From: Ascoidea asiatica JCM 7603
Taxonomy: Eukaryota > Fungi > Ascomycota
Direction: 5' to 3'
Assembly (NCBI GenBank): GCA_001600695.1
Contig: BCKQ01000006.1
Coordinates: 1,050,483 to 1,114,482, forward strand
Length of the DNA: 64,000 nucleotides
Below, one piece after another: positions 1 through 64,000 of the stretch. The number at the start of each line of letters is the position of its first letter. Within the stretch, counting starts at the first letter, position 1. The notes below the pieces were generated by a model, which made no database searches, was not told the origin of the DNA, and worked only from the letters and a program-made list of their open reading frames with translations. A program made the position numbers and the translations under genes.

Positions 1-2162
1 AAATCATTATTAAATGAAATGAATGAGTTAGCTACAAAATTCCAAAACTTGGAGAAAGATAGTCTATTGTTACAGACGGAACGGGAAAAACTAGACATAA
101 AAAATCAAAGCTTAGAGTCTTCATATGCTAAGGTGCTTAAACAAAACGATGCTCTTCGTGCTGAGAATTCTTCGATTCAAGAGTCAAATGTTCAATGCTT
201 ACCGGCCACGACTGGCAAGGTAATTCCAAAAACTATTGTAGTTGACGATAAAGTTTCTTCTCCACACGAAGAAAGAGTTGAAAATAATTCTTTCTTTAAT
301 TCCAAATTTGCCATTTTAAACAATGAAAATGCTTCTTTAATCAGAACTAATAAAGAGATGAAACTCAAGGTAGTAGATCTATCTGACAGATTAGAAAATT
401 TTAGTTCCCGGATAAAAGCCTTAGAATCTGATAAAGTGGAATTGAACACAAGGCTTAAGTCTCTTCTGGAAGAGAATTCTAAGATGTTTATATTGTCTTC
501 TGAAAATACTTCGCTTAGTAAACTTAATAAGGAAAATGATTCCCAGATTCATGAGCTATCTAAAGAACTAAACTTACTCAAAACAGAGAAAAATACTCTA
601 TTAACGGAATTAAAAGAAGGCAAAGTTCAGGCTGAAAATAAAGATTTAAGGGATTCCAATCAAAGCATTTCAGCAGATTTGCAAAAACTTAAAAATGATT
701 ATAGTAATGTTCAGCTTGATAATGATTCTTTGAAGAAATTGAATTGTGATGCTTTAAGGAAGGCAAAGGAAATAGAGACCAAGAATTTCTCTTTATCTGC
801 TGAGTTTGAGAAACTTAAAAAGGTGAATAATTCTTTGAATGAAACATACACCAAAGTGAAACATGAGATTGAACTGTTGACTAATATAAATAATTCAATA
901 AAGCAGGAGAATTTATCTTTATTGGAAGAAAATAAACAAATATCTTCCATATTAAAGGAAATAAGAGCGCAAAATACATCGTTAATAAAAGAAAACAATG
1001 AAATGAAGTTAGAAATTATAGAGGCTAAAGATCAAAAGAGTGTTACACTAGAGGAGGTATCTTCAATCAAATCGAAACACTATCTCTTGTTGAAATCCAA
1101 GAACGATATTTCAGCAGAAAACTTATTATTGAAGAAAACAATAAATACGCTCAAAATGGAAACTCAATCTTTAACAGGATTGAGTTTGGCTGCTAATAAT
1201 AAAGCAAAACTGATACTGCAATCAAATGAGGAAATGAAAGAGAAAATAGATTCTTTATCTAATTCAAACAATCGGATCTTATTAGAAGTTGAAATATTAA
1301 AGAAGGAAAATACTGAAGTGAAAGCCGAAAATCATTTATTAACTGAGGTTAGCAATGAAACAAAATCGAAATTGATTGAAATAGAGAAAGAAAAAACAGT
1401 AATGGATATTAAGATTAATGAAATAAACGTGAAAAATACTTCATTATTAAACTCAATTAACTCAGAAAAACTTAGAAGTGAGTCATTGATTAATAGTAAT
1501 AGTGAAATTTCTGCAATTGTAAAAGATCTCAAGAGTGAGAATATTATACTAGCACAGGAAAAGAAAGATCTTAAGCAGGAAAATCATACTTTTGCTCAAA
1601 ATAACAAAGCTTTAATGACTAAAATAAAAGAAATCGAGACAGAAAATGCTTCCATATTGGCTAAGAAGAATGATATTCAACTATTAGTATTTGAGCTTCA
1701 GGAAAGTATATCTTCTATGTCAAGATCTAATGATAAGATCAAAATTGAAAACGATTCATTGAAGGAAAAGAATCATGAAATGTCCTCACAGATTATCAAA
1801 CTTCAGGAAAGCAGTGCCTTGTTAATCGAAGAAAACGAAGAACTTTTGGTGAAGTTGTCTGAATATAAATCTCAAAATGCCTTATTAGTACAAGAACAAA
1901 TTAGTAAAGTCTCGGAAATTCAAAAATTGACTAATGAGAACACAAAATTATGTGAGGGAAAAACTAAAGACACTTCTGAGCTCTTAGAAATTGGTAAGAA
2001 ATTTTCAACATTATCCATTGTAAAAGAGAAGCTTTCAAGTCATAATAACGAGATAGAAATGCAGAATAAATCATTATTAAATGAAATGAATGAGTTAGCT
2101 ACAAAATTCCAAAACTTGGAGAAAGATAGTCTATTGTTACAGACGGAACGGGAAAAACTAGA
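1..2162 (+). repeat. Intragenic direct repeat in NUM1 with a 2067-bp (689-codon) period
   Basis: Bases 1-95 are identical to 2068-2162; diverged protein similarity continues beyond (KLDIKNQSLESSYAKV vs KLDLKHQNLETSYIRV). Confidence 0.9.
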
Positions 2163-4026
2163 TTTAAAACATCAGAATTTAGAGACCTCATATATTCGGG
2201 TAATCAAAGAAAATGAGGATCTCAAGGATAAAAACACTTTACTGCTAGAACCAAATAATAAATCTGCTAACATAAATAGTACTCAGGTATTGTCAAAGTC
2301 TATTTCCATCAAAGAAGGCAGTGATCGGGAAGTCCCTTCACAGAATGTTGATATTTCTAAAGACTTATTAACTGGTGATTCTTTCTATTCTATGGATAAA
2401 GATTATGAGATGGGTTTGAAAATTAAAAATTTGGAGGATAAATATGATGCTTCAATAAAGCAAATAAATGAACTAAAAAAATATAAGAATTCAGTGATTG
2501 AAAAAGTTCGTGAAATCGAGTCCCACAATGTTTCATTATTGAAAGAAAATAAAAAAATTAAGTCACGAATTGAGGAGGTTACTGCATTAAATGAAAAAAA
2601 CAAAAATGTAGCCGCTGATTCAATTCAAAAATTAGCTGAAATGGAATCTACAAGCCAAACAATTGATAAATTATCCAAAAAAGATGCTAAAGATGATATT
2701 ACAAAGGAATTTATAATAAACAATGCTCAAAAATTCAATTTAATTTGTGTTCCAATGAAATTTTTTATCGCAACCACAATTTCTAGATCTCCAGATCCTA
2801 ATAATGTTGTAGTAGTGCCAACAACTTATTATAACAAACTTTCTAGATACGAAGCATTGAATATAGAAAAAGTTCCTCTTGAAGAGTTTAGAAGTCATGC
2901 CAAAAACCGTGGATTTGTGTTAACTCCTATAGTTGATTTGTCTGATATTGGGTCTCAAAACAAAGATGGAGCCAAAAAATTGTTAAAAATCAATTCATCA
3001 GTACCTCCCGGTGTTAATATCTCAAAGCCTTTAAAATCATCCCTTAGGTCACCAAGTGTTGATCAAAGAAATGCATTGGAATTCAAATCTAGAACAGCGC
3101 CTACAACACCAATTCAACATTCAAAAATGGGTAAAGAATTGAATAGTATCTCTCCTCCTCATAATATACATCACGAATCTCATCTTGGACCAGATGAGGG
3201 TCATTCTCTTATTTCATCGATGCAAGATGGACTCGATTTTACGTTTATTAAACCGCCAATTCCTTCCAATACGTTAACTCATATGAATTCGAACAATAAA
3301 TCCATTATTGACGATAATGCATCTATCCTACAGCAATCATCACAAAGTATTGTTGAATCAAAAATGAGTGAAAACATGAGCACAGTAGCAGAAGGCATAT
3401 CTATCAGTAGTGATATTTCGTTAAATGAACCGAATATTATAGGAGCTATAACTCAAACAGTAATTGGTGAATTTCTTTATAAATATTACAGAAGATTAGG
3501 GCCTTTGTCTGTTATATCTGAAAATCGTCACGAACGTTATTTCTGGATTCATCCATATACTTTAACTTTATATTGGTCAGAAAATAATCCTGTATTTGGA
3601 GATCCTGCCACAAATAAAACCCGTGCATTTGCTATAGTTGCAGTTGAAAGTGTAGAGGATAATAATCCACTTCCACCTGGGCTATACCATAAAAGCATTG
3701 TTGTTTATTCGCAAAATAAGCAAATTAAGATAACATGCCCATCAAAATTAAGACATAATATATGGTATAATTCTTTAAGATATTTGATTGAAAAAGGATC
3801 AGTTCCTCCAGGTATTCAGGCAAATCAGGATAATTTGTTAAGGCCTAATTCTCTGCCCTTGAAAACACATAAACAACTAAGTCAATGTCCTCATTCAAAT
3901 CTGATTGGGTATAATCTGGATGGTGAAGAATTAACCAAACGTGGTAAAAGGGGTACTTCTCACACTGCTAAAGGAACAAAAATGCCTAAAAGTTCCAGTT
4001 TTAATAGGTTATCAACTTTTAGATAG
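1..4026 (+). CDS. NUM1: Cortical dynein/mitochondria anchor Num1-like protein, 5'-truncated by the window (long coiled coil, C-terminal PH domain)
   Basis: Frame is open from base 1. Long E/K/N/L heptad coiled coil, then SLNEPNIIGAITQTVIGEFLYKYYRR...RHERYFWIHPYTLTLYWS...VEDNNPLPPGLYHKSIVV...RHNIWYNSLRYL, the Num1/ApsA/Mcp5-type PH domain. Confidence 0.9.
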   Translation, partial: KSLLNEMNELATKFQNLEKDSLLLQTEREKLDIKNQSLESSYAKVLKQNDALRAENSSIQESNVQCLPATTGKVIPKTIVVDDKVSSPHEERVENNSFFNSKFAILNNENASLIRTNKEMKLKVVDLSDRLENFSSRIKALESDKVELNTRLKSLLEENSKMFILSSENTSLSKLNKENDSQIHELSKELNLLKTEKNTLLTELKEGKVQAENKDLRDSNQSISADLQKLKNDYSNVQLDNDSLKKLNCDALRKAKEIETKNFSLSAEFEKLKKVNNSLNETYTKVKHEIELLTNINNSIKQENLSLLEENKQISSILKEIRAQNTSLIKENNEMKLEIIEAKDQKSVTLEEVSSIKSKHYLLLKSKNDISAENLLLKKTINTLKMETQSLTGLSLAANNKAKLILQSNEEMKEKIDSLSNSNNRILLEVEILKKENTEVKAENHLLTEVSNETKSKLIEIEKEKTVMDIKINEINVKNTSLLNSINSEKLRSESLINSNSEISAIVKDLKSENIILAQEKKDLKQENHTFAQNNKALMTKIKEIETENASILAKKNDIQLLVFELQESISSMSRSNDKIKIENDSLKEKNHEMSSQIIKLQESSALLIEENEELLVKLSEYKSQNALLVQEQISKVSEIQKLTNENTKLCEGKTKDTSELLEIGKKFSTLSIVKEKLSSHNNEIEMQNKSLLNEMNELATKFQNLEKDSLLLQTEREKLDLKHQNLETSYIRVIKENEDLKDKNTLLLEPNNKSANINSTQVLSKSISIKEGSDREVPSQNVDISKDLLTGDSFYSMDKDYEMGLKIKNLEDKYDASIKQINELKKYKNSVIEKVREIESHNVSLLKENKKIKSRIEEVTALNEKNKNVAADSIQKLAEMESTSQTIDKLSKKDAKDDITKEFIINNAQKFNLICVPMKFFIATTISRSPDPNNVVVVPTTYYNKLSRYEALNIEKVPLEEFRSHAKNRGFVLTPIVDLSDIGSQNKDGAKKLLKINSSVPPGVNISKPLKSSLRSPSVDQRNALEFKSRTAPTTPIQHSKMGKELNSISPPHNIHHESHLGPDEGHSLISSMQDGLDFTFIKPPIPSNTLTHMNSNNKSIIDDNASILQQSSQSIVESKMSENMSTVAEGISISSDISLNEPNIIGAITQTVIGEFLYKYYRRLGPLSVISENRHERYFWIHPYTLTLYWSENNPVFGDPATNKTRAFAIVAVESVEDNNPLPPGLYHKSIVVYSQNKQIKITCPSKLRHNIWYNSLRYLIEKGSVPPGIQANQDNLLRPNSLPLKTHKQLSQCPHSNLIGYNLDGEELTKRGKRGTSHTAKGTKMPKSSSFNRLSTFR

Positions 4027-4473
4027 ATTTCTAAATTTTTTTTTATTTGTTTACTTTATTTCTTTATTTTATTATTCATTTTACAATTTTATGTCAATAT
4101 TTAAAATGTTTTTACTATGTTGTAGTCTGGTTTTGAGCTACAGTAAAGAGCATCGAGAAAGAAAATTGGTTAAGAGTGCATTAGCTTTCTTAATTCAATC
4201 GCTCCTGAAGCCATTTCAAATTGATTCAAATATTTTAATTAGCAATGCCCGTGACCATACAGTATTTTAGTAGAGTACGGTAGTAACTGTTACTAAACTT
4301 AACAGTATCAAGTCACTTATTTAGACTTTTACAATAATTATAAGCTTGATAGCATTCATGGCTCTTTTATTGAAAAAAAAAACATATGTATATCTTGGGT
4401 CCATAGATAAGCAATTTTTATGATTATAAAAACTTCTGTTTCTAAGAAATACAGAATCTGAATATGAAACGCA

Positions 4474-6054
4474 ATGGCTCCTTCTCCTGTATTGTATGTC
4501 TTTAGTGATCTTATGAAACTTTTATTTTATCTTTCGATAACTGGAAACTAACCTTTTTTCTATTTTCATTCTTTGAGGTTTTGAATAGTCATAAGCTGAA
4601 TGATAATTTGTATGCTAATGTTTATAAGTACCCTATCAGTGTTAACCTGAATCAATCTCAATTTCCATCGCAAAGTTCAAATTATTCTCAAAATTATAAC
4701 AACAGGTATTCCAAAAATATGAATATAAATCAAAATTATAACAATGGCTTGAATAACTATCTTAATCAAAATGTAAATCAAAGCAAAATTAGTTTGGATT
4801 CAACAACTCCTTTAACTCCTTCATCAGCTTCTTCTTCTAGCAAGGACTTCACAAAGGAGTTAAATAATTCAGCAAGTAATGATGATTTTACAAATTATCC
4901 TTCAAGTGCTAATTCTCAAGAAACAAGTGATAATTTTGTTTTATTTAATTGGTTAAAGAAAATAAATTGCCCACAATATTATAGACTTTTTTGTGAAAAT
5001 GATATTCAAACTTTAGATCTAATTTTGAATTTAGATTATCAATTATTGAAAGAATTGGGAATTGAAAAAGTTGGTGATCTTATAATTTTTGAAAACTCAA
5101 TTGAAGAGTTGAAAAGTAAATCATTAAATGATCAGCTATTAAATAATAATAATAGTTTGTCTTCTAATAATAATATCATTCAAAATTTCATAAATGACTT
5201 TCAAAATAATACTCTCATTTCCTATAATAAAAATGTTAATGCAAAAAAAATAATCAAAACACCAACCTCTGAAACCAGCACAACTCCGACAAAAATAAAA
5301 TCGAATACTCCTTCAAATATATCCAATAAAAATGTTTCTTTCATTTTAGAAGACGGTTCTATTAAGACAATATCTGTGGATGGTTGCTATAACACTGACA
5401 CTATAATAAAAAGATTGTTGAAGTCTTTGAATATAAAAGACTCAACAGATAACTACAGATGCTATTATACAACAACTTCTACTTCTCCTGAGATTCATCA
5501 AATTCATGGAATTGAGTTGATGACAATTTGTCATTCCCAAACCAGGGAGGAAAAGCACAGATTAATTGTAATAAATGTTAAAAAACAGAAGACTCCAAAT
5601 AACTTACAAATTCTGAAATCAAACAATTTAAGATTCAGAACTACTTCAAATTTTGTTAATTCCAACTTTCTGAAGCAATTACCTCCTAATCCTACAATTA
5701 AAACTTTGTATGGCCAGAGGCCTCCAAGTGAATTAATATCGACAAATTTGGCAGAATATTTTCCTAATACCAATAAAAAGGATCTTAAAGAAATTATTAG
5801 AAATTCTGTAAGATTATCTAAAGCGTATTCTAGATTATCCATGTTTAGCGTGAATGATTTATCATCATTTAATTTTTCTTCCAATATCAGAAATTCAATC
5901 CGAGACTCTATAATTAGCTCATCTTCATCCAATTCTAGTTCAACAATTACAAACTTAACACTAAGAAATTCCATTGGTGACTTTTATTTGAAGTCAAACG
6001 CTAATAATAATTTTAGTGATGGCTCTCTCAATAATTTTACTAATAATATGAACG

Positions 6055-6100
<46 letters not shown>

Positions 6101-7235
6101 CACATTAACTAAGAAATCTAGTCTATCAGTTTATGGAAATGGATTTCTCAAACCCCTATCAACCCCTCTGGTACAATTCAGCCCTTCAATCAGATCACCA
6201 TTAAGCAATCGTCGTTTATCCATAATGACTTCAAATTTTGCTGAAAATGATGAAGATGGTTATAAAGAAGATATTGAATCTATAGATTTGGATTCATCTG
6301 AAGATTATTTTGACTCGACGTCCAATGTGGATGATTCAACGACAATTTTAGAAGATCTTTCTATCATAGAAGCTGCGAATAACAAATTGACTGGACCAAG
6401 TAAGTGGTCAAAGGGTTCTAAAATTGGATCAGGTAGTTTTGGATCTGTTTATCTTGGACTAGATTCCTTGACAGGAAAACTTATGGCAGTTAAACAAGTA
6501 GACCTTGTACCTATTGGGGAAGATTCGCATAAAAAAACCATGATTGATGCATTGCAACATGAGATGGGATTATTGAAAGAATTAAAGCATGAAAAAATTG
6601 TCCAATATCTTGGTTCATCTCAAGATTCCCAATTTGTTTATATATTTTTAGAATATGTTCCTGGTGGATCTGTTGCCTCGATGTTAAGTAGTTATGGAGC
6701 TTTCCAAGAACCTTTAGCAAGAAAATTTACTAGGGAGGTCTTATCAGGTTTAGAATACCTTCATTCTCAACATATCATTCATAGAGATATCAAAGGTGGT
6801 AATATTTTAATAGATCATAATGGATCTGTTAAAATCACGGATTTTGGGATTTCAAAAAAATATTTTCCATCAAAAGAGGATCCAATTTCCAATAAGCTGA
6901 ATGCCACAAAAAGAACGTCAATGCAAGGATCTGTTTATTGGATGGCACCAGAAATTGTAAATCAAACTGCGTCAACTGATCGAACAGATATTTGGTCAGT
7001 AGGATGCTTAGTTATAGAAATGCTAACGGGAATACATCCTTTTGCAAAACTAAATACTATGCAAGCAATATTTAGAATAGGTGGTAAAAATTCACCTGAA
7101 ATTCCTAAAAATGTTACTAATGACTGTAAAGATTTTCTAACTAAAACTTTTGTGATTGATTATAATAAGAGAGCTTCTTCTACTGAACTCTTGACGCATC
7201 CATTTATGAACACTTTGATTCTATCCAAACAATAA
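4474..7235 (+). CDS. STE11: MAP kinase kinase kinase Ste11 (SAM, Ras-association and kinase domains); probable short first exon 4474-4493 plus an intron
   Basis: SAM-like WLKKINCPQYYRLFCENDI, GQRPPSELISTNLAEYFP, kinase motifs GSGSFGSV, HRDIKGGN, DFG, SMQGSVYWMAPE. The track ORF starts at TTG. ATG 4474 + GTATGT donor 4494 splices in frame to TAG 4588 or CAG 4639. Confidence 0.93.
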
Positions 7236-7725
7236 ATATTTTTTACTCAATTCTCAGTTTAGATGATAATAATCCGTCTTTGAAAAAGTTGTTGTTATAT
7301 TATCGATATTCTGGATAATTTCCAGATGAGAGTCGAAAATATTTGAAAAATTGTTCTCAGGAACTGTATTTATTATGACAAAGTTAACCAATAAATAGTA
7401 GACGGTTTTTCTGAAGCTATTGGTAACTTGGTATGAAAATTAGTTGAAATTCAATAGAAGCCAGATTTAGGGTTTTCTTTAAAAAAAAAAAATCTCATTT
7501 GAGAGCACGTGAGTAACGTAATATTTTCAACAATAATATTTTTTTTAATTGAATGCGCACTGTAATTCAAAAAAAGAGTTCTTTGGAAATTGTAAAATTG
7601 AAAAAGAAGATAGAGGTGATAAAATCATACTATAAGATAAGATTATTCAATAGTGAAAAAGTTATTTTTTGTTAGTTTTTTTAACTTGAATATCTAAAGA
7701 TTCATGATAATAATTGTAATCAAAA

Positions 7726-8850
7726 ATGACTAGCTTAATTCAAGTTTCAGGAAAGAGATTTTTTTCAAAATCAACTCGAGCTTTAAACTCAAAAGTTGAA
7801 AATATGCCTGAAATTAAAAATGGCATTTGGTTCAATTTTGAAAAAAGATCTAAGGATTTATCTATAAAAAATCAAGAATATCAACATGAAATTTTATTCG
7901 GAATTGATCCAAAGAAGGGTCCATTATCACTCAAAAGAAAATATAATAAATTACAATATAGATCTCCAATTGGATTAGATAAAGTATTTCCTTTAGCTTA
8001 TAATATTTTACAATCTGATAGTGAAAAAATTTATAAAAAGTTATCAAAAGTAGCAAAAGGTCCTCATCAAGAAAAACTTTTAATTGAAGCGGAGAAATAT
8101 AATCCAGAAGTTAAATATAAAGCAAGATACTCAAATCCTGATAAATTAAATTTGATTTTATCGGTTTATAGAGATTATTTAAAAAAAAAATGGGAATCAT
8201 ATTCAAAACAATTAATTATGCAAAGATTGGAAACATTACATGTTATACCTGATACACTACCAACATTAGATCCTAAATGTGAAGTTAAAATTAAATTTAT
8301 AAGTACTGGAATTAATAATTGGATTGAGCCTGGTAAAATTATTTCTTCAAATGTAACAGTAAAGCAGCCATTAATTAAAATTCAAGAATTTAATAAAATT
8401 GAACCAAATTCTTTGTATACTGTATTAATTGTTAATCCAGATATTCCAGATTTGGAAACAAATTCTTTTAAAACTTCATTAAATTGGGGATTAGTTAATG
8501 TTTCAATTTCAAATGATAATTCAAATAATATAGTAGATTTCAAAAAAATTGATGAGTGTAGCAACGAATTTATCAATTACTTGCCTGCAACTCCAGAAAA
8601 AAACACACCTGTTAATAGATTATGTGTCTGGGTTTTTAGACAAAAAAACAACAAATTTCTTAACTCACAAGAACTTAAAGATAAATTTAATGATCGAAAT
8701 GATTTTGACATTAGAGAATTTGCTAAATCTAATGATCTAAAAGCTGTAGGAGCTCATGTTTATAGATCTACTTGGGATCAGAATGTTGAAAATGTTAGAA
8801 CACTTTATGGATTACCAGCAGGGAGAATTTTCCATAGGGTTCGTCGTTAA
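7726..8850 (+). CDS. MRPL35: Mitochondrial large-subunit ribosomal protein mL38 (PEBP fold)
   Basis: Basic N-terminal presequence; LIMQRLETLHVIPDTLPTLDP and YTVLIVNPDIPDLETNSFKT motifs; C-terminal GRIFHRVRR. Confidence 0.9.
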   Translation: MTSLIQVSGKRFFSKSTRALNSKVENMPEIKNGIWFNFEKRSKDLSIKNQEYQHEILFGIDPKKGPLSLKRKYNKLQYRSPIGLDKVFPLAYNILQSDSEKIYKKLSKVAKGPHQEKLLIEAEKYNPEVKYKARYSNPDKLNLILSVYRDYLKKKWESYSKQLIMQRLETLHVIPDTLPTLDPKCEVKIKFISTGINNWIEPGKIISSNVTVKQPLIKIQEFNKIEPNSLYTVLIVNPDIPDLETNSFKTSLNWGLVNVSISNDNSNNIVDFKKIDECSNEFINYLPATPEKNTPVNRLCVWVFRQKNNKFLNSQELKDKFNDRNDFDIREFAKSNDLKAVGAHVYRSTWDQNVENVRTLYGLPAGRIFHRVRR

Positions 8851-9704
8851 TCAATAGTTTGGTGCCTAAATTATTCATAGAACTATTTAAATGACTTGTA
8901 TATAACCACTCATATCTAATTATATATAACGATATACGAATAAAATTGCTCAGTAACTTACAATCAATTGGACGCAATTAAGAAATATAAACTGCATTAT
9001 TGACATCCATCTATTTTTGATGATTCTTCGTCCGATTCATGGTCAAAGCAAATATATGAGATTTCTGGGATTTTTTCACGCCACAATTAGCCATTTAAGA
9101 ATGGGGCTGGAAAAGGTTACGAGGCGTACTAAGTGGCTAGTACGTTAAAGAGGGGTTGACTATTCTTTTTCTATTTTTCTTTTTAATTATCTTCTGCTAA
9201 TTTTGAGTGTCATGCACGACAAGCGCATTGCGTTGATGCTAGCTCTTCACTGTTGACAGTTGCAAAGGGAGCAAACTAAAACTCAAGAAAATCTTTTGAA
9301 GTACTACATAGTACATTGCTGCTCTCCTCAACTGAATTCTTTTTGCATCTTGAACTGATTCTAGATTCAATCAATAGTTTATTTATCAGCATTAAAAATC
9401 AATGAGTGTAAATTTATTTTTGATAGTTCATAAAGATAAGTCAATGATCAAGTTAAAATGAATTACTCTATAAAGTGGTATAAAACAAAAGAGGTTTCTC
9501 ATATTTTTTGTTAATTATCAACTTTTTGAATATATATTTAAGCAACTAAAATTTTTGAATTAGAATCAATCAATCGTGTATCTAATTCTTGTGATTTAAC
9601 TTAACAATCAATCTGTTTTTAATCATTATAGTTCTAGTTTTCAAATATAATCAGTTTTAATCAATTAATTAGCTTTTTTGTAAATTTACTTCAAACTTTT
9701 TTAC

Positions 9705-10010
9705 ATGAGTGGAATATTTGATAGAATGATAGCCTACTGGAATAGTGGCCCAAATCAATACGCTTCTGGAAAAAGATCAAATGCCTATTCTGATAGAGAT
9801 TTGATTTTTGGTCATACTCCTTCAAGAAGATCTAGTATGGCTTCAAGTATAACTTCAATGGATGAAAGTGATAATAATAATGAAGAAATTTCTGATTTGA
9901 AGCAAATGAATAAATCTGATATCAATGATGTCTTTAAAAGAGACTTCAAAAACGTAAAAAATACCAAAGATATGAATGATATGAAAGAGATGAATTTAAA
10001 AAAAAAATGA
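9705..10010 (+). CDS. Small hydrophilic protein of unknown function (101 aa)
   Basis: ATG-initiated ORF with typical codon usage, TATA-like TATAAAA near 9479, AGGGG (STRE) near 9152, RRSS motif; no family recognised. Confidence 0.65.
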   Translation: MSGIFDRMIAYWNSGPNQYASGKRSNAYSDRDLIFGHTPSRRSSMASSITSMDESDNNNEEISDLKQMNKSDINDVFKRDFKNVKNTKDMNDMKEMNLKKK

Positions 10011-10387
10011 TACCAATTCTTTTATACTTATTCTATTTTTTTATCTTATATTACTTTTCAATAACTTTCTAGTAATCAATCTCTTCTACACAATATTATT
10101 TTTATTTTTATTTTCTTTTTTATTTTTTTTTTTTTTAAATTAATTGAATCAATTTACTTTATCGTATCATATATATATACATTTATAACTTCAATAAAAA
10201 ATAATTAAAACTTTTGAATAAATTCACAAATATGATTTTTTTCATTTTGAAAAAAATATCTTTGAATTAATGATAGTTAAGATTATTCACTCTTAACAAT
10301 ATTTTTATCCTTTATTTATCTATCTATAAAAATAAAATTATTTTTAATTTCGTTTTTTATAATTCTCAATTCTCTATTTTGAAAATT

Positions 10388-11699
10388 TTATTTTTTTGGA
10401 GGATTGAATGTAATTTTTCTATTTTTCAATACAGTCCATTTAAATTTCTTTACCCAAACAGACATTAAATATAAGGATGATAAAACAATAATTGCTTTTA
10501 AACCAGCTTTTTTACGATCATCATGTTCAGGTTCTGCAGCCCAGTTTAAAAAAGTAGTCACATCTTTGGCCATTTGAGAAGTAGAAGCAGGAGTACCATC
10601 ATCATATTCAACTAAATCATCAAATAAAACTCTACCCATAGCAATTGAACCACCGGGAAAATAAGGATTATAATTGGAACCTTCTGGTAATACAACACCA
10701 GCAGGTGGATCATCAGGATAACCTGTTAATAATGAAAAAATATAATCACAAGCGCCATGTCTTGCTTTTACAATTAAAGATAAATCTGGAGGTAAGGCTC
10801 CTTGATTTGCAGCTCTTGCAGCTTGTTCATTTTCATAAGGACCAGGAATATAATCAGCTAATTTTCCAATTCTTTTTCTTGGTTTACCTTCATCATCAGG
10901 CTCATCATCATATTCTAATTCTTCAACCATATTTTTAACTTCTGAATTTGTATGAGATACACCTATTAAAGTTCTCCATGCCACTCTATCTAAAGAATGA
11001 CAAGCAGCACAAACTTCACGATAAACATGAAAACCACGACGGATTGATGCATGATCAAAAGTATCAAACATACCATTATGTGGCCAGTTAAAAGCAGGAG
11101 GGTGTAACCCATGTTCAGAAGCTGTCATTGCTTCTGCAGTATGAGAATCAGCATATAATAAATAAGCAGCGGATAAACCAGTAGCTCCAACAGTTGCTGT
11201 AACTATTTTTTTATAAATTGGAGTACTCTGTTGTTTTGCTGTAGTAGAAAAAGACCTCTAGTTAGGAAAAAAAACCAAAATAAAGAAAAATTGTTTGAAA
11301 GAATGTTAGTATTTATCCAAAAAAAAAAAGTTGAATTGAATTTAATTGATTTCATTTATTTTCCGGAAATGCTTATTTCATATATCTACTGCAATCGCCC
11401 AATAATTTTAAAGATAAATAATTTTGAGTATATTTAAATGAATATTTCTCTGAAGTTAATCCATTTTTTCAGTCTCCGAAATTCTTTAGATTATTTGAAA
11501 AAAAAATTTATTTCTCTTTCTTTTGTGTGGAAACTCATATTTCTTGAAATATAGTGGATATCATTTTGAATGAATTAAAAGTTTTTCTTTTTTAATTAGA
11601 TATTTTTTAAATAATTTTCCAAGTGTTTATTTGAAATATCAAGAATGATTAAAAACTTACAGCATTCAACTTGGCAGCAGCCCTCAAAGTTGGAAACAT
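10388..11699 (-). CDS. CYT1: Cytochrome c1; exons 11699-11661 and 11257-10388, intron 11660-11258 (403 nt); 302 aa
   Basis: Haem motif CAACH, PGGSIAM axial Met, C-terminal TM helix. Exon 1 encodes MFPTLRAAAKLNA; GTAAGT donor, TACTAAC branch point at 11311-11305, TAG acceptor; splicing restores the bipartite presequence in frame. Confidence 0.97.
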
Positions 11700-12118
11700 T
11701 TTGAATATTGAATATTGAATATGTGAATAGGAATATTTAAAATTCTTTTAAGAAAAACTGAAAAAAAAACTACAACATAAAAAGATTAATAGATATTGAA
11801 ATAGATAGAAATAGATATAGAAATATTTCAGTATCAAAAGATCAAAGAATCAGAATTTTACCGTATAATAAACTGGATAATCAGACAGTCCAGTAAGCAG
11901 TACAATAATAATAATAACAATAATGAAAGAAAGTAACTAAGTAAATTAGTAACGTTAAGTAAAGAAGTATTACTGTCCCAGTAGTACAACGGGTAGGCCC
12001 TGGAAAGAGTTATGGGCGGACCGTTCTGGATAGTGGTGCAGTAATAACGAAGCTCACTCGCTAATTAGCACTCTTGCAATGGCACAATTGTCTGAACAAT
12101 CCGCTTTTTGCAGGACGC

Positions 12119-12196
12119 GATTGGTCTGCCCGCGAGCTGGCCTCCTCCACTGCTGGGCACTAGGCTTTACCGCAGGATTTCTTGTCCATCCAATCA
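12119..12196. promoter_or_regulatory. Two CCAAT boxes (putative Hap2/3/4/5 sites) in the GC-richer CYT1 upstream region
   Basis: GATTGG at 12119-12124 and CCAATCA at 12190-12196, 420-500 bp upstream of a respiratory-chain gene. Confidence 0.5.
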
Positions 12197-12605
12197 CAGC
12201 CAGCTGATTTCTCATTCGGAAGATAGGTAATATGTTTCTTCTTGATGTGTGTTTATTTATTATGATACCGCTTTATACCTCAACTGTCGTTTTAAAATGC
12301 GTCTTGTAAAGCGTCGATTTCTGAGTATTCTTCGTCTGGTGTAGGTGCGAGTCTGTATTGTTATGTTATGTCTCTTCATTTTTTTTTGTTACTGGTCTAG
12401 TACTACCAGTACAACGCTTTAATGATAATACCATTACTCAACTCTTCAAGTTAAAAATACTCAAACTCAATAAACGAATTCATTTCTACAGATGAAATTT
12501 CAAATAAAAACTTTCCAATTTATTCATTGGTTATTAGAATTATATCAAATGGCTATATACTGATATGTAAATTTAAAGGAAACTCATGAGTTACACCTGT
12601 TTAAT

Positions 12606-13997
12606 CTACCATAAAGCTGCTGGAGTATAAACAGGAATAGCTACAGTAATACCATAACCTGTGGTTCCAACGGCCCATGCTGGTTTTGTTGGTTGAGTCC
12701 ATCCACTTGGTGAAGATGTAATAGTTGAAGAATGAGTGTATGTAGTTGTGTCAGTTCCTGTAGAAATACCATATCCACTACCATAAACATTTTGGTAAAT
12801 ATCAATCATATAATTTTTAACATATGCTGAATCTTTGTAAAAACTGAAATCTTCAACAGTAATATCGGATGGTAAAATATAATCACTACCTCTAATGAAA
12901 ACACCACTTCTAATTTGTTTAGTAGCACTTGAAGAAATTGCTGCAATTGATCCGCTAAAATTAGAAAATGTTAAACCACTAAGAGCAACAGCTCCTGAAG
13001 TTCCTGAAGAATTTTCCCAATATTGATTAATACTCAATCCATAACCTGTTTGATATCCATGAAAATTTTCGAAAAGACAATTTTTAACTGTTGAATCAGA
13101 TCCACCTGGATATGTTTTAATAAACATTAATTGATTTGTATAATATGAATTAACATTTCTAACATGCATATATGATATATCTGCATCTGATTTTAATGAT
13201 CCAATGGACATTCCATCCGCATTATTACAAATCATATTCTCAATTAATCCATGATGTGAAGGTGATTTAATTGAAACACATTCATCTTTATTAGTAACTT
13301 CACAATCATGAATATAATAATTTTTACCTGTGACATCAATACCATCAGTACCTCCTCTATTTGGTCCTCTGATTGTAAGATGATAAACTTCAACATTTTC
13401 AACACTATTCAAAACGAGATGAAAGGTTCTTGAATCAATTATAAATAAGTCATGAACTGCAGAATTTGTCATTCCTGTGATTCTTATTAATCTTGAAGCA
13501 CTAGCAACATATCCATTTGCTGCTCTATATTTATAACCATTACCTTGGATAGCACCTTTACCATTTGAGGAATACATTTCAAAATTATCAACATTTGCAA
13601 TTCTTATCATATCACTATGAGTAACAGTACCTGCACTATTTTTTTGATTGAAATCTCCATCATTATCAATATCAATCAAACCATCAATTTGAAATGCCCA
13701 ATTATCAACATTTGTTAATGCTAAATAGCTTGATAATTTCCAAGTTCCTTCAGGAATATATAATCTAGAATTTGATGTCTTTGCAACACAGCTGGTAAAT
13801 GCTTTATTGACTGCTGATGAAATATCACTTCCTGAAACCGCACCATAATCTGTAATATCACAAACTGTACTTTTCTCAGCTAATGTGGTTGTTGGACCAA
13901 CAGTTCCTGATAATCCATAAGTTTCACTTCTTTCTAAAATTTCAAGTGAAAAGGCTGTAGTAGCCAAAATTGAAAAAGTTAAAATACGATTTAACAT
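12606..13997 (-). CDS. Secreted GH28 rhamnogalacturonan hydrolase (RhgA-like)
   Basis: Signal peptide; LSGTVGPTT...VCDITDYGA N-terminus; catalytic region GGTDGIDV...EVTNKDECVSIKSP (the DE pair marks rhamnogalacturonases, vs DD in polygalacturonases); beta-helix repeats; intronless. Confidence 0.9.
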   Translation of the reverse strand: MLNRILTFSILATTAFSLEILERSETYGLSGTVGPTTTLAEKSTVCDITDYGAVSGSDISSAVNKAFTSCVAKTSNSRLYIPEGTWKLSSYLALTNVDNWAFQIDGLIDIDNDGDFNQKNSAGTVTHSDMIRIANVDNFEMYSSNGKGAIQGNGYKYRAANGYVASASRLIRITGMTNSAVHDLFIIDSRTFHLVLNSVENVEVYHLTIRGPNRGGTDGIDVTGKNYYIHDCEVTNKDECVSIKSPSHHGLIENMICNNADGMSIGSLKSDADISYMHVRNVNSYYTNQLMFIKTYPGGSDSTVKNCLFENFHGYQTGYGLSINQYWENSSGTSGAVALSGLTFSNFSGSIAAISSSATKQIRSGVFIRGSDYILPSDITVEDFSFYKDSAYVKNYMIDIYQNVYGSGYGISTGTDTTTYTHSSTITSSPSGWTQPTKPAWAVGTTGYGITVAIPVYTPAALW

Positions 13998-16612
13998 TCT
14001 AGAACTGAATAAAAAATTTAAGTAAAGGAGTGAATAAATGAATGTTTTTTTTTAACTTAGTCTAGTAATAATTGAACTTACTATAATATATTCAATTTCA
14101 ATCAAAAATCTAAATTTTAGTTGACCATTTCATTTGCTTTTATATAAAAAAAAAATAAATACCTTAATTAAATCATTTGACTTTATCTTTGGATTTACCA
14201 TAATTCTCTTTTGAATGTTTGCGTAAGTTAGTAAAACACATTAACATTTGGTATTGATATTTCAATTGTTTTATTATTATTAATAAAATCATAAACTCCA
14301 AAAACACCAATTTTAAAATATTCTCATAATGATTATTAGAGATTATTAACCCTGAAATTATCAATACTAATATTATTCATTTCATTCTTTTTCATTATTT
14401 AAGCGTAAAGTTATCATTATTTTCACCTCTCATTAAAAACAGGGAGAAATACAGAAGTTTCTATAATAAATTACAATAATTAAAAAGTTATAACTTTGGG
14501 GTGACATATTTTATAATTTAATGAAAGTCAAATCATTTTTCTTAAACTCTAACGTAACATTACTGTATCAGTTTCATCTACTTAGCGTTACAAGCCGTTT
14601 TCATAATTTTCTGAAACATCAAATAGAAGTTCTGATGCTTTAATCAAATATTTCAAATATTCTCAAGAAAAGTTGTTGGTTTATTTTGACAATCATTCTG
14701 ATTTCAATGAAAGCTCTAATATTCAAAGCACAGAAATAAAAAATGCCAATATTCAATTATCTCTTTTTTTCCCATCAACTGGAACCTAATAAAATATTGA
14801 ATAAAGAAATGTAATTCCAATAAAAAAATTTAAATTTTCAAATAGTTGTTTTCATGGAATTCAAAGTGAATCTATAAGGAGATTTTTTTTTAAAAAAAGG
14901 AATTGATCTTCCGCGTAGTATCTTTGCATTGCTCGATGTTACCAACATTGTCTCTACCAATAAAAGCATTACAATAAATGCTAGTCAAAAATGAAGATAA
15001 TATCAATTGTAAAATCGTATAAATATGAGAATCTGATATTTAAATCAATAAGTCTGCTCTATCTTAATTTGAATGGTAAATAAGAAAGAAAGAAATATTA
15101 ATGAAAAAATGTAAAAAGAAGAATGCTCAACAAAGCAATACTGAAAAGGCATTTTTCGACTAATTTATTCTTAATGCTTATAAGTATTTTCAATTCTCTT
15201 GGACACAAGATTGTAAGTTGCTTAAAGGTAAATATTTTTTAAAATTAATATCTTTATTTCAATTTTTGTGGAAGGACTTCGCCTAACTCAAAAAAATTCA
15301 AATAATTCTGTCATAGATAAAACTCAATTACTCCTAAACAATACATTAAATTTAATTTTTATTGCTTTAAAACTTAGGTATGATATGATAAGGAATATAA
15401 ACTAATCGTAATATTACGAATAAAAATTTGCTTCAGTTATTCTAATGACTGGATTATCGTATTTATAAATGTTTTGCCTTTTTTTAAAGCTATTGGGAAC
15501 CATATTTAAAACTAAAATACATGATATTAAGGATAATGTAACCTTTGCTTCTGATTAATAAGTTTGATATTAATAAAAAATAATTCTATTGAGTTAAAGT
15601 GTATTTTCACTTGCTTTATCGTTTTTAAAAAAATAAATAAATTTAGAAACGAAAAGTAAATTGAATTGTTCGAACTCTTTTCGATAATTGATTAATGACT
15701 TTTGACTATTTGATCACCTATTAAATAACTAAATATTGCAAGAGTAGTAGTATTTTCAAATTCTAAATGAGGTTTCTCATTCTGGATTTACCTCAGATAA
15801 TACAAAAAAATTTTTCTCTCTTAAGGATCAAAAAATACTATTGTAGAGTGATAAAATATTATCAGAATTTCGTATGAGAGTGGGCTATTGATCCTAATCG
15901 CGATTCCTACCAGTATAACTTCAAATCAAAATCAAAAAAAAAACAGAAAATCTTAGATTTAAGCTTTTATATATTCCTTTAGAATTATGAAAGAATTGTT
16001 TTAAGGATCAAACATAGCTCAACAAAACTGATCCCCATCTTACTAAGATACAGTAGAATGCAGTAACTTAACAAATAAAAATATCATTATTATTGTCAAT
16101 ATTTTGTATTTTCTTGAAAAAGCTGTTGATATTATTTGCTTCTAGGACCGATTTCGGAAAAAAATGTTTTGTTTGAAAACCGAATTCTGTAAAATAACAA
16201 CAAAGAAACTGAATTTAGAAGTCTTTTATTCTTTCTGATTCAATATTTCAATACTCAAGGAAAGCTTGAGTTAAAGTTTTTGTTTCGTAATTGTATTATT
16301 GTTTTTCAGGAGGCTTTGAAAACGCAGCTCCTACTAATATTATTAAGAGCATCCATAATTATGGTATCCAATAGTGATCTTATTGAGACCAGAAGTTCTT
16401 AATAGATATTTTTGAATCATTATTTCACTTGACAGACTATGAATAATTGTATTTTTAATCTGAGAGTTATGAGAGTTAAGTATTTGTTTGCCCGGAAATT
16501 CAAAAGAAATATTGTATAAATATAAAGGCCATTCAGTTATGGTTATAATAAAATGAAGTTTTTAAACAAATAACCTATTGAATATCAATAAAAAAAAAAA
16601 TAAATCGAAATT

Positions 16613-17635
16613 ATGAAATTTTCAATTGTTTCCATAACAGCTTTTTCTGTTTTACTTCAAAGGTCTTTAGCAGACACTTGCGCTGCAAATTATTATCAAT
16701 GTGGTGGTAAAAGTTGGACTGGTGCTACTTGTTGTAATTCTGGTTTCACTTGCGTTGTTGTCAATGATTACTATTCACAATGTCAAGAAGGAGGTGATAG
16801 TGACGATACAACTTCTGCAGCAGTCATAAGTTCTTCAGTTTCTTCAACTTCTCAAGAAGCGGTGACTAGCCTTTCAACATCTTCTGCTGCTGAAGTATCG
16901 ATTGCCAGTGATGATGTAGTTGAAGCGGCTGCAGTTTCCACATCTTCAACTAGTTCAAGCACTAGCTTTACTGTTTTCCCTGGTGGAAAATCTGGAAAAA
17001 CAACAACCAGTCGTTATTGGGATTGTTGCAAAGTAACTTGTGCTTGGTCTGGATACATGAACTCTAGTGCTCCTATAAGATCTTGTAAAGCTGATGGGGT
17101 AACAACAATTGATGATAACACTCAAAGTGGTTGTGTTGGTGGGGATGCTTATATGTGCTCGGATCAAGCTCCATGGGCGGTTACTGATAATTTGGCATAC
17201 GGGTTTGTTGCAGCAGCTGTAATGGGTGGAGATCAGGCTTCAGAATGCTGTGCTTGTTATCATTTGAAATTCACTTCGAGTTATTTTAGTGGTAAAGAAA
17301 TGGTTGTTCAAATCACTAATACTGGAAGTGAAGGTGATGATTTGACGGAAAGTAACTTTGAATTACAAATTCCAGGTGGTGGTGTTGGTTATTATACTGA
17401 AGGTTGTGCAACTCAATGGGATACATCTGTAAGTGGATGGGGTGAACAGTATGGTGGTGTTGATTCTGAATCAGAATGTTCTGAATTACCTAGTGCCTTG
17501 CAAGATGGTTGTGATTGGAGATGGGATTGGATGGATGGTGCTTCTAATCCAGATGCCACTTATGAAAGAGTTGTTTGTCCTACCGAAATCACTGATGTTT
17601 CAAAATGTATCAGAGATGATGAAGCCGATCTATAA
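16613..17635 (+). CDS. Secreted CBM1 - Ser/Thr linker - GH45 endo-beta-1,4-glucanase-family protein
   Basis: Signal peptide; CBM1 [13 protein letters not shown]...NDYYSQC; S/T-rich linker; GH45 motifs [31 protein letters not shown]. Confidence 0.95.
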
Positions 17636-18288
17636 TCTGCTTAGAAAAAGAGTATTGTCTAGTGAAGTTTATGCTTTGTTTCTAAATTTTCTTGTTTTTT
17701 TTTTTTTTTTATACTTTTTATATTACTGTGAAAATCTTTTCATTTCTAAAGTAGCAATTTTCCAATTAAAAGCTGGTTCTTTTAAAGAATGAATAATATA
17801 CTATTTAGGCATTTTAGAGGTATGGATTGTAAATATTCTCATAAGTTTTATTTATTTTTTTATATTTTTTTTTTTTTTTTTAACGAAAAACATTAAAGTA
17901 TGTAAAACTTTTTTTTTTTGAACCTTCCTTTTGAAGATGGGAGCGTCGGAATTACTGACTTAGGAATTCGTCATAATTAAAATAACTTTAAAATATCTCG
18001 GTTGGTGTAACGGTTAACTTTAACAATTAAATTGCTGTTTATCATTTGCTAATTGAATATTGAAAATTATTGATAAATCAAGGAATGCTTTCCAATAATT
18101 GATAGCCAAATTTTATTACAAGGTTAGTTAAATTTCAATTACAATTTTGAGAAAAATTTAATTAGACATTAATTTGTTAAGTATCTTTTAAAACTAAGAC
18201 TAATACCCTGTTTATATTACCTGAAAAGCACAATTTTCTAGATTTTGATAAAAAAGCTAGTGAAAAAAAAGAGAAGATTATATAAATT

Positions 18289-18984
18289 ATGAGTCTTTTC
18301 CCAGATATCGAGGATCAAATTACTTCTGCTATTCCAGGATACAATATAGCAACATTTTTATTTGATGAATATGCTGGCGACAATTTGCAAACAAAAGATC
18401 CATTTGTTGAAGTTTTACCAAATGGGGATGAAAAAAAAAGAAGAGCACCAACTGGTTCGAACAAAGAAGAGATAAAAGTTTGGAAAAAAATTCAAAAAAA
18501 GGCTTGGGTTCATGATCGATGTATGTGTGGATGTTATCCAATTGATTGTGGATTAGGATTGGCAACAATAATAAGTATAGTTCCAGTTTTAGGACCGATT
18601 TTAATTTATGTTGTTCATGCTAGATTTATTTCGTTTGCTGATCAAATTTTACATTTACCTTCAAAAGTTGTTGCAAAAATGTATGCCAATATTTTGTTTG
18701 ATTTTTTAATAACATTGCCGCCAATTATTGGTACATTATTAGGATATTTGAATGCATGTTCTACGAGGAATGCAGCAATTATTCATACTGAAATGAAAAA
18801 AGTGTGCTTAAAAAGATTAGAAATGCAAAATTTAATTCCAAATTCAAAGCAAACTAGATTTCAGCCAATGAATATAGATGATTCAAATGCATTTTTAGAT
18901 ACAAATAATTCAAAAAATAAGAAAAAAAAGTCAGCAAAATATTTGAATTATAAACAATTTGATCAAGAAGCAGGTATTAGATGA
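18289..18984 (+). CDS. DUF4112-like membrane protein
   Basis: DPFVE motif, AWVHD...GLATIISIVPVLG and KMYANILFDFLITLPPIIG hydrophobic hairpins match the recalled DUF4112 pattern. Confidence 0.7.
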   Translation: MSLFPDIEDQITSAIPGYNIATFLFDEYAGDNLQTKDPFVEVLPNGDEKKRRAPTGSNKEEIKVWKKIQKKAWVHDRCMCGCYPIDCGLGLATIISIVPVLGPILIYVVHARFISFADQILHLPSKVVAKMYANILFDFLITLPPIIGTLLGYLNACSTRNAAIIHTEMKKVCLKRLEMQNLIPNSKQTRFQPMNIDDSNAFLDTNNSKNKKKKSAKYLNYKQFDQEAGIR

Positions 18985-19209
18985 AAATATATCAATACCA
19001 GAAATTATTATTGTAATTTTTCTTATTTTGAATTCAATTTGAAATTGACATTAGGTTTCAATGATGTTAGTCTTTTACAAAATACCGATATATAGGTGAA
19101 TACTATTGACCTTTAATTAAACAAAACTAAGCTAAACAAAACGAACTAAAATAACAATAGGAGTAATAAATAGAGTAACTACAAAAACAAATTTTTGGGA
19201 GTTGAAAGG

Positions 19210-19812
19210 TTACCAATTTGAGTTATTGTTATCATCATTTCCTCCATATGAATCGCCTCCCCTTGAAGAAGAACCATAAGAATTATCATTATCGTTGCTA
19301 GAAGAGCCACCATACGAATTTTCACCTCTTGAAGAACTTCCATAAGAGTTATCATTATCGTTAGAAGAAGAACCTCCATAAGAATTGCTACCTCCCTTTG
19401 AAGAAGAACCATAAGAATCATCATCATCTCTAGAAGAAGAATTACTACCATATGAGTCACCTCCTCTTGAAGAGGAACCATAGGAGTCATTACTATTACT
19501 ATTGCCACCATAAGAATCGCCTCCACTCGATGAAGAACCGTAAGAATCATTTTTCGATGAAGAACCGTAAGAATCATTTTTCGATGAAGAGCCGTATGAA
19601 TCACTGGAGTCATTATTACCTCTTGAAGATGAACCATAGGAATTGTTAGAATCTCCTCTTGAAGATGAACCATACGAATTGTCAGAATCTCCTCTTGAAG
19701 ATGAACCATAAGAATCGTTAGAGTCATTATTGTCTCTTGAGGAAGAACCATAAGAATCATTATTGGATGATCTGTTGTTATCATCATCATTATCACGACC
19801 GAATAAACCCAT
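19210..19812 (-). CDS. Ser/Gly/Asn/Asp-rich disordered repeat protein (16 SYG motifs), hydrophilin-like
   Basis: AAAAATG start context; [D/N]SYG[S/G]SS(R/K)G repeats with synonymous variation between units; TATA-like element near 20005. Confidence 0.8.
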   Translation of the reverse strand: MGLFGRDNDDDNNRSSNNDSYGSSSRDNNDSNDSYGSSSRGDSDNSYGSSSRGDSNNSYGSSSRGNNDSSDSYGSSSKNDSYGSSSKNDSYGSSSSGGDSYGGNSNSNDSYGSSSRGGDSYGSNSSSRDDDDSYGSSSKGGSNSYGGSSSNDNDNSYGSSSRGENSYGGSSSNDNDNSYGSSSRGGDSYGGNDDNNNSNW

Positions 19813-20790
19813 TTTTAAAAAGTTGTTTTAGAGAAATTATCTGAAGTTTTATGGTAATATTGAAGTATCAATACTAATAAGCAAAAAAATTGATTTGTAT
19901 TTTGAATAGCAAATATTTATAAAGAAATTAATTATTTATAAAGTTGTTTAAAAAGATTAAATAATGAAATCAGGTCGAATTGTATTGGGAACTAGGGACA
20001 TATTTATACTAATTGGTTCTTTAATATATTCGTAAATATATTATGGGGGGCAAATTTAAAGATAAATGATAAAAACACACCTCAATCATTTTGTTGAGTT
20101 AAGAGATGAAATTAGACATGAATCGAAGGGATTTTTATTAGAGTGTGTACTTATTTTATATAGCGATATCGTATCATAGGATGATCCTATTAGGATTTCA
20201 TAAGAATCTCATATTACGTTAGCAGTTGAAGTTCTACGCTAAAGTGCTGGTAATTTAATAAAGATATTGAGTGAGATTGTCTAGATTTAGCTAGTTATAT
20301 TCAAGGTAATTAGTTTTAGTTTAATTCAATTGAATTAAGTTGGAAAATATTATTGAAATCATGAAATCATGAAATTTGAGGAATATTCGAAACTTCGTTT
20401 TAAAAGTTGAAATTGGAAAGGAATTTGGAAAAGGCATCGACGGCATCGGGAAACAATTTAAAAATTACGTAAGCTATTACTTACGCTTGATGAGCACGTT
20501 GATTCGAGGAGAGGAGACACGTCTTTAAGAAGTTGTAGCCACAGTGACGATGACAAAGATCCGATCGACAGCTTTTTCATCCTTGATGCTGGTAGCGTTA
20601 GTCTTTATTGATCCGTGCAGAAATCCAATTATTAATTCTCAAATTTCAAACTCTTCAAATCTCTCTTACTAGAAAATTCAAGCTCTTCATATTTGTAAAT
20701 GACTTCAGTTTATGAACCTTGTTAATTTTTCGAATTCTGCCTGAATATTCCTGTAATGTTACGCCAAAGTTTTTTTAAAAAGCAACTTAT

Positions 20791-20846
20791 GTTACGCAGT
20801 TCCTACGCAGTTCCTACGCAGTTTGTACGCAATTGTTACGCAACTT
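20791..20846. repeat. Degenerate 10-bp tandem repeat (TACGCAGTTC-like, about 5 copies)
   Basis: gttacgcagt tcctacgcag ttcctacgca gtttgtacgc aattgttacg caactt. Confidence 0.8.
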
Positions 20847-21104
20847 CCCTGCAACTCGCCTCACATATAAATAACATGCACCCACCACAAAACAGTAAGT
20901 CGATTGGCTTATGTAGGCACTACTAAACTTCCCACTTGATTTATAGATCTACAACAAAAAGTTCCAGCGTATTGCATGTGCTTATGAGTGGCCACTTTAA
21001 TGGGTCAATATCTAAAAATCAAATATATCAGTATTGTTATATTACATACATCTTATATCTAATAAAGCGCAAAATTTAAAATTTAACCTACCAAAAAGAG
21101 TTAT

Positions 21105-22784
21105 TTAATGTCCATGTGGATCTTCTTTTGGTGGTTCTGGATCAACTGTGATCATTGTATCAATTCTTAAAATGGCAATACAAGCTTCGACTGCTGATTT
21201 TAAACTTTTGATTTTACTAACAGTTGGCTCTAAAACTCCATGTATAGTTTCATCTTGAAGTTTACCTTTGATTAATTCAAGACCATAATTTTTGTAATTT
21301 TTTCTTTTTAAATCTGTAGGTAATGCACTTTGACTAGCTGCATGGTAGCTTCTTAATTTTGCAACCAATTCTGATGAATCTTTAGCTGCATTTTTGGCTA
21401 ATGTTTTAGGTATAACTAATAACGAGTTAGCAAATTCAGCAATAGCTAATTGTTCTCTTGATCCAACTGTAGTTGCAAAATTTTCTAAATAAATATTTAA
21501 AGCAGTTTCAACTGCTCCACCTCCTGGAACTACATTTCCACTTTCTAATGTTCTTTTAACAACTGATAATGAATCGTGCAAAGATCTTTCCATTTCATCT
21601 AAAGAATAATCATTTGGTCCTCTTAATATTATAGATGATGATGAATGTTTTTCTGTATCATTAATCACAATACATTCATCATCAGAGATTCTTATTTGCT
21701 CAACGGATTTTGCATGACCTAAATAACTACTTTCAAAAGTTTCATCTCCTTCAAGATTTGACATTGATGTAATGAAGGTGGCCCCTGTTGCTCTTGCAAT
21801 TCTTCTTAAATCTTCTTTTTTACAACGTCTAACTCCCATACAATTATTTTCAACAAATTCCTTAAGACATAAATCATCTATACCTTTTGTAGTTAAAATA
21901 ACATTGGCACCTGCATTGATGATTTTTTGAATTCTTTCAATAATAATTCCATATTCTCTTTTTCTGATTTCTTCCAATTGTTCTGGATCTTCGATATTGA
22001 TTTGAACACCTAATGACATTTTTTGTTTCTGTAAATTAAGATCTAAGATTGCAATTTTGGCATTGTTTATAACTTTTGGCATGGCTTGCGATGCAACTGT
22101 ACAATTTAACGCATATCCATTAACTAAAAAAGATTCTTTGGATGACTTACCATGAGCTTTTAGAATATTGACAGCCTTTATTGGATATTTGATTTCACCT
22201 TTTCCATTTGTAGTTTTTACTGCTAAAATTGCTTCAACAACCATTTTACTGAAAAAATCAGAATCTGATCCAATTATTTTTGAGGACATTGAAGTTTTAG
22301 CAATATTAATTAATGTATTAGTTCCTAAATTAGAAACTGGTTGAGACAAAACTTCATTGATATATCTTATAGCTTCTCTTAAAGCTAACCTATATCCAGT
22401 TATAATAGTGGTTGGATGAATTTTATTATTAACTAATTCATTAGCTCTCTTAAGTAATTCAGAAGCTATTATTACAACAGAGGTTGTACCATCACCAACT
22501 TCTTTATCTTGTTGTTGAGCCAATTCCACAAGAATTGTACCTGCCGGATGTTGAACATCTAACAATGATAAAATTGTTGCACCATCATTTGTAACAGTAA
22601 CATCACCGATATCATCTACCAACATTTTATCCAATCCAACTGGTCCTAGAGAAGATTTTATGACATTTGAAATTGCTTGGGTTGCTAAAACATTTTGATT
22701 TCTTATATCACTACCTGAAATTTTTTCACCTCCAAGAAATAATGTATCCGATCTAATTGTAGAAAACATTTGCTGAGATGACAT
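21105..22784 (-). CDS. TCP1: Chaperonin CCT subunit alpha
   Basis: [46 protein letters not shown]; C-terminal EPPKEDPH. Confidence 0.98.
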
Positions 22785-23004
22785 TGTGAAAGTTACTAAT
22801 CAATTACTCTATTCAAAACAATGAACCACTTTCTAACAAATATAAGAAATATGATTAATATCTTTAATGGTTTTTAATTAATTTCAAATATATTTTAGAA
22901 ATTTAATTCTCAATTAATTGCTTAGTTTTGATAAATAAATTTTCAAAACAGCAAATAATTTTAGTAACGTTAAGAACTTTCAGAATATAATTTAAATTAT
23001 CGCT

Positions 23005-23013
23005 AGTGGCAAA
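23005..23013 (+). promoter_or_regulatory. Possible Rpn4/PACE-type element in the TCP1/AIM10 divergent promoter
   Basis: AGTGGCAAA, a variant of GGTGGCAAA, upstream of a chaperonin gene; single motif match only. Confidence 0.3.
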
Positions 23014-23232
23014 AGGGCCTGGTTTTCTCTCAATGAAAATAAATCCGCATATATGTACCACAAAATTGGTTTCTTTTATGAAAATCAATAAAATAGTTTA
23101 AATAACTTGAAAGACATCAAATCTTGGTATGTATTTTTGTTTGAAAAACTCAATTTTGAGAGAGACAATCCAATGAACATTGCAAAACAATAATAACTAA
23201 TATATAATTTAGTTTCGAGTTATTTGAATATA

Positions 23233-25212
23233 ATGAAAAACTATAACTGTTATTTGAAAATAATGCTTATTAATGTTGGTCTTATCATGCAAAAGCTACC
23301 GAAAATACAGTCAAATCGAATTATTTGTAATCCTTTCTATAACAAATATACTTTGTCAACCTATTCAAAAATTAACTATCAAAAAATAAAAGAATTAAAG
23401 AACTATCAAAACATTACAAAGAATAATCATGTATTTACAAATATTAAAGACTTTAAAAAAAAAGATAATTTAAAAGATTTACCAGCTCATCTTATTTTTC
23501 AAAAATTGGGCTTTATTTCTCAATCTTCGTCTGGTTTGATTAATTGGTTGCCGACTGGTTTGAGAGTTCTTAGGAAGATTGAAAATATTCTCAATAAAAG
23601 AATGTTGGAAATTGGCTGTGAAGAGGTTTCTTTAACTTCTTTGAGTCCGGAGTCTTTATGGAAAAAAACAAATAGATGGTCGAATAATGAATTGTTTAAA
23701 TTGAAAGATTTGAAGAATTCAAATTACTGCTTAGCAGCAACTTGTGAAGAAGAAATCACGAATATAGTAAAATTGAACTTAGTTAACTCTTACAAAAATT
23801 TACCAGTTCTACTCTATCAAATTTCAAGAAAGTACAGAGATGAAAAAAGACCAAGAGCAGGTTTACTAAGAGCAAGAGAATTTTTAATGAAAGATGCTTA
23901 TTCTTTTGATTTGAATGAAAAAAATGCAATTATTACCTATAAAAAATTTGTTTCTGCATATAAAAAAGTATTCAAAGATTTAAAAATCCCTTTTGTTTCA
24001 GCAGAAGCAGATTCCGGTGATATAGGCGGAAATTTATCTCATGAATGGCATTATATTCACGATATAGGCGAGGATACTTTATTCCAATGTGATAATAGTG
24101 ACTGCAATTCAATTTCAAATTCCGAAAGAACTGTTTCCTTCCCAAAAGATGTTACTTATTTTTCAGAAAATGCAAGCGTTAGTTATTTCTTAACAAATGA
24201 TAGAAATACTTTAATTGCAGCTTATTATCCTTCTGAAAGAAAATTGATGCCTTCTTTCATAAAAAAAGAGATTCCAGATATAAATGTATCGGAAAAAACA
24301 ATAATATCGGATAGAGAAATCATAAACATATTTCAAAAAAGACAAAATAATGATGAATTATCTTCAAAACTAGAAATTATAAGAGTCATGGATGTTAGAG
24401 TGAAACCAGAAACAATCTTACCTGATTTTCCCAATGAGATTAAATTTCAAAGATCTTCGTTTCATACGATTAATGAATTAAGTATAATTGAAGCAGTTGA
24501 AGATGAAATTTGTGATAAGTGTTCAAAAGGATCGTTGAAATCTTTTAAATCAATTGAAGTTGGACATACATTTTATCTTAGTGATAGATATTCTAAACCA
24601 TTAGAATTAAAGACTATTAATGAAGAAGGTGAAATTAATTTCATTAGTATGGGGTGTTATGGTATTGGAGTTTCTAGATTGATCGGAGCAATTGCTGAGA
24701 TAACAAAGGATGAAAAGGGATTAAACTGGCCATCTGTTATTGCCCCATATCATTTAACTCTTATTTCAACAATCTATAATGAAGACATAGGAGCTTATGG
24801 ATATAATGATGAATTAAGAAAAACAATTGAGGATATTTATGAAAAATCATATGAAAATGGAATTGAGGTTATAAAAGATTTAAGGAATAATAGTAAATAC
24901 CCACTTTCATACAAGATTAGAGAAAGCAAAATGATGGGAATACCATTGATTTGCATAATTGGCAATAAATTTCTTGAAAAAAAACAAATTGAAATTGAAG
25001 TCAGGTCTAGATTTTTAGGTGAACTTAATAAAGAGACCAAAGTGAATGATGAAAAAGAAGAAGAAAGGGAATTGAGTTATGCTAAATTGTTCGATCTGAA
25101 AAAAGATGACTGGAAATGGGAAATTGTGACTGACAAGTATGGTAATGAAAAGCATTACGTTGATGTTAATTATTATATTGATGTGGTGAGAATTTTATTG
25201 AAGGATTTGTGA
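23233..25212 (+). CDS. AIM10: Mitochondrial prolyl-tRNA synthetase (start codon uncertain; first ATG at 23233)
   Basis: Class IIa motifs YQISRKYRDEKRPRAGLLRAREFLMKDAYSF, ADSGDIGG, IEVGHTFYL, MGCYGIGVSRL, WPSVIAP. Confidence 0.92.
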   Translation: MKNYNCYLKIMLINVGLIMQKLPKIQSNRIICNPFYNKYTLSTYSKINYQKIKELKNYQNITKNNHVFTNIKDFKKKDNLKDLPAHLIFQKLGFISQSSSGLINWLPTGLRVLRKIENILNKRMLEIGCEEVSLTSLSPESLWKKTNRWSNNELFKLKDLKNSNYCLAATCEEEITNIVKLNLVNSYKNLPVLLYQISRKYRDEKRPRAGLLRAREFLMKDAYSFDLNEKNAIITYKKFVSAYKKVFKDLKIPFVSAEADSGDIGGNLSHEWHYIHDIGEDTLFQCDNSDCNSISNSERTVSFPKDVTYFSENASVSYFLTNDRNTLIAAYYPSERKLMPSFIKKEIPDINVSEKTIISDREIINIFQKRQNNDELSSKLEIIRVMDVRVKPETILPDFPNEIKFQRSSFHTINELSIIEAVEDEICDKCSKGSLKSFKSIEVGHTFYLSDRYSKPLELKTINEEGEINFISMGCYGIGVSRLIGAIAEITKDEKGLNWPSVIAPYHLTLISTIYNEDIGAYGYNDELRKTIEDIYEKSYENGIEVIKDLRNNSKYPLSYKIRESKMMGIPLICIIGNKFLEKKQIEIEVRSRFLGELNKETKVNDEKEEERELSYAKLFDLKKDDWKWEIVTDKYGNEKHYVDVNYYIDVVRILLKDL

Positions 25213-25488
25213 TTAGACTATATTTAAAATTATAAATTTTATTGTGGGTTATTTAATATACATTGTAAATAATTAAGTGGACTAAAATATAATAAGATTG
25301 TATATAAAGCGTTTTATGGATATCAATGATACCAAATAAAATAAACAAGAAGTTGCATGATTTACATAAGAATAAACAACTTTAAATACTTCTTTCATTC
25401 CTTTTCCTTCAATTTTTTTGCTTTATTTGAATTTTTTTTCTTTGGGGGGTAGAATTACTTCAAGTGATTTTCAACAAGTTATCCAATA

Positions 25489-25824
25489 TCATTTGGAAAA
25501 AAACTTAGTGAATAGTTTTGAAATGACATGTAAACCAATGACAGAAAAAATAAAACCAACAGCCAAAAATAAGACTACCAAAGGATCAACTCTGAAACCT
25601 TGAGCTTCATCAGTATATAATTTAAGCATGGTAGCACTAGAGCCACCAGCACCTACAGATCTTGTAGATGCTGGTGTTTGATTGGCTTTTTTGTCTTGAG
25701 CAGCACGTCTCTTTTGCAAAGTTCTTTGGCCACCAGGGACATCGGAAGACTAAATAAAAACTTAGTTAGTTTGGAGAAAATGATAAGACAGAAATGGAGC
25801 TTAGGAGAGATAAAGACATACCAT
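25489..25824 (-). CDS. SBH1: Sec61 translocon beta subunit; exon 1 is the ATG only (25824-25822), intron 25821-25750, exon 2 25749-25489; 87 aa
   Basis: ATG|GTATGT donor, AACTAAC branch point, TAG acceptor give MSSDVPGGQRTLQKRR...LKLYTDEAQGFRVDPLVVLFLAVGFIFSV. Confidence 0.95.
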
Positions 25825-26323
25825 TATTATATAGGGCTTGACGAAAATAAAATATAGAAAGACACAGAATATATAGGACTCCTGTTTCTTATTATTATAT
25901 CTTTATATGATAATAATAATGATGATATAAATGATGATAATAATAATAGAATAGAATAGTGTTTTTATTGCAAAGTACTTAAGATAATATTTCATACATT
26001 TAATTCCCACATCGCTATTACCTATTTCTCAATGTAAGACGCTCACTTGACAGCTCAGCAAGCATCCTGGTACCAGAAGTACACGGTACTGTGTAATTTG
26101 TAATATGCCCTGAAAAATTTAACGATTGTCTCCCTGCACCAGATTGGAAAGTTATGGGTAAGCATAATAAAGATGGCGAAAATAGCACTGAAGAAATATT
26201 CAGACTAAACATCATTGAATTATTACATTTTGACTTAATTGTTTTTTCATAATTGCTTCTCAATTTCTGCTTCTATTTCTCAATTTACTCTTCTGTATTC
26301 TCTCAATAATTTGGTTGTTTATT

Positions 26324-29197
26324 ATGAGTAGAAGACGTAATCATAAAGGTAATTTGAATGTTTTTTTGAACTTCTCCTCCAAGGAAGATCTTAACTTCAA
26401 AGAAGCATTGAAACTATATGAATCAAAACAATACAAAAAATCTTTAAAAGTTTTAGATCCAATTCTCAAAAAGAATGCTAATCACTTACAATCACTTGCT
26501 TTGAAAGGTTTACTTTTGGATCAATATTCGAAATCAAGATTTGAAACTTCTTATAACTCAGTAAATTCAAATGATTCCGCCAGTGCCTCTCCTGCTTCTA
26601 ATAATTCAATCATTACAATTTCTGAGTACAATCAAAATCTTATTGATGCTAAAAATTATATTTTAAGAGCTTCAACCAAGAATCAAGATCAAAATGGACA
26701 AAAAGAGAAAATTAATGATCCAACTGTTTATCATATAATTGCAATTTATTACAAGCAAAATAATGATTATATCAACTCTTCCAAATTTTATCAATTAGCT
26801 ATTGATAATAATGCCCAAAATAAATCAATTTCGAGTGATTGGTCTTTATCATTAACTCAATCAAGACATTTCAGAGATCTAATTAGATCAAGATCCTTAA
26901 CTTTACAAAATTCCCCGGGATATAGAGCAAATTGGACTGCATTAGCAGTTGCTTATCATTTGAATAAAGATTATAAAAGTTCAGTAAAATATTTATCTCA
27001 ATTTGAAGAATTGGCTAAAGGTAAAATTTCCGACTCTGAAAAATATGAGCATTCTGATTGTTTACTTTATAAAAATTTAATTATTTTTGAATCTGGTGAT
27101 ATTCAAAAGGCGCTTAATGATTTGAATATTATTAAACCTGATGTTAAAGATTTATTGACTTGGCTAGAATTTAAAGCAAAATATCTTTTTTTATTAAATG
27201 ATAAAAAGAATTCCTCAATTATTTTTAGAACTTTAATCAAAAGAAATCCAGATAATATATCTTATTATCAACATTTAGAGTCTTGTTATGATTTGAAAAA
27301 AAACAATGAGAAAAATACCAAATTAAAATTGGCATTATATGATAAATTAGCTAGTTTTTATCCTAAATCTGATCCACCCAGATTTCTACCTTTGGTTTTC
27401 TTAAGGTCAACTGATCCAGAATTTAAACCAAGACTTCAAAATTATTTGTTAGAGAAATTAAAAAGAGGAGTTCCTTCAACTTTCAATAACTTGAAATCAA
27501 TTTACGAAAATCCTAACAAGATTAAAATTCTTGAAAATCTAATTTTACAATTTTTAAAATCTCTAGAGAAAACTAAATTTGATGGAAAATCTTCTGATCC
27601 AACCATTTTCCTCTGGACTTTATATTATTTATCTCAACATTATTTATATCTTAAAAACTTCGATCTTTCTATCAAATATATCAATCAAGCAATTGATCAT
27701 TCTCCAACATTAGTAGAGTTATACTTATTAAAAGCAAAAATTTTTAAAAAGTTAGGTAAATTTTCTGAAGCATCCGAGATTGTGAATGAAGCTAGATTAA
27801 TGGATTTACAAGATAGATTTGTTAACTGTAAAACCAGCAAATATTATCTCAGGGCCAATAATATTGAAAAAGGAATCTCGACCGTTTCTTTATTTACTAA
27901 AAATGATAAAAATCCTAATGGTTTAAAGGATTTAAATTTAATGCAAGCTAATTGGTATTTAATCGAAGAAGCTGAAGCATATTCTCGTCTTTATAATGAA
28001 GAATTAAAGTCTTTTAAAACTTTCCTTATTGCAAAGGGTTATAATGAAATTAAAGATGAGATTGTTTTAAAATTGAATAAAGAATTTACTGATAAAAGTG
28101 ATTTAAAAAAAAGAGATAATATAATCAAGGAAATCAAAATTAAAATTGAGAAAATCAATAAATTAAAAGGAATTTCAATCAAAAGATTTCAAACAATTAT
28201 AGATATTTTTAATATTTATTATAATGATCAATATGATTTTCATATGTATTGTATGAGAAAGGGTACACCAATTTCATATATTGAAATGATTAGGTATATG
28301 GATCAAATTTTTACACAAGGATTTTACTTAAGGGTTATTAAAGGATATTCGAATTTATGTTTTGAAAATAATTATGTAAACCAACAAATAGCCACAGAGC
28401 ATGAGAAAAGTGAAAATAACCTTTTAGATAATTTTAGTTTTAGAGATTATTTCATTAAATGGGAGAGATTAATCAATAAATACAACGAAATTCAATTAAT
28501 AAATCATCATAGTAAAAAGCATAATAATCAAATGAATAATTATAGAGATTTATTCAATGATAAAGAAATAAAAAAAATTCAAATTAAGAATGGAGATGTA
28601 GATCCATATGGACTAGAAATTATCCAAACGGATCTGATTGAGGATATTTTAGAAAAAATTTATGAAAGAGTTAATAAGCAAAGCTCTAAAATAATTTTAA
28701 TCAAAAAATTAGGGTTCAGAATCTATCTTAAACATAAAAAATTATTTTTATGCTTTCAAAATTTGAAAGATTTATCAAAACTTTCTGGAAATAATGAGTA
28801 TATGATTTTTTATAATCTTATTAAATTAAATGATTTGATTTCAAAAGATGAAAGTGAGATAATACCCGATAGTATTAAAAAAGTTTTAGATAAAACTATT
28901 CCTTTGACTTTCAAAGGATTTGATAAAACTAAACTAGCTGAATTTTTGGATAATAGTTTTAAACCTATACTAGAAAATAAAGAAAGAAAACAAAATGAAA
29001 TTGAAAAATTGTATTACATCAAAGCTAAGAAGTTGGTTGATTCTGAGGACTACTACAAAAAGCTTAAACCAAAGTATTTGAAAGAAATTTTAGACTGCAT
29101 TGAATCCAAAGTTTGTGAAGACAAAACCTTAAGTAGAAGTGATAAAATTATTTTTGAAGACTGGATACAGGAAGAAGATGGTGACTTTTTATTTTAG
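26324..29197 (+). CDS. NAT1: NatA N-terminal acetyltransferase auxiliary subunit (Naa15, TPR repeats)
   Basis: FKEALKLYESKQYKKSLK, PGYRANWTALAVAYHL, AIDHSPTLVELYLLKAKI, DLQDRFVN, DQYDFHMYCMRKGT. Confidence 0.95.
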   Translation: MSRRRNHKGNLNVFLNFSSKEDLNFKEALKLYESKQYKKSLKVLDPILKKNANHLQSLALKGLLLDQYSKSRFETSYNSVNSNDSASASPASNNSIITISEYNQNLIDAKNYILRASTKNQDQNGQKEKINDPTVYHIIAIYYKQNNDYINSSKFYQLAIDNNAQNKSISSDWSLSLTQSRHFRDLIRSRSLTLQNSPGYRANWTALAVAYHLNKDYKSSVKYLSQFEELAKGKISDSEKYEHSDCLLYKNLIIFESGDIQKALNDLNIIKPDVKDLLTWLEFKAKYLFLLNDKKNSSIIFRTLIKRNPDNISYYQHLESCYDLKKNNEKNTKLKLALYDKLASFYPKSDPPRFLPLVFLRSTDPEFKPRLQNYLLEKLKRGVPSTFNNLKSIYENPNKIKILENLILQFLKSLEKTKFDGKSSDPTIFLWTLYYLSQHYLYLKNFDLSIKYINQAIDHSPTLVELYLLKAKIFKKLGKFSEASEIVNEARLMDLQDRFVNCKTSKYYLRANNIEKGISTVSLFTKNDKNPNGLKDLNLMQANWYLIEEAEAYSRLYNEELKSFKTFLIAKGYNEIKDEIVLKLNKEFTDKSDLKKRDNIIKEIKIKIEKINKLKGISIKRFQTIIDIFNIYYNDQYDFHMYCMRKGTPISYIEMIRYMDQIFTQGFYLRVIKGYSNLCFENNYVNQQIATEHEKSENNLLDNFSFRDYFIKWERLINKYNEIQLINHHSKKHNNQMNNYRDLFNDKEIKKIQIKNGDVDPYGLEIIQTDLIEDILEKIYERVNKQSSKIILIKKLGFRIYLKHKKLFLCFQNLKDLSKLSGNNEYMIFYNLIKLNDLISKDESEIIPDSIKKVLDKTIPLTFKGFDKTKLAEFLDNSFKPILENKERKQNEIEKLYYIKAKKLVDSEDYYKKLKPKYLKEILDCIESKVCEDKTLSRSDKIIFEDWIQEEDGDFLF

Positions 29198-29416
29198 TTT
29201 ATATTATTCTATATATACGTCGAAATAAAAAAAAGCAAATTGTCAAATAATTGTTCCAAAATATACAGTAGAATCATTGAACTTATTTGCATGGGTATAA
29301 AACAAAATATGGTGCAGCGAAGTCATCAGAAACGTAGAGCACACGCTAAAAGCAATAAAGCGACATATAAAATTTACACGTGGTTAATTTATAGACCCAC
29401 TATTGAAAGTTGTTTT

Positions 29417-29434
29417 GGGGGGGGGGGGGGGGGG
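29417..29434 (+). repeat. G18 homopolymer
   Basis: 18 consecutive G between NAT1 and the Iec3-like gene. Confidence 0.95.
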
Positions 29435-29693
29435 TAGACCTCTTTCTGTTCAAAGACCCCGGAACTGGCAAAACACTATTAAAACTTAAGAAAAACATAA
29501 TAATCCCACATAATGTTTAAAGTTATGTTATTGAACGAACTTCTTGATAACATTGAAGATATTTTACTTATGAATACTGTTTCTCTCTTTTTATAATTCA
29601 AATTCTTATTTCGCTGCAATTTATTAATTTATTTTATTGACTTATCTTACTAAATTTTTTTACGCTTAGCAGCAATCAATCTCTTTATTAATC

Positions 29694-31295
29694 ATGGATT
29701 TAAGTCTTTTGGATAATCCAGCAAAAAAAAATTATAATGCTAATGATAATGATAATAATAATGATAATGAAAATGGAAATGAAAATCAAAGTATATCTTC
29801 AAAGAGAAATAAGTGTCAAGACAGAATAAGTAATGACGAAATGATCAATGATGAAATAATATCTACTTCAAATTCTGGTCAAGAAAAAGAGAATTTAAAT
29901 GATAGTTCTAAATCAAAGGAGTTAGATGCAAATTCAATTGGTACCAAAAAGCAATCTTTCATAAATACTTCTATTGACCAAAGCCCAAGAACCAACTCCG
30001 AGTTCAAATCTCATTCAAATTTGGTTGCCAATGTGAATGTCGAAGCTAATTCTAATCAAGAGAACAGTAAGGAAGATAGTGATACAAATTTCTATTACTC
30101 GGATGATGACTATAAGAATAAAGTAAATTACAAGAAAAAGTATGAATCATTATTATTAAAATTTCATAGCTCTTTATATAAATCTGATCAACTTTTCAAA
30201 AAGGAACAAAATATAAGAAAAGTTTTACTTCAATTAACAAGAAGGAATAGTTCTTTATTGGATTATCTATTAACTTTTGAAAGCTATTTTGGTAACAATA
30301 CCAAAACTGTAAAGAGTCTGAGTAATCACGATTCGAAAACAAATAAAACAGACAACATTATTTTTGATAAAGATATTAATCATAATAATAATAATTTAGG
30401 TAATAACAGTAATATAAATGAAGATCAATCTGAAATTCTCATTCATAAAAAATTAGCTCAAATAATTAAGAACAGGCCACAATTGTCAAAACTTTTGAAA
30501 CCCCTTATATTTCAGTCTCTATTGAATAAAAGTAAATCAATAGTACAAAACAATAAAATAAAAGACACTCTCAAAATCTATTATTATCTATTTGATTTAA
30601 TTCCTGATCTACCTTATGATTATACTTCACATTTTGCTTCCGATAAACAAAAAGAGATCAACTCATATGGCGATATAGAAAATTCAACACAATCAGCTTT
30701 TATGAAAAATAAGAAAAATATGGGAACCAATTTCAAAAACACTCAAAAAAAAAAATCAACAAACTCCACTTCGATTTCTGCCTTGGTCAAAGTAAAAACT
30801 TCTCAAAATTTCAAATTTAATCCATTGAATCAAGTAAATGAAGTGAATCCTTCTCAAACAATACCATGGTTAAAAAGAAATTATCCAGATATGCTAACTA
30901 ATACTACCAGTGATATATTACATACTTTAAAGCCCTTACCAAATTCTTCCGAGCATGTATTACTCAGTCCTAGCATACTTCTTCCTATTTCCTCTGAGAA
31001 CAATAGCACATTTTCTTCAACTGCATCCAATAAAACATTTTTGTTGGAAAATCCAATTAAAAAAATAAAAAAGTCTAATTCAATGAATGAAATGTTACAA
31101 AATTTCAATACAAATTCAAATCACACTTCGCCGATAATATCTAAAAAAAAAAGGAGAGCTTCTTCTTCTTCAAAATCAAAAGCATTATATTCAGGGAAAA
31201 ATTTAGGGATTAGTGATAGCTCTTTACCTCCTTTAAAAAAAAGAAAAAGCAGCATAAGCTTGGATTCAAAAGCTGAAAAGAAAAAGAAATCATAG
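29694..31295 (+). CDS. Putative INO80 complex subunit (Iec3/INO80E-like coiled coil), basic NLS-rich C-terminus
   Basis: YKKKYESLLLKF...DQLFKKEQNIRKVLLQLTRRNSSLLDYLL resembles the Iec3 N-terminal motif; PWLKRNYPD downstream. Confidence 0.6.
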   Translation: MDLSLLDNPAKKNYNANDNDNNNDNENGNENQSISSKRNKCQDRISNDEMINDEIISTSNSGQEKENLNDSSKSKELDANSIGTKKQSFINTSIDQSPRTNSEFKSHSNLVANVNVEANSNQENSKEDSDTNFYYSDDDYKNKVNYKKKYESLLLKFHSSLYKSDQLFKKEQNIRKVLLQLTRRNSSLLDYLLTFESYFGNNTKTVKSLSNHDSKTNKTDNIIFDKDINHNNNNLGNNSNINEDQSEILIHKKLAQIIKNRPQLSKLLKPLIFQSLLNKSKSIVQNNKIKDTLKIYYYLFDLIPDLPYDYTSHFASDKQKEINSYGDIENSTQSAFMKNKKNMGTNFKNTQKKKSTNSTSISALVKVKTSQNFKFNPLNQVNEVNPSQTIPWLKRNYPDMLTNTTSDILHTLKPLPNSSEHVLLSPSILLPISSENNSTFSSTASNKTFLLENPIKKIKKSNSMNEMLQNFNTNSNHTSPIISKKKRRASSSSKSKALYSGKNLGISDSSLPPLKKRKSSISLDSKAEKKKKS

Positions 31296-31409
31296 TATTT
31301 TAAAGGCTCTATGGAAGCGCACATAATATTTGTATTAATTATCAAACTATAGTTAGTTACAAATTATAATCATACTTTTAAATTCAGAATATGCTTTCTA
31401 ATTGAATAA

Positions 31410-34400
31410 TCATTTACTACTTCCTCTTCGACTATTATCAATCAAAATGAAATCAGGCTCTCCGTTATCTTCAAATGGATTTTTTGACCGATCTGGATTT
31501 ATTATCAAGAAACTATTTTCTTCATCTTTATCCGTCAAAAGATTAACCTTTGCCATTTGTTTATCATCGAGCCACCATTTTCTAGTATCTGAACTTGGCG
31601 GAGGTAATGATATATTATTTGCAGGTTCCTTATCCCTTTCAAAATTATCTTGACTATTATTACTGCTTTTTTCAGAATTTTTGTTTTCATTGGTAATAGC
31701 ATTTTTATGATTGATTTTATTATTATCTCCATAAATACTTTTATTTTGCTCTTCATTCTTAAAATCTTCTTTGATTACATCATTAATTAACATAGTAGTA
31801 CTTTTTGAACTTGTTCTTTTGAGTGAATGAGGCTGAATGGCTTTGTTGCTAATATTAAGATTTAATTTTTTGCTTAGTTCCACAATGTCCAGATTGATTA
31901 AATTATTAACTCCTCCAACTTTATTTTTGCATTTGTCATATAATTTTTGGGTGATATCATTTTTTATAGATTCATTAATAATATTCACTTTTGATTCAAA
32001 TAAACCATAAACTGGTCTATGATCTGAAAATTTAATTTCATTTGCACAACCATATGTTAATTGCTTCAAATTGTTCGTGTTTGACGATCTGCTAAGTATT
32101 CTATCAGTCCATGCTGGAATTCTCATCTTTTCCGATAAATCATAAGTCGACTCATTTTTATTAAACTTGTATGTAGGAGGAAATTTAATCTCCATTTCTT
32201 CGTAATAAGGAAAACTTTCTCCGTTAATCATCTGATTGTTTAGTTGATCATGTTCAAACAATTTGCTAAATTTTTTCTGTTTTATCAATTCTCGAACTTC
32301 ATCATTTGACATCAATATTCTATAATTAAAATCTCCAAGCCAAATAATTATATCGTGATCTCTAATTGTTTTATTGCCAGAAAACTTTAAAGATTTCACC
32401 AAGGCTTTGAAATTATTATGCCTTTCTTCTGTATTATTCAATCCTGCTGCTAAGTGAGATGTTATAAAACAGAACTTAGTGTCAGAATATTTGAAACTTA
32501 ATGCCATCCCCCCTTTATTTGCTAATCCAAAAGAGCCTGTTTTTTTTATACTACTTTCTATATTTTTAATGTGCTTAAACTGATAGTTCTTGATATAAAC
32601 CAATAAAAGAATCCCTCCGAGTTGACCGCCCCAGAGCATAACATATTTTTTCTGATCAATTATCGAATTTGCCTCATTTGAAATTTTTTCTTGCAGTTGC
32701 TGATATTTGAAAATTTTTTTAACCCGGGAATTTAGTTCTTTAAGAATTTTTATCTCCCAAAATTTTTTATTGGTGAAATCAGTATTAATCATTTGCCCTG
32801 GAGTTAATTCTACAACTTCTTCCAAACCAATAAAATACATGTCTGGTAGTAGGTCGTATTCATATATAGCCTTGTCTTCTATTTTCAAATCCATATCTAT
32901 TTCGGAAATTTTCTTAGAGCCATATTCTAATGCCAGGCTTTCACTTCTCCCTTCCTTAATATGCTCTTCAAAATCATTTTCTTCTTTAAGATCGCAGTAA
33001 CTTTCTTTAAAGTTTTGAAAATCAGTTTCGCCTTTATCATCGTCCTCATTGCATGAATAATATCCTTGAGAATTATTAGAAATAAAGCTTGGATTAGAGG
33101 CGTTTAAATGGGGAGTTAGATAATTGACATCAAGATTGGCGACCGTATTTAACTTTTTTTCTGACAGCAAATCATCAACCGAAGGGACAATACTTATTGA
33201 AGATGAAGCCTTTCCAGAATCATAGGAATTTTTCTTTTTGGTATTTTTTTCAAATTCTTGAAGCTTCACTTTTAGTAAATGGTTATGATTTTCTTCAGAA
33301 AATAACCAGTGAGAAAGACTTCCTTCATATCTCTCAGCGTTTATATTAAAAGTTCCTGCAAATATAGAAATGTCTTTCTTATAAGAGAACTTTTTTGATA
33401 GCTTTCTCAACTCTTTTTTAACATAATCTCCTAATGGATCAAAAATCATAATTTTAGAAGCAGTGAAATTTACTTTTTTTGATAAGTCTTCTATAAATTC
33501 TATATTTTCATAATTTCCTAAGATGCTATTTATAATAGCATTTCTTTTTCGAATTAAATATTCTTCATTCCCTATTAAATTATTATAATTATAATTACTA
33601 AGATTATTGAACAACTTTTTAGAAGTTGAGACAGTAATTCCTGCAAAATTATTCAAAAAGCCTTTTGTTTTTAGTTTCTTTTGCTTTTTTTCTTTATGTA
33701 AAGTTTTAATATCCATGTTGCTTCTATTCATACCGGTGATTGATCCGTCATTTTCTTCTTTTTCAGAGCCTGACTGGAGAACATCACTACTTTGATCATC
33801 TGTAAGGTTAGTTATTGAATCGTTATTATCGATAATTGTTGCTGACTTTTTGATAGATTTAATATCTAATTTGAACTTTTCAAAAATTTTTTCTAGCTGA
33901 ACAGAATTTTCATGTAATAATATTAAAATTCTTTGCCAAAATTCATTATTCATTTCCGAAATGTATTCTTGATAATATGTCTGAGAACCTTTTGATACCG
34001 GATAAGAATATATTAATTTAAGAGTTGTTTTCAAGAGCTTCTTCAAAATTAGCTGATAAACGGCGTCCGATTTACTAAAGCAGTCAAAGGAAATAAAGGA
34101 GAATAATCCAGTTTGCATTTGACTAAGCTCATTCATGTTAATCACTCTTTCATCTAAATCTTCAAGAAAGTTTTCTTTATTGATGTTGACAAAACATCCA
34201 AAGTTGAAACTGGACTCTTCAAAAAGGTAATGCAATTCCGATTTTATCTTGTCATTTCTTAATATATGACTGGTTTTGTAATTTATATTAACACAGTTTA
34301 AATTGAGTGAATTATTATCATTAGTTTTTGAAAATCTGTCATAATGGTTCATAAATAGTTTCAGAAGTTCATATTCAAGTGATTCTTTTTTATCCTTTTT

Positions 34401-35753
34401 ATTGTTCTGTTTCTTACTTGCAATTAAATTGGATAACAGTGTTCCATTGTGAATAAGCAGCTTTGAAAATTCTGGGTTTGATACTGAGGGAAGTTTCGTT
34501 GAAGAAGATAAAAGATTAACTAAATAAATATTTTCTGAATTCTTTAAAAGAGATTTTATATAATTGTCAAAAGAATGCTGATTTGCATCAAAAGAGCGAT
34601 TAATTTCTATTTGCTTTATGGAAGAGTTCTCAGTTATTTCATAAAAAATTGGAAGATTTGATGTGATATTGGAGTGACTTATAGTGAAAAATTCATTATA
34701 TAAAATAAACTCTGTTTCAACAAAATTTGAAACATTACCTTCATCATCTAAGCCATAAGGTCCTAATACATGATCTTTCTTCCCGCAAGATATTTTTGAT
34801 ATTATTGAAATTAAATAATCTTGTTCGTACTTAACTCTTTCTTCTTTTTTTGAATTAGAATTGATTAGTTTCAAAAAAGGTAATGGAATGTAAGAATTCT
34901 CAAAATGCAAAGAAGAATTTAGTGATTGAGCAAACCCTCGTATTAAAATATTCAAGAATTTACACGAATCAAATTTTTTTTTTTGATAAGATGTTAAATT
35001 ATTTCTAAATTGAATTAATTGATCCACCAAGTACTTGTTCCAAAGAAAATTCTCATTTGGTATTATGGATGAATCCCAAAACCCAGATGTACTTCTTTCT
35101 TGAGATGTTTTTGTTAAATCAAAGCTATTTGAATAAAAAAAGGAGCCCCTTGATAATAGTTTTTTCAATGGAGAAAATGGGTATTTGAAATCCTCTTCTG
35201 GATTTTCAGATGCTTTTTCATTTTGTAAGATTCTCTCCTTTGTGATAGAGGTTTGATATATGGGAATAGCCAAATTGAATGAATTAAAAGTGGAATCGAA
35301 TTGATTAGAATTCAAGCATATAAATTCGACTTGAGAGACTCTGTAAATTTTACTTTGAGGTTTAACACTACCAGCATCTAACTTTTGACTGACAATAATC
35401 AAATAAGAAAAGTTGTTTATTGAAATCAAACCAACAATCCCATAACACTTCAATCCAAATTTTAAAGTTAAATCCGTATAATTTTTAAACTCTTTATCAT
35501 CCTGGTTGATATCGATGAATTCAACTAAGCATTTTGGGGAAGATAGCTTATTGTTTGAACTTCCTGAAGTTGAATTGAATTTATTATTTGAAGATAGTTG
35601 CTTGCTCTTATGATGATGGTGATGGTGATAGTTTGTAGTTTGATCATTTCTGGACTCATAATATGTTGAAGGTAATGGATCCCTTATAAGTAAAGCATGA
35701 TTGTTGTATTCAATTGCAATCGATCGTGGCTCTTGTTTTAAATATACATTCAT
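31410..35753 (-). CDS. INP51: Synaptojanin-like phosphoinositide 5-phosphatase with a degenerate Sac1 domain
   Basis: Sac1-like N-terminus (GLDDEGNVSNFVETE; CX5R site reads DCFSKSD); 5-phosphatase motifs WLGDFNYRI and RIPAWTDRIL; LPPPSSDTRKWW and NPF at the C-terminus. First ATG at 35753. Confidence 0.85.
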   Translation of the reverse strand: MNVYLKQEPRSIAIEYNNHALLIRDPLPSTYYESRNDQTTNYHHHHHHKSKQLSSNNKFNSTSGSSNNKLSSPKCLVEFIDINQDDKEFKNYTDLTLKFGLKCYGIVGLISINNFSYLIIVSQKLDAGSVKPQSKIYRVSQVEFICLNSNQFDSTFNSFNLAIPIYQTSITKERILQNEKASENPEEDFKYPFSPLKKLLSRGSFFYSNSFDLTKTSQERSTSGFWDSSIIPNENFLWNKYLVDQLIQFRNNLTSYQKKKFDSCKFLNILIRGFAQSLNSSLHFENSYIPLPFLKLINSNSKKEERVKYEQDYLISIISKISCGKKDHVLGPYGLDDEGNVSNFVETEFILYNEFFTISHSNITSNLPIFYEITENSSIKQIEINRSFDANQHSFDNYIKSLLKNSENIYLVNLLSSSTKLPSVSNPEFSKLLIHNGTLLSNLIASKKQNNKKDKKESLEYELLKLFMNHYDRFSKTNDNNSLNLNCVNINYKTSHILRNDKIKSELHYLFEESSFNFGCFVNINKENFLEDLDERVINMNELSQMQTGLFSFISFDCFSKSDAVYQLILKKLLKTTLKLIYSYPVSKGSQTYYQEYISEMNNEFWQRILILLHENSVQLEKIFEKFKLDIKSIKKSATIIDNNDSITNLTDDQSSDVLQSGSEKEENDGSITGMNRSNMDIKTLHKEKKQKKLKTKGFLNNFAGITVSTSKKLFNNLSNYNYNNLIGNEEYLIRKRNAIINSILGNYENIEFIEDLSKKVNFTASKIMIFDPLGDYVKKELRKLSKKFSYKKDISIFAGTFNINAERYEGSLSHWLFSEENHNHLLKVKLQEFEKNTKKKNSYDSGKASSSISIVPSVDDLLSEKKLNTVANLDVNYLTPHLNASNPSFISNNSQGYYSCNEDDDKGETDFQNFKESYCDLKEENDFEEHIKEGRSESLALEYGSKKISEIDMDLKIEDKAIYEYDLLPDMYFIGLEEVVELTPGQMINTDFTNKKFWEIKILKELNSRVKKIFKYQQLQEKISNEANSIIDQKKYVMLWGGQLGGILLLVYIKNYQFKHIKNIESSIKKTGSFGLANKGGMALSFKYSDTKFCFITSHLAAGLNNTEERHNNFKALVKSLKFSGNKTIRDHDIIIWLGDFNYRILMSNDEVRELIKQKKFSKLFEHDQLNNQMINGESFPYYEEMEIKFPPTYKFNKNESTYDLSEKMRIPAWTDRILSRSSNTNNLKQLTYGCANEIKFSDHRPVYGLFESKVNIINESIKNDITQKLYDKCKNKVGGVNNLINLDIVELSKKLNLNISNKAIQPHSLKRTSSKSTTMLINDVIKEDFKNEEQNKSIYGDNNKINHKNAITNENKNSEKSSNNSQDNFERDKEPANNISLPPPSSDTRKWWLDDKQMAKVNLLTDKDEENSFLIINPDRSKNPFEDNGEPDFILIDNSRRGSSK

Positions 35754-36463
35754 ATTAATGTTTTCTTTGCAGTAGCATTTACTGAATATTAATTTAATGA
35801 TAGTATTGAAATAGAGATAAAGAAGGACTTTTTGATAATCAAACAGATACAAAAATTTGATAGCCGTTAACTATTGTCAGAGAAAACTCAAAATATGAGG
35901 AAAAGTAGCATTAAATTATTTGAGCCCGTTTTTATAACCTACTATTAAAAAATTTGTTACAAATATTACCAGTAAAGAATTTAGCAGTTAACTTTTGCTT
36001 CTTTAAAGCTTTATTTATTGGAAACTACAATTTAATAGTATTGAATACCTTTTTGAAAAAACAAGAAAAATCTATTTGTATGTATAACCATTGTTAGAAG
36101 TCATCATAATAAAACCGCAAACATAAAGACACCAGTTCTTTATTGCTCAAAAATTTAATAGAAAAGAAAATTCATCAACAACAAAAAAAAAATGTATAAT
36201 TTTAAATTTAAAAATCTAAGATAAAGAAAAGAAAATATAAGAAAAATAAACCAAATATATAAATTTTTTAAAACGAGAATCCAATAAGAGCCAAAATATT
36301 GAGAACAGAATGAATTTGTAGAATAAATAGAATGATAAAGCATTGAATAACGGTAATATAAATGAACATCAATAAACCCCAAAAGAAAAGAAAAAAAAAA
36401 TAAAAATTTATAAAAAAATAATAACCATTAAAATTACCAAAACTGTTATCAAACATTTGCAAA

Positions 36464-39334
36464 TCACATATTACTATGAAGTGCTTTAACTGCAGCTTCT
36501 GATCTCTTTGAGCTCTCGCTATCTTTTAAATGTCCTCTATCATCCAAATCTACAGTACCTGCACTTTCGAATATAGAAACATCTCCAATTAATAGACCAA
36601 TAGTATCTAAAACATCTTTGGGATCAACTAAATGTGCCTTCGCAATTGTTCTTTTTGAAGCAGGACCAACTGTTGTTGGATAAAGTCCAAAATTTCCAAA
36701 TTTATTAACACTTGGAAACTTTCTTGATTCAGTTTCAGTTAACCATTGAGATTCAATATCATTTAAAGATTTAAACATATCTTCATCAGTTTTGTCATCA
36801 CCTAGACATAGAACAAAATCAGGATATTCCTGATTTTTAGTATATTCGTATTTACTTTCATCATTATAATCTTTATATTCAGAAACTAATCTTCTAACAA
36901 TTTCACCTTTATTAACAAATTTTGGTCTAACTTCAATGTTTGCTTTACCACTCATAACTTCAACATCATATTTTAAAGCAACAGTATTATTTAAATGCTG
37001 TTTCAACTCTCTACTTTGAAATTCACCAAATTCAGGATCTGCTCTTCTATAGTGCCAAGTTAAAGCTACTTTTTTTTTTTCAATAAATGATCCTGGAGTT
37101 CTTTCTGTATAATAAGTAAAAATTTCTTCAACATCTTTTTGCCATGCCATATTAAAACTTTCAGCTAAATTTATCCATTTTTCAGAATTAATTGATTTCA
37201 TAAAACAACCATGTTCTGCAGATAAACCTAATTTTTTATTATGAGAACCTAACCAAGTTTCAAGAAATTTTTGATCTCTACCAGAAATAATCCAAATTTG
37301 ATTTTTTGGATCTTTTGATAATTTATCTAAGAAATTTAACAATCTAATTGAAGGAATTGCAGCAGAAGGTTCTTTAACAATAGGAGTTAAAGTACCATCA
37401 TAATCAAATAAAAATAATCTTCTTTTAGCAGAATTATAATTATTAAATAATAAAGGTCTATTTAAAGCTGGAGTTGAATGACTATGATCTTTCATATTTG
37501 ATAATTCATCAATTAAATGGGATAAAAATTTAGATGTCCAAGTTTGAATAGTATTTGAAGTTACATGATTATATAATTTTTTTTGCATTACTGCTTTTTT
37601 TTCAATTGGCATTAATAAGCATTCATTAATCATTTTTGCAACGCCAACAGAATCCCAAGGATTAACCAAAACTGCATCAGATAAAACAGTTGCGGTACCG
37701 GAAAATTCAGATAAAATTAAAGGAGATTTATTATATTTTTGACAAACAACAAATTCTAAAGAAGTTGTATTCATACCGTCTCTAACAGAAGTTATTAAAC
37801 CTAAATCAGCAACTCTTAATAAAGCAAGATATTCATCTTTTGCGACTCTCATTTGATAATGTTGAACAGGAGTTGAATGTAAAGAGCCATAAGTACCATT
37901 AATATGAGATACTAATTCTTGTACATCTTTTTCAACAGAAATACTTGCATGTTCATGTAAATAAGCAGGAGAAGAAACTTGAATTAAAACAACTTTATCT
38001 TTCCAAGAAGGATACATTGAAAGAAACATTTCAAAAGCTTGTAATTTTTGAATAACACCTCTAACAGTATCTAAACGATCTCTACCAATAATAATTTTTT
38101 TATTTGGGTATAAATTTCTAATTGAATTGACTTTTTTAATAATATTTGAATTATTAAAAGCATCATTTTCAATTTTTGAAGTATCAATACCAATTGGTAA
38201 AGCATCAACATTAATATAAGAACCATAAGCAGTTATAGAATTTGGAGTTGCTTCACAACCTAATAATCTTGTACATGAAGAAATAAAATGTCTTGCAAAA
38301 GAATAAGACTGAAAGCCAATTTTATTTGAACCTAACATACCATCAAGTATTGATTTTCTTTTTGAAAGACATCTAAAATATTCACTTGAAGGAAATGGAG
38401 CATGAATAAATAAACCAATAAAAGAATTTGGTAATTGCATTCTTAATAGTTGTGGTAATAATAATAAATAATAATCATGAATCCAAATAATATCACCCTT
38501 TTTATAAATTTGAATAATTTTAGAAGCATAAGCTTCATTAAATTTAACATAATCAAACCACCATTGTTCTTCTTCTTTACCATCAGAAGGAACAGGTTGA
38601 ATATAATGAAAAGCAGGCCAAAGTACATTTTCTGCATATTTTCTCCAACGTTGTTGATCTTTTCTTAATAACCAAATTGGATGAATATTATCAGATTTAT
38701 TTGCAATTTTTAATTTATTCTCAATATTTTTTTTATCATTATCATCTAAGTATAAAGGATCTGAACTTATACTTTGATTATTATTATTATTATTATTATT
38801 ACTCGAATTTGAACTTGTATTTGAATCATTATTATTGTTATTGTTGTTGTTGCTGTTGTTAACATTATTATTTTGTAATTCACCAGTCCAAGCAATCAAA
38901 TGAGTATCCCATTTTGTTTGTTGATCTAAGAAATAAAAAGAAGAATATAAAGCAGAATTACCTCTAATATGTTTAATTGACCAATCATTTGTTTTTGCAT
39001 CTTTGAATATTTGATTTGGTAAAACAGTTGTACAATTTAATATTCTTCCAGATAATATTGGTTTTTCAGAAATTGGAGTAGTATTTAACATTGAAGTTTG
39101 AATTGTATTTTGATTTGAAATTGAAGAAGAATTTAAATTAGATGAAGATGAAGATGAAGATGAAGAAACAGAAGCTGAATGTGATGGAGATACAGTTAAT
39201 GGAGTAAATGATTCAGGAGAAGAAAAAGAAGAAGAAGCAGAAGAAGCAGATACAGATTGTTGAGGAGGTTGAAATATTTTAGTATCAGCTGGAAAAGCAT
39301 AAGCTTCTTCATCAGGCTTATTGACAATTGTCAT
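36464..39334 (-). CDS. TPS2: Trehalose-6-phosphate phosphatase subunit
   Basis: GT20-like domain (WIHDYYLLLLPQLLR, RDGMNTTSLEF) plus HAD domain (FLFDYDGTLTPIV, GDDKTDEDMF). ATG at 39334. Confidence 0.96.
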   Translation of the reverse strand: MTIVNKPDEEAYAFPADTKIFQPPQQSVSASSASSSFSSPESFTPLTVSPSHSASVSSSSSSSSSNLNSSSISNQNTIQTSMLNTTPISEKPILSGRILNCTTVLPNQIFKDAKTNDWSIKHIRGNSALYSSFYFLDQQTKWDTHLIAWTGELQNNNVNNSNNNNNNNNDSNTSSNSSNNNNNNNNQSISSDPLYLDDNDKKNIENKLKIANKSDNIHPIWLLRKDQQRWRKYAENVLWPAFHYIQPVPSDGKEEEQWWFDYVKFNEAYASKIIQIYKKGDIIWIHDYYLLLLPQLLRMQLPNSFIGLFIHAPFPSSEYFRCLSKRKSILDGMLGSNKIGFQSYSFARHFISSCTRLLGCEATPNSITAYGSYINVDALPIGIDTSKIENDAFNNSNIIKKVNSIRNLYPNKKIIIGRDRLDTVRGVIQKLQAFEMFLSMYPSWKDKVVLIQVSSPAYLHEHASISVEKDVQELVSHINGTYGSLHSTPVQHYQMRVAKDEYLALLRVADLGLITSVRDGMNTTSLEFVVCQKYNKSPLILSEFSGTATVLSDAVLVNPWDSVGVAKMINECLLMPIEKKAVMQKKLYNHVTSNTIQTWTSKFLSHLIDELSNMKDHSHSTPALNRPLLFNNYNSAKRRLFLFDYDGTLTPIVKEPSAAIPSIRLLNFLDKLSKDPKNQIWIISGRDQKFLETWLGSHNKKLGLSAEHGCFMKSINSEKWINLAESFNMAWQKDVEEIFTYYTERTPGSFIEKKKVALTWHYRRADPEFGEFQSRELKQHLNNTVALKYDVEVMSGKANIEVRPKFVNKGEIVRRLVSEYKDYNDESKYEYTKNQEYPDFVLCLGDDKTDEDMFKSLNDIESQWLTETESRKFPSVNKFGNFGLYPTTVGPASKRTIAKAHLVDPKDVLDTIGLLIGDVSIFESAGTVDLDDRGHLKDSESSKRSEAAVKALHSNM

Positions 39335-39499
39335 TTTATAAGTGATAAAAGTAAGCAAATATCAGGAGTAATATAAGTGATAAAAAGAGTATCAAAAAAA
39401 TAAAGAGAATAAAATACTAGTTGTGTTGTTGTTGATATTGGATATTTTATATTCAATGATTGATATCTTATATTGGATATTGAATATTGAAGATTAAAA

Positions 39500-39830
39500 T
39501 ACGAGAGACGTTGAAGCAGCGAAAAGAGAGAGGAATCGAGCTGCATTTTATATCGATCAGAAGCGCGATAAACGCCGTAGCGCCATACTGGAGCGACTCG
39601 AGCGACTCGAGCGACTCGACTGCGGGAGGAGAGGAGGCCCAACGATCCTCCGCGCGCGCTGTCGAACGTGGGCCCGTGGTGTCTCTCCTCTGTCTTTCTT
39701 CTGTCTTTCTTCTCTGCAGTGTCTTTGGCGGTGAGTCTCCCGGAGCATTCAGAATCACCACCACTTTCTTTACTTTCTTCACTTTCTTCTTTTCCACCAC
39801 TTTCGCCACTTTCACCATTCGATCCTTTTT
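39500..39830. promoter_or_regulatory. GC-rich island in the TPS2/SMF divergent intergenic region with (GAGCGACTC)x3
   Basis: Abruptly GC-rich relative to the flanks; 9-bp tandem repeat at about 39591-39618; followed by a polypyrimidine tract. Confidence 0.55.
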
Positions 39831-40910
39831 ATTTTCTAATTTCCTTTTGTTTCCCTTCTTTTTACTGTACCGGTAAATCTACTTGAATTCAAACAAAACA
39901 CAATCATTCAAAACAACAAAAACAACCCATTTAAACTTAAAGATTTGCTTTTTTATGTCTAAGACATTCGTTCTTTCGCTTCCACGAGAAAAGATTAGAT
40001 TGGTCTTTTGTAAAAATACTGAAAATTAATAGTAAACTCTCACTCCATTAAAATTCTTCGAATCAAATTGGATCTTTTGATTCATTATCCAATTCAATTA
40101 TATTCATATTCATATTCATATTCATTTTACTATCCATATCAATATTTATCCTCATATTCTTATTCTTTTTTTGTAATTGTCATTGTAATTCTCGTTCAAA
40201 GTCATATTCATTTATTCGACATCAAATCATCGAATCAAATTAAATAGTGCCAATTCAATTAAATTAAATGCAATTAATTTAAATTGGATTTCACCTTAAA
40301 ATCAATTTCCTCTATTATTTCTTTTTATTTTCACTCTGAATGTCGATTCCTATTCGTTTACATCAACTGGTAAATAAATAATCTGAAGTTGAAAAACTAA
40401 AATCTAAAATCTAAAATCTCAAGTATTTTATCTGCAATGTGACTCTTTACTCTATGTTTACCCTTTCTTTCAATAAGTAATTCCTAACCTAACATAACCC
40501 ATAATGTAATTTAAAATCATTTAATATATTATCTCAATATTATTCTCCCTCTCCCTATTTTCTTATCTCACATATCTGAATAATTTATCCGGATTTTACT
40601 CTTATTAACTTACACTCCACAATAATCATTACCTTTCTTACATTACCGGTAGGTATCCTTTACTGCCACCCTTACCACAGTAACGTTACAGATTTAAGTC
40701 TAATTAATCCGTTGTCAAATTTATTTGACTACCGATGTTAAATATTAGATATTCAATATTCACTATTGAATAATAATAATAATAATAAAAACTGAATAAC
40801 TTTATTATTTCTTAATCAAATTCCTCATATAATTTATTTTCTTTATATCTTTTTTATTTTGATTTGGTATCATTATCATTATTCATTAACAATACCTATA
40901 TTTCAATCAT

Positions 40911-42845
40911 ATGTCTCCTTTAAATAATTTCCCTTTAAATAATTTCCCTTTAAATAATTTCCCTTTAAATAATTTCCCTTTAAATAATTTCCCTTTAAAT
41001 AATTCCGCTTTAGTTCCTTCTAATTCCAATTCTACTTCTGCTTCTGCTCCTGTTTCTACTTCAAGATTTAATACAATAAACGATCTAGATCCTATTACTT
41101 TATTTCAAAGTACTTTATCTGGTGGTATAAGATCTTCAAATAGTATCACCAATAATATCACCAATAATAGCAATAATAAGAAGAAAAGTAAGAATATCAA
41201 TGAGAAATTATCTGAAGTTTCTGAAGTTATTAAAGTTGATAAATCCAATAAACATGTTTCATATTTACTTTCAATTTTCAAAAAATATTTAAAGTTTATT
41301 GGTCCAGGTTTAATGGTATCTGTTGCTTATATGGACCCTGGTAATTATTCAACTGATGTCCAAGCTGGTGCAAAAAATAAATACTCTTTATTATTTATAA
41401 TATTGTTATCCAATCTAATTGCTATTTTTTTACAATCTTTATGTATAAAATTAGGCTCTTCAACTGGCTTAGATCTTGCAAGAATTTGCAAAAAATATTT
41501 GCCAAATTATTTAAATATTATTTTGTATTTCTTTGCAGAATGTGCAATAATTGCAACTGATATTGCTGAAGTTATTGGTACTGCAATAGCTTTAAATATT
41601 TTATTAAAAATTCCTTTATCCGCTGGTGTAATAATAACTTGCATTGATGTACTTTTTGTTCTATTAGCTTATAAACCTGGTTCCTCATTAAATTTTGTTA
41701 GATTATTTGAATATTTTGTTGCTTTATTAGTTCTTGCCGTTGTTATTTGTTTTTCAATTGAACTAGCTTTTATTTCAAATGTAAATTTAAAAGAGTTATT
41801 TAAAGGTTATTTGCCTTCAAATCAAATTTTTAAAAATAATGGTATTTATACCTCTGTTTCAATCTTAGGTGCAACTGTTATGCCTCATTCTTTATTCTTA
41901 GGTTCTGCTTTAGTTCAACCAAGATTGAGAGAATATGATTTAGATAATGGTTATATTAAATTAAATTCTTCTAATTCATTAAATTCAAATCCGGATTCAA
42001 ACCTTAGCTCAAATAATAACAATAATAATAATGATGATGAGGATGATTATTATAATTATAAACCTTCTGCAAATGCAATTAAATATGCTTATAAGTATTC
42101 TGTAATTGAATTAACTATAACTTTATTCACTTTTGCTTTATTCGTTAATTCTGCAATATTAATTGTATCCGGTTCAACCTTATATGGTAATTCTGATGCT
42201 GTTGATGCTGATTTATATTCAATTCATGATTTATTATCAACTTCTTTAGCTCCAATAGCTGGTACTATTTTTATGCTAGCTTTATTATTTAGTGGCCAAA
42301 GTGCTGGAATAGTTTGTACAATTGCTGGACAAATTGTTTCTGAGGGTTTTTTAAATTGGACTTTAAAACCTTGGCTTAGAAGAATAATTACAAGAGGAAT
42401 TGCAATTATACCTTGTTTAATAATTACTTTGTCAATTGGAAAAGATGGTTTAAGTTTAGCCCTAAATGCATCTCAAGTTGTTTTATCTATATTATTACCT
42501 TTTTTAACCGCTCCTTTGATATATTTTACTTCATTAAAAAAATATATGAATGTTGAAATTAATTCAAACTCAGATGAATTTGACAATATCATAAATAATT
42601 CTACTACTATTATTACTGATATTACTAATGATACTGATGCCAATAACAATAACAATGATAATAATATCAATGATCAACTCACAGAAGAAAATAATTCCGA
42701 ATCTAAGGAATTAGAAACCAAAAGTTATTTAGATATGTCAAATAATTTATTCACAACCATTCTTGCTATTGCAATTTGGATTTTTATAACTATTCTAAAT
42801 GTTTATGTTATTGTTAATATGGCCATGAATGGTATTGATGATTAG
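40911..42845 (+). CDS. SMF1: NRAMP-family divalent metal transporter (Smf1/Smf2-like)
   Basis: FIGPGLMVSVAYMDPGNY, ILGATVMPHSLFLGS, GQSAGIVCTIAGQIVSEG. The SMF1 vs SMF2 assignment is tentative. Confidence 0.88.
   Translation: MSPLNNFPLNNFPLNNFPLNNFPLNNFPLNNSALVPSNSNSTSASAPVSTSRFNTINDLDPITLFQSTLSGGIRSSNSITNNITNNSNNKKKSKNINEKLSEVSEVIKVDKSNKHVSYLLSIFKKYLKFIGPGLMVSVAYMDPGNYSTDVQAGAKNKYSLLFIILLSNLIAIFLQSLCIKLGSSTGLDLARICKKYLPNYLNIILYFFAECAIIATDIAEVIGTAIALNILLKIPLSAGVIITCIDVLFVLLAYKPGSSLNFVRLFEYFVALLVLAVVICFSIELAFISNVNLKELFKGYLPSNQIFKNNGIYTSVSILGATVMPHSLFLGSALVQPRLREYDLDNGYIKLNSSNSLNSNPDSNLSSNNNNNNNDDEDDYYNYKPSANAIKYAYKYSVIELTITLFTFALFVNSAILIVSGSTLYGNSDAVDADLYSIHDLLSTSLAPIAGTIFMLALLFSGQSAGIVCTIAGQIVSEGFLNWTLKPWLRRIITRGIAIIPCLIITLSIGKDGLSLALNASQVVLSILLPFLTAPLIYFTSLKKYMNVEINSNSDEFDNIINNSTTIITDITNDTDANNNNNDNNINDQLTEENNSESKELETKSYLDMSNNLFTTILAIAIWIFITILNVYVIVNMAMNGIDD
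40917..41005 (+). repeat. Coding 15-bp minisatellite (CCTTTAAATAATTTC)x5 plus a partial copy, encoding PLNNF repeats
   Basis: Perfect tandem copies immediately after the SMF start codon. Confidence 0.95.
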
Positions 42846-43239
42846 ATGTTTTGTTATATTCATAAACTATATCTTTTTGTACTTCTTTATTTGTATTGGT
42901 GCTTTTTTTTTTCTTTTTTTTCTCATATTTTTCTACTTTATTTTTAGTTTTGTATTTTTAAGAAACATTTATTTTTATTAAAAGTTGAAAAAAACCAGTA
43001 GATCGATCCACAAAAAAATCTAAAAAAGTTTAAAAAAAAACTATACAACAGGGGAAAGTAAATAAATAAATTAAATGAGTTATCATAAGGAAAACAATTA
43101 CAAGCTAAAAAAAACTTTGAATTGAATCAAATGAATTAAAAAAATAAAAATTAATTTTTGAAAAAATAAACATAATATAACAAATAAGCAAAAAAAGAAA
43201 GCATTTTAAAAGAAGAATGGCTTAACCAAAAATAATCAA

Positions 43240-45066
43240 TTAAGAATTAAATAAAAGAGAAGTTTTACTTTTGAATTGAACAGGATTAGATGTTGTGAGT
43301 AATTTAGAATCTTTACTTATATTATTGTTGGCTTCTGAATGTTTTATATTAGTGATATTATTCAGATTAATATTTGAAGAAGTATTAGAATTATCATTTG
43401 AAGAAGAACAATAAAATAAATCGGGAAGATTTGGTAATTTATCATTCTGTTGATTATCATTTAAATTTAAAACTTGATTCAGATCTTCAATTCTTTTCAG
43501 AGACAGAGTTTTATTAGCATTTGAATTATTAAAACTATGAGGAGGTAATGGTGGTAGAGAAGTTCCTGGACTTATACCACTTCCTGGAAAAAATTGAAAT
43601 TCGGGTGACACGCCATTTGCATCACCATTAATTTGAAAAGTTGACATTGGATTAGTATAGTTAAAATCTTTAAAAATTGAATCTTTACCTGAAACAATAT
43701 TATCAGAATTATTAATAGTATTATCAACACCTCCATAGGCTAATAAAAAGTCTTGAGGAGCTAATGGAGTTAGTTCATTTGATTGTATTTTATTAGAAGT
43801 AATTTGTTGATTTAATTGTAAATTATATTTCGGCTGTTGAAATTTGATATAATTATTGTTACTGTTATTGTTTAGATTATTGGTTATATTATAATCAAAA
43901 AAGGGATTTCTGAAACGAATATCATCAGCTTTTGAAGTATTTTTATTATTTATATTGTTAATAGGTTTATTTAAAAATAAATTTTTTCTTAAAGAAGAAT
44001 ATGCATTTGAATTATTTGAATTTAATATCATTTGACTATTTGGATCATTTGCATAAGGATAATTATCAATAAATTGATTCAAAGAAGTATTATAATCTTG
44101 AGAATAATTCAATTGATTATAAATAATTAATAATAATATTAAAAGATCTAGAATTGATAAAATTAAATGATAATAATCATCTGAATCAAATTTTCTAAAA
44201 TTTATAATTAGTAGGTTTTTTCTGTCAAATTTTAAATGATTATCATTATTAAATATAAGAGACAAATTTGATATAATATTTAATAAGAAAAATAATTTTG
44301 AAATTGAGATAACTTTATGAGATAATAAAATTGAAGATATTAAAAAAATTCTTGAAATAAAATAAAAAAAAATTGAAAGACAAGTTAATATAAATATAGA
44401 TTTATAAAGTTTATAAAATAATTGTTGATTTTGATCATTATTTGGAGATTTTTTTTTTTTTTTTTTTTTTTTAAACATATTAAAAGATATATCTAAACTT
44501 GAATCTAAATGTAAATTTAATGAATGTATATCTATATCAATATCTATAGGTGAAGCATGAGCGGTTGGTAATTTTGAAGATATAAATAATATTGAAGATT
44601 TGATTAAAGAATTATTTGAATCATTTGAACTTATAGTATTTGTAGTATTTGTAGTTATATTTGTATTACGCCTAATATTATTTGATCTTTTATAATTTTT
44701 ATAATAAAACTTTTGAAATATTAATATTAAATCTAGAAATAAATACCAAAAATATATTAATAAATGGCAATTTATATTGTTATCATCCTCATTTTTATGT
44801 TGGTTATTATTTTGATTAGAAATAAATTGAATATCTATTGAAGATAATTTTATAGTAAATATAAATATTAATAAAGAAGAAATATCGTATAAAAACCAAG
44901 AATATAAGAATGGAAAAGATAGAGAAAAATTTGAATTTTTATAAGTATAATTTTTATAAATCTGAGGTAATTTTGCAAATAATGGAATAATAATAGAAAT
45001 TTTTGAAGAAGATAATAGTGATTTCATAAATTTTATTATTTTAAAGAATAAAAATATTGGAGCCAT
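43240..45066 (-). CDS. Divergent PQ-loop membrane protein (Ypq/Rtc2-like N-terminus, long Asn-rich tail)
   Basis: LPQIYKNYTYKNSNFSLSFPFLYSWFLYDISSL is a PQ-loop repeat; the second repeat is degenerate (FISRIFLI); several TM segments. Confidence 0.65.
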   Translation of the reverse strand: MAPIFLFFKIIKFMKSLLSSSKISIIIPLFAKLPQIYKNYTYKNSNFSLSFPFLYSWFLYDISSLLIFIFTIKLSSIDIQFISNQNNNQHKNEDDNNINCHLLIYFWYLFLDLILIFQKFYYKNYKRSNNIRRNTNITTNTTNTISSNDSNNSLIKSSILFISSKLPTAHASPIDIDIDIHSLNLHLDSSLDISFNMFKKKKKKKKSPNNDQNQQLFYKLYKSIFILTCLSIFFYFISRIFLISSILLSHKVISISKLFFLLNIISNLSLIFNNDNHLKFDRKNLLIINFRKFDSDDYYHLILSILDLLILLLIIYNQLNYSQDYNTSLNQFIDNYPYANDPNSQMILNSNNSNAYSSLRKNLFLNKPINNINNKNTSKADDIRFRNPFFDYNITNNLNNNSNNNYIKFQQPKYNLQLNQQITSNKIQSNELTPLAPQDFLLAYGGVDNTINNSDNIVSGKDSIFKDFNYTNPMSTFQINGDANGVSPEFQFFPGSGISPGTSLPPLPPHSFNNSNANKTLSLKRIEDLNQVLNLNDNQQNDKLPNLPDLFYCSSSNDNSNTSSNINLNNITNIKHSEANNNISKDSKLLTTSNPVQFKSKTSLLFNS

Positions 45067-45626
45067 TATTTGTATAGAATAATGTTTAATATTATAATAT
45101 ATATTTATATATATATATTTGAGTAATATTATTTAATATAATAAAATATTGTAGGATATCATAATATATTTATATAAAATAATATATATCCAGATTTATT
45201 TGATAATGAAAATGAAAATGCTAAAAAAAGACAATGATAAGATTTTTTTTTTTTATTTTGACTGATAAGTTTAATTTTAATTTAAGAAAAAGATAAGAAA
45301 ATTTGAAGTTGATTATAAAATAAAGAAATTTGTTTGTCTAGGATTTATAAGACTAATTAGATTAATTAGATTAGTTAGATTGATTATTGAATACAGTCTG
45401 TAATGGGTTTTATAAAATACTCGAGTAAATATATTTTTGGTAGTTATTGTGAAATGGTAGAATGAATGAGGTTATGAATTAAGGATTGGATTGAAGAATC
45501 GACTTATATTACAAATTTATTAGATATTGCAGTTATGGATTATAATATATTTGATATAAATTATTATATTTGAGATTATATTCTAGGATATTTATAGTTA
45601 GTTATTACTCGTTGAATATAAAGTAT

Positions 45627-45678
45627 AAATAAAGATAAATAAAGATAAATAAAGATAAATAAAGATAAAGAAAGATAA
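45627..45678. repeat. 10-bp minisatellite (AAATAAAGAT)x~5
   Basis: Direct reading of the tandem copies. Confidence 0.9.
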
Positions 45679-46640
45679 AATATTTCACGAGTGAATGAAA
45701 TTATATTATTTGAGCATGCGAAACAAAGATCTCGAAATGGTCAGGAAATGGGAATGCCCTTACATCTGAGGCTACAGCTACAACTAACTTTACTGCGCTC
45801 TTCAGCTTATCTAATCTTCCTGGGCTCGATTTCTCTCCTTTGTTCTCGTTTTTTTCTCGTTTTTTCTCGTTTTTTCTCTGGTTTTTCTCTGGTTTTCCAG
45901 CAGATCTTCAAAATACTCGAACAAAAGCTGCAAATGTTTCAAAAGCTCTAGAAGTTGCCAAACTTGATGAGGAAATGAAATAAAATACAAGAGAGCTAGT
46001 TATTCTCTTATTACAGCACTGACAGTAACAGTCACTGATCATTTCTGTTACTGTTCTGCTGCTTGGTTGATTTGGAAGTGAAATAATCAACAAATGCCAT
46101 TTGGCACGTGATTTCGGAGCCTTAAGGTCGGCATGCTGGCTCATAACCGGAATAGTCGGATGTTACGGAATTGGAAACTGTTCAGACGCCAGAATATATA
46201 AATCAGAGTGGCCTAATTTAGAGTGCGTTGTAATAACGATAGCTGCCTTATCTTACACATCTTCTGCGATTTTCCAATTTTATGTATTTTTTCTTTTTTC
46301 AGTAATTATTGATAAGAATGACTTCCGGGGACAGCTCTATTGTACAGTACCATGGTGCTACCGGTACCGCTCTGGGCTCTATCAAACCTCATACTCTATC
46401 TCAGCGTGGGTTAAGAATAACGTAGATGAAACAATAAAAGAAAGCCAAAAATTAAAAATTAAAAATTAAAATATAAAAATTAAAATATAAAATGTAAAAT
46501 GTAAGATAAAAAATAAAGAATAAAGAATAAAGAATAATCTCCACTAACTTATAAAACAGGAAAGCTCACAGTTCATGATTGCAATCCTACCAATTGGTAG
46601 CTACATCTTTGACAATAATAACTAATCTTGATAACTAAAA

Positions 46641-46691
46641 CAACTGAAACAACTGAAATAACTGAAATAACTGAAATAACTGAAATAACTA
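46641..46691. repeat. 9-10-bp tandem repeat (AACTGAAAT)x~5
   Basis: caactgaaac aactgaaata actgaaataa ctgaaataac tgaaataact. Confidence 0.9.
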
Positions 46692-46954
46692 TACTATAAT
46701 AAAATAACTCCAAAAAAATTGATAAAAGAAGAAAAAGATTAACCATTAGTTTTAGAAAATATTAAAGTCTCAAAACACTAGGATTTAAAGATATAAGCTT
46801 AAATAAACATGTTGAGGATGAAAAAAACAAAAAAAATGTGCTTTGAAAATATGTCAAAAAAAAAATGATTATAGTACTTTTCGAAATATAGGAAAGAAAA
46901 ACAGATCAAAGCTTGAAAAATAAAAAGAGTGAATTATTGAATATATTTAAATTT

Positions 46955-47430
46955 TTAATTTAAAATATTACTTAATGATAAAGGCAATGGTATTCCATTT
47001 AAGTCAACTTCTTTTGTTTCTTTAATACAATTAATATTTTCACAATTTAAAGTTAACGAATCAATAAAATTAATTCTTTTTTTAATTTCTTCTTCAGTTT
47101 TATTCGGTAATAAAATATTAATTTCAAAAAAGTTCAAATTTTTAGATTTTCTTGTTCTAATTAATCTATCTTCATCTGCTGTCCATATATTACAATATAT
47201 ATTACAATTTTCATAATCATAATCACAGTTACCATTATAATCACTAATACATTTGAAATTATATTTAGAGTTATAATTTGAGTTGTTGAAGTTATTACTT
47301 TTATTAAAACATGGAGAAAAAGAAGATGAAGATGAAGATATAGATGACACTGAAGATATTGTAGAAAAAGAATTGAAAGGTGATGTTAAATTAGAGTTGC
47401 AATTGTAATTAGAATTAAATGACAGAGATA

Positions 47431-47461
<31 letters not shown>

Positions 47462-48223
47462 ACTTGTTCTATTATTATCTTGTATGGGTATATATGATCT
47501 AGTTGGAGATGATAAATCATTATTAAGTTTATTTGATGAAAAATTTTGATTCTTTTTTGGAGATGAAAGAAAAATAAAATTATTAAAAGAAGATACTTTT
47601 TCTGATTCACCATTATCGATTTTTGATAATTGATTCAATCTACTTATGTTATTATTCAACATACTAGAAGAATTACAATTACTGTTTGTTTTATCTTCAT
47701 TAGATATATTAAAGTGCGTAGAAGTACCAATAGTTGAAGCTAAAATTGAAACAGGAGTACCAGAAGAAGATGAACATGCCAAAGATTTGGTTAAAATTGA
47801 TACAGGGGAATTTAAAGAACTTAAAGAATTAAGAGAGTTCAAAGAAGTAAAAGAACTAAGTGGAGCCATTGAAGAACTTGATGCATTTTTCAAAGATCCA
47901 GATTTCAATCTTCTCCAACGAAATTGACAAGCATTTGGTGTTCTATTTTCAAAATGGGTAGAAATTTGTTTCCATCCTAGCTTTTTCACTTCTTTTAAAA
48001 ACCTTAGCTTTATATCATCTATTGGATCCCAGGAGCTTGGACTTCTATTTATTTTTTTTGATTTCAAAATAGTTTTATTATCTGTTGTTTTATTAACAAA
48101 ATTATTATCAATATTACCAACATCTTTTCTGATAATATTTTTTTTATGTTGACTTAACGATTTTGATTCGTTTTTGATTATATTCAAATCTTTTGATATT
48201 ACTTTATCAACTGATAAACCCAT
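46955..48223 (-). CDS. DOT6: Myb/SANT transcription factor, Dot6/Tod6-like (PAC-element repressor)
   Basis: SSWDPIDDIKLRFLKEVKKLGWKQISTHFENRTPNACQFRWRRLKSG; second Myb-like repeat WTADEDRLI...EINILLPNKTEEEIKKRI. Confidence 0.85.
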
Positions 48224-48402
48224 TTTTTTTAAATTAATAATTCTATGTTTCCAAATAAAAGATTAATTTTCTGTCTATCTTTCTGCTTTAGTTTTTCCTT
48301 TATAGATTTATTTTCAGTATTATTAAGAAAGTAAATAGATTTATTCATAAGATTAATGTTGTTAAATAAAAAATTTATATGATATAATAAAACCAAGCTT
48401 AG

Positions 48403-48486
48403 TATAATACAATATAATATAATATAATATGATATAATATAATATGATATAATATAATATGATATAATATAATATAATCTAATATA
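48403..48486. repeat. Pentanucleotide microsatellite (AATAT/GATAT)n upstream of the DOT6-like gene
   Basis: About 16 tandem pentamers. Confidence 0.9.
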
Positions 48487-49289
48487 GGATTGACTTATAA
48501 TATAGGAATTTATTAGTTAATAAACGTATAGATATCAAAATAATACAAAATATTTAGATACTCTAAAAAATATATAAAAAAAAAAAAAAAAAAAATTAAG
48601 AGGAATCATTATAATATATAAGCAAATGTTATAAAAAGACAAGGATGAGCTGAGCTGGGGTGAGAAGAGAAAATATGAGAAGGAGCAGAGATGAAGTTTG
48701 AAAGTTTAGATAGTATGAAATTGATTTCAGATCTAATAGTTAATAGGCCTTGAATTTTTTAGCAGAACTTCGAAGTTCAATAAAATTTATTGAATTTAAT
48801 GTGGAAATAATAAGAAAAAACATCTTTATTTTTATTCTCAACTTACACTTTCATTTTCCCAGGCATAAATCTTTAAAGGGGAGAGAAATTTGAAAATCAG
48901 ATCAAACTACAAAGAGATTTCGAACTTACTCTGCTTGAGCAAATATTCATTTAAATGTCCCAAAAGCGAAGGGAAGTCACTATTTGCGTATTTATCGCGT
49001 GTCGCCTGCTTCTTTCCTGTCTTCTTCTAGCCTTCTTATTGCTTTTTTGCTGCCTTTCCACTGCGGTACCTCAGCCTGATCAGAAAGTTATACAGGAGTG
49101 GGTGTGCGGGAAAATTGCTAATGGCAAACCTCTTCCTCGCATTTTTCTTCTTCAACGCTGCGCTATTGATTGTTTGTGTTTTTGAAAAAAATACGCCTTG
49201 AACCTGATCCTATGTGGAATAGGATTTAATACCTATTCCCATTACTGGTGTAGTTACAGCAAAACAATCACATAATTCTTTGAAAGATC

Positions 49290-50184
49290 TGGTGAATATT
49301 GCATCTTTTTCAACTATTAATTTACAATCATAAATTCTTTTGATTTATGTTTTGTTTTATTTTTGTTTTAATATTTGGTTATGTCACATGTTTTAGTTAC
49401 AACCAATGTATATGTTTTAAAAAAGTTCTAAATATATGGTTTTGAATTTAATTTCAACTATTATTTTGGATGATAATAAATTTACGTTACCTTAACGTTC
49501 AAAAGGCAAGGTAAATATTGTATGGTGAAACTATGATTATTAACTAAAGTTGGTAGTGTTTTAGATAAACTGCCTTTTTGTGAGAAAGGCAAGTTTATCA
49601 TATGGCTGCGAAGTGAAATTGGTTTATTTGTTTAGCTGAATTATTTAAAATGTATATTATCTATATTTAATTGGTTATCTTTCAATGTTGCGTTTATTAA
49701 CTGATTTTACTGGTCAGTGATTCTTTTGTTGGAGTGAACTTTTGTTTTTATTACAGTAAAGTTCAATTGTGTTTTGAGGTTGTTTGTTTTGGTGATTTTG
49801 TTTAATCAAAATCAATTTTCTCCTATTTTGTTTTAATGTTTTGTAATTAATTTGTATGTGTTTTAGTTTTAAAAATTAATTTTTTTTTTATTTAACAAAT
49901 TAGTTTTGTTTTCAAATTGTTATAAATAAGTCGAATATTTTTTGTTTATTTTTTTTTATTTATTTAAATTTTGTTTTAAATTATCTTAGTTTATTATATA
50001 TAATTGTTTATTATATTATCTACATTTGTTAATATTATTTTATTATTATTACTTTTAATTATTTTATTTGATTAATAAATTAAAGCTTTATTTAAGATCA
50101 CGTTTTACATATAAATTGTTTTGAAATGTCTGTTCTAAGTCTTGAAAAAGAACATAGCTTTTTGTCTGTCTCGAACTCTCTTCT
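49290..50184 (+). repeat. 5' LTR (895 bp)
   Basis: Aligns end to end with 55515-56408; followed directly by the PBS. Confidence 0.93.
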
Positions 50185-50193
50185 TGGTAGCGC
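50185..50193 (+). other. Primer-binding site complementary to the 3' end of initiator tRNA-Met
   Basis: TGGTAGCGC, matching the first 9 nt of the Ty1 PBS TGGTAGCGCC. Confidence 0.9.
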
Positions 50194-50619
50194 TGCAAAT
50201 AATATAACTGATCAAGTTTCTGGAATTGATAATACTTTTGGAAGCATCATGGATGATGATAATAATACAGATGATGGACTTAATGAACCCAACCATTTTA
50301 CTAGTCAAGTAAAATTGACTTCAGACTCAAATCATGGTGGTACTTTAAAACTTTATTATGCTTTCAATTATGCTAAAGTTATCGGTGTTTTAAAGTCTAT
50401 ATCCAAATGGAATTTATGGTATGCTGACTTCGGAAGAGTTATTGGTATGTTGGGAATCAAAACTGTATTACAAAAAAGTATTCCTTTCACAGAATTTGAT
50501 GATAATATTTCAGATATATTAAATCATATTCTTACTCTATGTGTTGGTGATAGTTTTAGCAGGATTTTTAGACCCTTTATCTCATGGTGTGCTTAATTTG
50601 AGAAACTTGGTTGCCAGGG

Positions 50620-51596
50620 TGTAATATTCTCAACGATCCTACTCACCCAATACGATAATCAATATCACCACGTGTCGACGAGTAATTAAATAGCAGCTCA
50701 AAATGCTTACAATCAAAAACCAAAGGTACAACCAACGAAGTGCAACAAAAAGGGGGGGGGGTGATCCAAAAAATTAGATTTATTATTTTAATTTTACTGT
50801 TTAATATATTGATTTAAAATCTTTTATTGTTTATTAAGTTTTAACTCTTAAAATTGCTTGATTGTTGCTAATTATTCAGATAAATTATAATGAGAAAAAA
50901 AGAAATATAAGAGTATTTATATAGAATTTCAAGGCATCAATATATACAAAAAAGTTGTTTAAAAAGTAGTAGAACAAGTAAAAACTAATTGTTGAAATTG
51001 TAAAATTGCAAAATGAAAAATTTAAAAATAATTGTTGAAACTGTAAGATTGTAAATACTAAAACTGACTAATAATTGTTAAAATTGTAAACTTGTAAATA
51101 GTAAAACTAAAAAATAATTGTTGAAATTGGAAGCTTTAGCCTTGGTGGTGAAACTGTAGAAGAAAAATGGTTGGATTTTGAGACTGAAAATGTGGAAGGC
51201 ACTACTAAATTATTTCACATGCAAATGATGGATATTTTTGTAAGAGATTCAATTGGCCATACTGATGCTAAAACATTGACCTATGAGATTAAAGTATTGA
51301 CAATTAGCAATAATGGTTGTTTTTATGAGAGACTTAATAGTTGGATTGTGAGACTCAAAACTTGACCAAGGAGGCGGAATTATTGATTTGTGGGAGATAG
51401 TATGTAAAAATTACATATAAATTTGAAACATGCTTTATTGGGAGGCGATCCATAAAGATGGTGTGGATTTGGTAAAAATTTGAAAAAATGTTAGAGGATA
51501 GGCTGGGACGGAATATATACGGAATTTGAAACCGTGAATGGATAAATGACAAATGGAAGTATGTGATTTCAATTGAGTTTGAATCGCTTCCTTACA
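50620..51596. mobile_element. Nested 977-bp insertion in gag, probably a solo LTR of a different family
   Basis: TGTAA...TTACA inverted termini; AGGG duplicated at 50616-50619 and 51597-51600; removing it restores ...NLRNLVAR|VEKPRMVFE in one frame. Confidence 0.88.
50986..51130. repeat. 43-bp degenerate tandem repeat (about 3.4 copies) inside the nested insertion
   Basis: TAATTGTT(G/A)AAA recurs at 50986, 51029, 51072 and 51115. Confidence 0.85.
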
Positions 51597-54500
51597 AGGG
51601 TAGAAAAACCTAGGATGGTATTTGAGATTTTAGCAGATTTAGATAAACTTTCTTTTTCAGGAAAAGATGTAAATGAATTTATTATGAAAGTAAATTCAAT
51701 TAGGATGGAACTCCGAGGTGCTGAATCTGAGGTTTCAGATGCAACTATTGTTAACTATATTCTAAAAGGTTTAGGTGGTAGTATGGTTGTATTAAGAACG
51801 ATTGTTAGAGCTCAAAATTCTAAGATATCGTTGGATGAGTTGGTTAATACATTGATCACAATGAGTGAAGATACTGATGCAAATGATGGAACTAAAGAAG
51901 ATTCAAATTTGGGTATCAATAATGTTAATAACAATGGTAAAAGTGAAAAGAAACAGAAATATTCTAAGAAGAAGAAATTTTCTGGAAAATGTTTTCATTG
52001 TGGAGTCGTTGGTCATAGGAAGGCTCAATGTTTTAAATTAAAACACGTTAATGGCAAGGGTAATAGTGACGATAGAGCAGGGTTTGAAGCAAATTTCACA
52101 GAACTTCTAAGATTAGATGCTAATTTAGATGCTTCAAAAGATTATACTGAAATTAATAATATAATTATAGATTCAGCAGCTGCTTCATCTATTACAGGTA
52201 ATAGATTATTATTATATGATATTAGTGATGTTAAAGATTCATCATTAAATTTCAAAGTCTAACTGGTAAAAGTTTTACACCAAAAGAAGTTGGTACATTA
52301 GTTTTAGGTACAGATGATGCTAAAATTAAGATTAAATGCCACTATTTTCCTCAAATCAGACATACACTTGTTGCTTCATCTGATTTAGAAGATAAAAAAG
52401 GAAGTGTTTCAGGTAGATAACTTACGTTTGGCAAAGATAAACATAAATTTATTCCTATTTTTGATAAAAATAGAGTTTGGAATATTTATATGAAATTCAA
52501 TAGAAAACCAGATGCTTTGGTAAAGAATGTGAACTTGCATAGTGCATTAGGACATATCAATAAAGATACAATTATGAAAAGTATCATTCATGGTTTGTTT
52601 GTTGGTGTTAAGAACTCTGAGATCAAGGAGATAAAAGATCTTGAATGTCAAGTATGTGCTCTACGAAAGGCAGAAAGGATTGCTAATAGAGGATCGAGTA
52701 TGCTAGATCAAATGGCAGCATCACCATGGGAAGTTGTTCATAATGATATAGCTGGTCCATTTAAAACCATGACTTACTCTTATTTTGCTACATTCACAGA
52801 TGAATTCACTAGTTATTGTGGTACAATACCAATGCAAAATAAATCGGAAGTGGTTAAGAGTTTTGATAATTAAATCAGATTGGTTGAAACTCAGTATAAT
52901 GTTAGAATCAAAAGGATTCATAGCGATAATGGTGCTGAATATACTTCAAAAGAGATGAATTCTATTTGCATTAGGGAAGGAATTTGACAGAGTTTTACTA
53001 CTCCTTATACTCCTGCTTCAAACCCTATTGCAGAAAAGAGAAATCATATTTTGGTTAGAGATGCAAAGTTTTATTAGCTGATAGTCAGAAATTGAAATGC
53101 AGGTGAAAACAATTTTTGTTCGATGCTATTTTATATGGAAACATGTTAAGGAATTGTACTTTTAACAATAGATTAGGAGATAGTCCATACCATTACTTAA
53201 CAGGTAAGGTACTTAACATTGGAAAATTTCATGATTTTGGATCAGAGGTTGTGGTAACAGATCTAAGTATCAAAGATAAAATGAAATCGAAATGTGTTGT
53301 TGGTTATTTTATAAGTCTTTTAACAAAATGTTTTGGATGGAAAATTTTTATTGAAAGTTTGAATAAGTGTATTGACACTAAAAATGTTAGATTTTTCAAA
53401 AATGGTATTGCTCAAGAAAATATCTATGAAAATTTTGAAAGAGAATGGGAAGATATTGATATTGAAGTTGAAAATAAAACTAAATCGGGAACTGCATTTA
53501 AAAATGTAATTCCAATTGATAAACAGGATAGTCACACAGGTCATGATGACAGGGAAGTAATTAATATAGTTCCAGAATTTGAAAATGTTGGTGAAAATAA
53601 AGATTTAGGTGATGAGCATGAAATTGAAAAAAAGGCTGGTGGTGGGGATTCTGATAAAGTTATTCCAAAGAACTTGCAATCAGATCTTGTTAATGCTAAA
53701 GATACCATCTCTATGAATGATAGGTCAATTTCATCTAGGACTAGAAAACATTTTGAAGGCAAGATAACCAAGCCTGTAACAAAGAAAGATGTTTCTAGTC
53801 TATACAAGAACAGGATAAAATTTTTACTTAATAGCTTAGATGTTGAAAATTTATTTCAGGATTTACCTGATGATATCTTGATGATAAATAATATTAATCC
53901 AGTTGTCATTCCTGAGACAGTTAAGCAAGCTGAAGGTTCACAAGGAGGCTAAAGTGGAAAGAAGCTATGGATTCAGAGATTTAAAGTTTAGAACTTCATA
54001 ATACTTGGAGTAAACCTTTCAATGATAGTGATGCATGGAAAAGAAGACCAATCAGAACTAAATGGGTTTTCAATATCAAAGGAAATGGTGAATTTAATGC
54101 CAGATTAGTTGCTTTAGGTAATCTTCAAGATGGTAATACTTATGATGACACATATGCTCCAACATTAGATATGGCTATGTTAAATATATGTATTGGATTA
54201 TGCTTGAAGAAAAAGTTAGTTTTAAATGTGATGGATATTTCAACGGCTTACTTAAATGCTGAACTTGATAAGTATATTTTTATCTATATACCTGATGGTA
54301 TAAAAGGTGCTGATGGTAAAACTAGAATAGCAAAATTGCAAAAGGCATTGTATGGTTTGAAACAAAGTGGTAGATTATGGTACTCAAGCATAGCTGCTTT
54401 TCTTAAAGAAAAGAATTACGAGGTTTCTCCAATCGCCCCTTCTGTTTATTTAACGAAGAAAAATTCTGAAATTATTGCTATTGTATTAGTCTTTGTCGAT

Positions 54501-55514
54501 GATATGGTGTTTATGACTAAATGTGAGGAAGTGTTTGAGAACCTTATGAGAATTGTTCAAAACAAATTCAAGTCTAGAATTACACTTAAACATTCTGATA
54601 GTACAGGTATGTTGTTAGGTTTTAATCTTGAAAAGATTTTTAACACAGATGGATCAATTAAACAAATGAAATTATCCTTAGAAGATAATATCACAAAGTG
54701 GTGTAAAGCTAATAATTGTATTAATGATAAAAGACGTACTCCAATTTCGAGTGGCTTTTATTTCAAATTGGATGATGAAAAATTGGCTTATGATGCAGAT
54801 ACTTTAGCAAACTGTATAAAGAATTACAGATCAATTGTTGGATCGTTATTGTCTATAAGAAATAGAGGTCGTCCAGATATTTCTTATGCTGCTCAATATA
54901 TGGCAAAATTTTGTGAATTTCCACACCCAAAATTATTTAAAGAATTAGAAAATATAATGAATTATTTATATTTCTCAAAAGAAAAAGGTTTGATATTTAA
55001 AGATTATAGTAATATTAATTCAATTAACATTTATTGTGATGCAGATCTTTCAAGTGATCCAAATACTAGAAAGAGTAGTATCGGTATTATATCAAAGTTG
55101 GGAAATAATTGAAACATTTCATGGCGTTCTAAAGTTACTCCTCTTGTATGTACTTCATCAACTAAAGCTAAAATTCAGGGATTGCTGATGGCTTGTAAAG
55201 AAGCAAGAAGGTTAAAAGAAATCAAGTTATTTTTAAATTATGATGTTAACCAAAGTATTGTTGTTTATTGTGATAATCAAGCTGTAATAACTTTATCAAA
55301 AAAAGAAAATGTGAACTCTAGGAACAAACACTTTGATATCAGATACCATGCCATTAAAGAAACTATCACCAATGGTACAATTCCATTAGTTCATATGAAA
55401 TCTGAATTAGTTTTGGCAGATATTTTAACAAAACCTTGTTCAAGAAATGTATGCAAAACTGTTGGTGGAAAGATTTTGAATTATTAATTATTTCAAATAA
55501 AAATTAAGGAAGTG

Positions 55515-56408
55515 TCATGAATATTGCATCATTTGCAATTATTAATTTACAATTCTAATTTGTTTTTATTTATGTTTTGTTTTATTTTTGTTTTTATATT
55601 TCCTTATGTTCCATTTTTTTGTTACAACCAATGTATATGTTTTAAACGTGCTCCAAATATATGGTCTTGAATGTAATTTCAACTATTATTTTGGATGATA
55701 ATAAATGTACGTTGCCTTAACTTTCAAAAGGCAAGGTAAATATTGTATAGTGAAATTATGCTTGATAATTAGGTTGATAGTTCATTAGTTAAATTGCTTT
55801 TTTGTGAGAAAGGCAAGTCTATCAAATAGCTGCAAAACGGAGTTGATTTATCTGTTTAGTTGAGTCATTTAAAATGTATATTAGTATAATTAATTTGTCA
55901 TTTTTCAATGCTGCGTTTATTAACTGATATTACTGGTCATTGATTTTTTTGGTGGGGTGAACTTTTGTTTTTATTACAGTAAAGTTTAATTGTTTTTAGA
56001 GGTTGTTTTTTTTGGTGATTTTTTTTAATCAGAATCAATTTCCTCCTATTTTGGTTTAATGTTTTTGTTATTAGTTTGTATGTATTTAGTTTTACAAATT
56101 AATTTTTTTTTTTATTTAAAAAATTAGTTTTGTTTTCTAATTGATCTAAATAAGTCGAATATTCTTTGTTTATTTTATTTTATTTATTTATATTTTGTTT
56201 TAAATTATTTTAGGTTATTATATATAATTGTTTATTATGTTATCTACACTTGTTAATATTATTTTATTATTATTACTTTTAATTATTTTATTTGATTAAT
56301 AAATTAAAGCTTTATTTAAGATCACGTTTTACATGTAAGTTTTTTTGAAATGCCTGTTTTAGGTCTTGAAAAAGAACATAGCTTATTGTCTGCCACGAAT
56401 TATCTTCA
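55515..56408 (+). repeat. 3' LTR (894 bp), preceded by a polypurine tract AAGGAAG (55506-55512)
   Basis: Homologous to the 5' LTR; ends TCTTCA, followed by the TSD AGATC. Confidence 0.93.
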
Positions 56409-57721
56409 AGATCATTAAAATATAATGGTATAAAATCTGAAGTCTGATCATAGAAAGGTTCGATAACAATCTTTTGGTACTCAACTAAGGAACCATTTTA
56501 AAATATGATCTACAAAAATATCGCTGAAAAAAATATTGATAACAATAAAATCGTATCTCTTTGAAGAAAATCTCGAATAATAGGCGACTGTTTATCGTTG
56601 TCACGTGCCAAATAACAAGTTTCTGTATAATTTTACATCTTGATGTATATAAACTTTGAAAATTTTTATAATGCCTTTATCGGTGGGCTTATCATATTCT
56701 ACATTGTCCCGCTGAGTATTTGAAAAAAGCTCGAAAAATGTCATTATCAATCATATCCCATACTTTGAAAAGTAATCAAGATAATCGAACTGAAAACAAA
56801 TTACTTTTGTTTTTGGTTCGAAAGAATTCTTAATGAGAAAATTTAATATTCATCACGCTGTTTCTTTTAGTAACTAGGTTTTTTAAAAATGATTGGTTCT
56901 TTAAATTGAACTAAAAATCCCAGACACAAATTTCAGATTAAATTTACGAATATTGAAAGAAAAAAAAAGGGGATGAAATTGTGGTGATCTAAAGCTTTCA
57001 TGGATAAGAAAATTTTTAAATAAACAGTTGTTATTTGTAGACCATAAAACAATAATTCCTTGATCAATCACCTCTGTAGTAGTATTGGAATTTGACACTT
57101 AAAAGTGTATCATTTCAAAATCAATAAAATATGATACGCGTATCGATAATTTTCTTGTTTTTCAAATAATTTCGTTAATGCATAACTTTACAATACTTCA
57201 TGCTGAAAAATGTGACTCTGAATTTAATTCTTATCTGTTTGGATCATTCAAGCTTGATTTGATTTGATTTGCATTCCTTTTTCGGACTCTTCTACTTCTT
57301 CACTGGTGTAGTTTTACCTTGACCTATAGGGGCCCCTGGAGGTAATGGGATACTTTTTGTTTTTTGTGAGTCGACTCTTAAAGCTGTAAAAAGCAGTCAC
57401 AATAAACTCAATACATTTTAACAACAATCATCAAATACCGATAACTGCTACATTACCAAAGCATTAAAACTTTTTGGCGAGTAAAATAGTCATTTCGAAT
57501 CACAAACGTTACCAGAACTCCCAAAAAAGTGGTGAAGATTTTTGATCAAGTATGATTTCTTACCAATAGCATCGACAATATAATCAACAACGTTAGGGTA
57601 AAGAACGATTTAAGGTAAAAAAATATATATATATATATATGCTACTTTACATTGAGTAGATTAATCTAAACTCTTTATACAATAAATATCAATATTACAA
57701 GTTTATTCTACGATTTGATGA

Positions 57722-58656
57722 TCAGTTTTCACTAGTATCAATATCAATAACCTCAAGCTCAGAATTATTCTGAAATAATTCTTCAATTGATAAATCATAT
57801 ACAGGCTCTTTTGACTCTGCATCTTCAGTAAAGGTTCTACTTCCACCTGAATTTTTTGTTCTATTGGAATTGATTTCTTGTTTAAAATCGTCCGCATTAA
57901 TAGTCTCTAATTTTTCCAATTTTCTATTTTTTCCTCGTTTGTCCATAATTCTAGCAGACTTGCGTTCTGCTTCGAAATTCCCTTCATTTTCACTATTCTC
58001 AATATCATAATTATCATCATAGTCTCCATCTTCATATTCAGAGTGATAATTGTCACTTTCAGCACCTAGAATTTCCTGTTCAATACTATTATTCAAGTTA
58101 GTTTCTTCATCATCACCTTCATCTTCATCACTTATTATGATTTTTTTCTTTTTACTTCCTTTTGACGCCACAATATTTTTTCTTTGAAATAAATCTATAT
58201 CAAAATTCAAGTTTAAGTTATTCCCTTTGCCTTCCGAATGATTTAACAATAAGTCATGAGTTATTTTATCGCTATTGTTTCCTGCAACGACATTTCCACT
58301 TTGAGTTACCATACCCGGATAGCATTTAACAAAAGTAGATAATTTAGCTTTTTCGGTACCAATATTATAATCTTTTATTAATTTTTGAATTTTAGTTTCA
58401 TCTTCTTTTTCTATATCTATTTTTTCAAGTAAAGCTTCATTATAGGGATGATGATTGTTGTTATTATCGTTGAAAATTTTACCATTAGCTTTTGCAATAG
58501 AACTTAAAAACTTTTCATCATCTTCATCAATTATCTTCTCTGTCTTAATTTCGAATAGTTTCTCCATTTTTTTCATTCTCAAATGCAAATCATCAACTGA
58601 CTGCCTTTCCATAGTTCGACTATCCTCAATATCATCTTTTAAAAAATTGACTAAAA

Positions 58657-58728
<72 letters not shown>

Positions 58729-60829
58729 CAAAGCTTCTATTGTTAGAACTTTTCAGTGAAATATTTTTGCTGGTGGAGAGAATTTTACTGGAAACACCCC
58801 CTGAGGAACCATATAAAACAGGTTTCCAAATTAAAAGCTCCGGCTTTAGCTTTAGATATTTTTTCGATTCCCATTTTTTTATGATTTCTTCTATTTTCAG
58901 AAAATCAAAATTAATAGCATATTTTCCACTTAAGGTATCCTTTACTAGCCCATTAAGTTGTTCAAGCCCTACAATAACGTCGGAGGCAATCATTCCTGTT
59001 AAATTGCATATATCAATTATTGAAATTCTTATATGCTCATTTTCGTAAACCTCCTCATTGCCACTATCTTCGATATCACTGTCACTTTCTGAGCTATTAC
59101 TTACGCCAAAGTCTTCTTCATCACTATTATTTGAACCTTTAATTTTATTTTTGAAATTTTTATTTTTCGCTTTTAATAATGCTTTTAAAGGAGACTTCAT
59201 TGGACTATTTCTTATATTTAACTTCAAAAGGCTTTTTTTTTTTTTTAAACGACTGAATTTTAGAGGACTTGGAGTGGAAATCAACGACTTTAGTGGTGAT
59301 TTAAAAGGAGATTTTTTGAATGAATTGTCATTATAACTAACAGTTGAAGATATTGACTTGGTTCTTTGATTTTTTTTATCCATGTGATTTTTTCCACTTA
59401 AATTCAACTGTCTTAAAATATCTCTCAAGCAATAGGCTAATTTAACCTTCCAAAAATTTCTATAGCTTAACAAACCCAGATCACTTAAAGGCTTTTCAGG
59501 GGTTCCATATTTGAATTCCCTTTTTGATAATAAATAACTAAAGTCTATTAAAAAATTTCCATAACCTTTTCTTTGATATATAGGTAATGTCAAAATACAA
59601 CTTACATTATAATCACTTACTTGTTTTTCTTTAGAAAAATACCCTATAAACTTGAATGAATTCAACGCAAAATCAATCTCACACAAAACATAGAACATAA
59701 ACGGTTGAACATCAAAATACAATGTTTTTGAGTTTAGAAATAATTTTGACAACAAACAAATATTCTGACAATAACTAAGATGCTTTCTACCATCGACTTC
59801 AAAAACAGAAATTTTATTTGAAAGATCTCTATAAATTTCATCTCCAGGAGGATGACTCAATGTACACTTCGATTTATGTCTTAACATTTGATAACTTGAA
59901 CTTCTAAAACACAAGCAATATTCACAAATATGTAATACTTTGAATTTATTATATTCATCAGGATATGGAGAAGAATACCAGGTATCTATTTCATAACCAC
60001 AAATATGCACAGATTCAATTTTCGGGATATCTTTTTGCAAAACATAATAATTATATGGATTTTTCTGTTTCAAATCATTAGATCTTTGTTTAATTTGAGT
60101 TCCATTTGAATTTAATGATTTTATATGCTCTGATCTGGTTAAGGATTTTTGAAATGTTGATCTATCTACTTTATTTGGTGCAGTTTTAAAAGTATGAGCA
60201 TCATCTAAATCTAAAGCACCTCTATAAGGTAACTCATATACGTCAAAATCACAATCAGAGTCAAACTCTGAATTCTCATGTTCTTCATTTCTAAGTATTT
60301 GATTAGTTTTAGATTTTCTAAAGCTGATATGGATATTATTTTCTTCTGTGCTTTTAGTATTTTTGAGAGAACTATCATTTGTCGGATGAAGAACTGAATT
60401 TAATTTTTCTTTATTTAAATTCAATTTTATTTTATAATCGTTGCCTATTTTTACAAAATTATTATTGAAATACTTTAAGTTTTTTTTCTTTATTATATTC
60501 ATTTCCTTTTTTTTCCGTGAATTTCTTGTTTCCAAGACTCGAGAATTGGTTTTATAGTGACCATTTTTATCAAAAATAATAGATCTAGGAATTAAAATAT
60601 TATCGTTAAGATTATTGCGTTCATTATTCTCAGGCATTTTACTTGAACTATTAGACTCATTAGAATCATTTAAGGATATAGTTTTTTTTATCAAAGTCTC
60701 ATATTCTTTGTTATCAGGGATAGTTAGATTGTTTATGAGACTCTTTAATTTTCTTTTTCTTTTCAATTCCTTTTCCTTTTCAATCTCCTCCTGTGATAAA
60801 GCCAGCTTTATTTTCAATTTGGGAGACAT
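57722..60829 (-). CDS. SAS3: MYST-family histone acetyltransferase, NuA3 catalytic subunit
   Basis: [15 protein letters not shown]2HC finger ICEYCL...[34 protein letters not shown]; upstream LPYRGAL and an acidic tail typical of Sas3. Confidence 0.9.
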
Positions 60830-61619
60830 GTTTCATATTTAGCAACACAAGGAATCTGGTCCTGGAATCTTTTGTATTATCTTCAATACTGCTTTATTAT
60901 ACTTTGAATAAATCTTAGATAACAAATTTTTTTTAAAATACTTTAATGAGTTTAAACTCATTAATAAACTATCAGTAAAGTTATTGTATTATAAAGTTAT
61001 TAAGTTTTGTAATAAATTAATAAAAACTCCGTTGGTTGTTTTACATGTGCGATGAAATCCAGGATTAAATCCGAGACGCGGTTGCCAATGATAATTTAAA
61101 TGGCGGTAACACCAGAAAATTAAAGTTTGCTTCATAATTACATACAAGACAATAGATTTATGCATAACTAGAAATAGAAGTTTAGCAAAAACTTCATTAA
61201 AATGCTTTCCGAAATACAAAGTGTAGATGCTTAAAGCAATTTAGAATTGAAATTCAATAACCAGCTAAAAAAAAATCAAATTTTTTGCATATTTTTATAA
61301 TTTTCATACTCTTCATTATTCTTAAAAAAACTAGATCATATATCAATTTGTCATAAAATGAAAACTAAGCAATAAAAAAGAATAAAAAAAAGATCAAAAG
61401 ATCAAAAAGGAAAACAAAAAAATATAAGCATAGAGTATATAAAAATAATGATAAAAAAATATTAAAGAAACAAAAATATAAAAAAAGACATGAATGAAAA
61501 GACCAAAAATTTAAAAAGGCATTAAAACAAAAGTCATTGACAGTTTATCATTCATCGCATGAATCTGCTGGTTTCGTCTATCATGAAGAAAAAAAAGATT
61601 TTTTACATTTTTGATGTAC

Positions 61620-62314
61620 TCAAATTGCAACGGGCCTTGTAGCCCCCCAAATATCTCTTTTTGAGTTATTATTACCGTTACTAGTGGTATTGGGATTAGA
61701 GCTAACATTATTACTGCTATTATTACCCAAATTTATATAATTTAGACCTATACTCATATTTCCTAGATTTAACCCAGCATTATTACCTGATGTATTAGCA
61801 TTACTGGATGTAGTACTACCGCCAGTTAAATTAACAGTTAATCCTGTCATTGACTCATTCAACATGCTTAAATTCAAATTACTCCCACCATGATTATTAC
61901 TGCTTCCTAAAAGAGACAACCCATTATTATTGTTAGGAGAAGTATACAAATTTGAATATGTTTGTAATAATGGGGAAGTAGAGCTTGTAGAGTTAGCCTT
62001 ATTAGAATTTAGAATTCCCATTCCCATATTACCAATTCCATAGCTATTATTTCCAAAACCATTGGCTTGAATGTTGTTATTGCTTCCAATATTCATATTT
62101 ACCTCATTTGAAAAACCAGAGTTATATTGATTCATGTTGGAAACTAATCTGTTTGACTGTAATTGCTGATTCTGAGTTTGCATGCCTTGAAGACTTACAC
62201 TAGAACCTCCTATTCCAGTGAGAAAATTGTTGTTTTTTTGATTTAAGGTTACAACTGAGGATTGATGAGATAATTGAGGTTGACTTATAGATAAAGAAGA
62301 GTTATTGTTATTAC

Positions 62315-62357
<43 letters not shown>

Positions 62358-62816
62358 TAAAGAATTAATATGGAGATTACCATTGTTAAGTTGATTGAGG
62401 ATTGTATTACTAGAGTTATCATGAATTCCAATTCCAAAGCCTTGATTAGAAGATAAAGTTCCTCCGTTGTTATTATTATTGTTGCTATTATTATTATTGT
62501 TGCTATTATTATTATTGTTGTTATTATTAGTATTATTGTATCTAGAAATAATCTCGATTCCTGGCGTTGGAGGTTGAGAAATTTGCTGATAGGTACTCAT
62601 TTGAGGATTTCTTTGAGCTTGAGGTTGTTGATGAATCAAAGGAATATTACGAATATCAGCATATGATCGTGTTCCTCTTGATAAAGCGGCTGAAGATAAA
62701 TATGGACCAGTAGGGGTTGGAGCATTGATAAAAGAAAGTTGCGATCTTGATTGAGGTAAAGGCGAAATAATATTCGAACTTAAATTTTCATTATTTTGAT
62801 TACCAACGCTGTTGAA

Positions 62817-62867
<51 letters not shown>

Positions 62868-64000
62868 GATATTATTGACATTATTGATATTATTGATATT
62901 ATTAATATTCGAATTATTATTATTCGAATTATTATTATTCACATTATTAGTATTATTCAATTCATAATTAAATGGCTGGGATTGATTATATCTTTGTTGG
63001 GCTAATAAACTATTGGCTGAGTTCGGGCTTTTATTGATATTCATATTATTAACCAAACCTAAAGAAGAATGTGATTGAGATCTAGTTAAAGAATTTAACT
63101 TATTATTTGAAGAATTAATATTATCTAAATATTGATGACTTGAATTTTGAATATTTTGAAAAAATGGTTTTCTTTTAATTATTATTAAACCATTTTCATG
63201 TGATTCAATTAAATTTAAAAAATTAGTTAATGTATATAAAATTTTTTTATGATTTTGTGAAATTGAAGAAGGATAAGCTAATTCTGTATAAAACTTTTTT
63301 GTATCATTTTTAAATATAACTAATTGAGTATAGTATTCCAAAATTTCCGGATCATTAAAGTTTAAGATATTCGGAGGCATTTGTGTATTTGAGATGCAAG
63401 GAATTGAAGGATAGAATCTTTCTATTGCATTAGGGTTGGAATTAAGATTTAAATTAATATTAGAGTTGGAACTAGAACCAATAGAATTTTGATTTAATAA
63501 AAGATTATTTAGGTTTAATTTATTATTAATGATACTGTTATTGTTATTATTAGGAACAATATTAATATTGTTATTATTAATATTATTGTTATTATTAAGT
63601 CCATGGATCGTATTTGTCATATTATTTATATTATTCATGTTATTCATATTATTCATATTAGTTGTATTATTGATGTTATTAATGTTACTCATGTTATTTA
63701 TATTACTCATACTATTGATATTATTCATATTACCAGTAGGTACTGAACTTATAGAGAATAAACTAGTTAAAGAAGCAGTTGAAGTAGAACGATGTTGCTC
63801 TTCCAATTGACCTCTTTTTTCACGCTTTTCTCTTTCAATTCTTTCTCTTTCAGCTAACGGTAACATTTTTTTATATTCAACTCTTAATTTTCTACCACCG
63901 ATTTCTCTACCATTTAAATTTTTAACAACAGAAGATGTTTCATCAGTTGAAGTAAAATTAGCAAAAGCTAAACCTCTAAATACCCCGTTATCAAAATGAT
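61620..64000 (-). CDS. PIN4: Pin4/Mdt1 RNA-binding protein (RRM, R3H-like domain, very Asn-rich tail); 5'-truncated by the window
   Basis: Frame stays open to the window end: HFDNGVFRGLAFANF...GRKLRVEYKKMLPLAERERIEREKREKRGQLEEQH; LNFNDPEILEYYTQL. Confidence 0.92.

Follow-up and report, generated by a model that had tools for sequence, protein, structure and literature searches.

Budding yeasts are usually viewed as having lost the plant-wall-degrading toolkit of filamentous fungi. Among individual yeasts, Ambrosiozyma inhabits the galleries of ambrosia beetles, and Saccharomyces cerevisiae carries in GAL1-GAL10 a divergent gene pair with common upstream regulatory sequences. GH45 genes are already known from Geotrichum, Saccharomycopsis and Komagataella. 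For the GH45 and AA9 genes of Geotrichum, a criterion for retained ancestral genes has been set out, namely a position outside the Pezizomycotina clade and a patchy distribution among yeasts (PMC4479816, PMC5596469), together with distances that are not unusually short (PMC4479816). In weevils, replacement of the GH45 proton donor Asp121 by Glu marks the Sitophilus xyloglucanases SOR3-5, which are active on xyloglucan, and the GH45 genes of beetles carry a common conserved intron (PMC6509783).

We analysed a 64,000-nucleotide window of contig BCKQ01000006.1 of Ascoidea asiatica JCM 7603. A first-pass annotation of this DNA had proposed that two secreted carbohydrate-active enzyme genes lie head to head between CYT1 and a DUF4112 gene; the reading frames, the Pfam domains and the gene-free spacer agree on this arrangement, and both reading frames of the divergent pair run unbroken from ATG to stop. 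The features of the locus are:

10388-11698, minus strand: CYT1 (PF02167, Pfam), left flank and synteny anchor
12606-13997, minus strand: predicted GH28 endo-rhamnogalacturonan hydrolase gene, 463 aa, intronless, with signal peptide (reading frame, PF00295 and 1RMG)
13281-13346, minus strand: codons of the rhamnogalacturonase catalytic cluster D218, D221, D238 and E239 (TDGID and NKDEC motifs aligned to 1RMG)
13998-16612, no strand: AT-rich divergent spacer of 2,615 bp with no detectable gene
16613-17635, plus strand: GH45 gene, 340 aa, intronless, encoding a signal peptide, an N-terminal six-Cys CBM1, a Ser/Thr linker and the GH45 domain
17021-17023, plus strand: codon of the conserved catalytic base Asp137 (Asp10 of Humicola insolens endoglucanase V, EGV), in a YWDCC motif
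17360-17362, plus strand: codon of Glu250 at the proton-donor position (EGV Asp121), in NFELQ where other proteins have HFD or QFD
18289-18984, plus strand: DUF4112 gene (PF13430, 95 bits, Pfam), right flank
23224-29197, plus strand: collinear block (Pfam) of a class-II aaRS-like gene (23224-25212), Sec61-beta (about 25492-25764, minus strand) and NAT1 (26315-29197)

CYT1 consists of a short exon 1 near 11660-11698 and an exon 2 at 10388-11128, separated by a 5' intron whose GTAAGT and TACTAAC signals can be read in the sequence. Its product is 84% identical to CYT1 of Ascoidea rubescens, and because all of its top named database matches are from Saccharomycotina, the host is a budding yeast. 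Sampled words of 12300-17900 are present, at 97-98%, in three DNA runs from two studies, possibly of the source sample. Judged by eye, both proteins of the pair begin with a signal-peptide-like stretch, one of which is MLNRILTFSILATTAFS. As a whole, the locus is best explained as native, retained enzyme genes, the GH45 being of a Glu type, in a lineage-specific and possibly fortuitous adjacency, and we consider this explanation reasonably probable.

The product of 12606-13997 is predicted, from its relatives and its catalytic residues, to be an endo-rhamnogalacturonan hydrolase of GH28. It scores 97.8 bits against the GH28 profile PF00295 (curated cut-off 22.9), and the closest solved structure is rhamnogalacturonase A (1RMG; E=3.7e-77, residues 29-458), the corresponding values being 1.9e-20 for a xylogalacturonase and no better than 1e-7 for polygalacturonases. 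With the Aspergillus aculeatus enzyme (1RMG) and A. niger RhgA-F it has in common the family and fold signature over residues 29-458, a similar Ser/Thr-rich C-terminal tail and the catalytic cluster, in which D218, D221, D238 and E239 correspond to 1RMG D177, D180, D197 and E198, including the 'DE' pair typical of rhamnogalacturonases; none of the four varies among 54 homologs. The yeast protein differs from 1RMG in that the match is distant (263 bits), the equivalent of D156 is Asn, at a position that varies across the family, and the host is a budding yeast. Database matches are led by Ambrosiozyma (50-51% identity), followed by Pezizomycotina 'rhamnogalacturonase A/F' (42-49%). A paralog (L016) with 70.6% identity lies on another contig among unrelated neighbours, and the genome's own polygalacturonases are far away in the GH28 tree.

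The second protein contains a CBM1 (PF00734, residues 27-54) and a GH45 domain (PF02015, residues 132-332, 226.7 bits), and its closest solved structure is 5H4U (E=2.9e-72). The subfamily-A domain, the equivalents of Tyr8 and Asp10 and the cysteine pattern are common to it and to H. insolens EGV (Cel45A; 2ENG, 3ENG, 4ENG), whereas Asn takes the place of EGV His119, and the lid loop is lengthened by an insertion (SEGDDL), with an Asp present whose alignment to Asp114 is ambiguous. The CBM1 is N-terminal here but C-terminal in the solved structure 6MVI of endoglucanase V. The canonical proton donor Asp121 is absent, with the carboxylate retained as Glu250; because of this replacement we class the protein as a Glu-variant GH45 and not as a canonical cellulase. 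Among 128 GH45 homologs, Glu occupies the donor position only in this protein, in its paralog L007 (76.6% identity over the catalytic domain; another contig, unrelated neighbours) and in 10 Curculionidae sequences. One further case, of doubtful alignment, was found among the 150 best representatives from 1.84 billion proteins.

The resemblance to the weevil enzymes extends beyond the donor. The protein has Glu250, S133, T245, S311 and A315 in common almost only with the weevil Glu clade, which makes five shared rare residues, compared with 0-2 in control groups. Set against the Sitophilus oryzae enzymes SOR3-5 and other Curculionidae xyloglucanases, the protein has the same Asp121Glu change, a remodelled lid loop without the usual 'DL', Ser for Thr6, Trp in 'RW', 'SNP' for 'DNP', and Ala315. 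The weevil genes differ in being animal genes that have an intron, encode no CBM1 and, in unconstrained trees, nest within the beetle clade, and their products are about 50% identical to the yeast protein. Since the Glu donor and four other rare residues are shared with weevil xyloglucanases, xyloglucan is a reasonable predicted substrate, and by analogy the variant and these four residues would most likely shift the preference of the enzyme from cellulose towards xyloglucan. The earlier proposal of a primary-wall beta-glucan as its target is thus plausible, the Asp121Glu change being common to the weevil xyloglucanases (PMC6509783). The window gene is a natural fungal case of the Asp-to-Glu donor variant that defines these enzymes, and Glu250 with its co-varying residues offers a testable handle on GH45 substrate specificity.

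Replacement of the canonical donor and remodelling of the Asp114 lid loop by an insertion could also be read as signs that the Glu-type protein is no notable hydrolase, being inactive or an expansin-like wall-loosening or binding protein, and DPBB expansin-like proteins are indeed encoded in this genome. We regard this as quite unlikely: Glu keeps the carboxylate, the weevil Asp121Glu enzymes are active on xyloglucan (PMC6509783), nothing disrupts the base Asp, the YWDCC motif or the overall fold signature, and two paralogs that are about 77% identical both retain the variant. We propose instead that two native secreted enzymes, a rhamnogalacturonan I (RG-I) hydrolase with a complete catalytic cluster and a CBM1-GH45, would attack the plant primary wall. 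A stronger version, in which the two enzymes would serve specifically against the matrix of the primary wall, with a xyloglucan-specialised GH45 whose switch uses the weevil residue set, by convergence or by transfer between gallery yeasts and weevils, seems to us unlikely. The residue set of that switch comprises Asp121Glu, Thr6Ser, 'DNP' to 'SNP' and the remodelled lid.

Phylogenetic reconstruction places both proteins among yeasts. The GH45 copies of this genome group with those of Geotrichum, Galactomyces and Saccharomycopsis and are distinct from the clades of Pezizomycotina, Mucorales and beetles. The rhamnogalacturonase and L016 join two Ambrosiozyma proteins in one clade (SH-aLRT 95-98), separate from the Aspergillus enzymes and outside two Pezizomycotina clades (SH-aLRT 100 each), one of which includes basal Pezizomycetes; in both trees the deep branching order is without firm support, and the GH28 root is unreliable. 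GC3 of the two genes (0.112 and 0.191) is in the native range (window mean 0.176, sd 0.049), neither gene contains a CTG codon, and identities to filamentous-fungal proteins are only 40-55%, the best non-yeast values being 45-55%. Both genes show the position, the patchy distribution and the not unusually short distances set out for retained ancestral genes in Geotrichum (PMC4479816), and they look like ancestral ascomycete genes that survived in a small number of yeast lineages associated with plants or wood and that were later duplicated in the host. In Geotrichum candidum, as here, the GH45 and AA9 genes are budding-yeast genes of filamentous type, outside Pezizomycotina, patchy and intronless (PMC4479816, PMC5596469), and its GH45s and those of this genome belong to one yeast cluster. 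The present genome differs in having more copies (8 GH45, 7 AA9), in adding rhamnogalacturonases and PL1 lyases, and in the Glu donor of the window copy.

The horizontal acquisition suggested by the first-pass annotation is not borne out: the clades that hold the two proteins contain only yeasts and lie outside those of Pezizomycotina, and GC3 is native. A recent transfer of one or both genes from a filamentous fungus (Pezizomycotina or Mucoromycota) would fit the Fusarium sequences that follow Ambrosiozyma among the rhamnogalacturonase matches (48-49%), the Mucorales proteins with the same N-terminal CBM1 layout among the full-length GH45 matches, and the absence of the intervening block at the CYT1 site of Ascoidea rubescens. 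Against these points, neither protein is nested in a donor clade, identities and GC3 are as given above, and that block includes native CCT, DUF4112 and repeat-protein genes, which indicates rearrangement; such a transfer is very improbable indeed.

Older exchanges deserve separate consideration, either an ancient or between-yeast transfer of the rhamnogalacturonase, for example among beetle-gallery yeasts, or an ancestry of the Glu-type GH45 shared with weevils through yeast-beetle transfer. Ambrosiozyma is the only other yeast in which the rhamnogalacturonase was found, yet the enzymes of the two hosts are only about 50% identical and sit on long stems. For the GH45, the five rare residues common to it and the weevil Glu clade are joined by an AU test that does not reject a joint yeast and weevil Glu-type clade (p=0.54 and 0.89), although this test is low-powered given the weakly ordered backbone. 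On the backbone, the L006/L007 lineage adjoins the beetle clade, and published trees put Saccharomycetales beside Phytophaga GH45s (PMC6509783). Conversely, the weevil Glu clade is nested inside the beetle clade (99* in the quick and 83/83 in the careful analysis), the conserved beetle intron speaks for a single beetle acquisition (PMC6509783), and the ASNP change also occurs in Chrysomelid xyloglucanase-type sequences, which suggests convergence. We hold there to be only a slim chance of exchanges of either kind. Retention with duplication is the reading that we carry forward: the two genes look like an intact, old native yeast pair belonging to a large wall-degrading set, and not like a recent import.

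Comparison with Ascoidea rubescens (L018) bears on how the pair came to its present site. There, CYT1 directly adjoins the aaRS-like/Sec61-beta/NAT1 block, whose genes match those of the window at 52%, 91% and 51% identity with order and orientation kept (tblastn, tblastx). In the window, five genes (11.5 kb) lie between CYT1 and the block, and CYT1 is inverted. The intervening block is missing at the CYT1 site of A. rubescens, but because it also holds the native CCT, DUF4112 and repeat-protein genes, the difference is a rearrangement and not a clean insertion. Since the head-to-head pair lies inside this rearranged block, its relocation into a cluster, as had been suggested, is possible.

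Linkage of the two genes was compared in contigs of Ambrosiozyma, Saccharomycopsis and Geotrichum and among the genome's own paralogs, the more distant yeasts being a weak test. The Ambrosiozyma contigs have no GH45 beside the rhamnogalacturonase, and the Saccharomycopsis and Geotrichum contigs no GH28 beside GH45. L016 and L007 are likewise unpaired, there being one dispersed paralog per gene on different contigs. Linkage in relatives or paralogs is thus absent in this set, and the head-to-head arrangement is lineage-specific; by itself it is a modest curiosity. Across the genome, two cross-family pairs of wall-enzyme genes lie within 5 kb, against 0.28 expected (P=0.03), the second being on contig 7, where a GH45 gene is one gene away from a PL1 lyase. 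The probability of chance adjacency is about 0.03-0.16, the upper value allowing for a roughly two-fold contig-end bias. With two pairs against 0.28 expected, some selection for co-location is not to be dismissed, and the adjacency may be fortuitous or weakly selected.

The spacer between the genes is single-copy in the genome and ties for the longest intergenic gap of the window (55112-57722 measures 2,609 bp). It contains no reading frame longer than 63 aa, no tRNA and no Rfam match at E<0.1. TATA-like elements occur near 14141, some 145 bp ahead of the rhamnogalacturonase start codon, and near 16515, some 98 bp ahead of that of the GH45 gene, which places the core promoters about 2.3 kb apart; regulation shared through the spacer is possible at this distance. 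The pair could be a candidate co-regulated module, in which shared spacer elements would induce the RG-I hydrolase and a xyloglucan-type GH45 and so loosen the pectin/hemicellulose matrix of the primary wall. The divergent genes with their long, unique spacer are consistent with such a module, as are the two predicted substrates, both primary-wall matrix polymers (PMC6509783), the mild clustering of wall-enzyme loci, the GH45 near a pectinase on contig 7, and a GH45 and an AA9 within 22 kb on contig 19. Speaking against it are the distance between the core promoters, the unpaired paralogs, the lack of pairing in the other yeasts inspected, and the rise of the clustering P to 0.16 once the contig-end bias of wall-enzyme genes is allowed for. 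Nor was any motif or conserved block found that is common to both spacer halves or to 21 other wall-enzyme promoters; in k-mer enrichment the best p of 3e-4, over 1,400-6,800 tests, does not survive multiple testing, in a search that is low-powered (15 promoter groups against 18 controls). Pairs of the GAL1-GAL10 type have in common with this one the head-to-head orientation of functionally related genes, whereas the spacer here is 2.6 kb and not below 1 kb, no shared element was found and linkage is not conserved. We treat the module as a tentative idea, conceivable but less than likely.

At least 37 plant-wall enzyme loci are present in this 20.3-Mb AT-rich genome, so a plant or wood lifestyle is plausible, and the plant association put forward by the first-pass annotation is supported; its identification of the two products as a rhamnogalacturonase and a CBM1-GH45 also held. 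Its statement that both families are uncommon in budding yeasts stands for the rhamnogalacturonase subtype, whose only other yeast match is Ambrosiozyma, but not for GH45 and polygalacturonases. The genome keeps and expands a broad toolkit of GH45, AA9, PL1, GH28 including rare rhamnogalacturonases, CE8 and many CBM1, and it extends the picture of differential retention that has so far come mainly from Geotrichum. We counted 8 CBM1-GH45, about 9 GH28 (with six ordinary polygalacturonases in the genome), 5 PL1, 7 AA9, 2 CE8, 1 GH43 and 14 CBM1 domains. All 8 GH45 copies carry the CBM1 at the N-terminus, and the CBM1 architectures also include CBM1-CE8, CBM1-GH5 and CBM1-DPBB.

Two uninterrupted ORFs were found at exactly the positions given by the first-pass annotation, which had proposed a co-regulated and possibly horizontally acquired module of two secreted enzymes attacking the RG-I backbone and a beta-glucan of the primary wall.

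12606-13997, minus strand: GH28 gene, uninterrupted from its ATG, encoding 463 aa with one GH28 domain
16613-17635, plus strand: CBM1-GH45 gene, an uninterrupted ORF encoding 340 aa, in which CBM1 (aa 27-54) is followed by a Ser/Thr-rich linker and then by GH45 (aa 132-332)

Judging from the sequence, both proteins carry a hydrophobic, signal-peptide-like N-terminus after the ATG. The pair is flanked by CYT1, which has a 5' intron and a short first exon, and by a DUF4112 gene. The best named match of CYT1 is from Ascoidea rubescens (84%), with no annotated sequence from a near relative, and every top named match belongs to Saccharomycotina, which makes the host a budding yeast. Three DNA runs from two studies contained 97-98% of the words sampled across the pair, although these runs may be the source sample; a search for RNA runs containing the locus found none. 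Between the rhamnogalacturonase (RGase) 3' end and the CYT1 promoter lies a single-copy GC-rich island (11990-12330; a 500-bp bin here reaches about 41% GC, compared with about 25% in the surroundings). It holds no ORF longer than 53 aa, no tRNA and no Rfam match even at E<10, and its folding energy is not in excess on either strand; it is possibly an RNA gene without annotation, or a relic.

The window GH28 is predicted to be a rhamnogalacturonan hydrolase and not a polygalacturonase. Its closest solved structure is A. aculeatus rhamnogalacturonase A (1RMG, E=3.7e-77, aa 29-458 aligned), and scores against xylogalacturonase and polygalacturonase structures fall far below this match. Residues D218, D221, D238 and E239, the equivalents of 1RMG D177, D180, D197 and E198, are invariant in 54 homologs; the equivalent of D156 is Asn, at a position that varies across the family. 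A rhamnogalacturonase in a budding yeast is a rare find.

The window GH45 retains the catalytic base (Asp137, within YWDCC) and has Glu250 at the proton-donor position occupied by Asp121 in H. insolens EGV. Glu occurs at this position in two of the eight GH45 copies of the genome, the window copy and its paralog L007, and the only other carriers among 128 homologs are ten Curculionidae sequences. The best 150 representatives of 1.84 billion proteins yielded just one further case, with a doubtful alignment. Four more rare residues, Ser133 (for Thr6), Thr245, Ser311 ('SNP' for 'DNP') and Ala315, are common almost exclusively to the yeast Glu-type pair and the weevil clade, control groups having 0-2 such residues in common with the yeast pair, and the lid loop is remodelled in both lineages. 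Sitophilus GH45s with Asp121Glu are xyloglucanases (Busch et al., PMC6509783). Given the Asp121Glu change, the co-occurring rare residues and the remodelled lid loops, we infer, short of proof, that the predicted preferred substrate of the window enzyme would be xyloglucan, a preference that would fit the primary-wall beta-glucan target proposed earlier. The Glu-type GH45 is a noteworthy variant. The nearest outside relative of the Glu-type pair, P0142, is a 247-aa GH45 on a 3.3-kb contig of GCA_015689235.1, that lacks CBM1 and has Asp as its donor residue; it may come from an animal genome, or from yeast DNA contaminating such a genome.

The likeness between yeast and weevil enzymes could reflect a single origin of the Glu type or its independent appearance. 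The first, quick GH45 tree proved sub-optimal, a constrained tree being 46 log-likelihood units better, and the topology was taken from a careful 61-row tree. In free trees the weevil Glu clade is nested within a beetle clade (support 99* and 83/83 in the quick and careful trees, respectively) and the yeast Glu pair sits on the backbone, beside the beetles. A single clade of all Glu carriers was not rejected by the AU test, also with the acid loop removed (p=0.54; p=0.89 with 128 rows), the backbone being too weak for the test to decide. Beetle GH45 genes have a conserved intron (Busch et al., PMC6509783), and a chrysomelid sequence carries the same 'SNP' change together with a lid loop bearing Glu at about the Asp114 position. 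The intron and the chrysomelid 'SNP' change favour convergence.

As to the origin of the two genes, all eight GH45 copies group with Geotrichum, Galactomyces and Saccharomycopsis, apart from the Pezizomycotina, Mucorales and beetle clades. In quick GH28 trees with SH-aLRT support, two Ambrosiozyma proteins form a clade with the window protein and its paralog (SH-aLRT 95-98), and this yeast clade lies outside two Pezizomycotina clades (SH-aLRT 100 each), one of which includes early-branching Pezizomycetes. This dates the GH28 yeast lineage to crown Pezizomycotina or earlier. The pair's GC3 values (0.112 and 0.191) lie inside the spread seen among neighbouring genes (mean 0.176, sd 0.049), and neither gene contains a CTG codon, so their translations would be the same under a variant CUG code. 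With yeast-only clades outside Pezizomycotina and native GC3, recent horizontal transfer from filamentous fungi finds no support. An ancient transfer, or one between yeasts, is possible, as the deep branches of the trees are without resolution. Morel et al. defined such a pattern in the GH45 and AA9 genes of Geotrichum under the term 'specifically retained ancestral genes' (PMC4479816, PMC5596469), and the window pair resembles those genes in this respect. The best reading of the pair is that both genes are native to the yeast, were retained and duplicated there, and serve to degrade primary walls.

Each gene of the pair has exactly one close paralog: L016 for the RGase (contig 4; 70.6% identity) and L007 for the GH45 (contig 28; 76.6% identity over the catalytic domain). 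Each paralog is surrounded by unrelated genes, and because their flanks have nothing in common with the window, segmental duplication of the pair was rejected. No GH45 was found on the Ambrosiozyma RGase contig and no GH28 at the Saccharomycopsis or Geotrichum GH45 loci, so the linkage is confined to this locus among the paralogs and contigs compared.

Synteny around CYT1 failed in four other CYT1-bearing contigs and was informative in Ascoidea rubescens only, positions 14873-14908 being masked in part of that comparison. There, CYT1 directly adjoins an aaRS-like gene, Sec61-beta and NAT1, without intervening genes. In the window these three genes still form an unbroken, collinear block (52%, 91% and 51% identity, respectively), but CYT1 is inverted and lies 11.5 kb away, with the RGase, GH45, DUF4112, a repeat protein and a CCT chaperonin gene between. 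Since CYT1 is inverted and native genes occupy the same interval, the pair lies in a lineage-specific rearranged block and not in a clean foreign insertion. Inside this block, between DUF4112 and CCT, a 200-aa ORF (19210-19812, minus strand) is made up of SYG/SSS/DN repeats over nearly its whole length and matches no Pfam family.

The 20.3-Mb genome was searched for wall-enzyme families.

Wall-enzyme loci in the genome
GH45: 8 loci, all with N-terminal CBM1
GH28 polygalacturonases: 6 loci
GH28 rhamnogalacturonases: 2 loci, plus one split GH28 match
CBM1 domains: 14, among them CBM1-CE8, CBM1-GH5 and CBM1-DPBB
PL1 lyases: 5 loci
CE8: 2 loci
GH43: 1 locus
AA9 LPMOs: 7 loci
GH10: 0 loci

This wealth of plant-wall enzymes supports a plant-, wood- or gallery-associated lifestyle, and it makes two such genes as neighbours less remarkable than they would be in isolation. 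We counted cross-family pairs within 5 kb among 37 wall-enzyme loci.

Observed and expected cross-family pairs within 5 kb
Random placement over 20.3 Mb: 2 observed, 0.28 expected, Poisson P 0.03
Genes confined to about 8 Mb: 2 observed, 0.71 expected, Poisson P 0.16

The confinement to about 8 Mb is a reasonable assumption in view of a bias towards contig ends: sequence no more than 100 kb from an end makes up 21% of the total but carries 15 of the 37 loci, an enrichment of about two-fold. The two observed pairs are the window pair and, on contig 7, a GH45 and a PL1 lyase with a single gene between them.

The 2,615-bp spacer (13998-16612) is single-copy in the genome and ties with 55112-57722 for the longest intergenic gap within the window. 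Searches for ORFs longer than 63 aa, tRNAs and Rfam matches found none, leaving no detectable protein or RNA gene inside it. The GH28 ATG has a TATA-like element about 145 bp upstream and the GH45 ATG has one at about 98 bp, placing the core promoters about 2.3 kb apart; the spacer is thus a long divergent intergenic region and not a compact bidirectional promoter. Comparison by blastn with 21 wall-enzyme promoters returned low-complexity A/T matches only and no conserved block, k-mer enrichment against other wall-enzyme promoters gave nothing significant, and no Zn2Cys6-type CGG/CCG pairs were common to the promoters compared. CCGATTTCGG occurs once, 465 bp upstream of GH45. Co-regulation of the pair is a possibility, and the two-gene module is unproven.

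Several other loci of this genome (G000; C denotes contig) merit mention. At G000:C4:1119627-1125661 (L019/L022), L016 is divergent, across 1.37 kb, from a 1,088-aa Zn2Cys6 factor (Zn_clus + Fungal_trans_2), a candidate pectin or rhamnose regulator adjoining a target gene. At G000:C22:23228-29092 (L021/L024), the GH45 genes L004 and L005, whose catalytic domains are almost the same, stand head to head about 3 kb apart; they form an inverted duplication, arranged just like the window pair. A second cluster of wall-enzyme genes, a loose one (G000:C7:687158-707821, L032-L034), comprises, in order, an SDR, a Zn-alcohol dehydrogenase, CBM1-GH45 (L002), a 2-hydroxyacid dehydrogenase, a PL1 lyase, an NSUN2-like methyltransferase, a repeat protein, a second PL1, which duplicates the first in inverted orientation and has the same N-terminus, and a secreted DPBB protein. 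The second match to CE8 pectinesterases (G000:C26:76409-76963) has an in-frame TAG and may be a pseudogene or contain an intron. The split GH28 match (G000:C2:1983957-1984587) comprises two adjacent pieces, apparently in different frames, covering profile positions 57-171 and 178-282 with a few-base overlap; it could be a third divergent GH28, frameshifted or intron-containing. Seven AA9 LPMO genes are an unusual number for a budding yeast; they include a divergent pair on contig 19 (G000:C19:191385-213995), 19-22 kb from the GH45 locus L003, and, on contig 1 (G000:C1:173552-177170), two genes that share a strand and are separated by about 3 kb.

Follow-up and report, generated by a model that had tools for sequence, protein, structure and literature searches.

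A GH45 protein of the budding yeast Ascoidea asiatica with glutamate in place of the catalytic aspartate

The GH45 gene and its surroundings

The stretch of DNA analyzed here (hereinafter, the window) comprises 64,000 nucleotides of contig BCKQ01000006.1 of Ascoidea asiatica JCM 7603, a budding yeast with a 20.3 Mb genome of ~28% GC. It contains a complete gene for a protein of glycoside hydrolase family 45 (GH45) and, as its divergently transcribed neighbor, a gene of the pectinase family GH28. The main features, with positions counted from the first nucleotide of the window and the evidence for each in brackets, are as follows.

12606..13997, minus strand: GH28 (pectinase-family) gene (Pfam PF00295, 97.8 bits)
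16515..16526, plus strand: TATA-like element TATAAATATAAA, ~98 bp 5' of the ATG, of putative function (read from the sequence)
16613..17635, plus strand: coding sequence of the GH45 gene, complete and intronless, 340 amino acids plus stop (list of open reading frames, Pfam)
16613..16672, plus strand: predicted signal peptide, the first 20 residues (the N-terminus is hydrophobic and precedes the mature CBM1; inspection of the translation)
16691..16774, plus strand: CBM1, fungal cellulose-binding module, residues 27-54 (Pfam PF00734)
16784..16984, plus strand: linker rich in Ser, Thr and Ala, approximately residues 58-124 (composition of the translation)
17006..17608, plus strand: GH45 subfamily A catalytic domain, residues 132-332 (Pfam PF02015)

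Both recognizable domains score far above the respective Pfam cut-offs. The CBM1 reaches 45.5 bits against a cut-off of 20.6 and, in a HMMER search of solved proteins, can be aligned to the CBM1 of Cel7A and of Neurospora Cel45A. The catalytic domain reaches 226.7 bits against a cut-off of 27, covers positions 4-213 of the 214 profile positions, and matches the springtail enzyme 5H4U, of solved structure (HMMER, E = 2.9e-72). All 14 family cysteines, which occupy invariant or near-invariant columns, are present, in agreement with the preliminary description of this locus. With its signal peptide, its CBM1, a linker open to O-glycosylation, and a catalytic domain of GH45 subfamily A, the predicted product is best explained as a secreted, modular glycoside hydrolase that acts on plant cell walls.

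The unusual codons of the gene discussed below are not assembly errors because the contigs assembled from the read sets of two independent studies show 0 differences from the window over positions 16500-17530; in particular, an error at the Glu250 codon is ruled out. The gene contains no CTG codon, so that its translation is independent of the CUG reassignment in yeasts. In all three read sets, a short stretch of 53 nucleotides near the 3' end (17501-17553) shows approximately twofold k-mer depth, and contigs break there. It corresponds to the block of amino acids 295-314, which is 95% identical at the nucleotide level to a paralogue on contig C28 and may be a local gene-conversion patch.

The GH28 and GH45 genes are arranged head-to-head, with a 2.6-kb intergenic region between them, and may represent a gene pair directed at the primary cell wall (pectin plus xyloglucan). 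GH12 is one of the usual fungal xyloglucanase families, and no match to its profile (PF01670) was detected in the whole genome. We regard the GH28 neighbor and the absence of GH12 as weak contextual hints to a role in hemicellulose degradation. The paralogue on contig C28 is flanked by housekeeping genes only (Dis3, sorting nexin). Farther downstream in the window, the orthologue of CCT1/TCP-1 alpha (21105-22784, minus strand) is 83-86% identical to its best named matches, which come from Pachysolen, Babjeviella, Wickerhamomyces and Saccharomycopsis; with at most 86% identity in this protein, the yeast belongs to an isolated lineage, to which the protein collection offers no close relatives.

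The catalytic site and the predicted fold

Subfamily A enzymes of GH45 are inverting hydrolases in which Asp10 activates the water molecule and Asp121 protonates the glycosidic oxygen. The Asp that serves as acid in the HFD motif is, to our knowledge, generally taken as invariant. These assignments of acid (Asp121) and base (Asp10) refer to the numbering of Humicola EGV (PMC5829257; PMC6509783), and the corresponding residues of the yeast protein, all encoded on the plus strand, are the following.

17009..17011: Ser133 (AGT), equivalent to Thr6 of Humicola Cel45A (HMMER, MAFFT, codon check)
17021..17023: Asp137 (GAT), the catalytic base (Asp10), kept within SRYWD (the RYWD column is invariant)
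17318..17356: lid loop, residues 236-248, with the insert E240-G241-D242, D243 as the equivalent of Asp114 and N248 as the equivalent of His119 (HMMER, MAFFT)
17330..17332: Glu240 (GAA) (codon check)
17354..17356: Asn248 (AAC), equivalent to His119 (HMMER, MAFFT, codon check)
17360..17362: Glu250 (GAA), equivalent to the catalytic acid Asp121, by which the HFD motif becomes NFE (ungapped alignment)

The preliminary description had proposed that the base Asp is intact and that the acid Asp is replaced by Glu250, and both assignments hold. The strand around Glu250 aligns without gaps to HFDLMIPGGGVG, HFDINMPGGGVG and QFDIAMPGGGVG (HMMER; 5H4U, 6MVI, 5GLX, 5GLY), the acid motif being HFD or QFD in all solved subfamily A structures aligned to Glu250, and the residue falls into the acid column of both MAFFT alignments, of 127 and 65 rows. 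Given this ungapped strand, xF[D/E]xxxPGGGVG, Glu250 corresponds to Asp121, the catalytic acid. A carboxylate is retained at this site, and the weevil enzymes with Glu at the same position are counted as active GH45s, so that the yeast protein is a variant of subfamily A, with Glu in place of Asp at the acid position, and not a non-member.

The fold of the catalytic domain was predicted with AlphaFold (AF2) from a 62-sequence alignment, yielding a confident model (pLDDT 90.6, pTM 0.89) in which the lid loop is the weakest block (pLDDT ~74) and Glu250 lies in a strand spanning positions E123-128 of the domain (pLDDT ~93). In Foldseek comparisons, ten solved chains of subfamily A gave TM scores of 0.90-0.93 and rmsd of 1.2-1.9 A, with 0.92-0.93 and 1.2-1.4 A for 5H4U, 5GLY, 6MVJ and 3ENG; for subfamily B and C structures and expansins, the TM scores were just 0.27-0.42. 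The domain is accordingly modeled with the subfamily A fold, a double-psi beta-barrel with long groove-forming loops. One candidate for the acid that had been raised earlier, an Asp of the adjacent EGDD sequence, is unlikely to take the place of Glu250: EGDD belongs to the loop, whereas Glu250 is in the conserved, confidently modeled strand xFxxxxPGGGVG.

Of the four catalytic-site changes originally reported, three are borne out, namely Ser133, Asn248 and Glu250. The fourth, in which TNTGGD was read as TNTGSE and Glu240 as the replacement of Asp114, is unsupported and most likely reflects an alignment slip. In both the HMMER and the MAFFT alignments, the lid loop contains an insert of three residues, E240-G241-D242, behind which Asp114 pairs with D243 ('DL' to 'DL'), and nothing speaks for Glu240 in particular; Asp114 is therefore most likely kept as D243, its equivalent in three dimensions being uncertain in a loop modeled with a pLDDT of ~74. 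The change of His119 to Asn is real but carries less weight than was given to it. Members of the family naturally differ at position 119 (H 67, Q 51, S 11, N 8 among 150 representatives, in 159 aligned stretches including the two yeast genes), so that this change alone is weak evidence. Of the 120 top homologues, 8 have Ser at the position of Thr6: five of the weevil clade with Glu, two of a chrysomelid xyloglucanase-type clade and one other. In the GH45 literature searched, we found no confirmation of the roles in positioning the acid that had been assigned to Thr6 and His119.

When set against the canonical members of subfamily A, which include Humicola insolens EGV (2ENG/4ENG) and the enzymes of Thielavia terrestris (5GLY), Neurospora (6MVJ) and the springtail Cryptopygus (5H4U), the yeast protein shares the fold, 42-49% identity in the Foldseek structural alignments, the base Asp10, the 14 cysteines and the PGGGVG turn, and can be expected to share the inverting mechanism. 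It differs from them in NFE for HFD/QFD, in Ser for Thr6, in the three-residue insert of the lid loop, and in a change of Ile131-Phe132 to Tyr-Tyr accompanied by one inserted residue.

Glu at the acid position proved to be rare. Six of the 120 top homologues carry it, all of them weevil proteins with the motif NIE, from the genera Rhynchophorus, Anthonomus, Sitophilus and Ceutorhynchus. It was found in none of the 150 representatives of 50%-identity clusters retrieved by an exhaustive search of 1.84 billion proteins and in none of 80 metagenome relatives. Across the ~350 relatives surveyed, then, the residue is confined to these six weevil proteins and to the sister paralogue on contig C28, a rarity that exceeds chance. 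No closer orthologue with Glu was detected outside the yeast's own genome: the best matches were 58-59% identical in a word-index search, 57% in the exhaustive search of 1.84 billion representatives, and 56% among metagenome contigs. A fungal GH45 of this type, or the biochemistry of one, is not described in the papers searched.

The GH45 family of the genome and selection on the Glu-type pair

The genome encodes eight GH45 proteins (loci L001-L008), an unusually large cellulase family for a member of Saccharomycotina. All eight genes are intronless and have the same CBM1-linker-GH45 architecture. Their locations are as follows.

Contig C7: 639477-640070 and 690991-691584
Contig C22: 23251-23844 and 28474-29067
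Contig C28: 42329-42928 (L007)
Contigs C19, C6 (the gene in the window) and C11: one locus each

The acid motif is QFD in five of these genes, KFD in one, NFE in the window gene and QFE in L007. The two copies with Glu (hereinafter, Glu-type) have TSRYWD around the base, and the six copies with Asp (Asp-type) have TTRYWD. The same intronless architecture, with a signal peptide ahead of an N-terminal CBM1 and a Ser/Thr linker, is found in the CBM1-containing GH45s of yeasts and Mucorales (Geotrichum, Ambrosiozyma, and Rhizopus of the RCE type), which together with the Asp-type paralogues belong to the same yeast clade in phylogenetic trees and differ from the Glu-type pair by Asp as the acid residue and by TTRYWD, both without exception. 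Two further features of the family are worth recording. The genes of the C22 pair are inverted, lie ~4.6 kb apart and have nearly identical catalytic domains (dS 0.07), and the C11 copy, with its KFD motif, forms a long branch.

The window gene and L007 are 79% identical over the domain and are clearly under purifying selection, with dN/dS of 0.30 at dS 0.55, compared with 0.12-0.22 for the Asp-type copies. Residues 235-254 are the most diverged window between the two (68% nucleotide and 58% amino acid identity), and nonetheless the GAA codon at the acid position is retained in both. Since it is the surroundings of this shared codon that are most diverged, recent gene conversion is ruled out as the source of Glu in the two paralogues, and the retention of Glu is not a conversion artefact. 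The lid loop itself is diversifying between the paralogues. In L007, it contains no acidic residue, and Ser/Gln occupy the position of Asp114; judging from the sequence, this loss could weaken catalysis in that protein.

These observations bear on the original suggestion that the window gene has been remodeled and is not in decay, and they support it. The reading frame is intact, Asp137 and the 14 cysteines are kept, the fold is confidently modeled, independent reads yield the identical sequence, and the value of 0.30 for dN/dS speaks for continued constraint. In addition, Ser6 and Glu121 are both kept in the second paralogue, in spite of strong divergence of the loop around them.

Proposed function and the origin of the glutamate

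The substitution of Glu for Asp121, together with a functional read-out, has already been published for weevils. In Sitophilus oryzae, the GH45 proteins SOR3-5, which carry this change, degrade xyloglucan but not cellulose, the precedent to which the preliminary description had correctly pointed (Busch et al. 2019, PMC6509783). According to the same study, Glu121 is present in all Curculionidae members of the SOR3-5 clade whereas its Brentidae members keep Asp, and most chrysomelid xyloglucanases have Glu in place of Asp114.

In our judgment, the yeast protein is somewhat more probably than otherwise an active hydrolase in which the acid Asp has been changed to Glu and the specificity has shifted away from unsubstituted cellulose toward a beta-1,4-glucan of substituted or mixed type, with Glu probably acquired independently of the weevils. 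Under this scenario, Asp137 would remain the general base and Glu250 would act as the general acid, so that the catalytic machinery would be preserved but its geometry altered. The acid carboxylate would be borne on a side chain longer by one methylene and flanked by the smaller Ser133 (in place of Thr6) and by Asn248 (in place of His or Gln119), and the lid loop that closes over the substrate is three residues longer and more acidic. The proton donor would thus be displaced relative to the groove that binds the backbone, which would be compatible with a substituted beta-1,4-glucan backbone held differently, and the CBM1 could anchor the enzyme to the cellulose-xyloglucan network. The Glu state would have arisen once in the yeast lineage, before the duplication that gave rise to the window gene and the C28 copy, and would then have been maintained by purifying selection. 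By analogy with the weevil enzymes, xyloglucan would be the likeliest substrate, a more specific proposal that we advance tentatively and with slightly less than even confidence; glucomannan and mixed-linkage glucan are the alternatives. Sequence comparison offers little help on this point, given that just six columns discriminate xyloglucanase-type from cellulase-type beetle sequences, too few to score specificity. A shift in specificity has to be reconciled with the conservative nature of the Asp to Glu change, with the retention of the CBM1, and with the dN/dS of the pair, which is higher than that of the canonical paralogues.

GH45 enzymes are in industrial use and are a textbook case of gene transfer from fungi to animals. 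Were the yeast protein shown to act as a xyloglucanase, or as a hemicellulase of another type, it would be the first such GH45 from a fungus, and two lineages would have reached the same few changes (Thr6Ser, His119Asn, Asp121Glu and a longer lid loop), which would provide a simple, testable rule for switching the specificity of GH45. An activity of this type would also account for the way in which a budding yeast that has eight GH45 genes but lacks GH12 handles the cellulose-xyloglucan network.

Of the competing explanations, the one that fares best, although we consider it unlikely, is that the protein is an ordinary GH45 endo-beta-1,4-glucanase in which the changes of Asp to Glu, Thr to Ser and His to Asn are near-neutral, mutually compensating drift. 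All three substitutions are chemically conservative, active enzymes vary (H/Q/S/N) at position 119, the cellulose-binding module is in place, the fold is unchanged at TM scores of 0.92-0.93, and Asp114 is probably kept as D243. What drift does not readily accommodate is that the acid Asp is otherwise invariant in ~340 relatives, that the sole other clade with Glu has lost cellulase and gained xyloglucanase activity (PMC6509783), and that, with six Asp-type paralogues in the same genome, a seventh and an eighth gene with identical activity would be redundant. Should the protein nevertheless prove to be an ordinary cellulase, the Asp to Glu change would be insufficient for the shift reported in weevils.

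Improbable, in our assessment, is a catalytically crippled wall binder resembling expansins or loosenins, in which an acid of the wrong size leaves little or no hydrolytic activity and the wall is bound or loosened by way of the GH45 groove and the CBM1. GH45 domains are structurally related to expansins, with EXPB1 and Phl p 1 among the distant Foldseek matches (PMC5829257), the dN/dS of 0.30 is somewhat raised, and the sister paralogue lacks any carboxylate in the lid loop. All the same, the window protein retains the base Asp137 and the full loop architecture of subfamily A, which are absent from expansin-like proteins, selection on it is still clearly purifying, and hydrolytic activity is documented for weevil enzymes that carry this Glu (PMC6509783).

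The view that the yeast enzyme is a hydrolase of shifted specificity includes an origin of Glu separate from that in weevils, and this part was addressed with two phylogenetic trees, a quick one of 127 rows and a careful one of 65 rows from which the trait columns had been removed. The two yeast Glu-type genes are sisters (support 100/98) and join the Asp-type protein P0002 (94/84) within the clade of yeast CBM1-GH45s. In the 65-row tree, all beetle sequences are set apart from the rest by a branch with 98/100 support, and the beetle GH45s include the weevil Glu clade (100/100) as a nested group. Because the yeast pair groups with other yeast GH45s and the weevil clade with beetle sequences, two origins of Glu, that is, convergence, are favored but not proven. 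The independent evolution suggested in the preliminary description is thus favored by the trees and falls short of formal proof: a joint yeast-weevil Glu clade is not rejected by the AU test, either with the trait columns included (p = 0.465, delta lnL 3.5) or with these columns removed (p = 0.108, delta lnL 17.1).

The comparison of individual residues yields a similar picture. Among the 29 columns that represent signatures of the weevil Glu clade, the window protein matches 6 and L007 matches 5, against a mean of 0.58 and a maximum of 4 for 119 other sequences. The shared signatures lie chiefly at the active site, namely Ser6, Thr15, Asn119 and Glu121 and, in L007, Ser in the column of Asp114, as would be expected for convergence on an active-site solution. 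The remaining 23 of the 29, among them an additional Cys pair and a WGDC insertion, are unshared. With only two lineages carrying the trait, the association between Ser6 and Glu121 is without statistical weight.

The resemblance to the clade 'a' xyloglucanases of Curculionidae (SOR3-SOR5) encompasses the subfamily A fold family, Asp121 to Glu, TSRYWD (Thr6 to Ser), Asn119, a lengthened lid loop, and GVGYYT after the PGGG turn. The differences are extensive as well: identity is only ~52-56%, the weevil proteins possess neither CBM1 nor linker, they have NIE (with Ile, not Phe) and Ser at Asp114, where the yeast protein keeps D243, and the latter falls outside the Curculionidae clade, within the yeast clade, with the beetles split off at 98/100. 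Chrysomelid GH45 xyloglucanases share the extended lid loop, GVGYY and, in some members, Ser6, but they keep Asp121 and change Asp114, whereas the yeast protein aligns in the reverse way, with D243 kept and Asp121 changed.

We consider it very improbable that the Glu-type enzymes of yeast and weevils have a single origin through horizontal transfer of an already specialized enzyme, in either direction, between weevils and a yeast lineage associated with wood or insects, as an event separate from the ancestral fungal-to-beetle transfer: beyond the outcome of the AU test, such a transfer is consistent with rare residues in common outside the dropped trait columns (Thr15, Ala314, Val320) and with the finding that beetle GH45s overall are closest to Saccharomycetales sequences (PMC6509783), but it conflicts with the careful tree and the 17 log-likelihood units by which the joint tree is worse, with the 23 unshared signature columns, with the fungal CBM1-linker architecture of the yeast genes, and with the retention of Asp in Brentidae of the same beetle clade, by which Glu is derived inside weevils (PMC6509783).

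A further resemblance to beetle enzymes follows the PGGG turn. The sequence GVGYYT, at residues 259-261 (~17387-17395), corresponds to a change of Ile131 to Tyr plus one inserted residue; it is also present in L007, L008, P0002 and all 12 of the 12 beetle xyloglucanase-type sequences, and this Tyr is found in only ~3% of the remaining fungal sequences. The feature may identify the fungal lineage that is closest to the donor of the beetle GH45s or, alternatively, be another convergent change in the groove.
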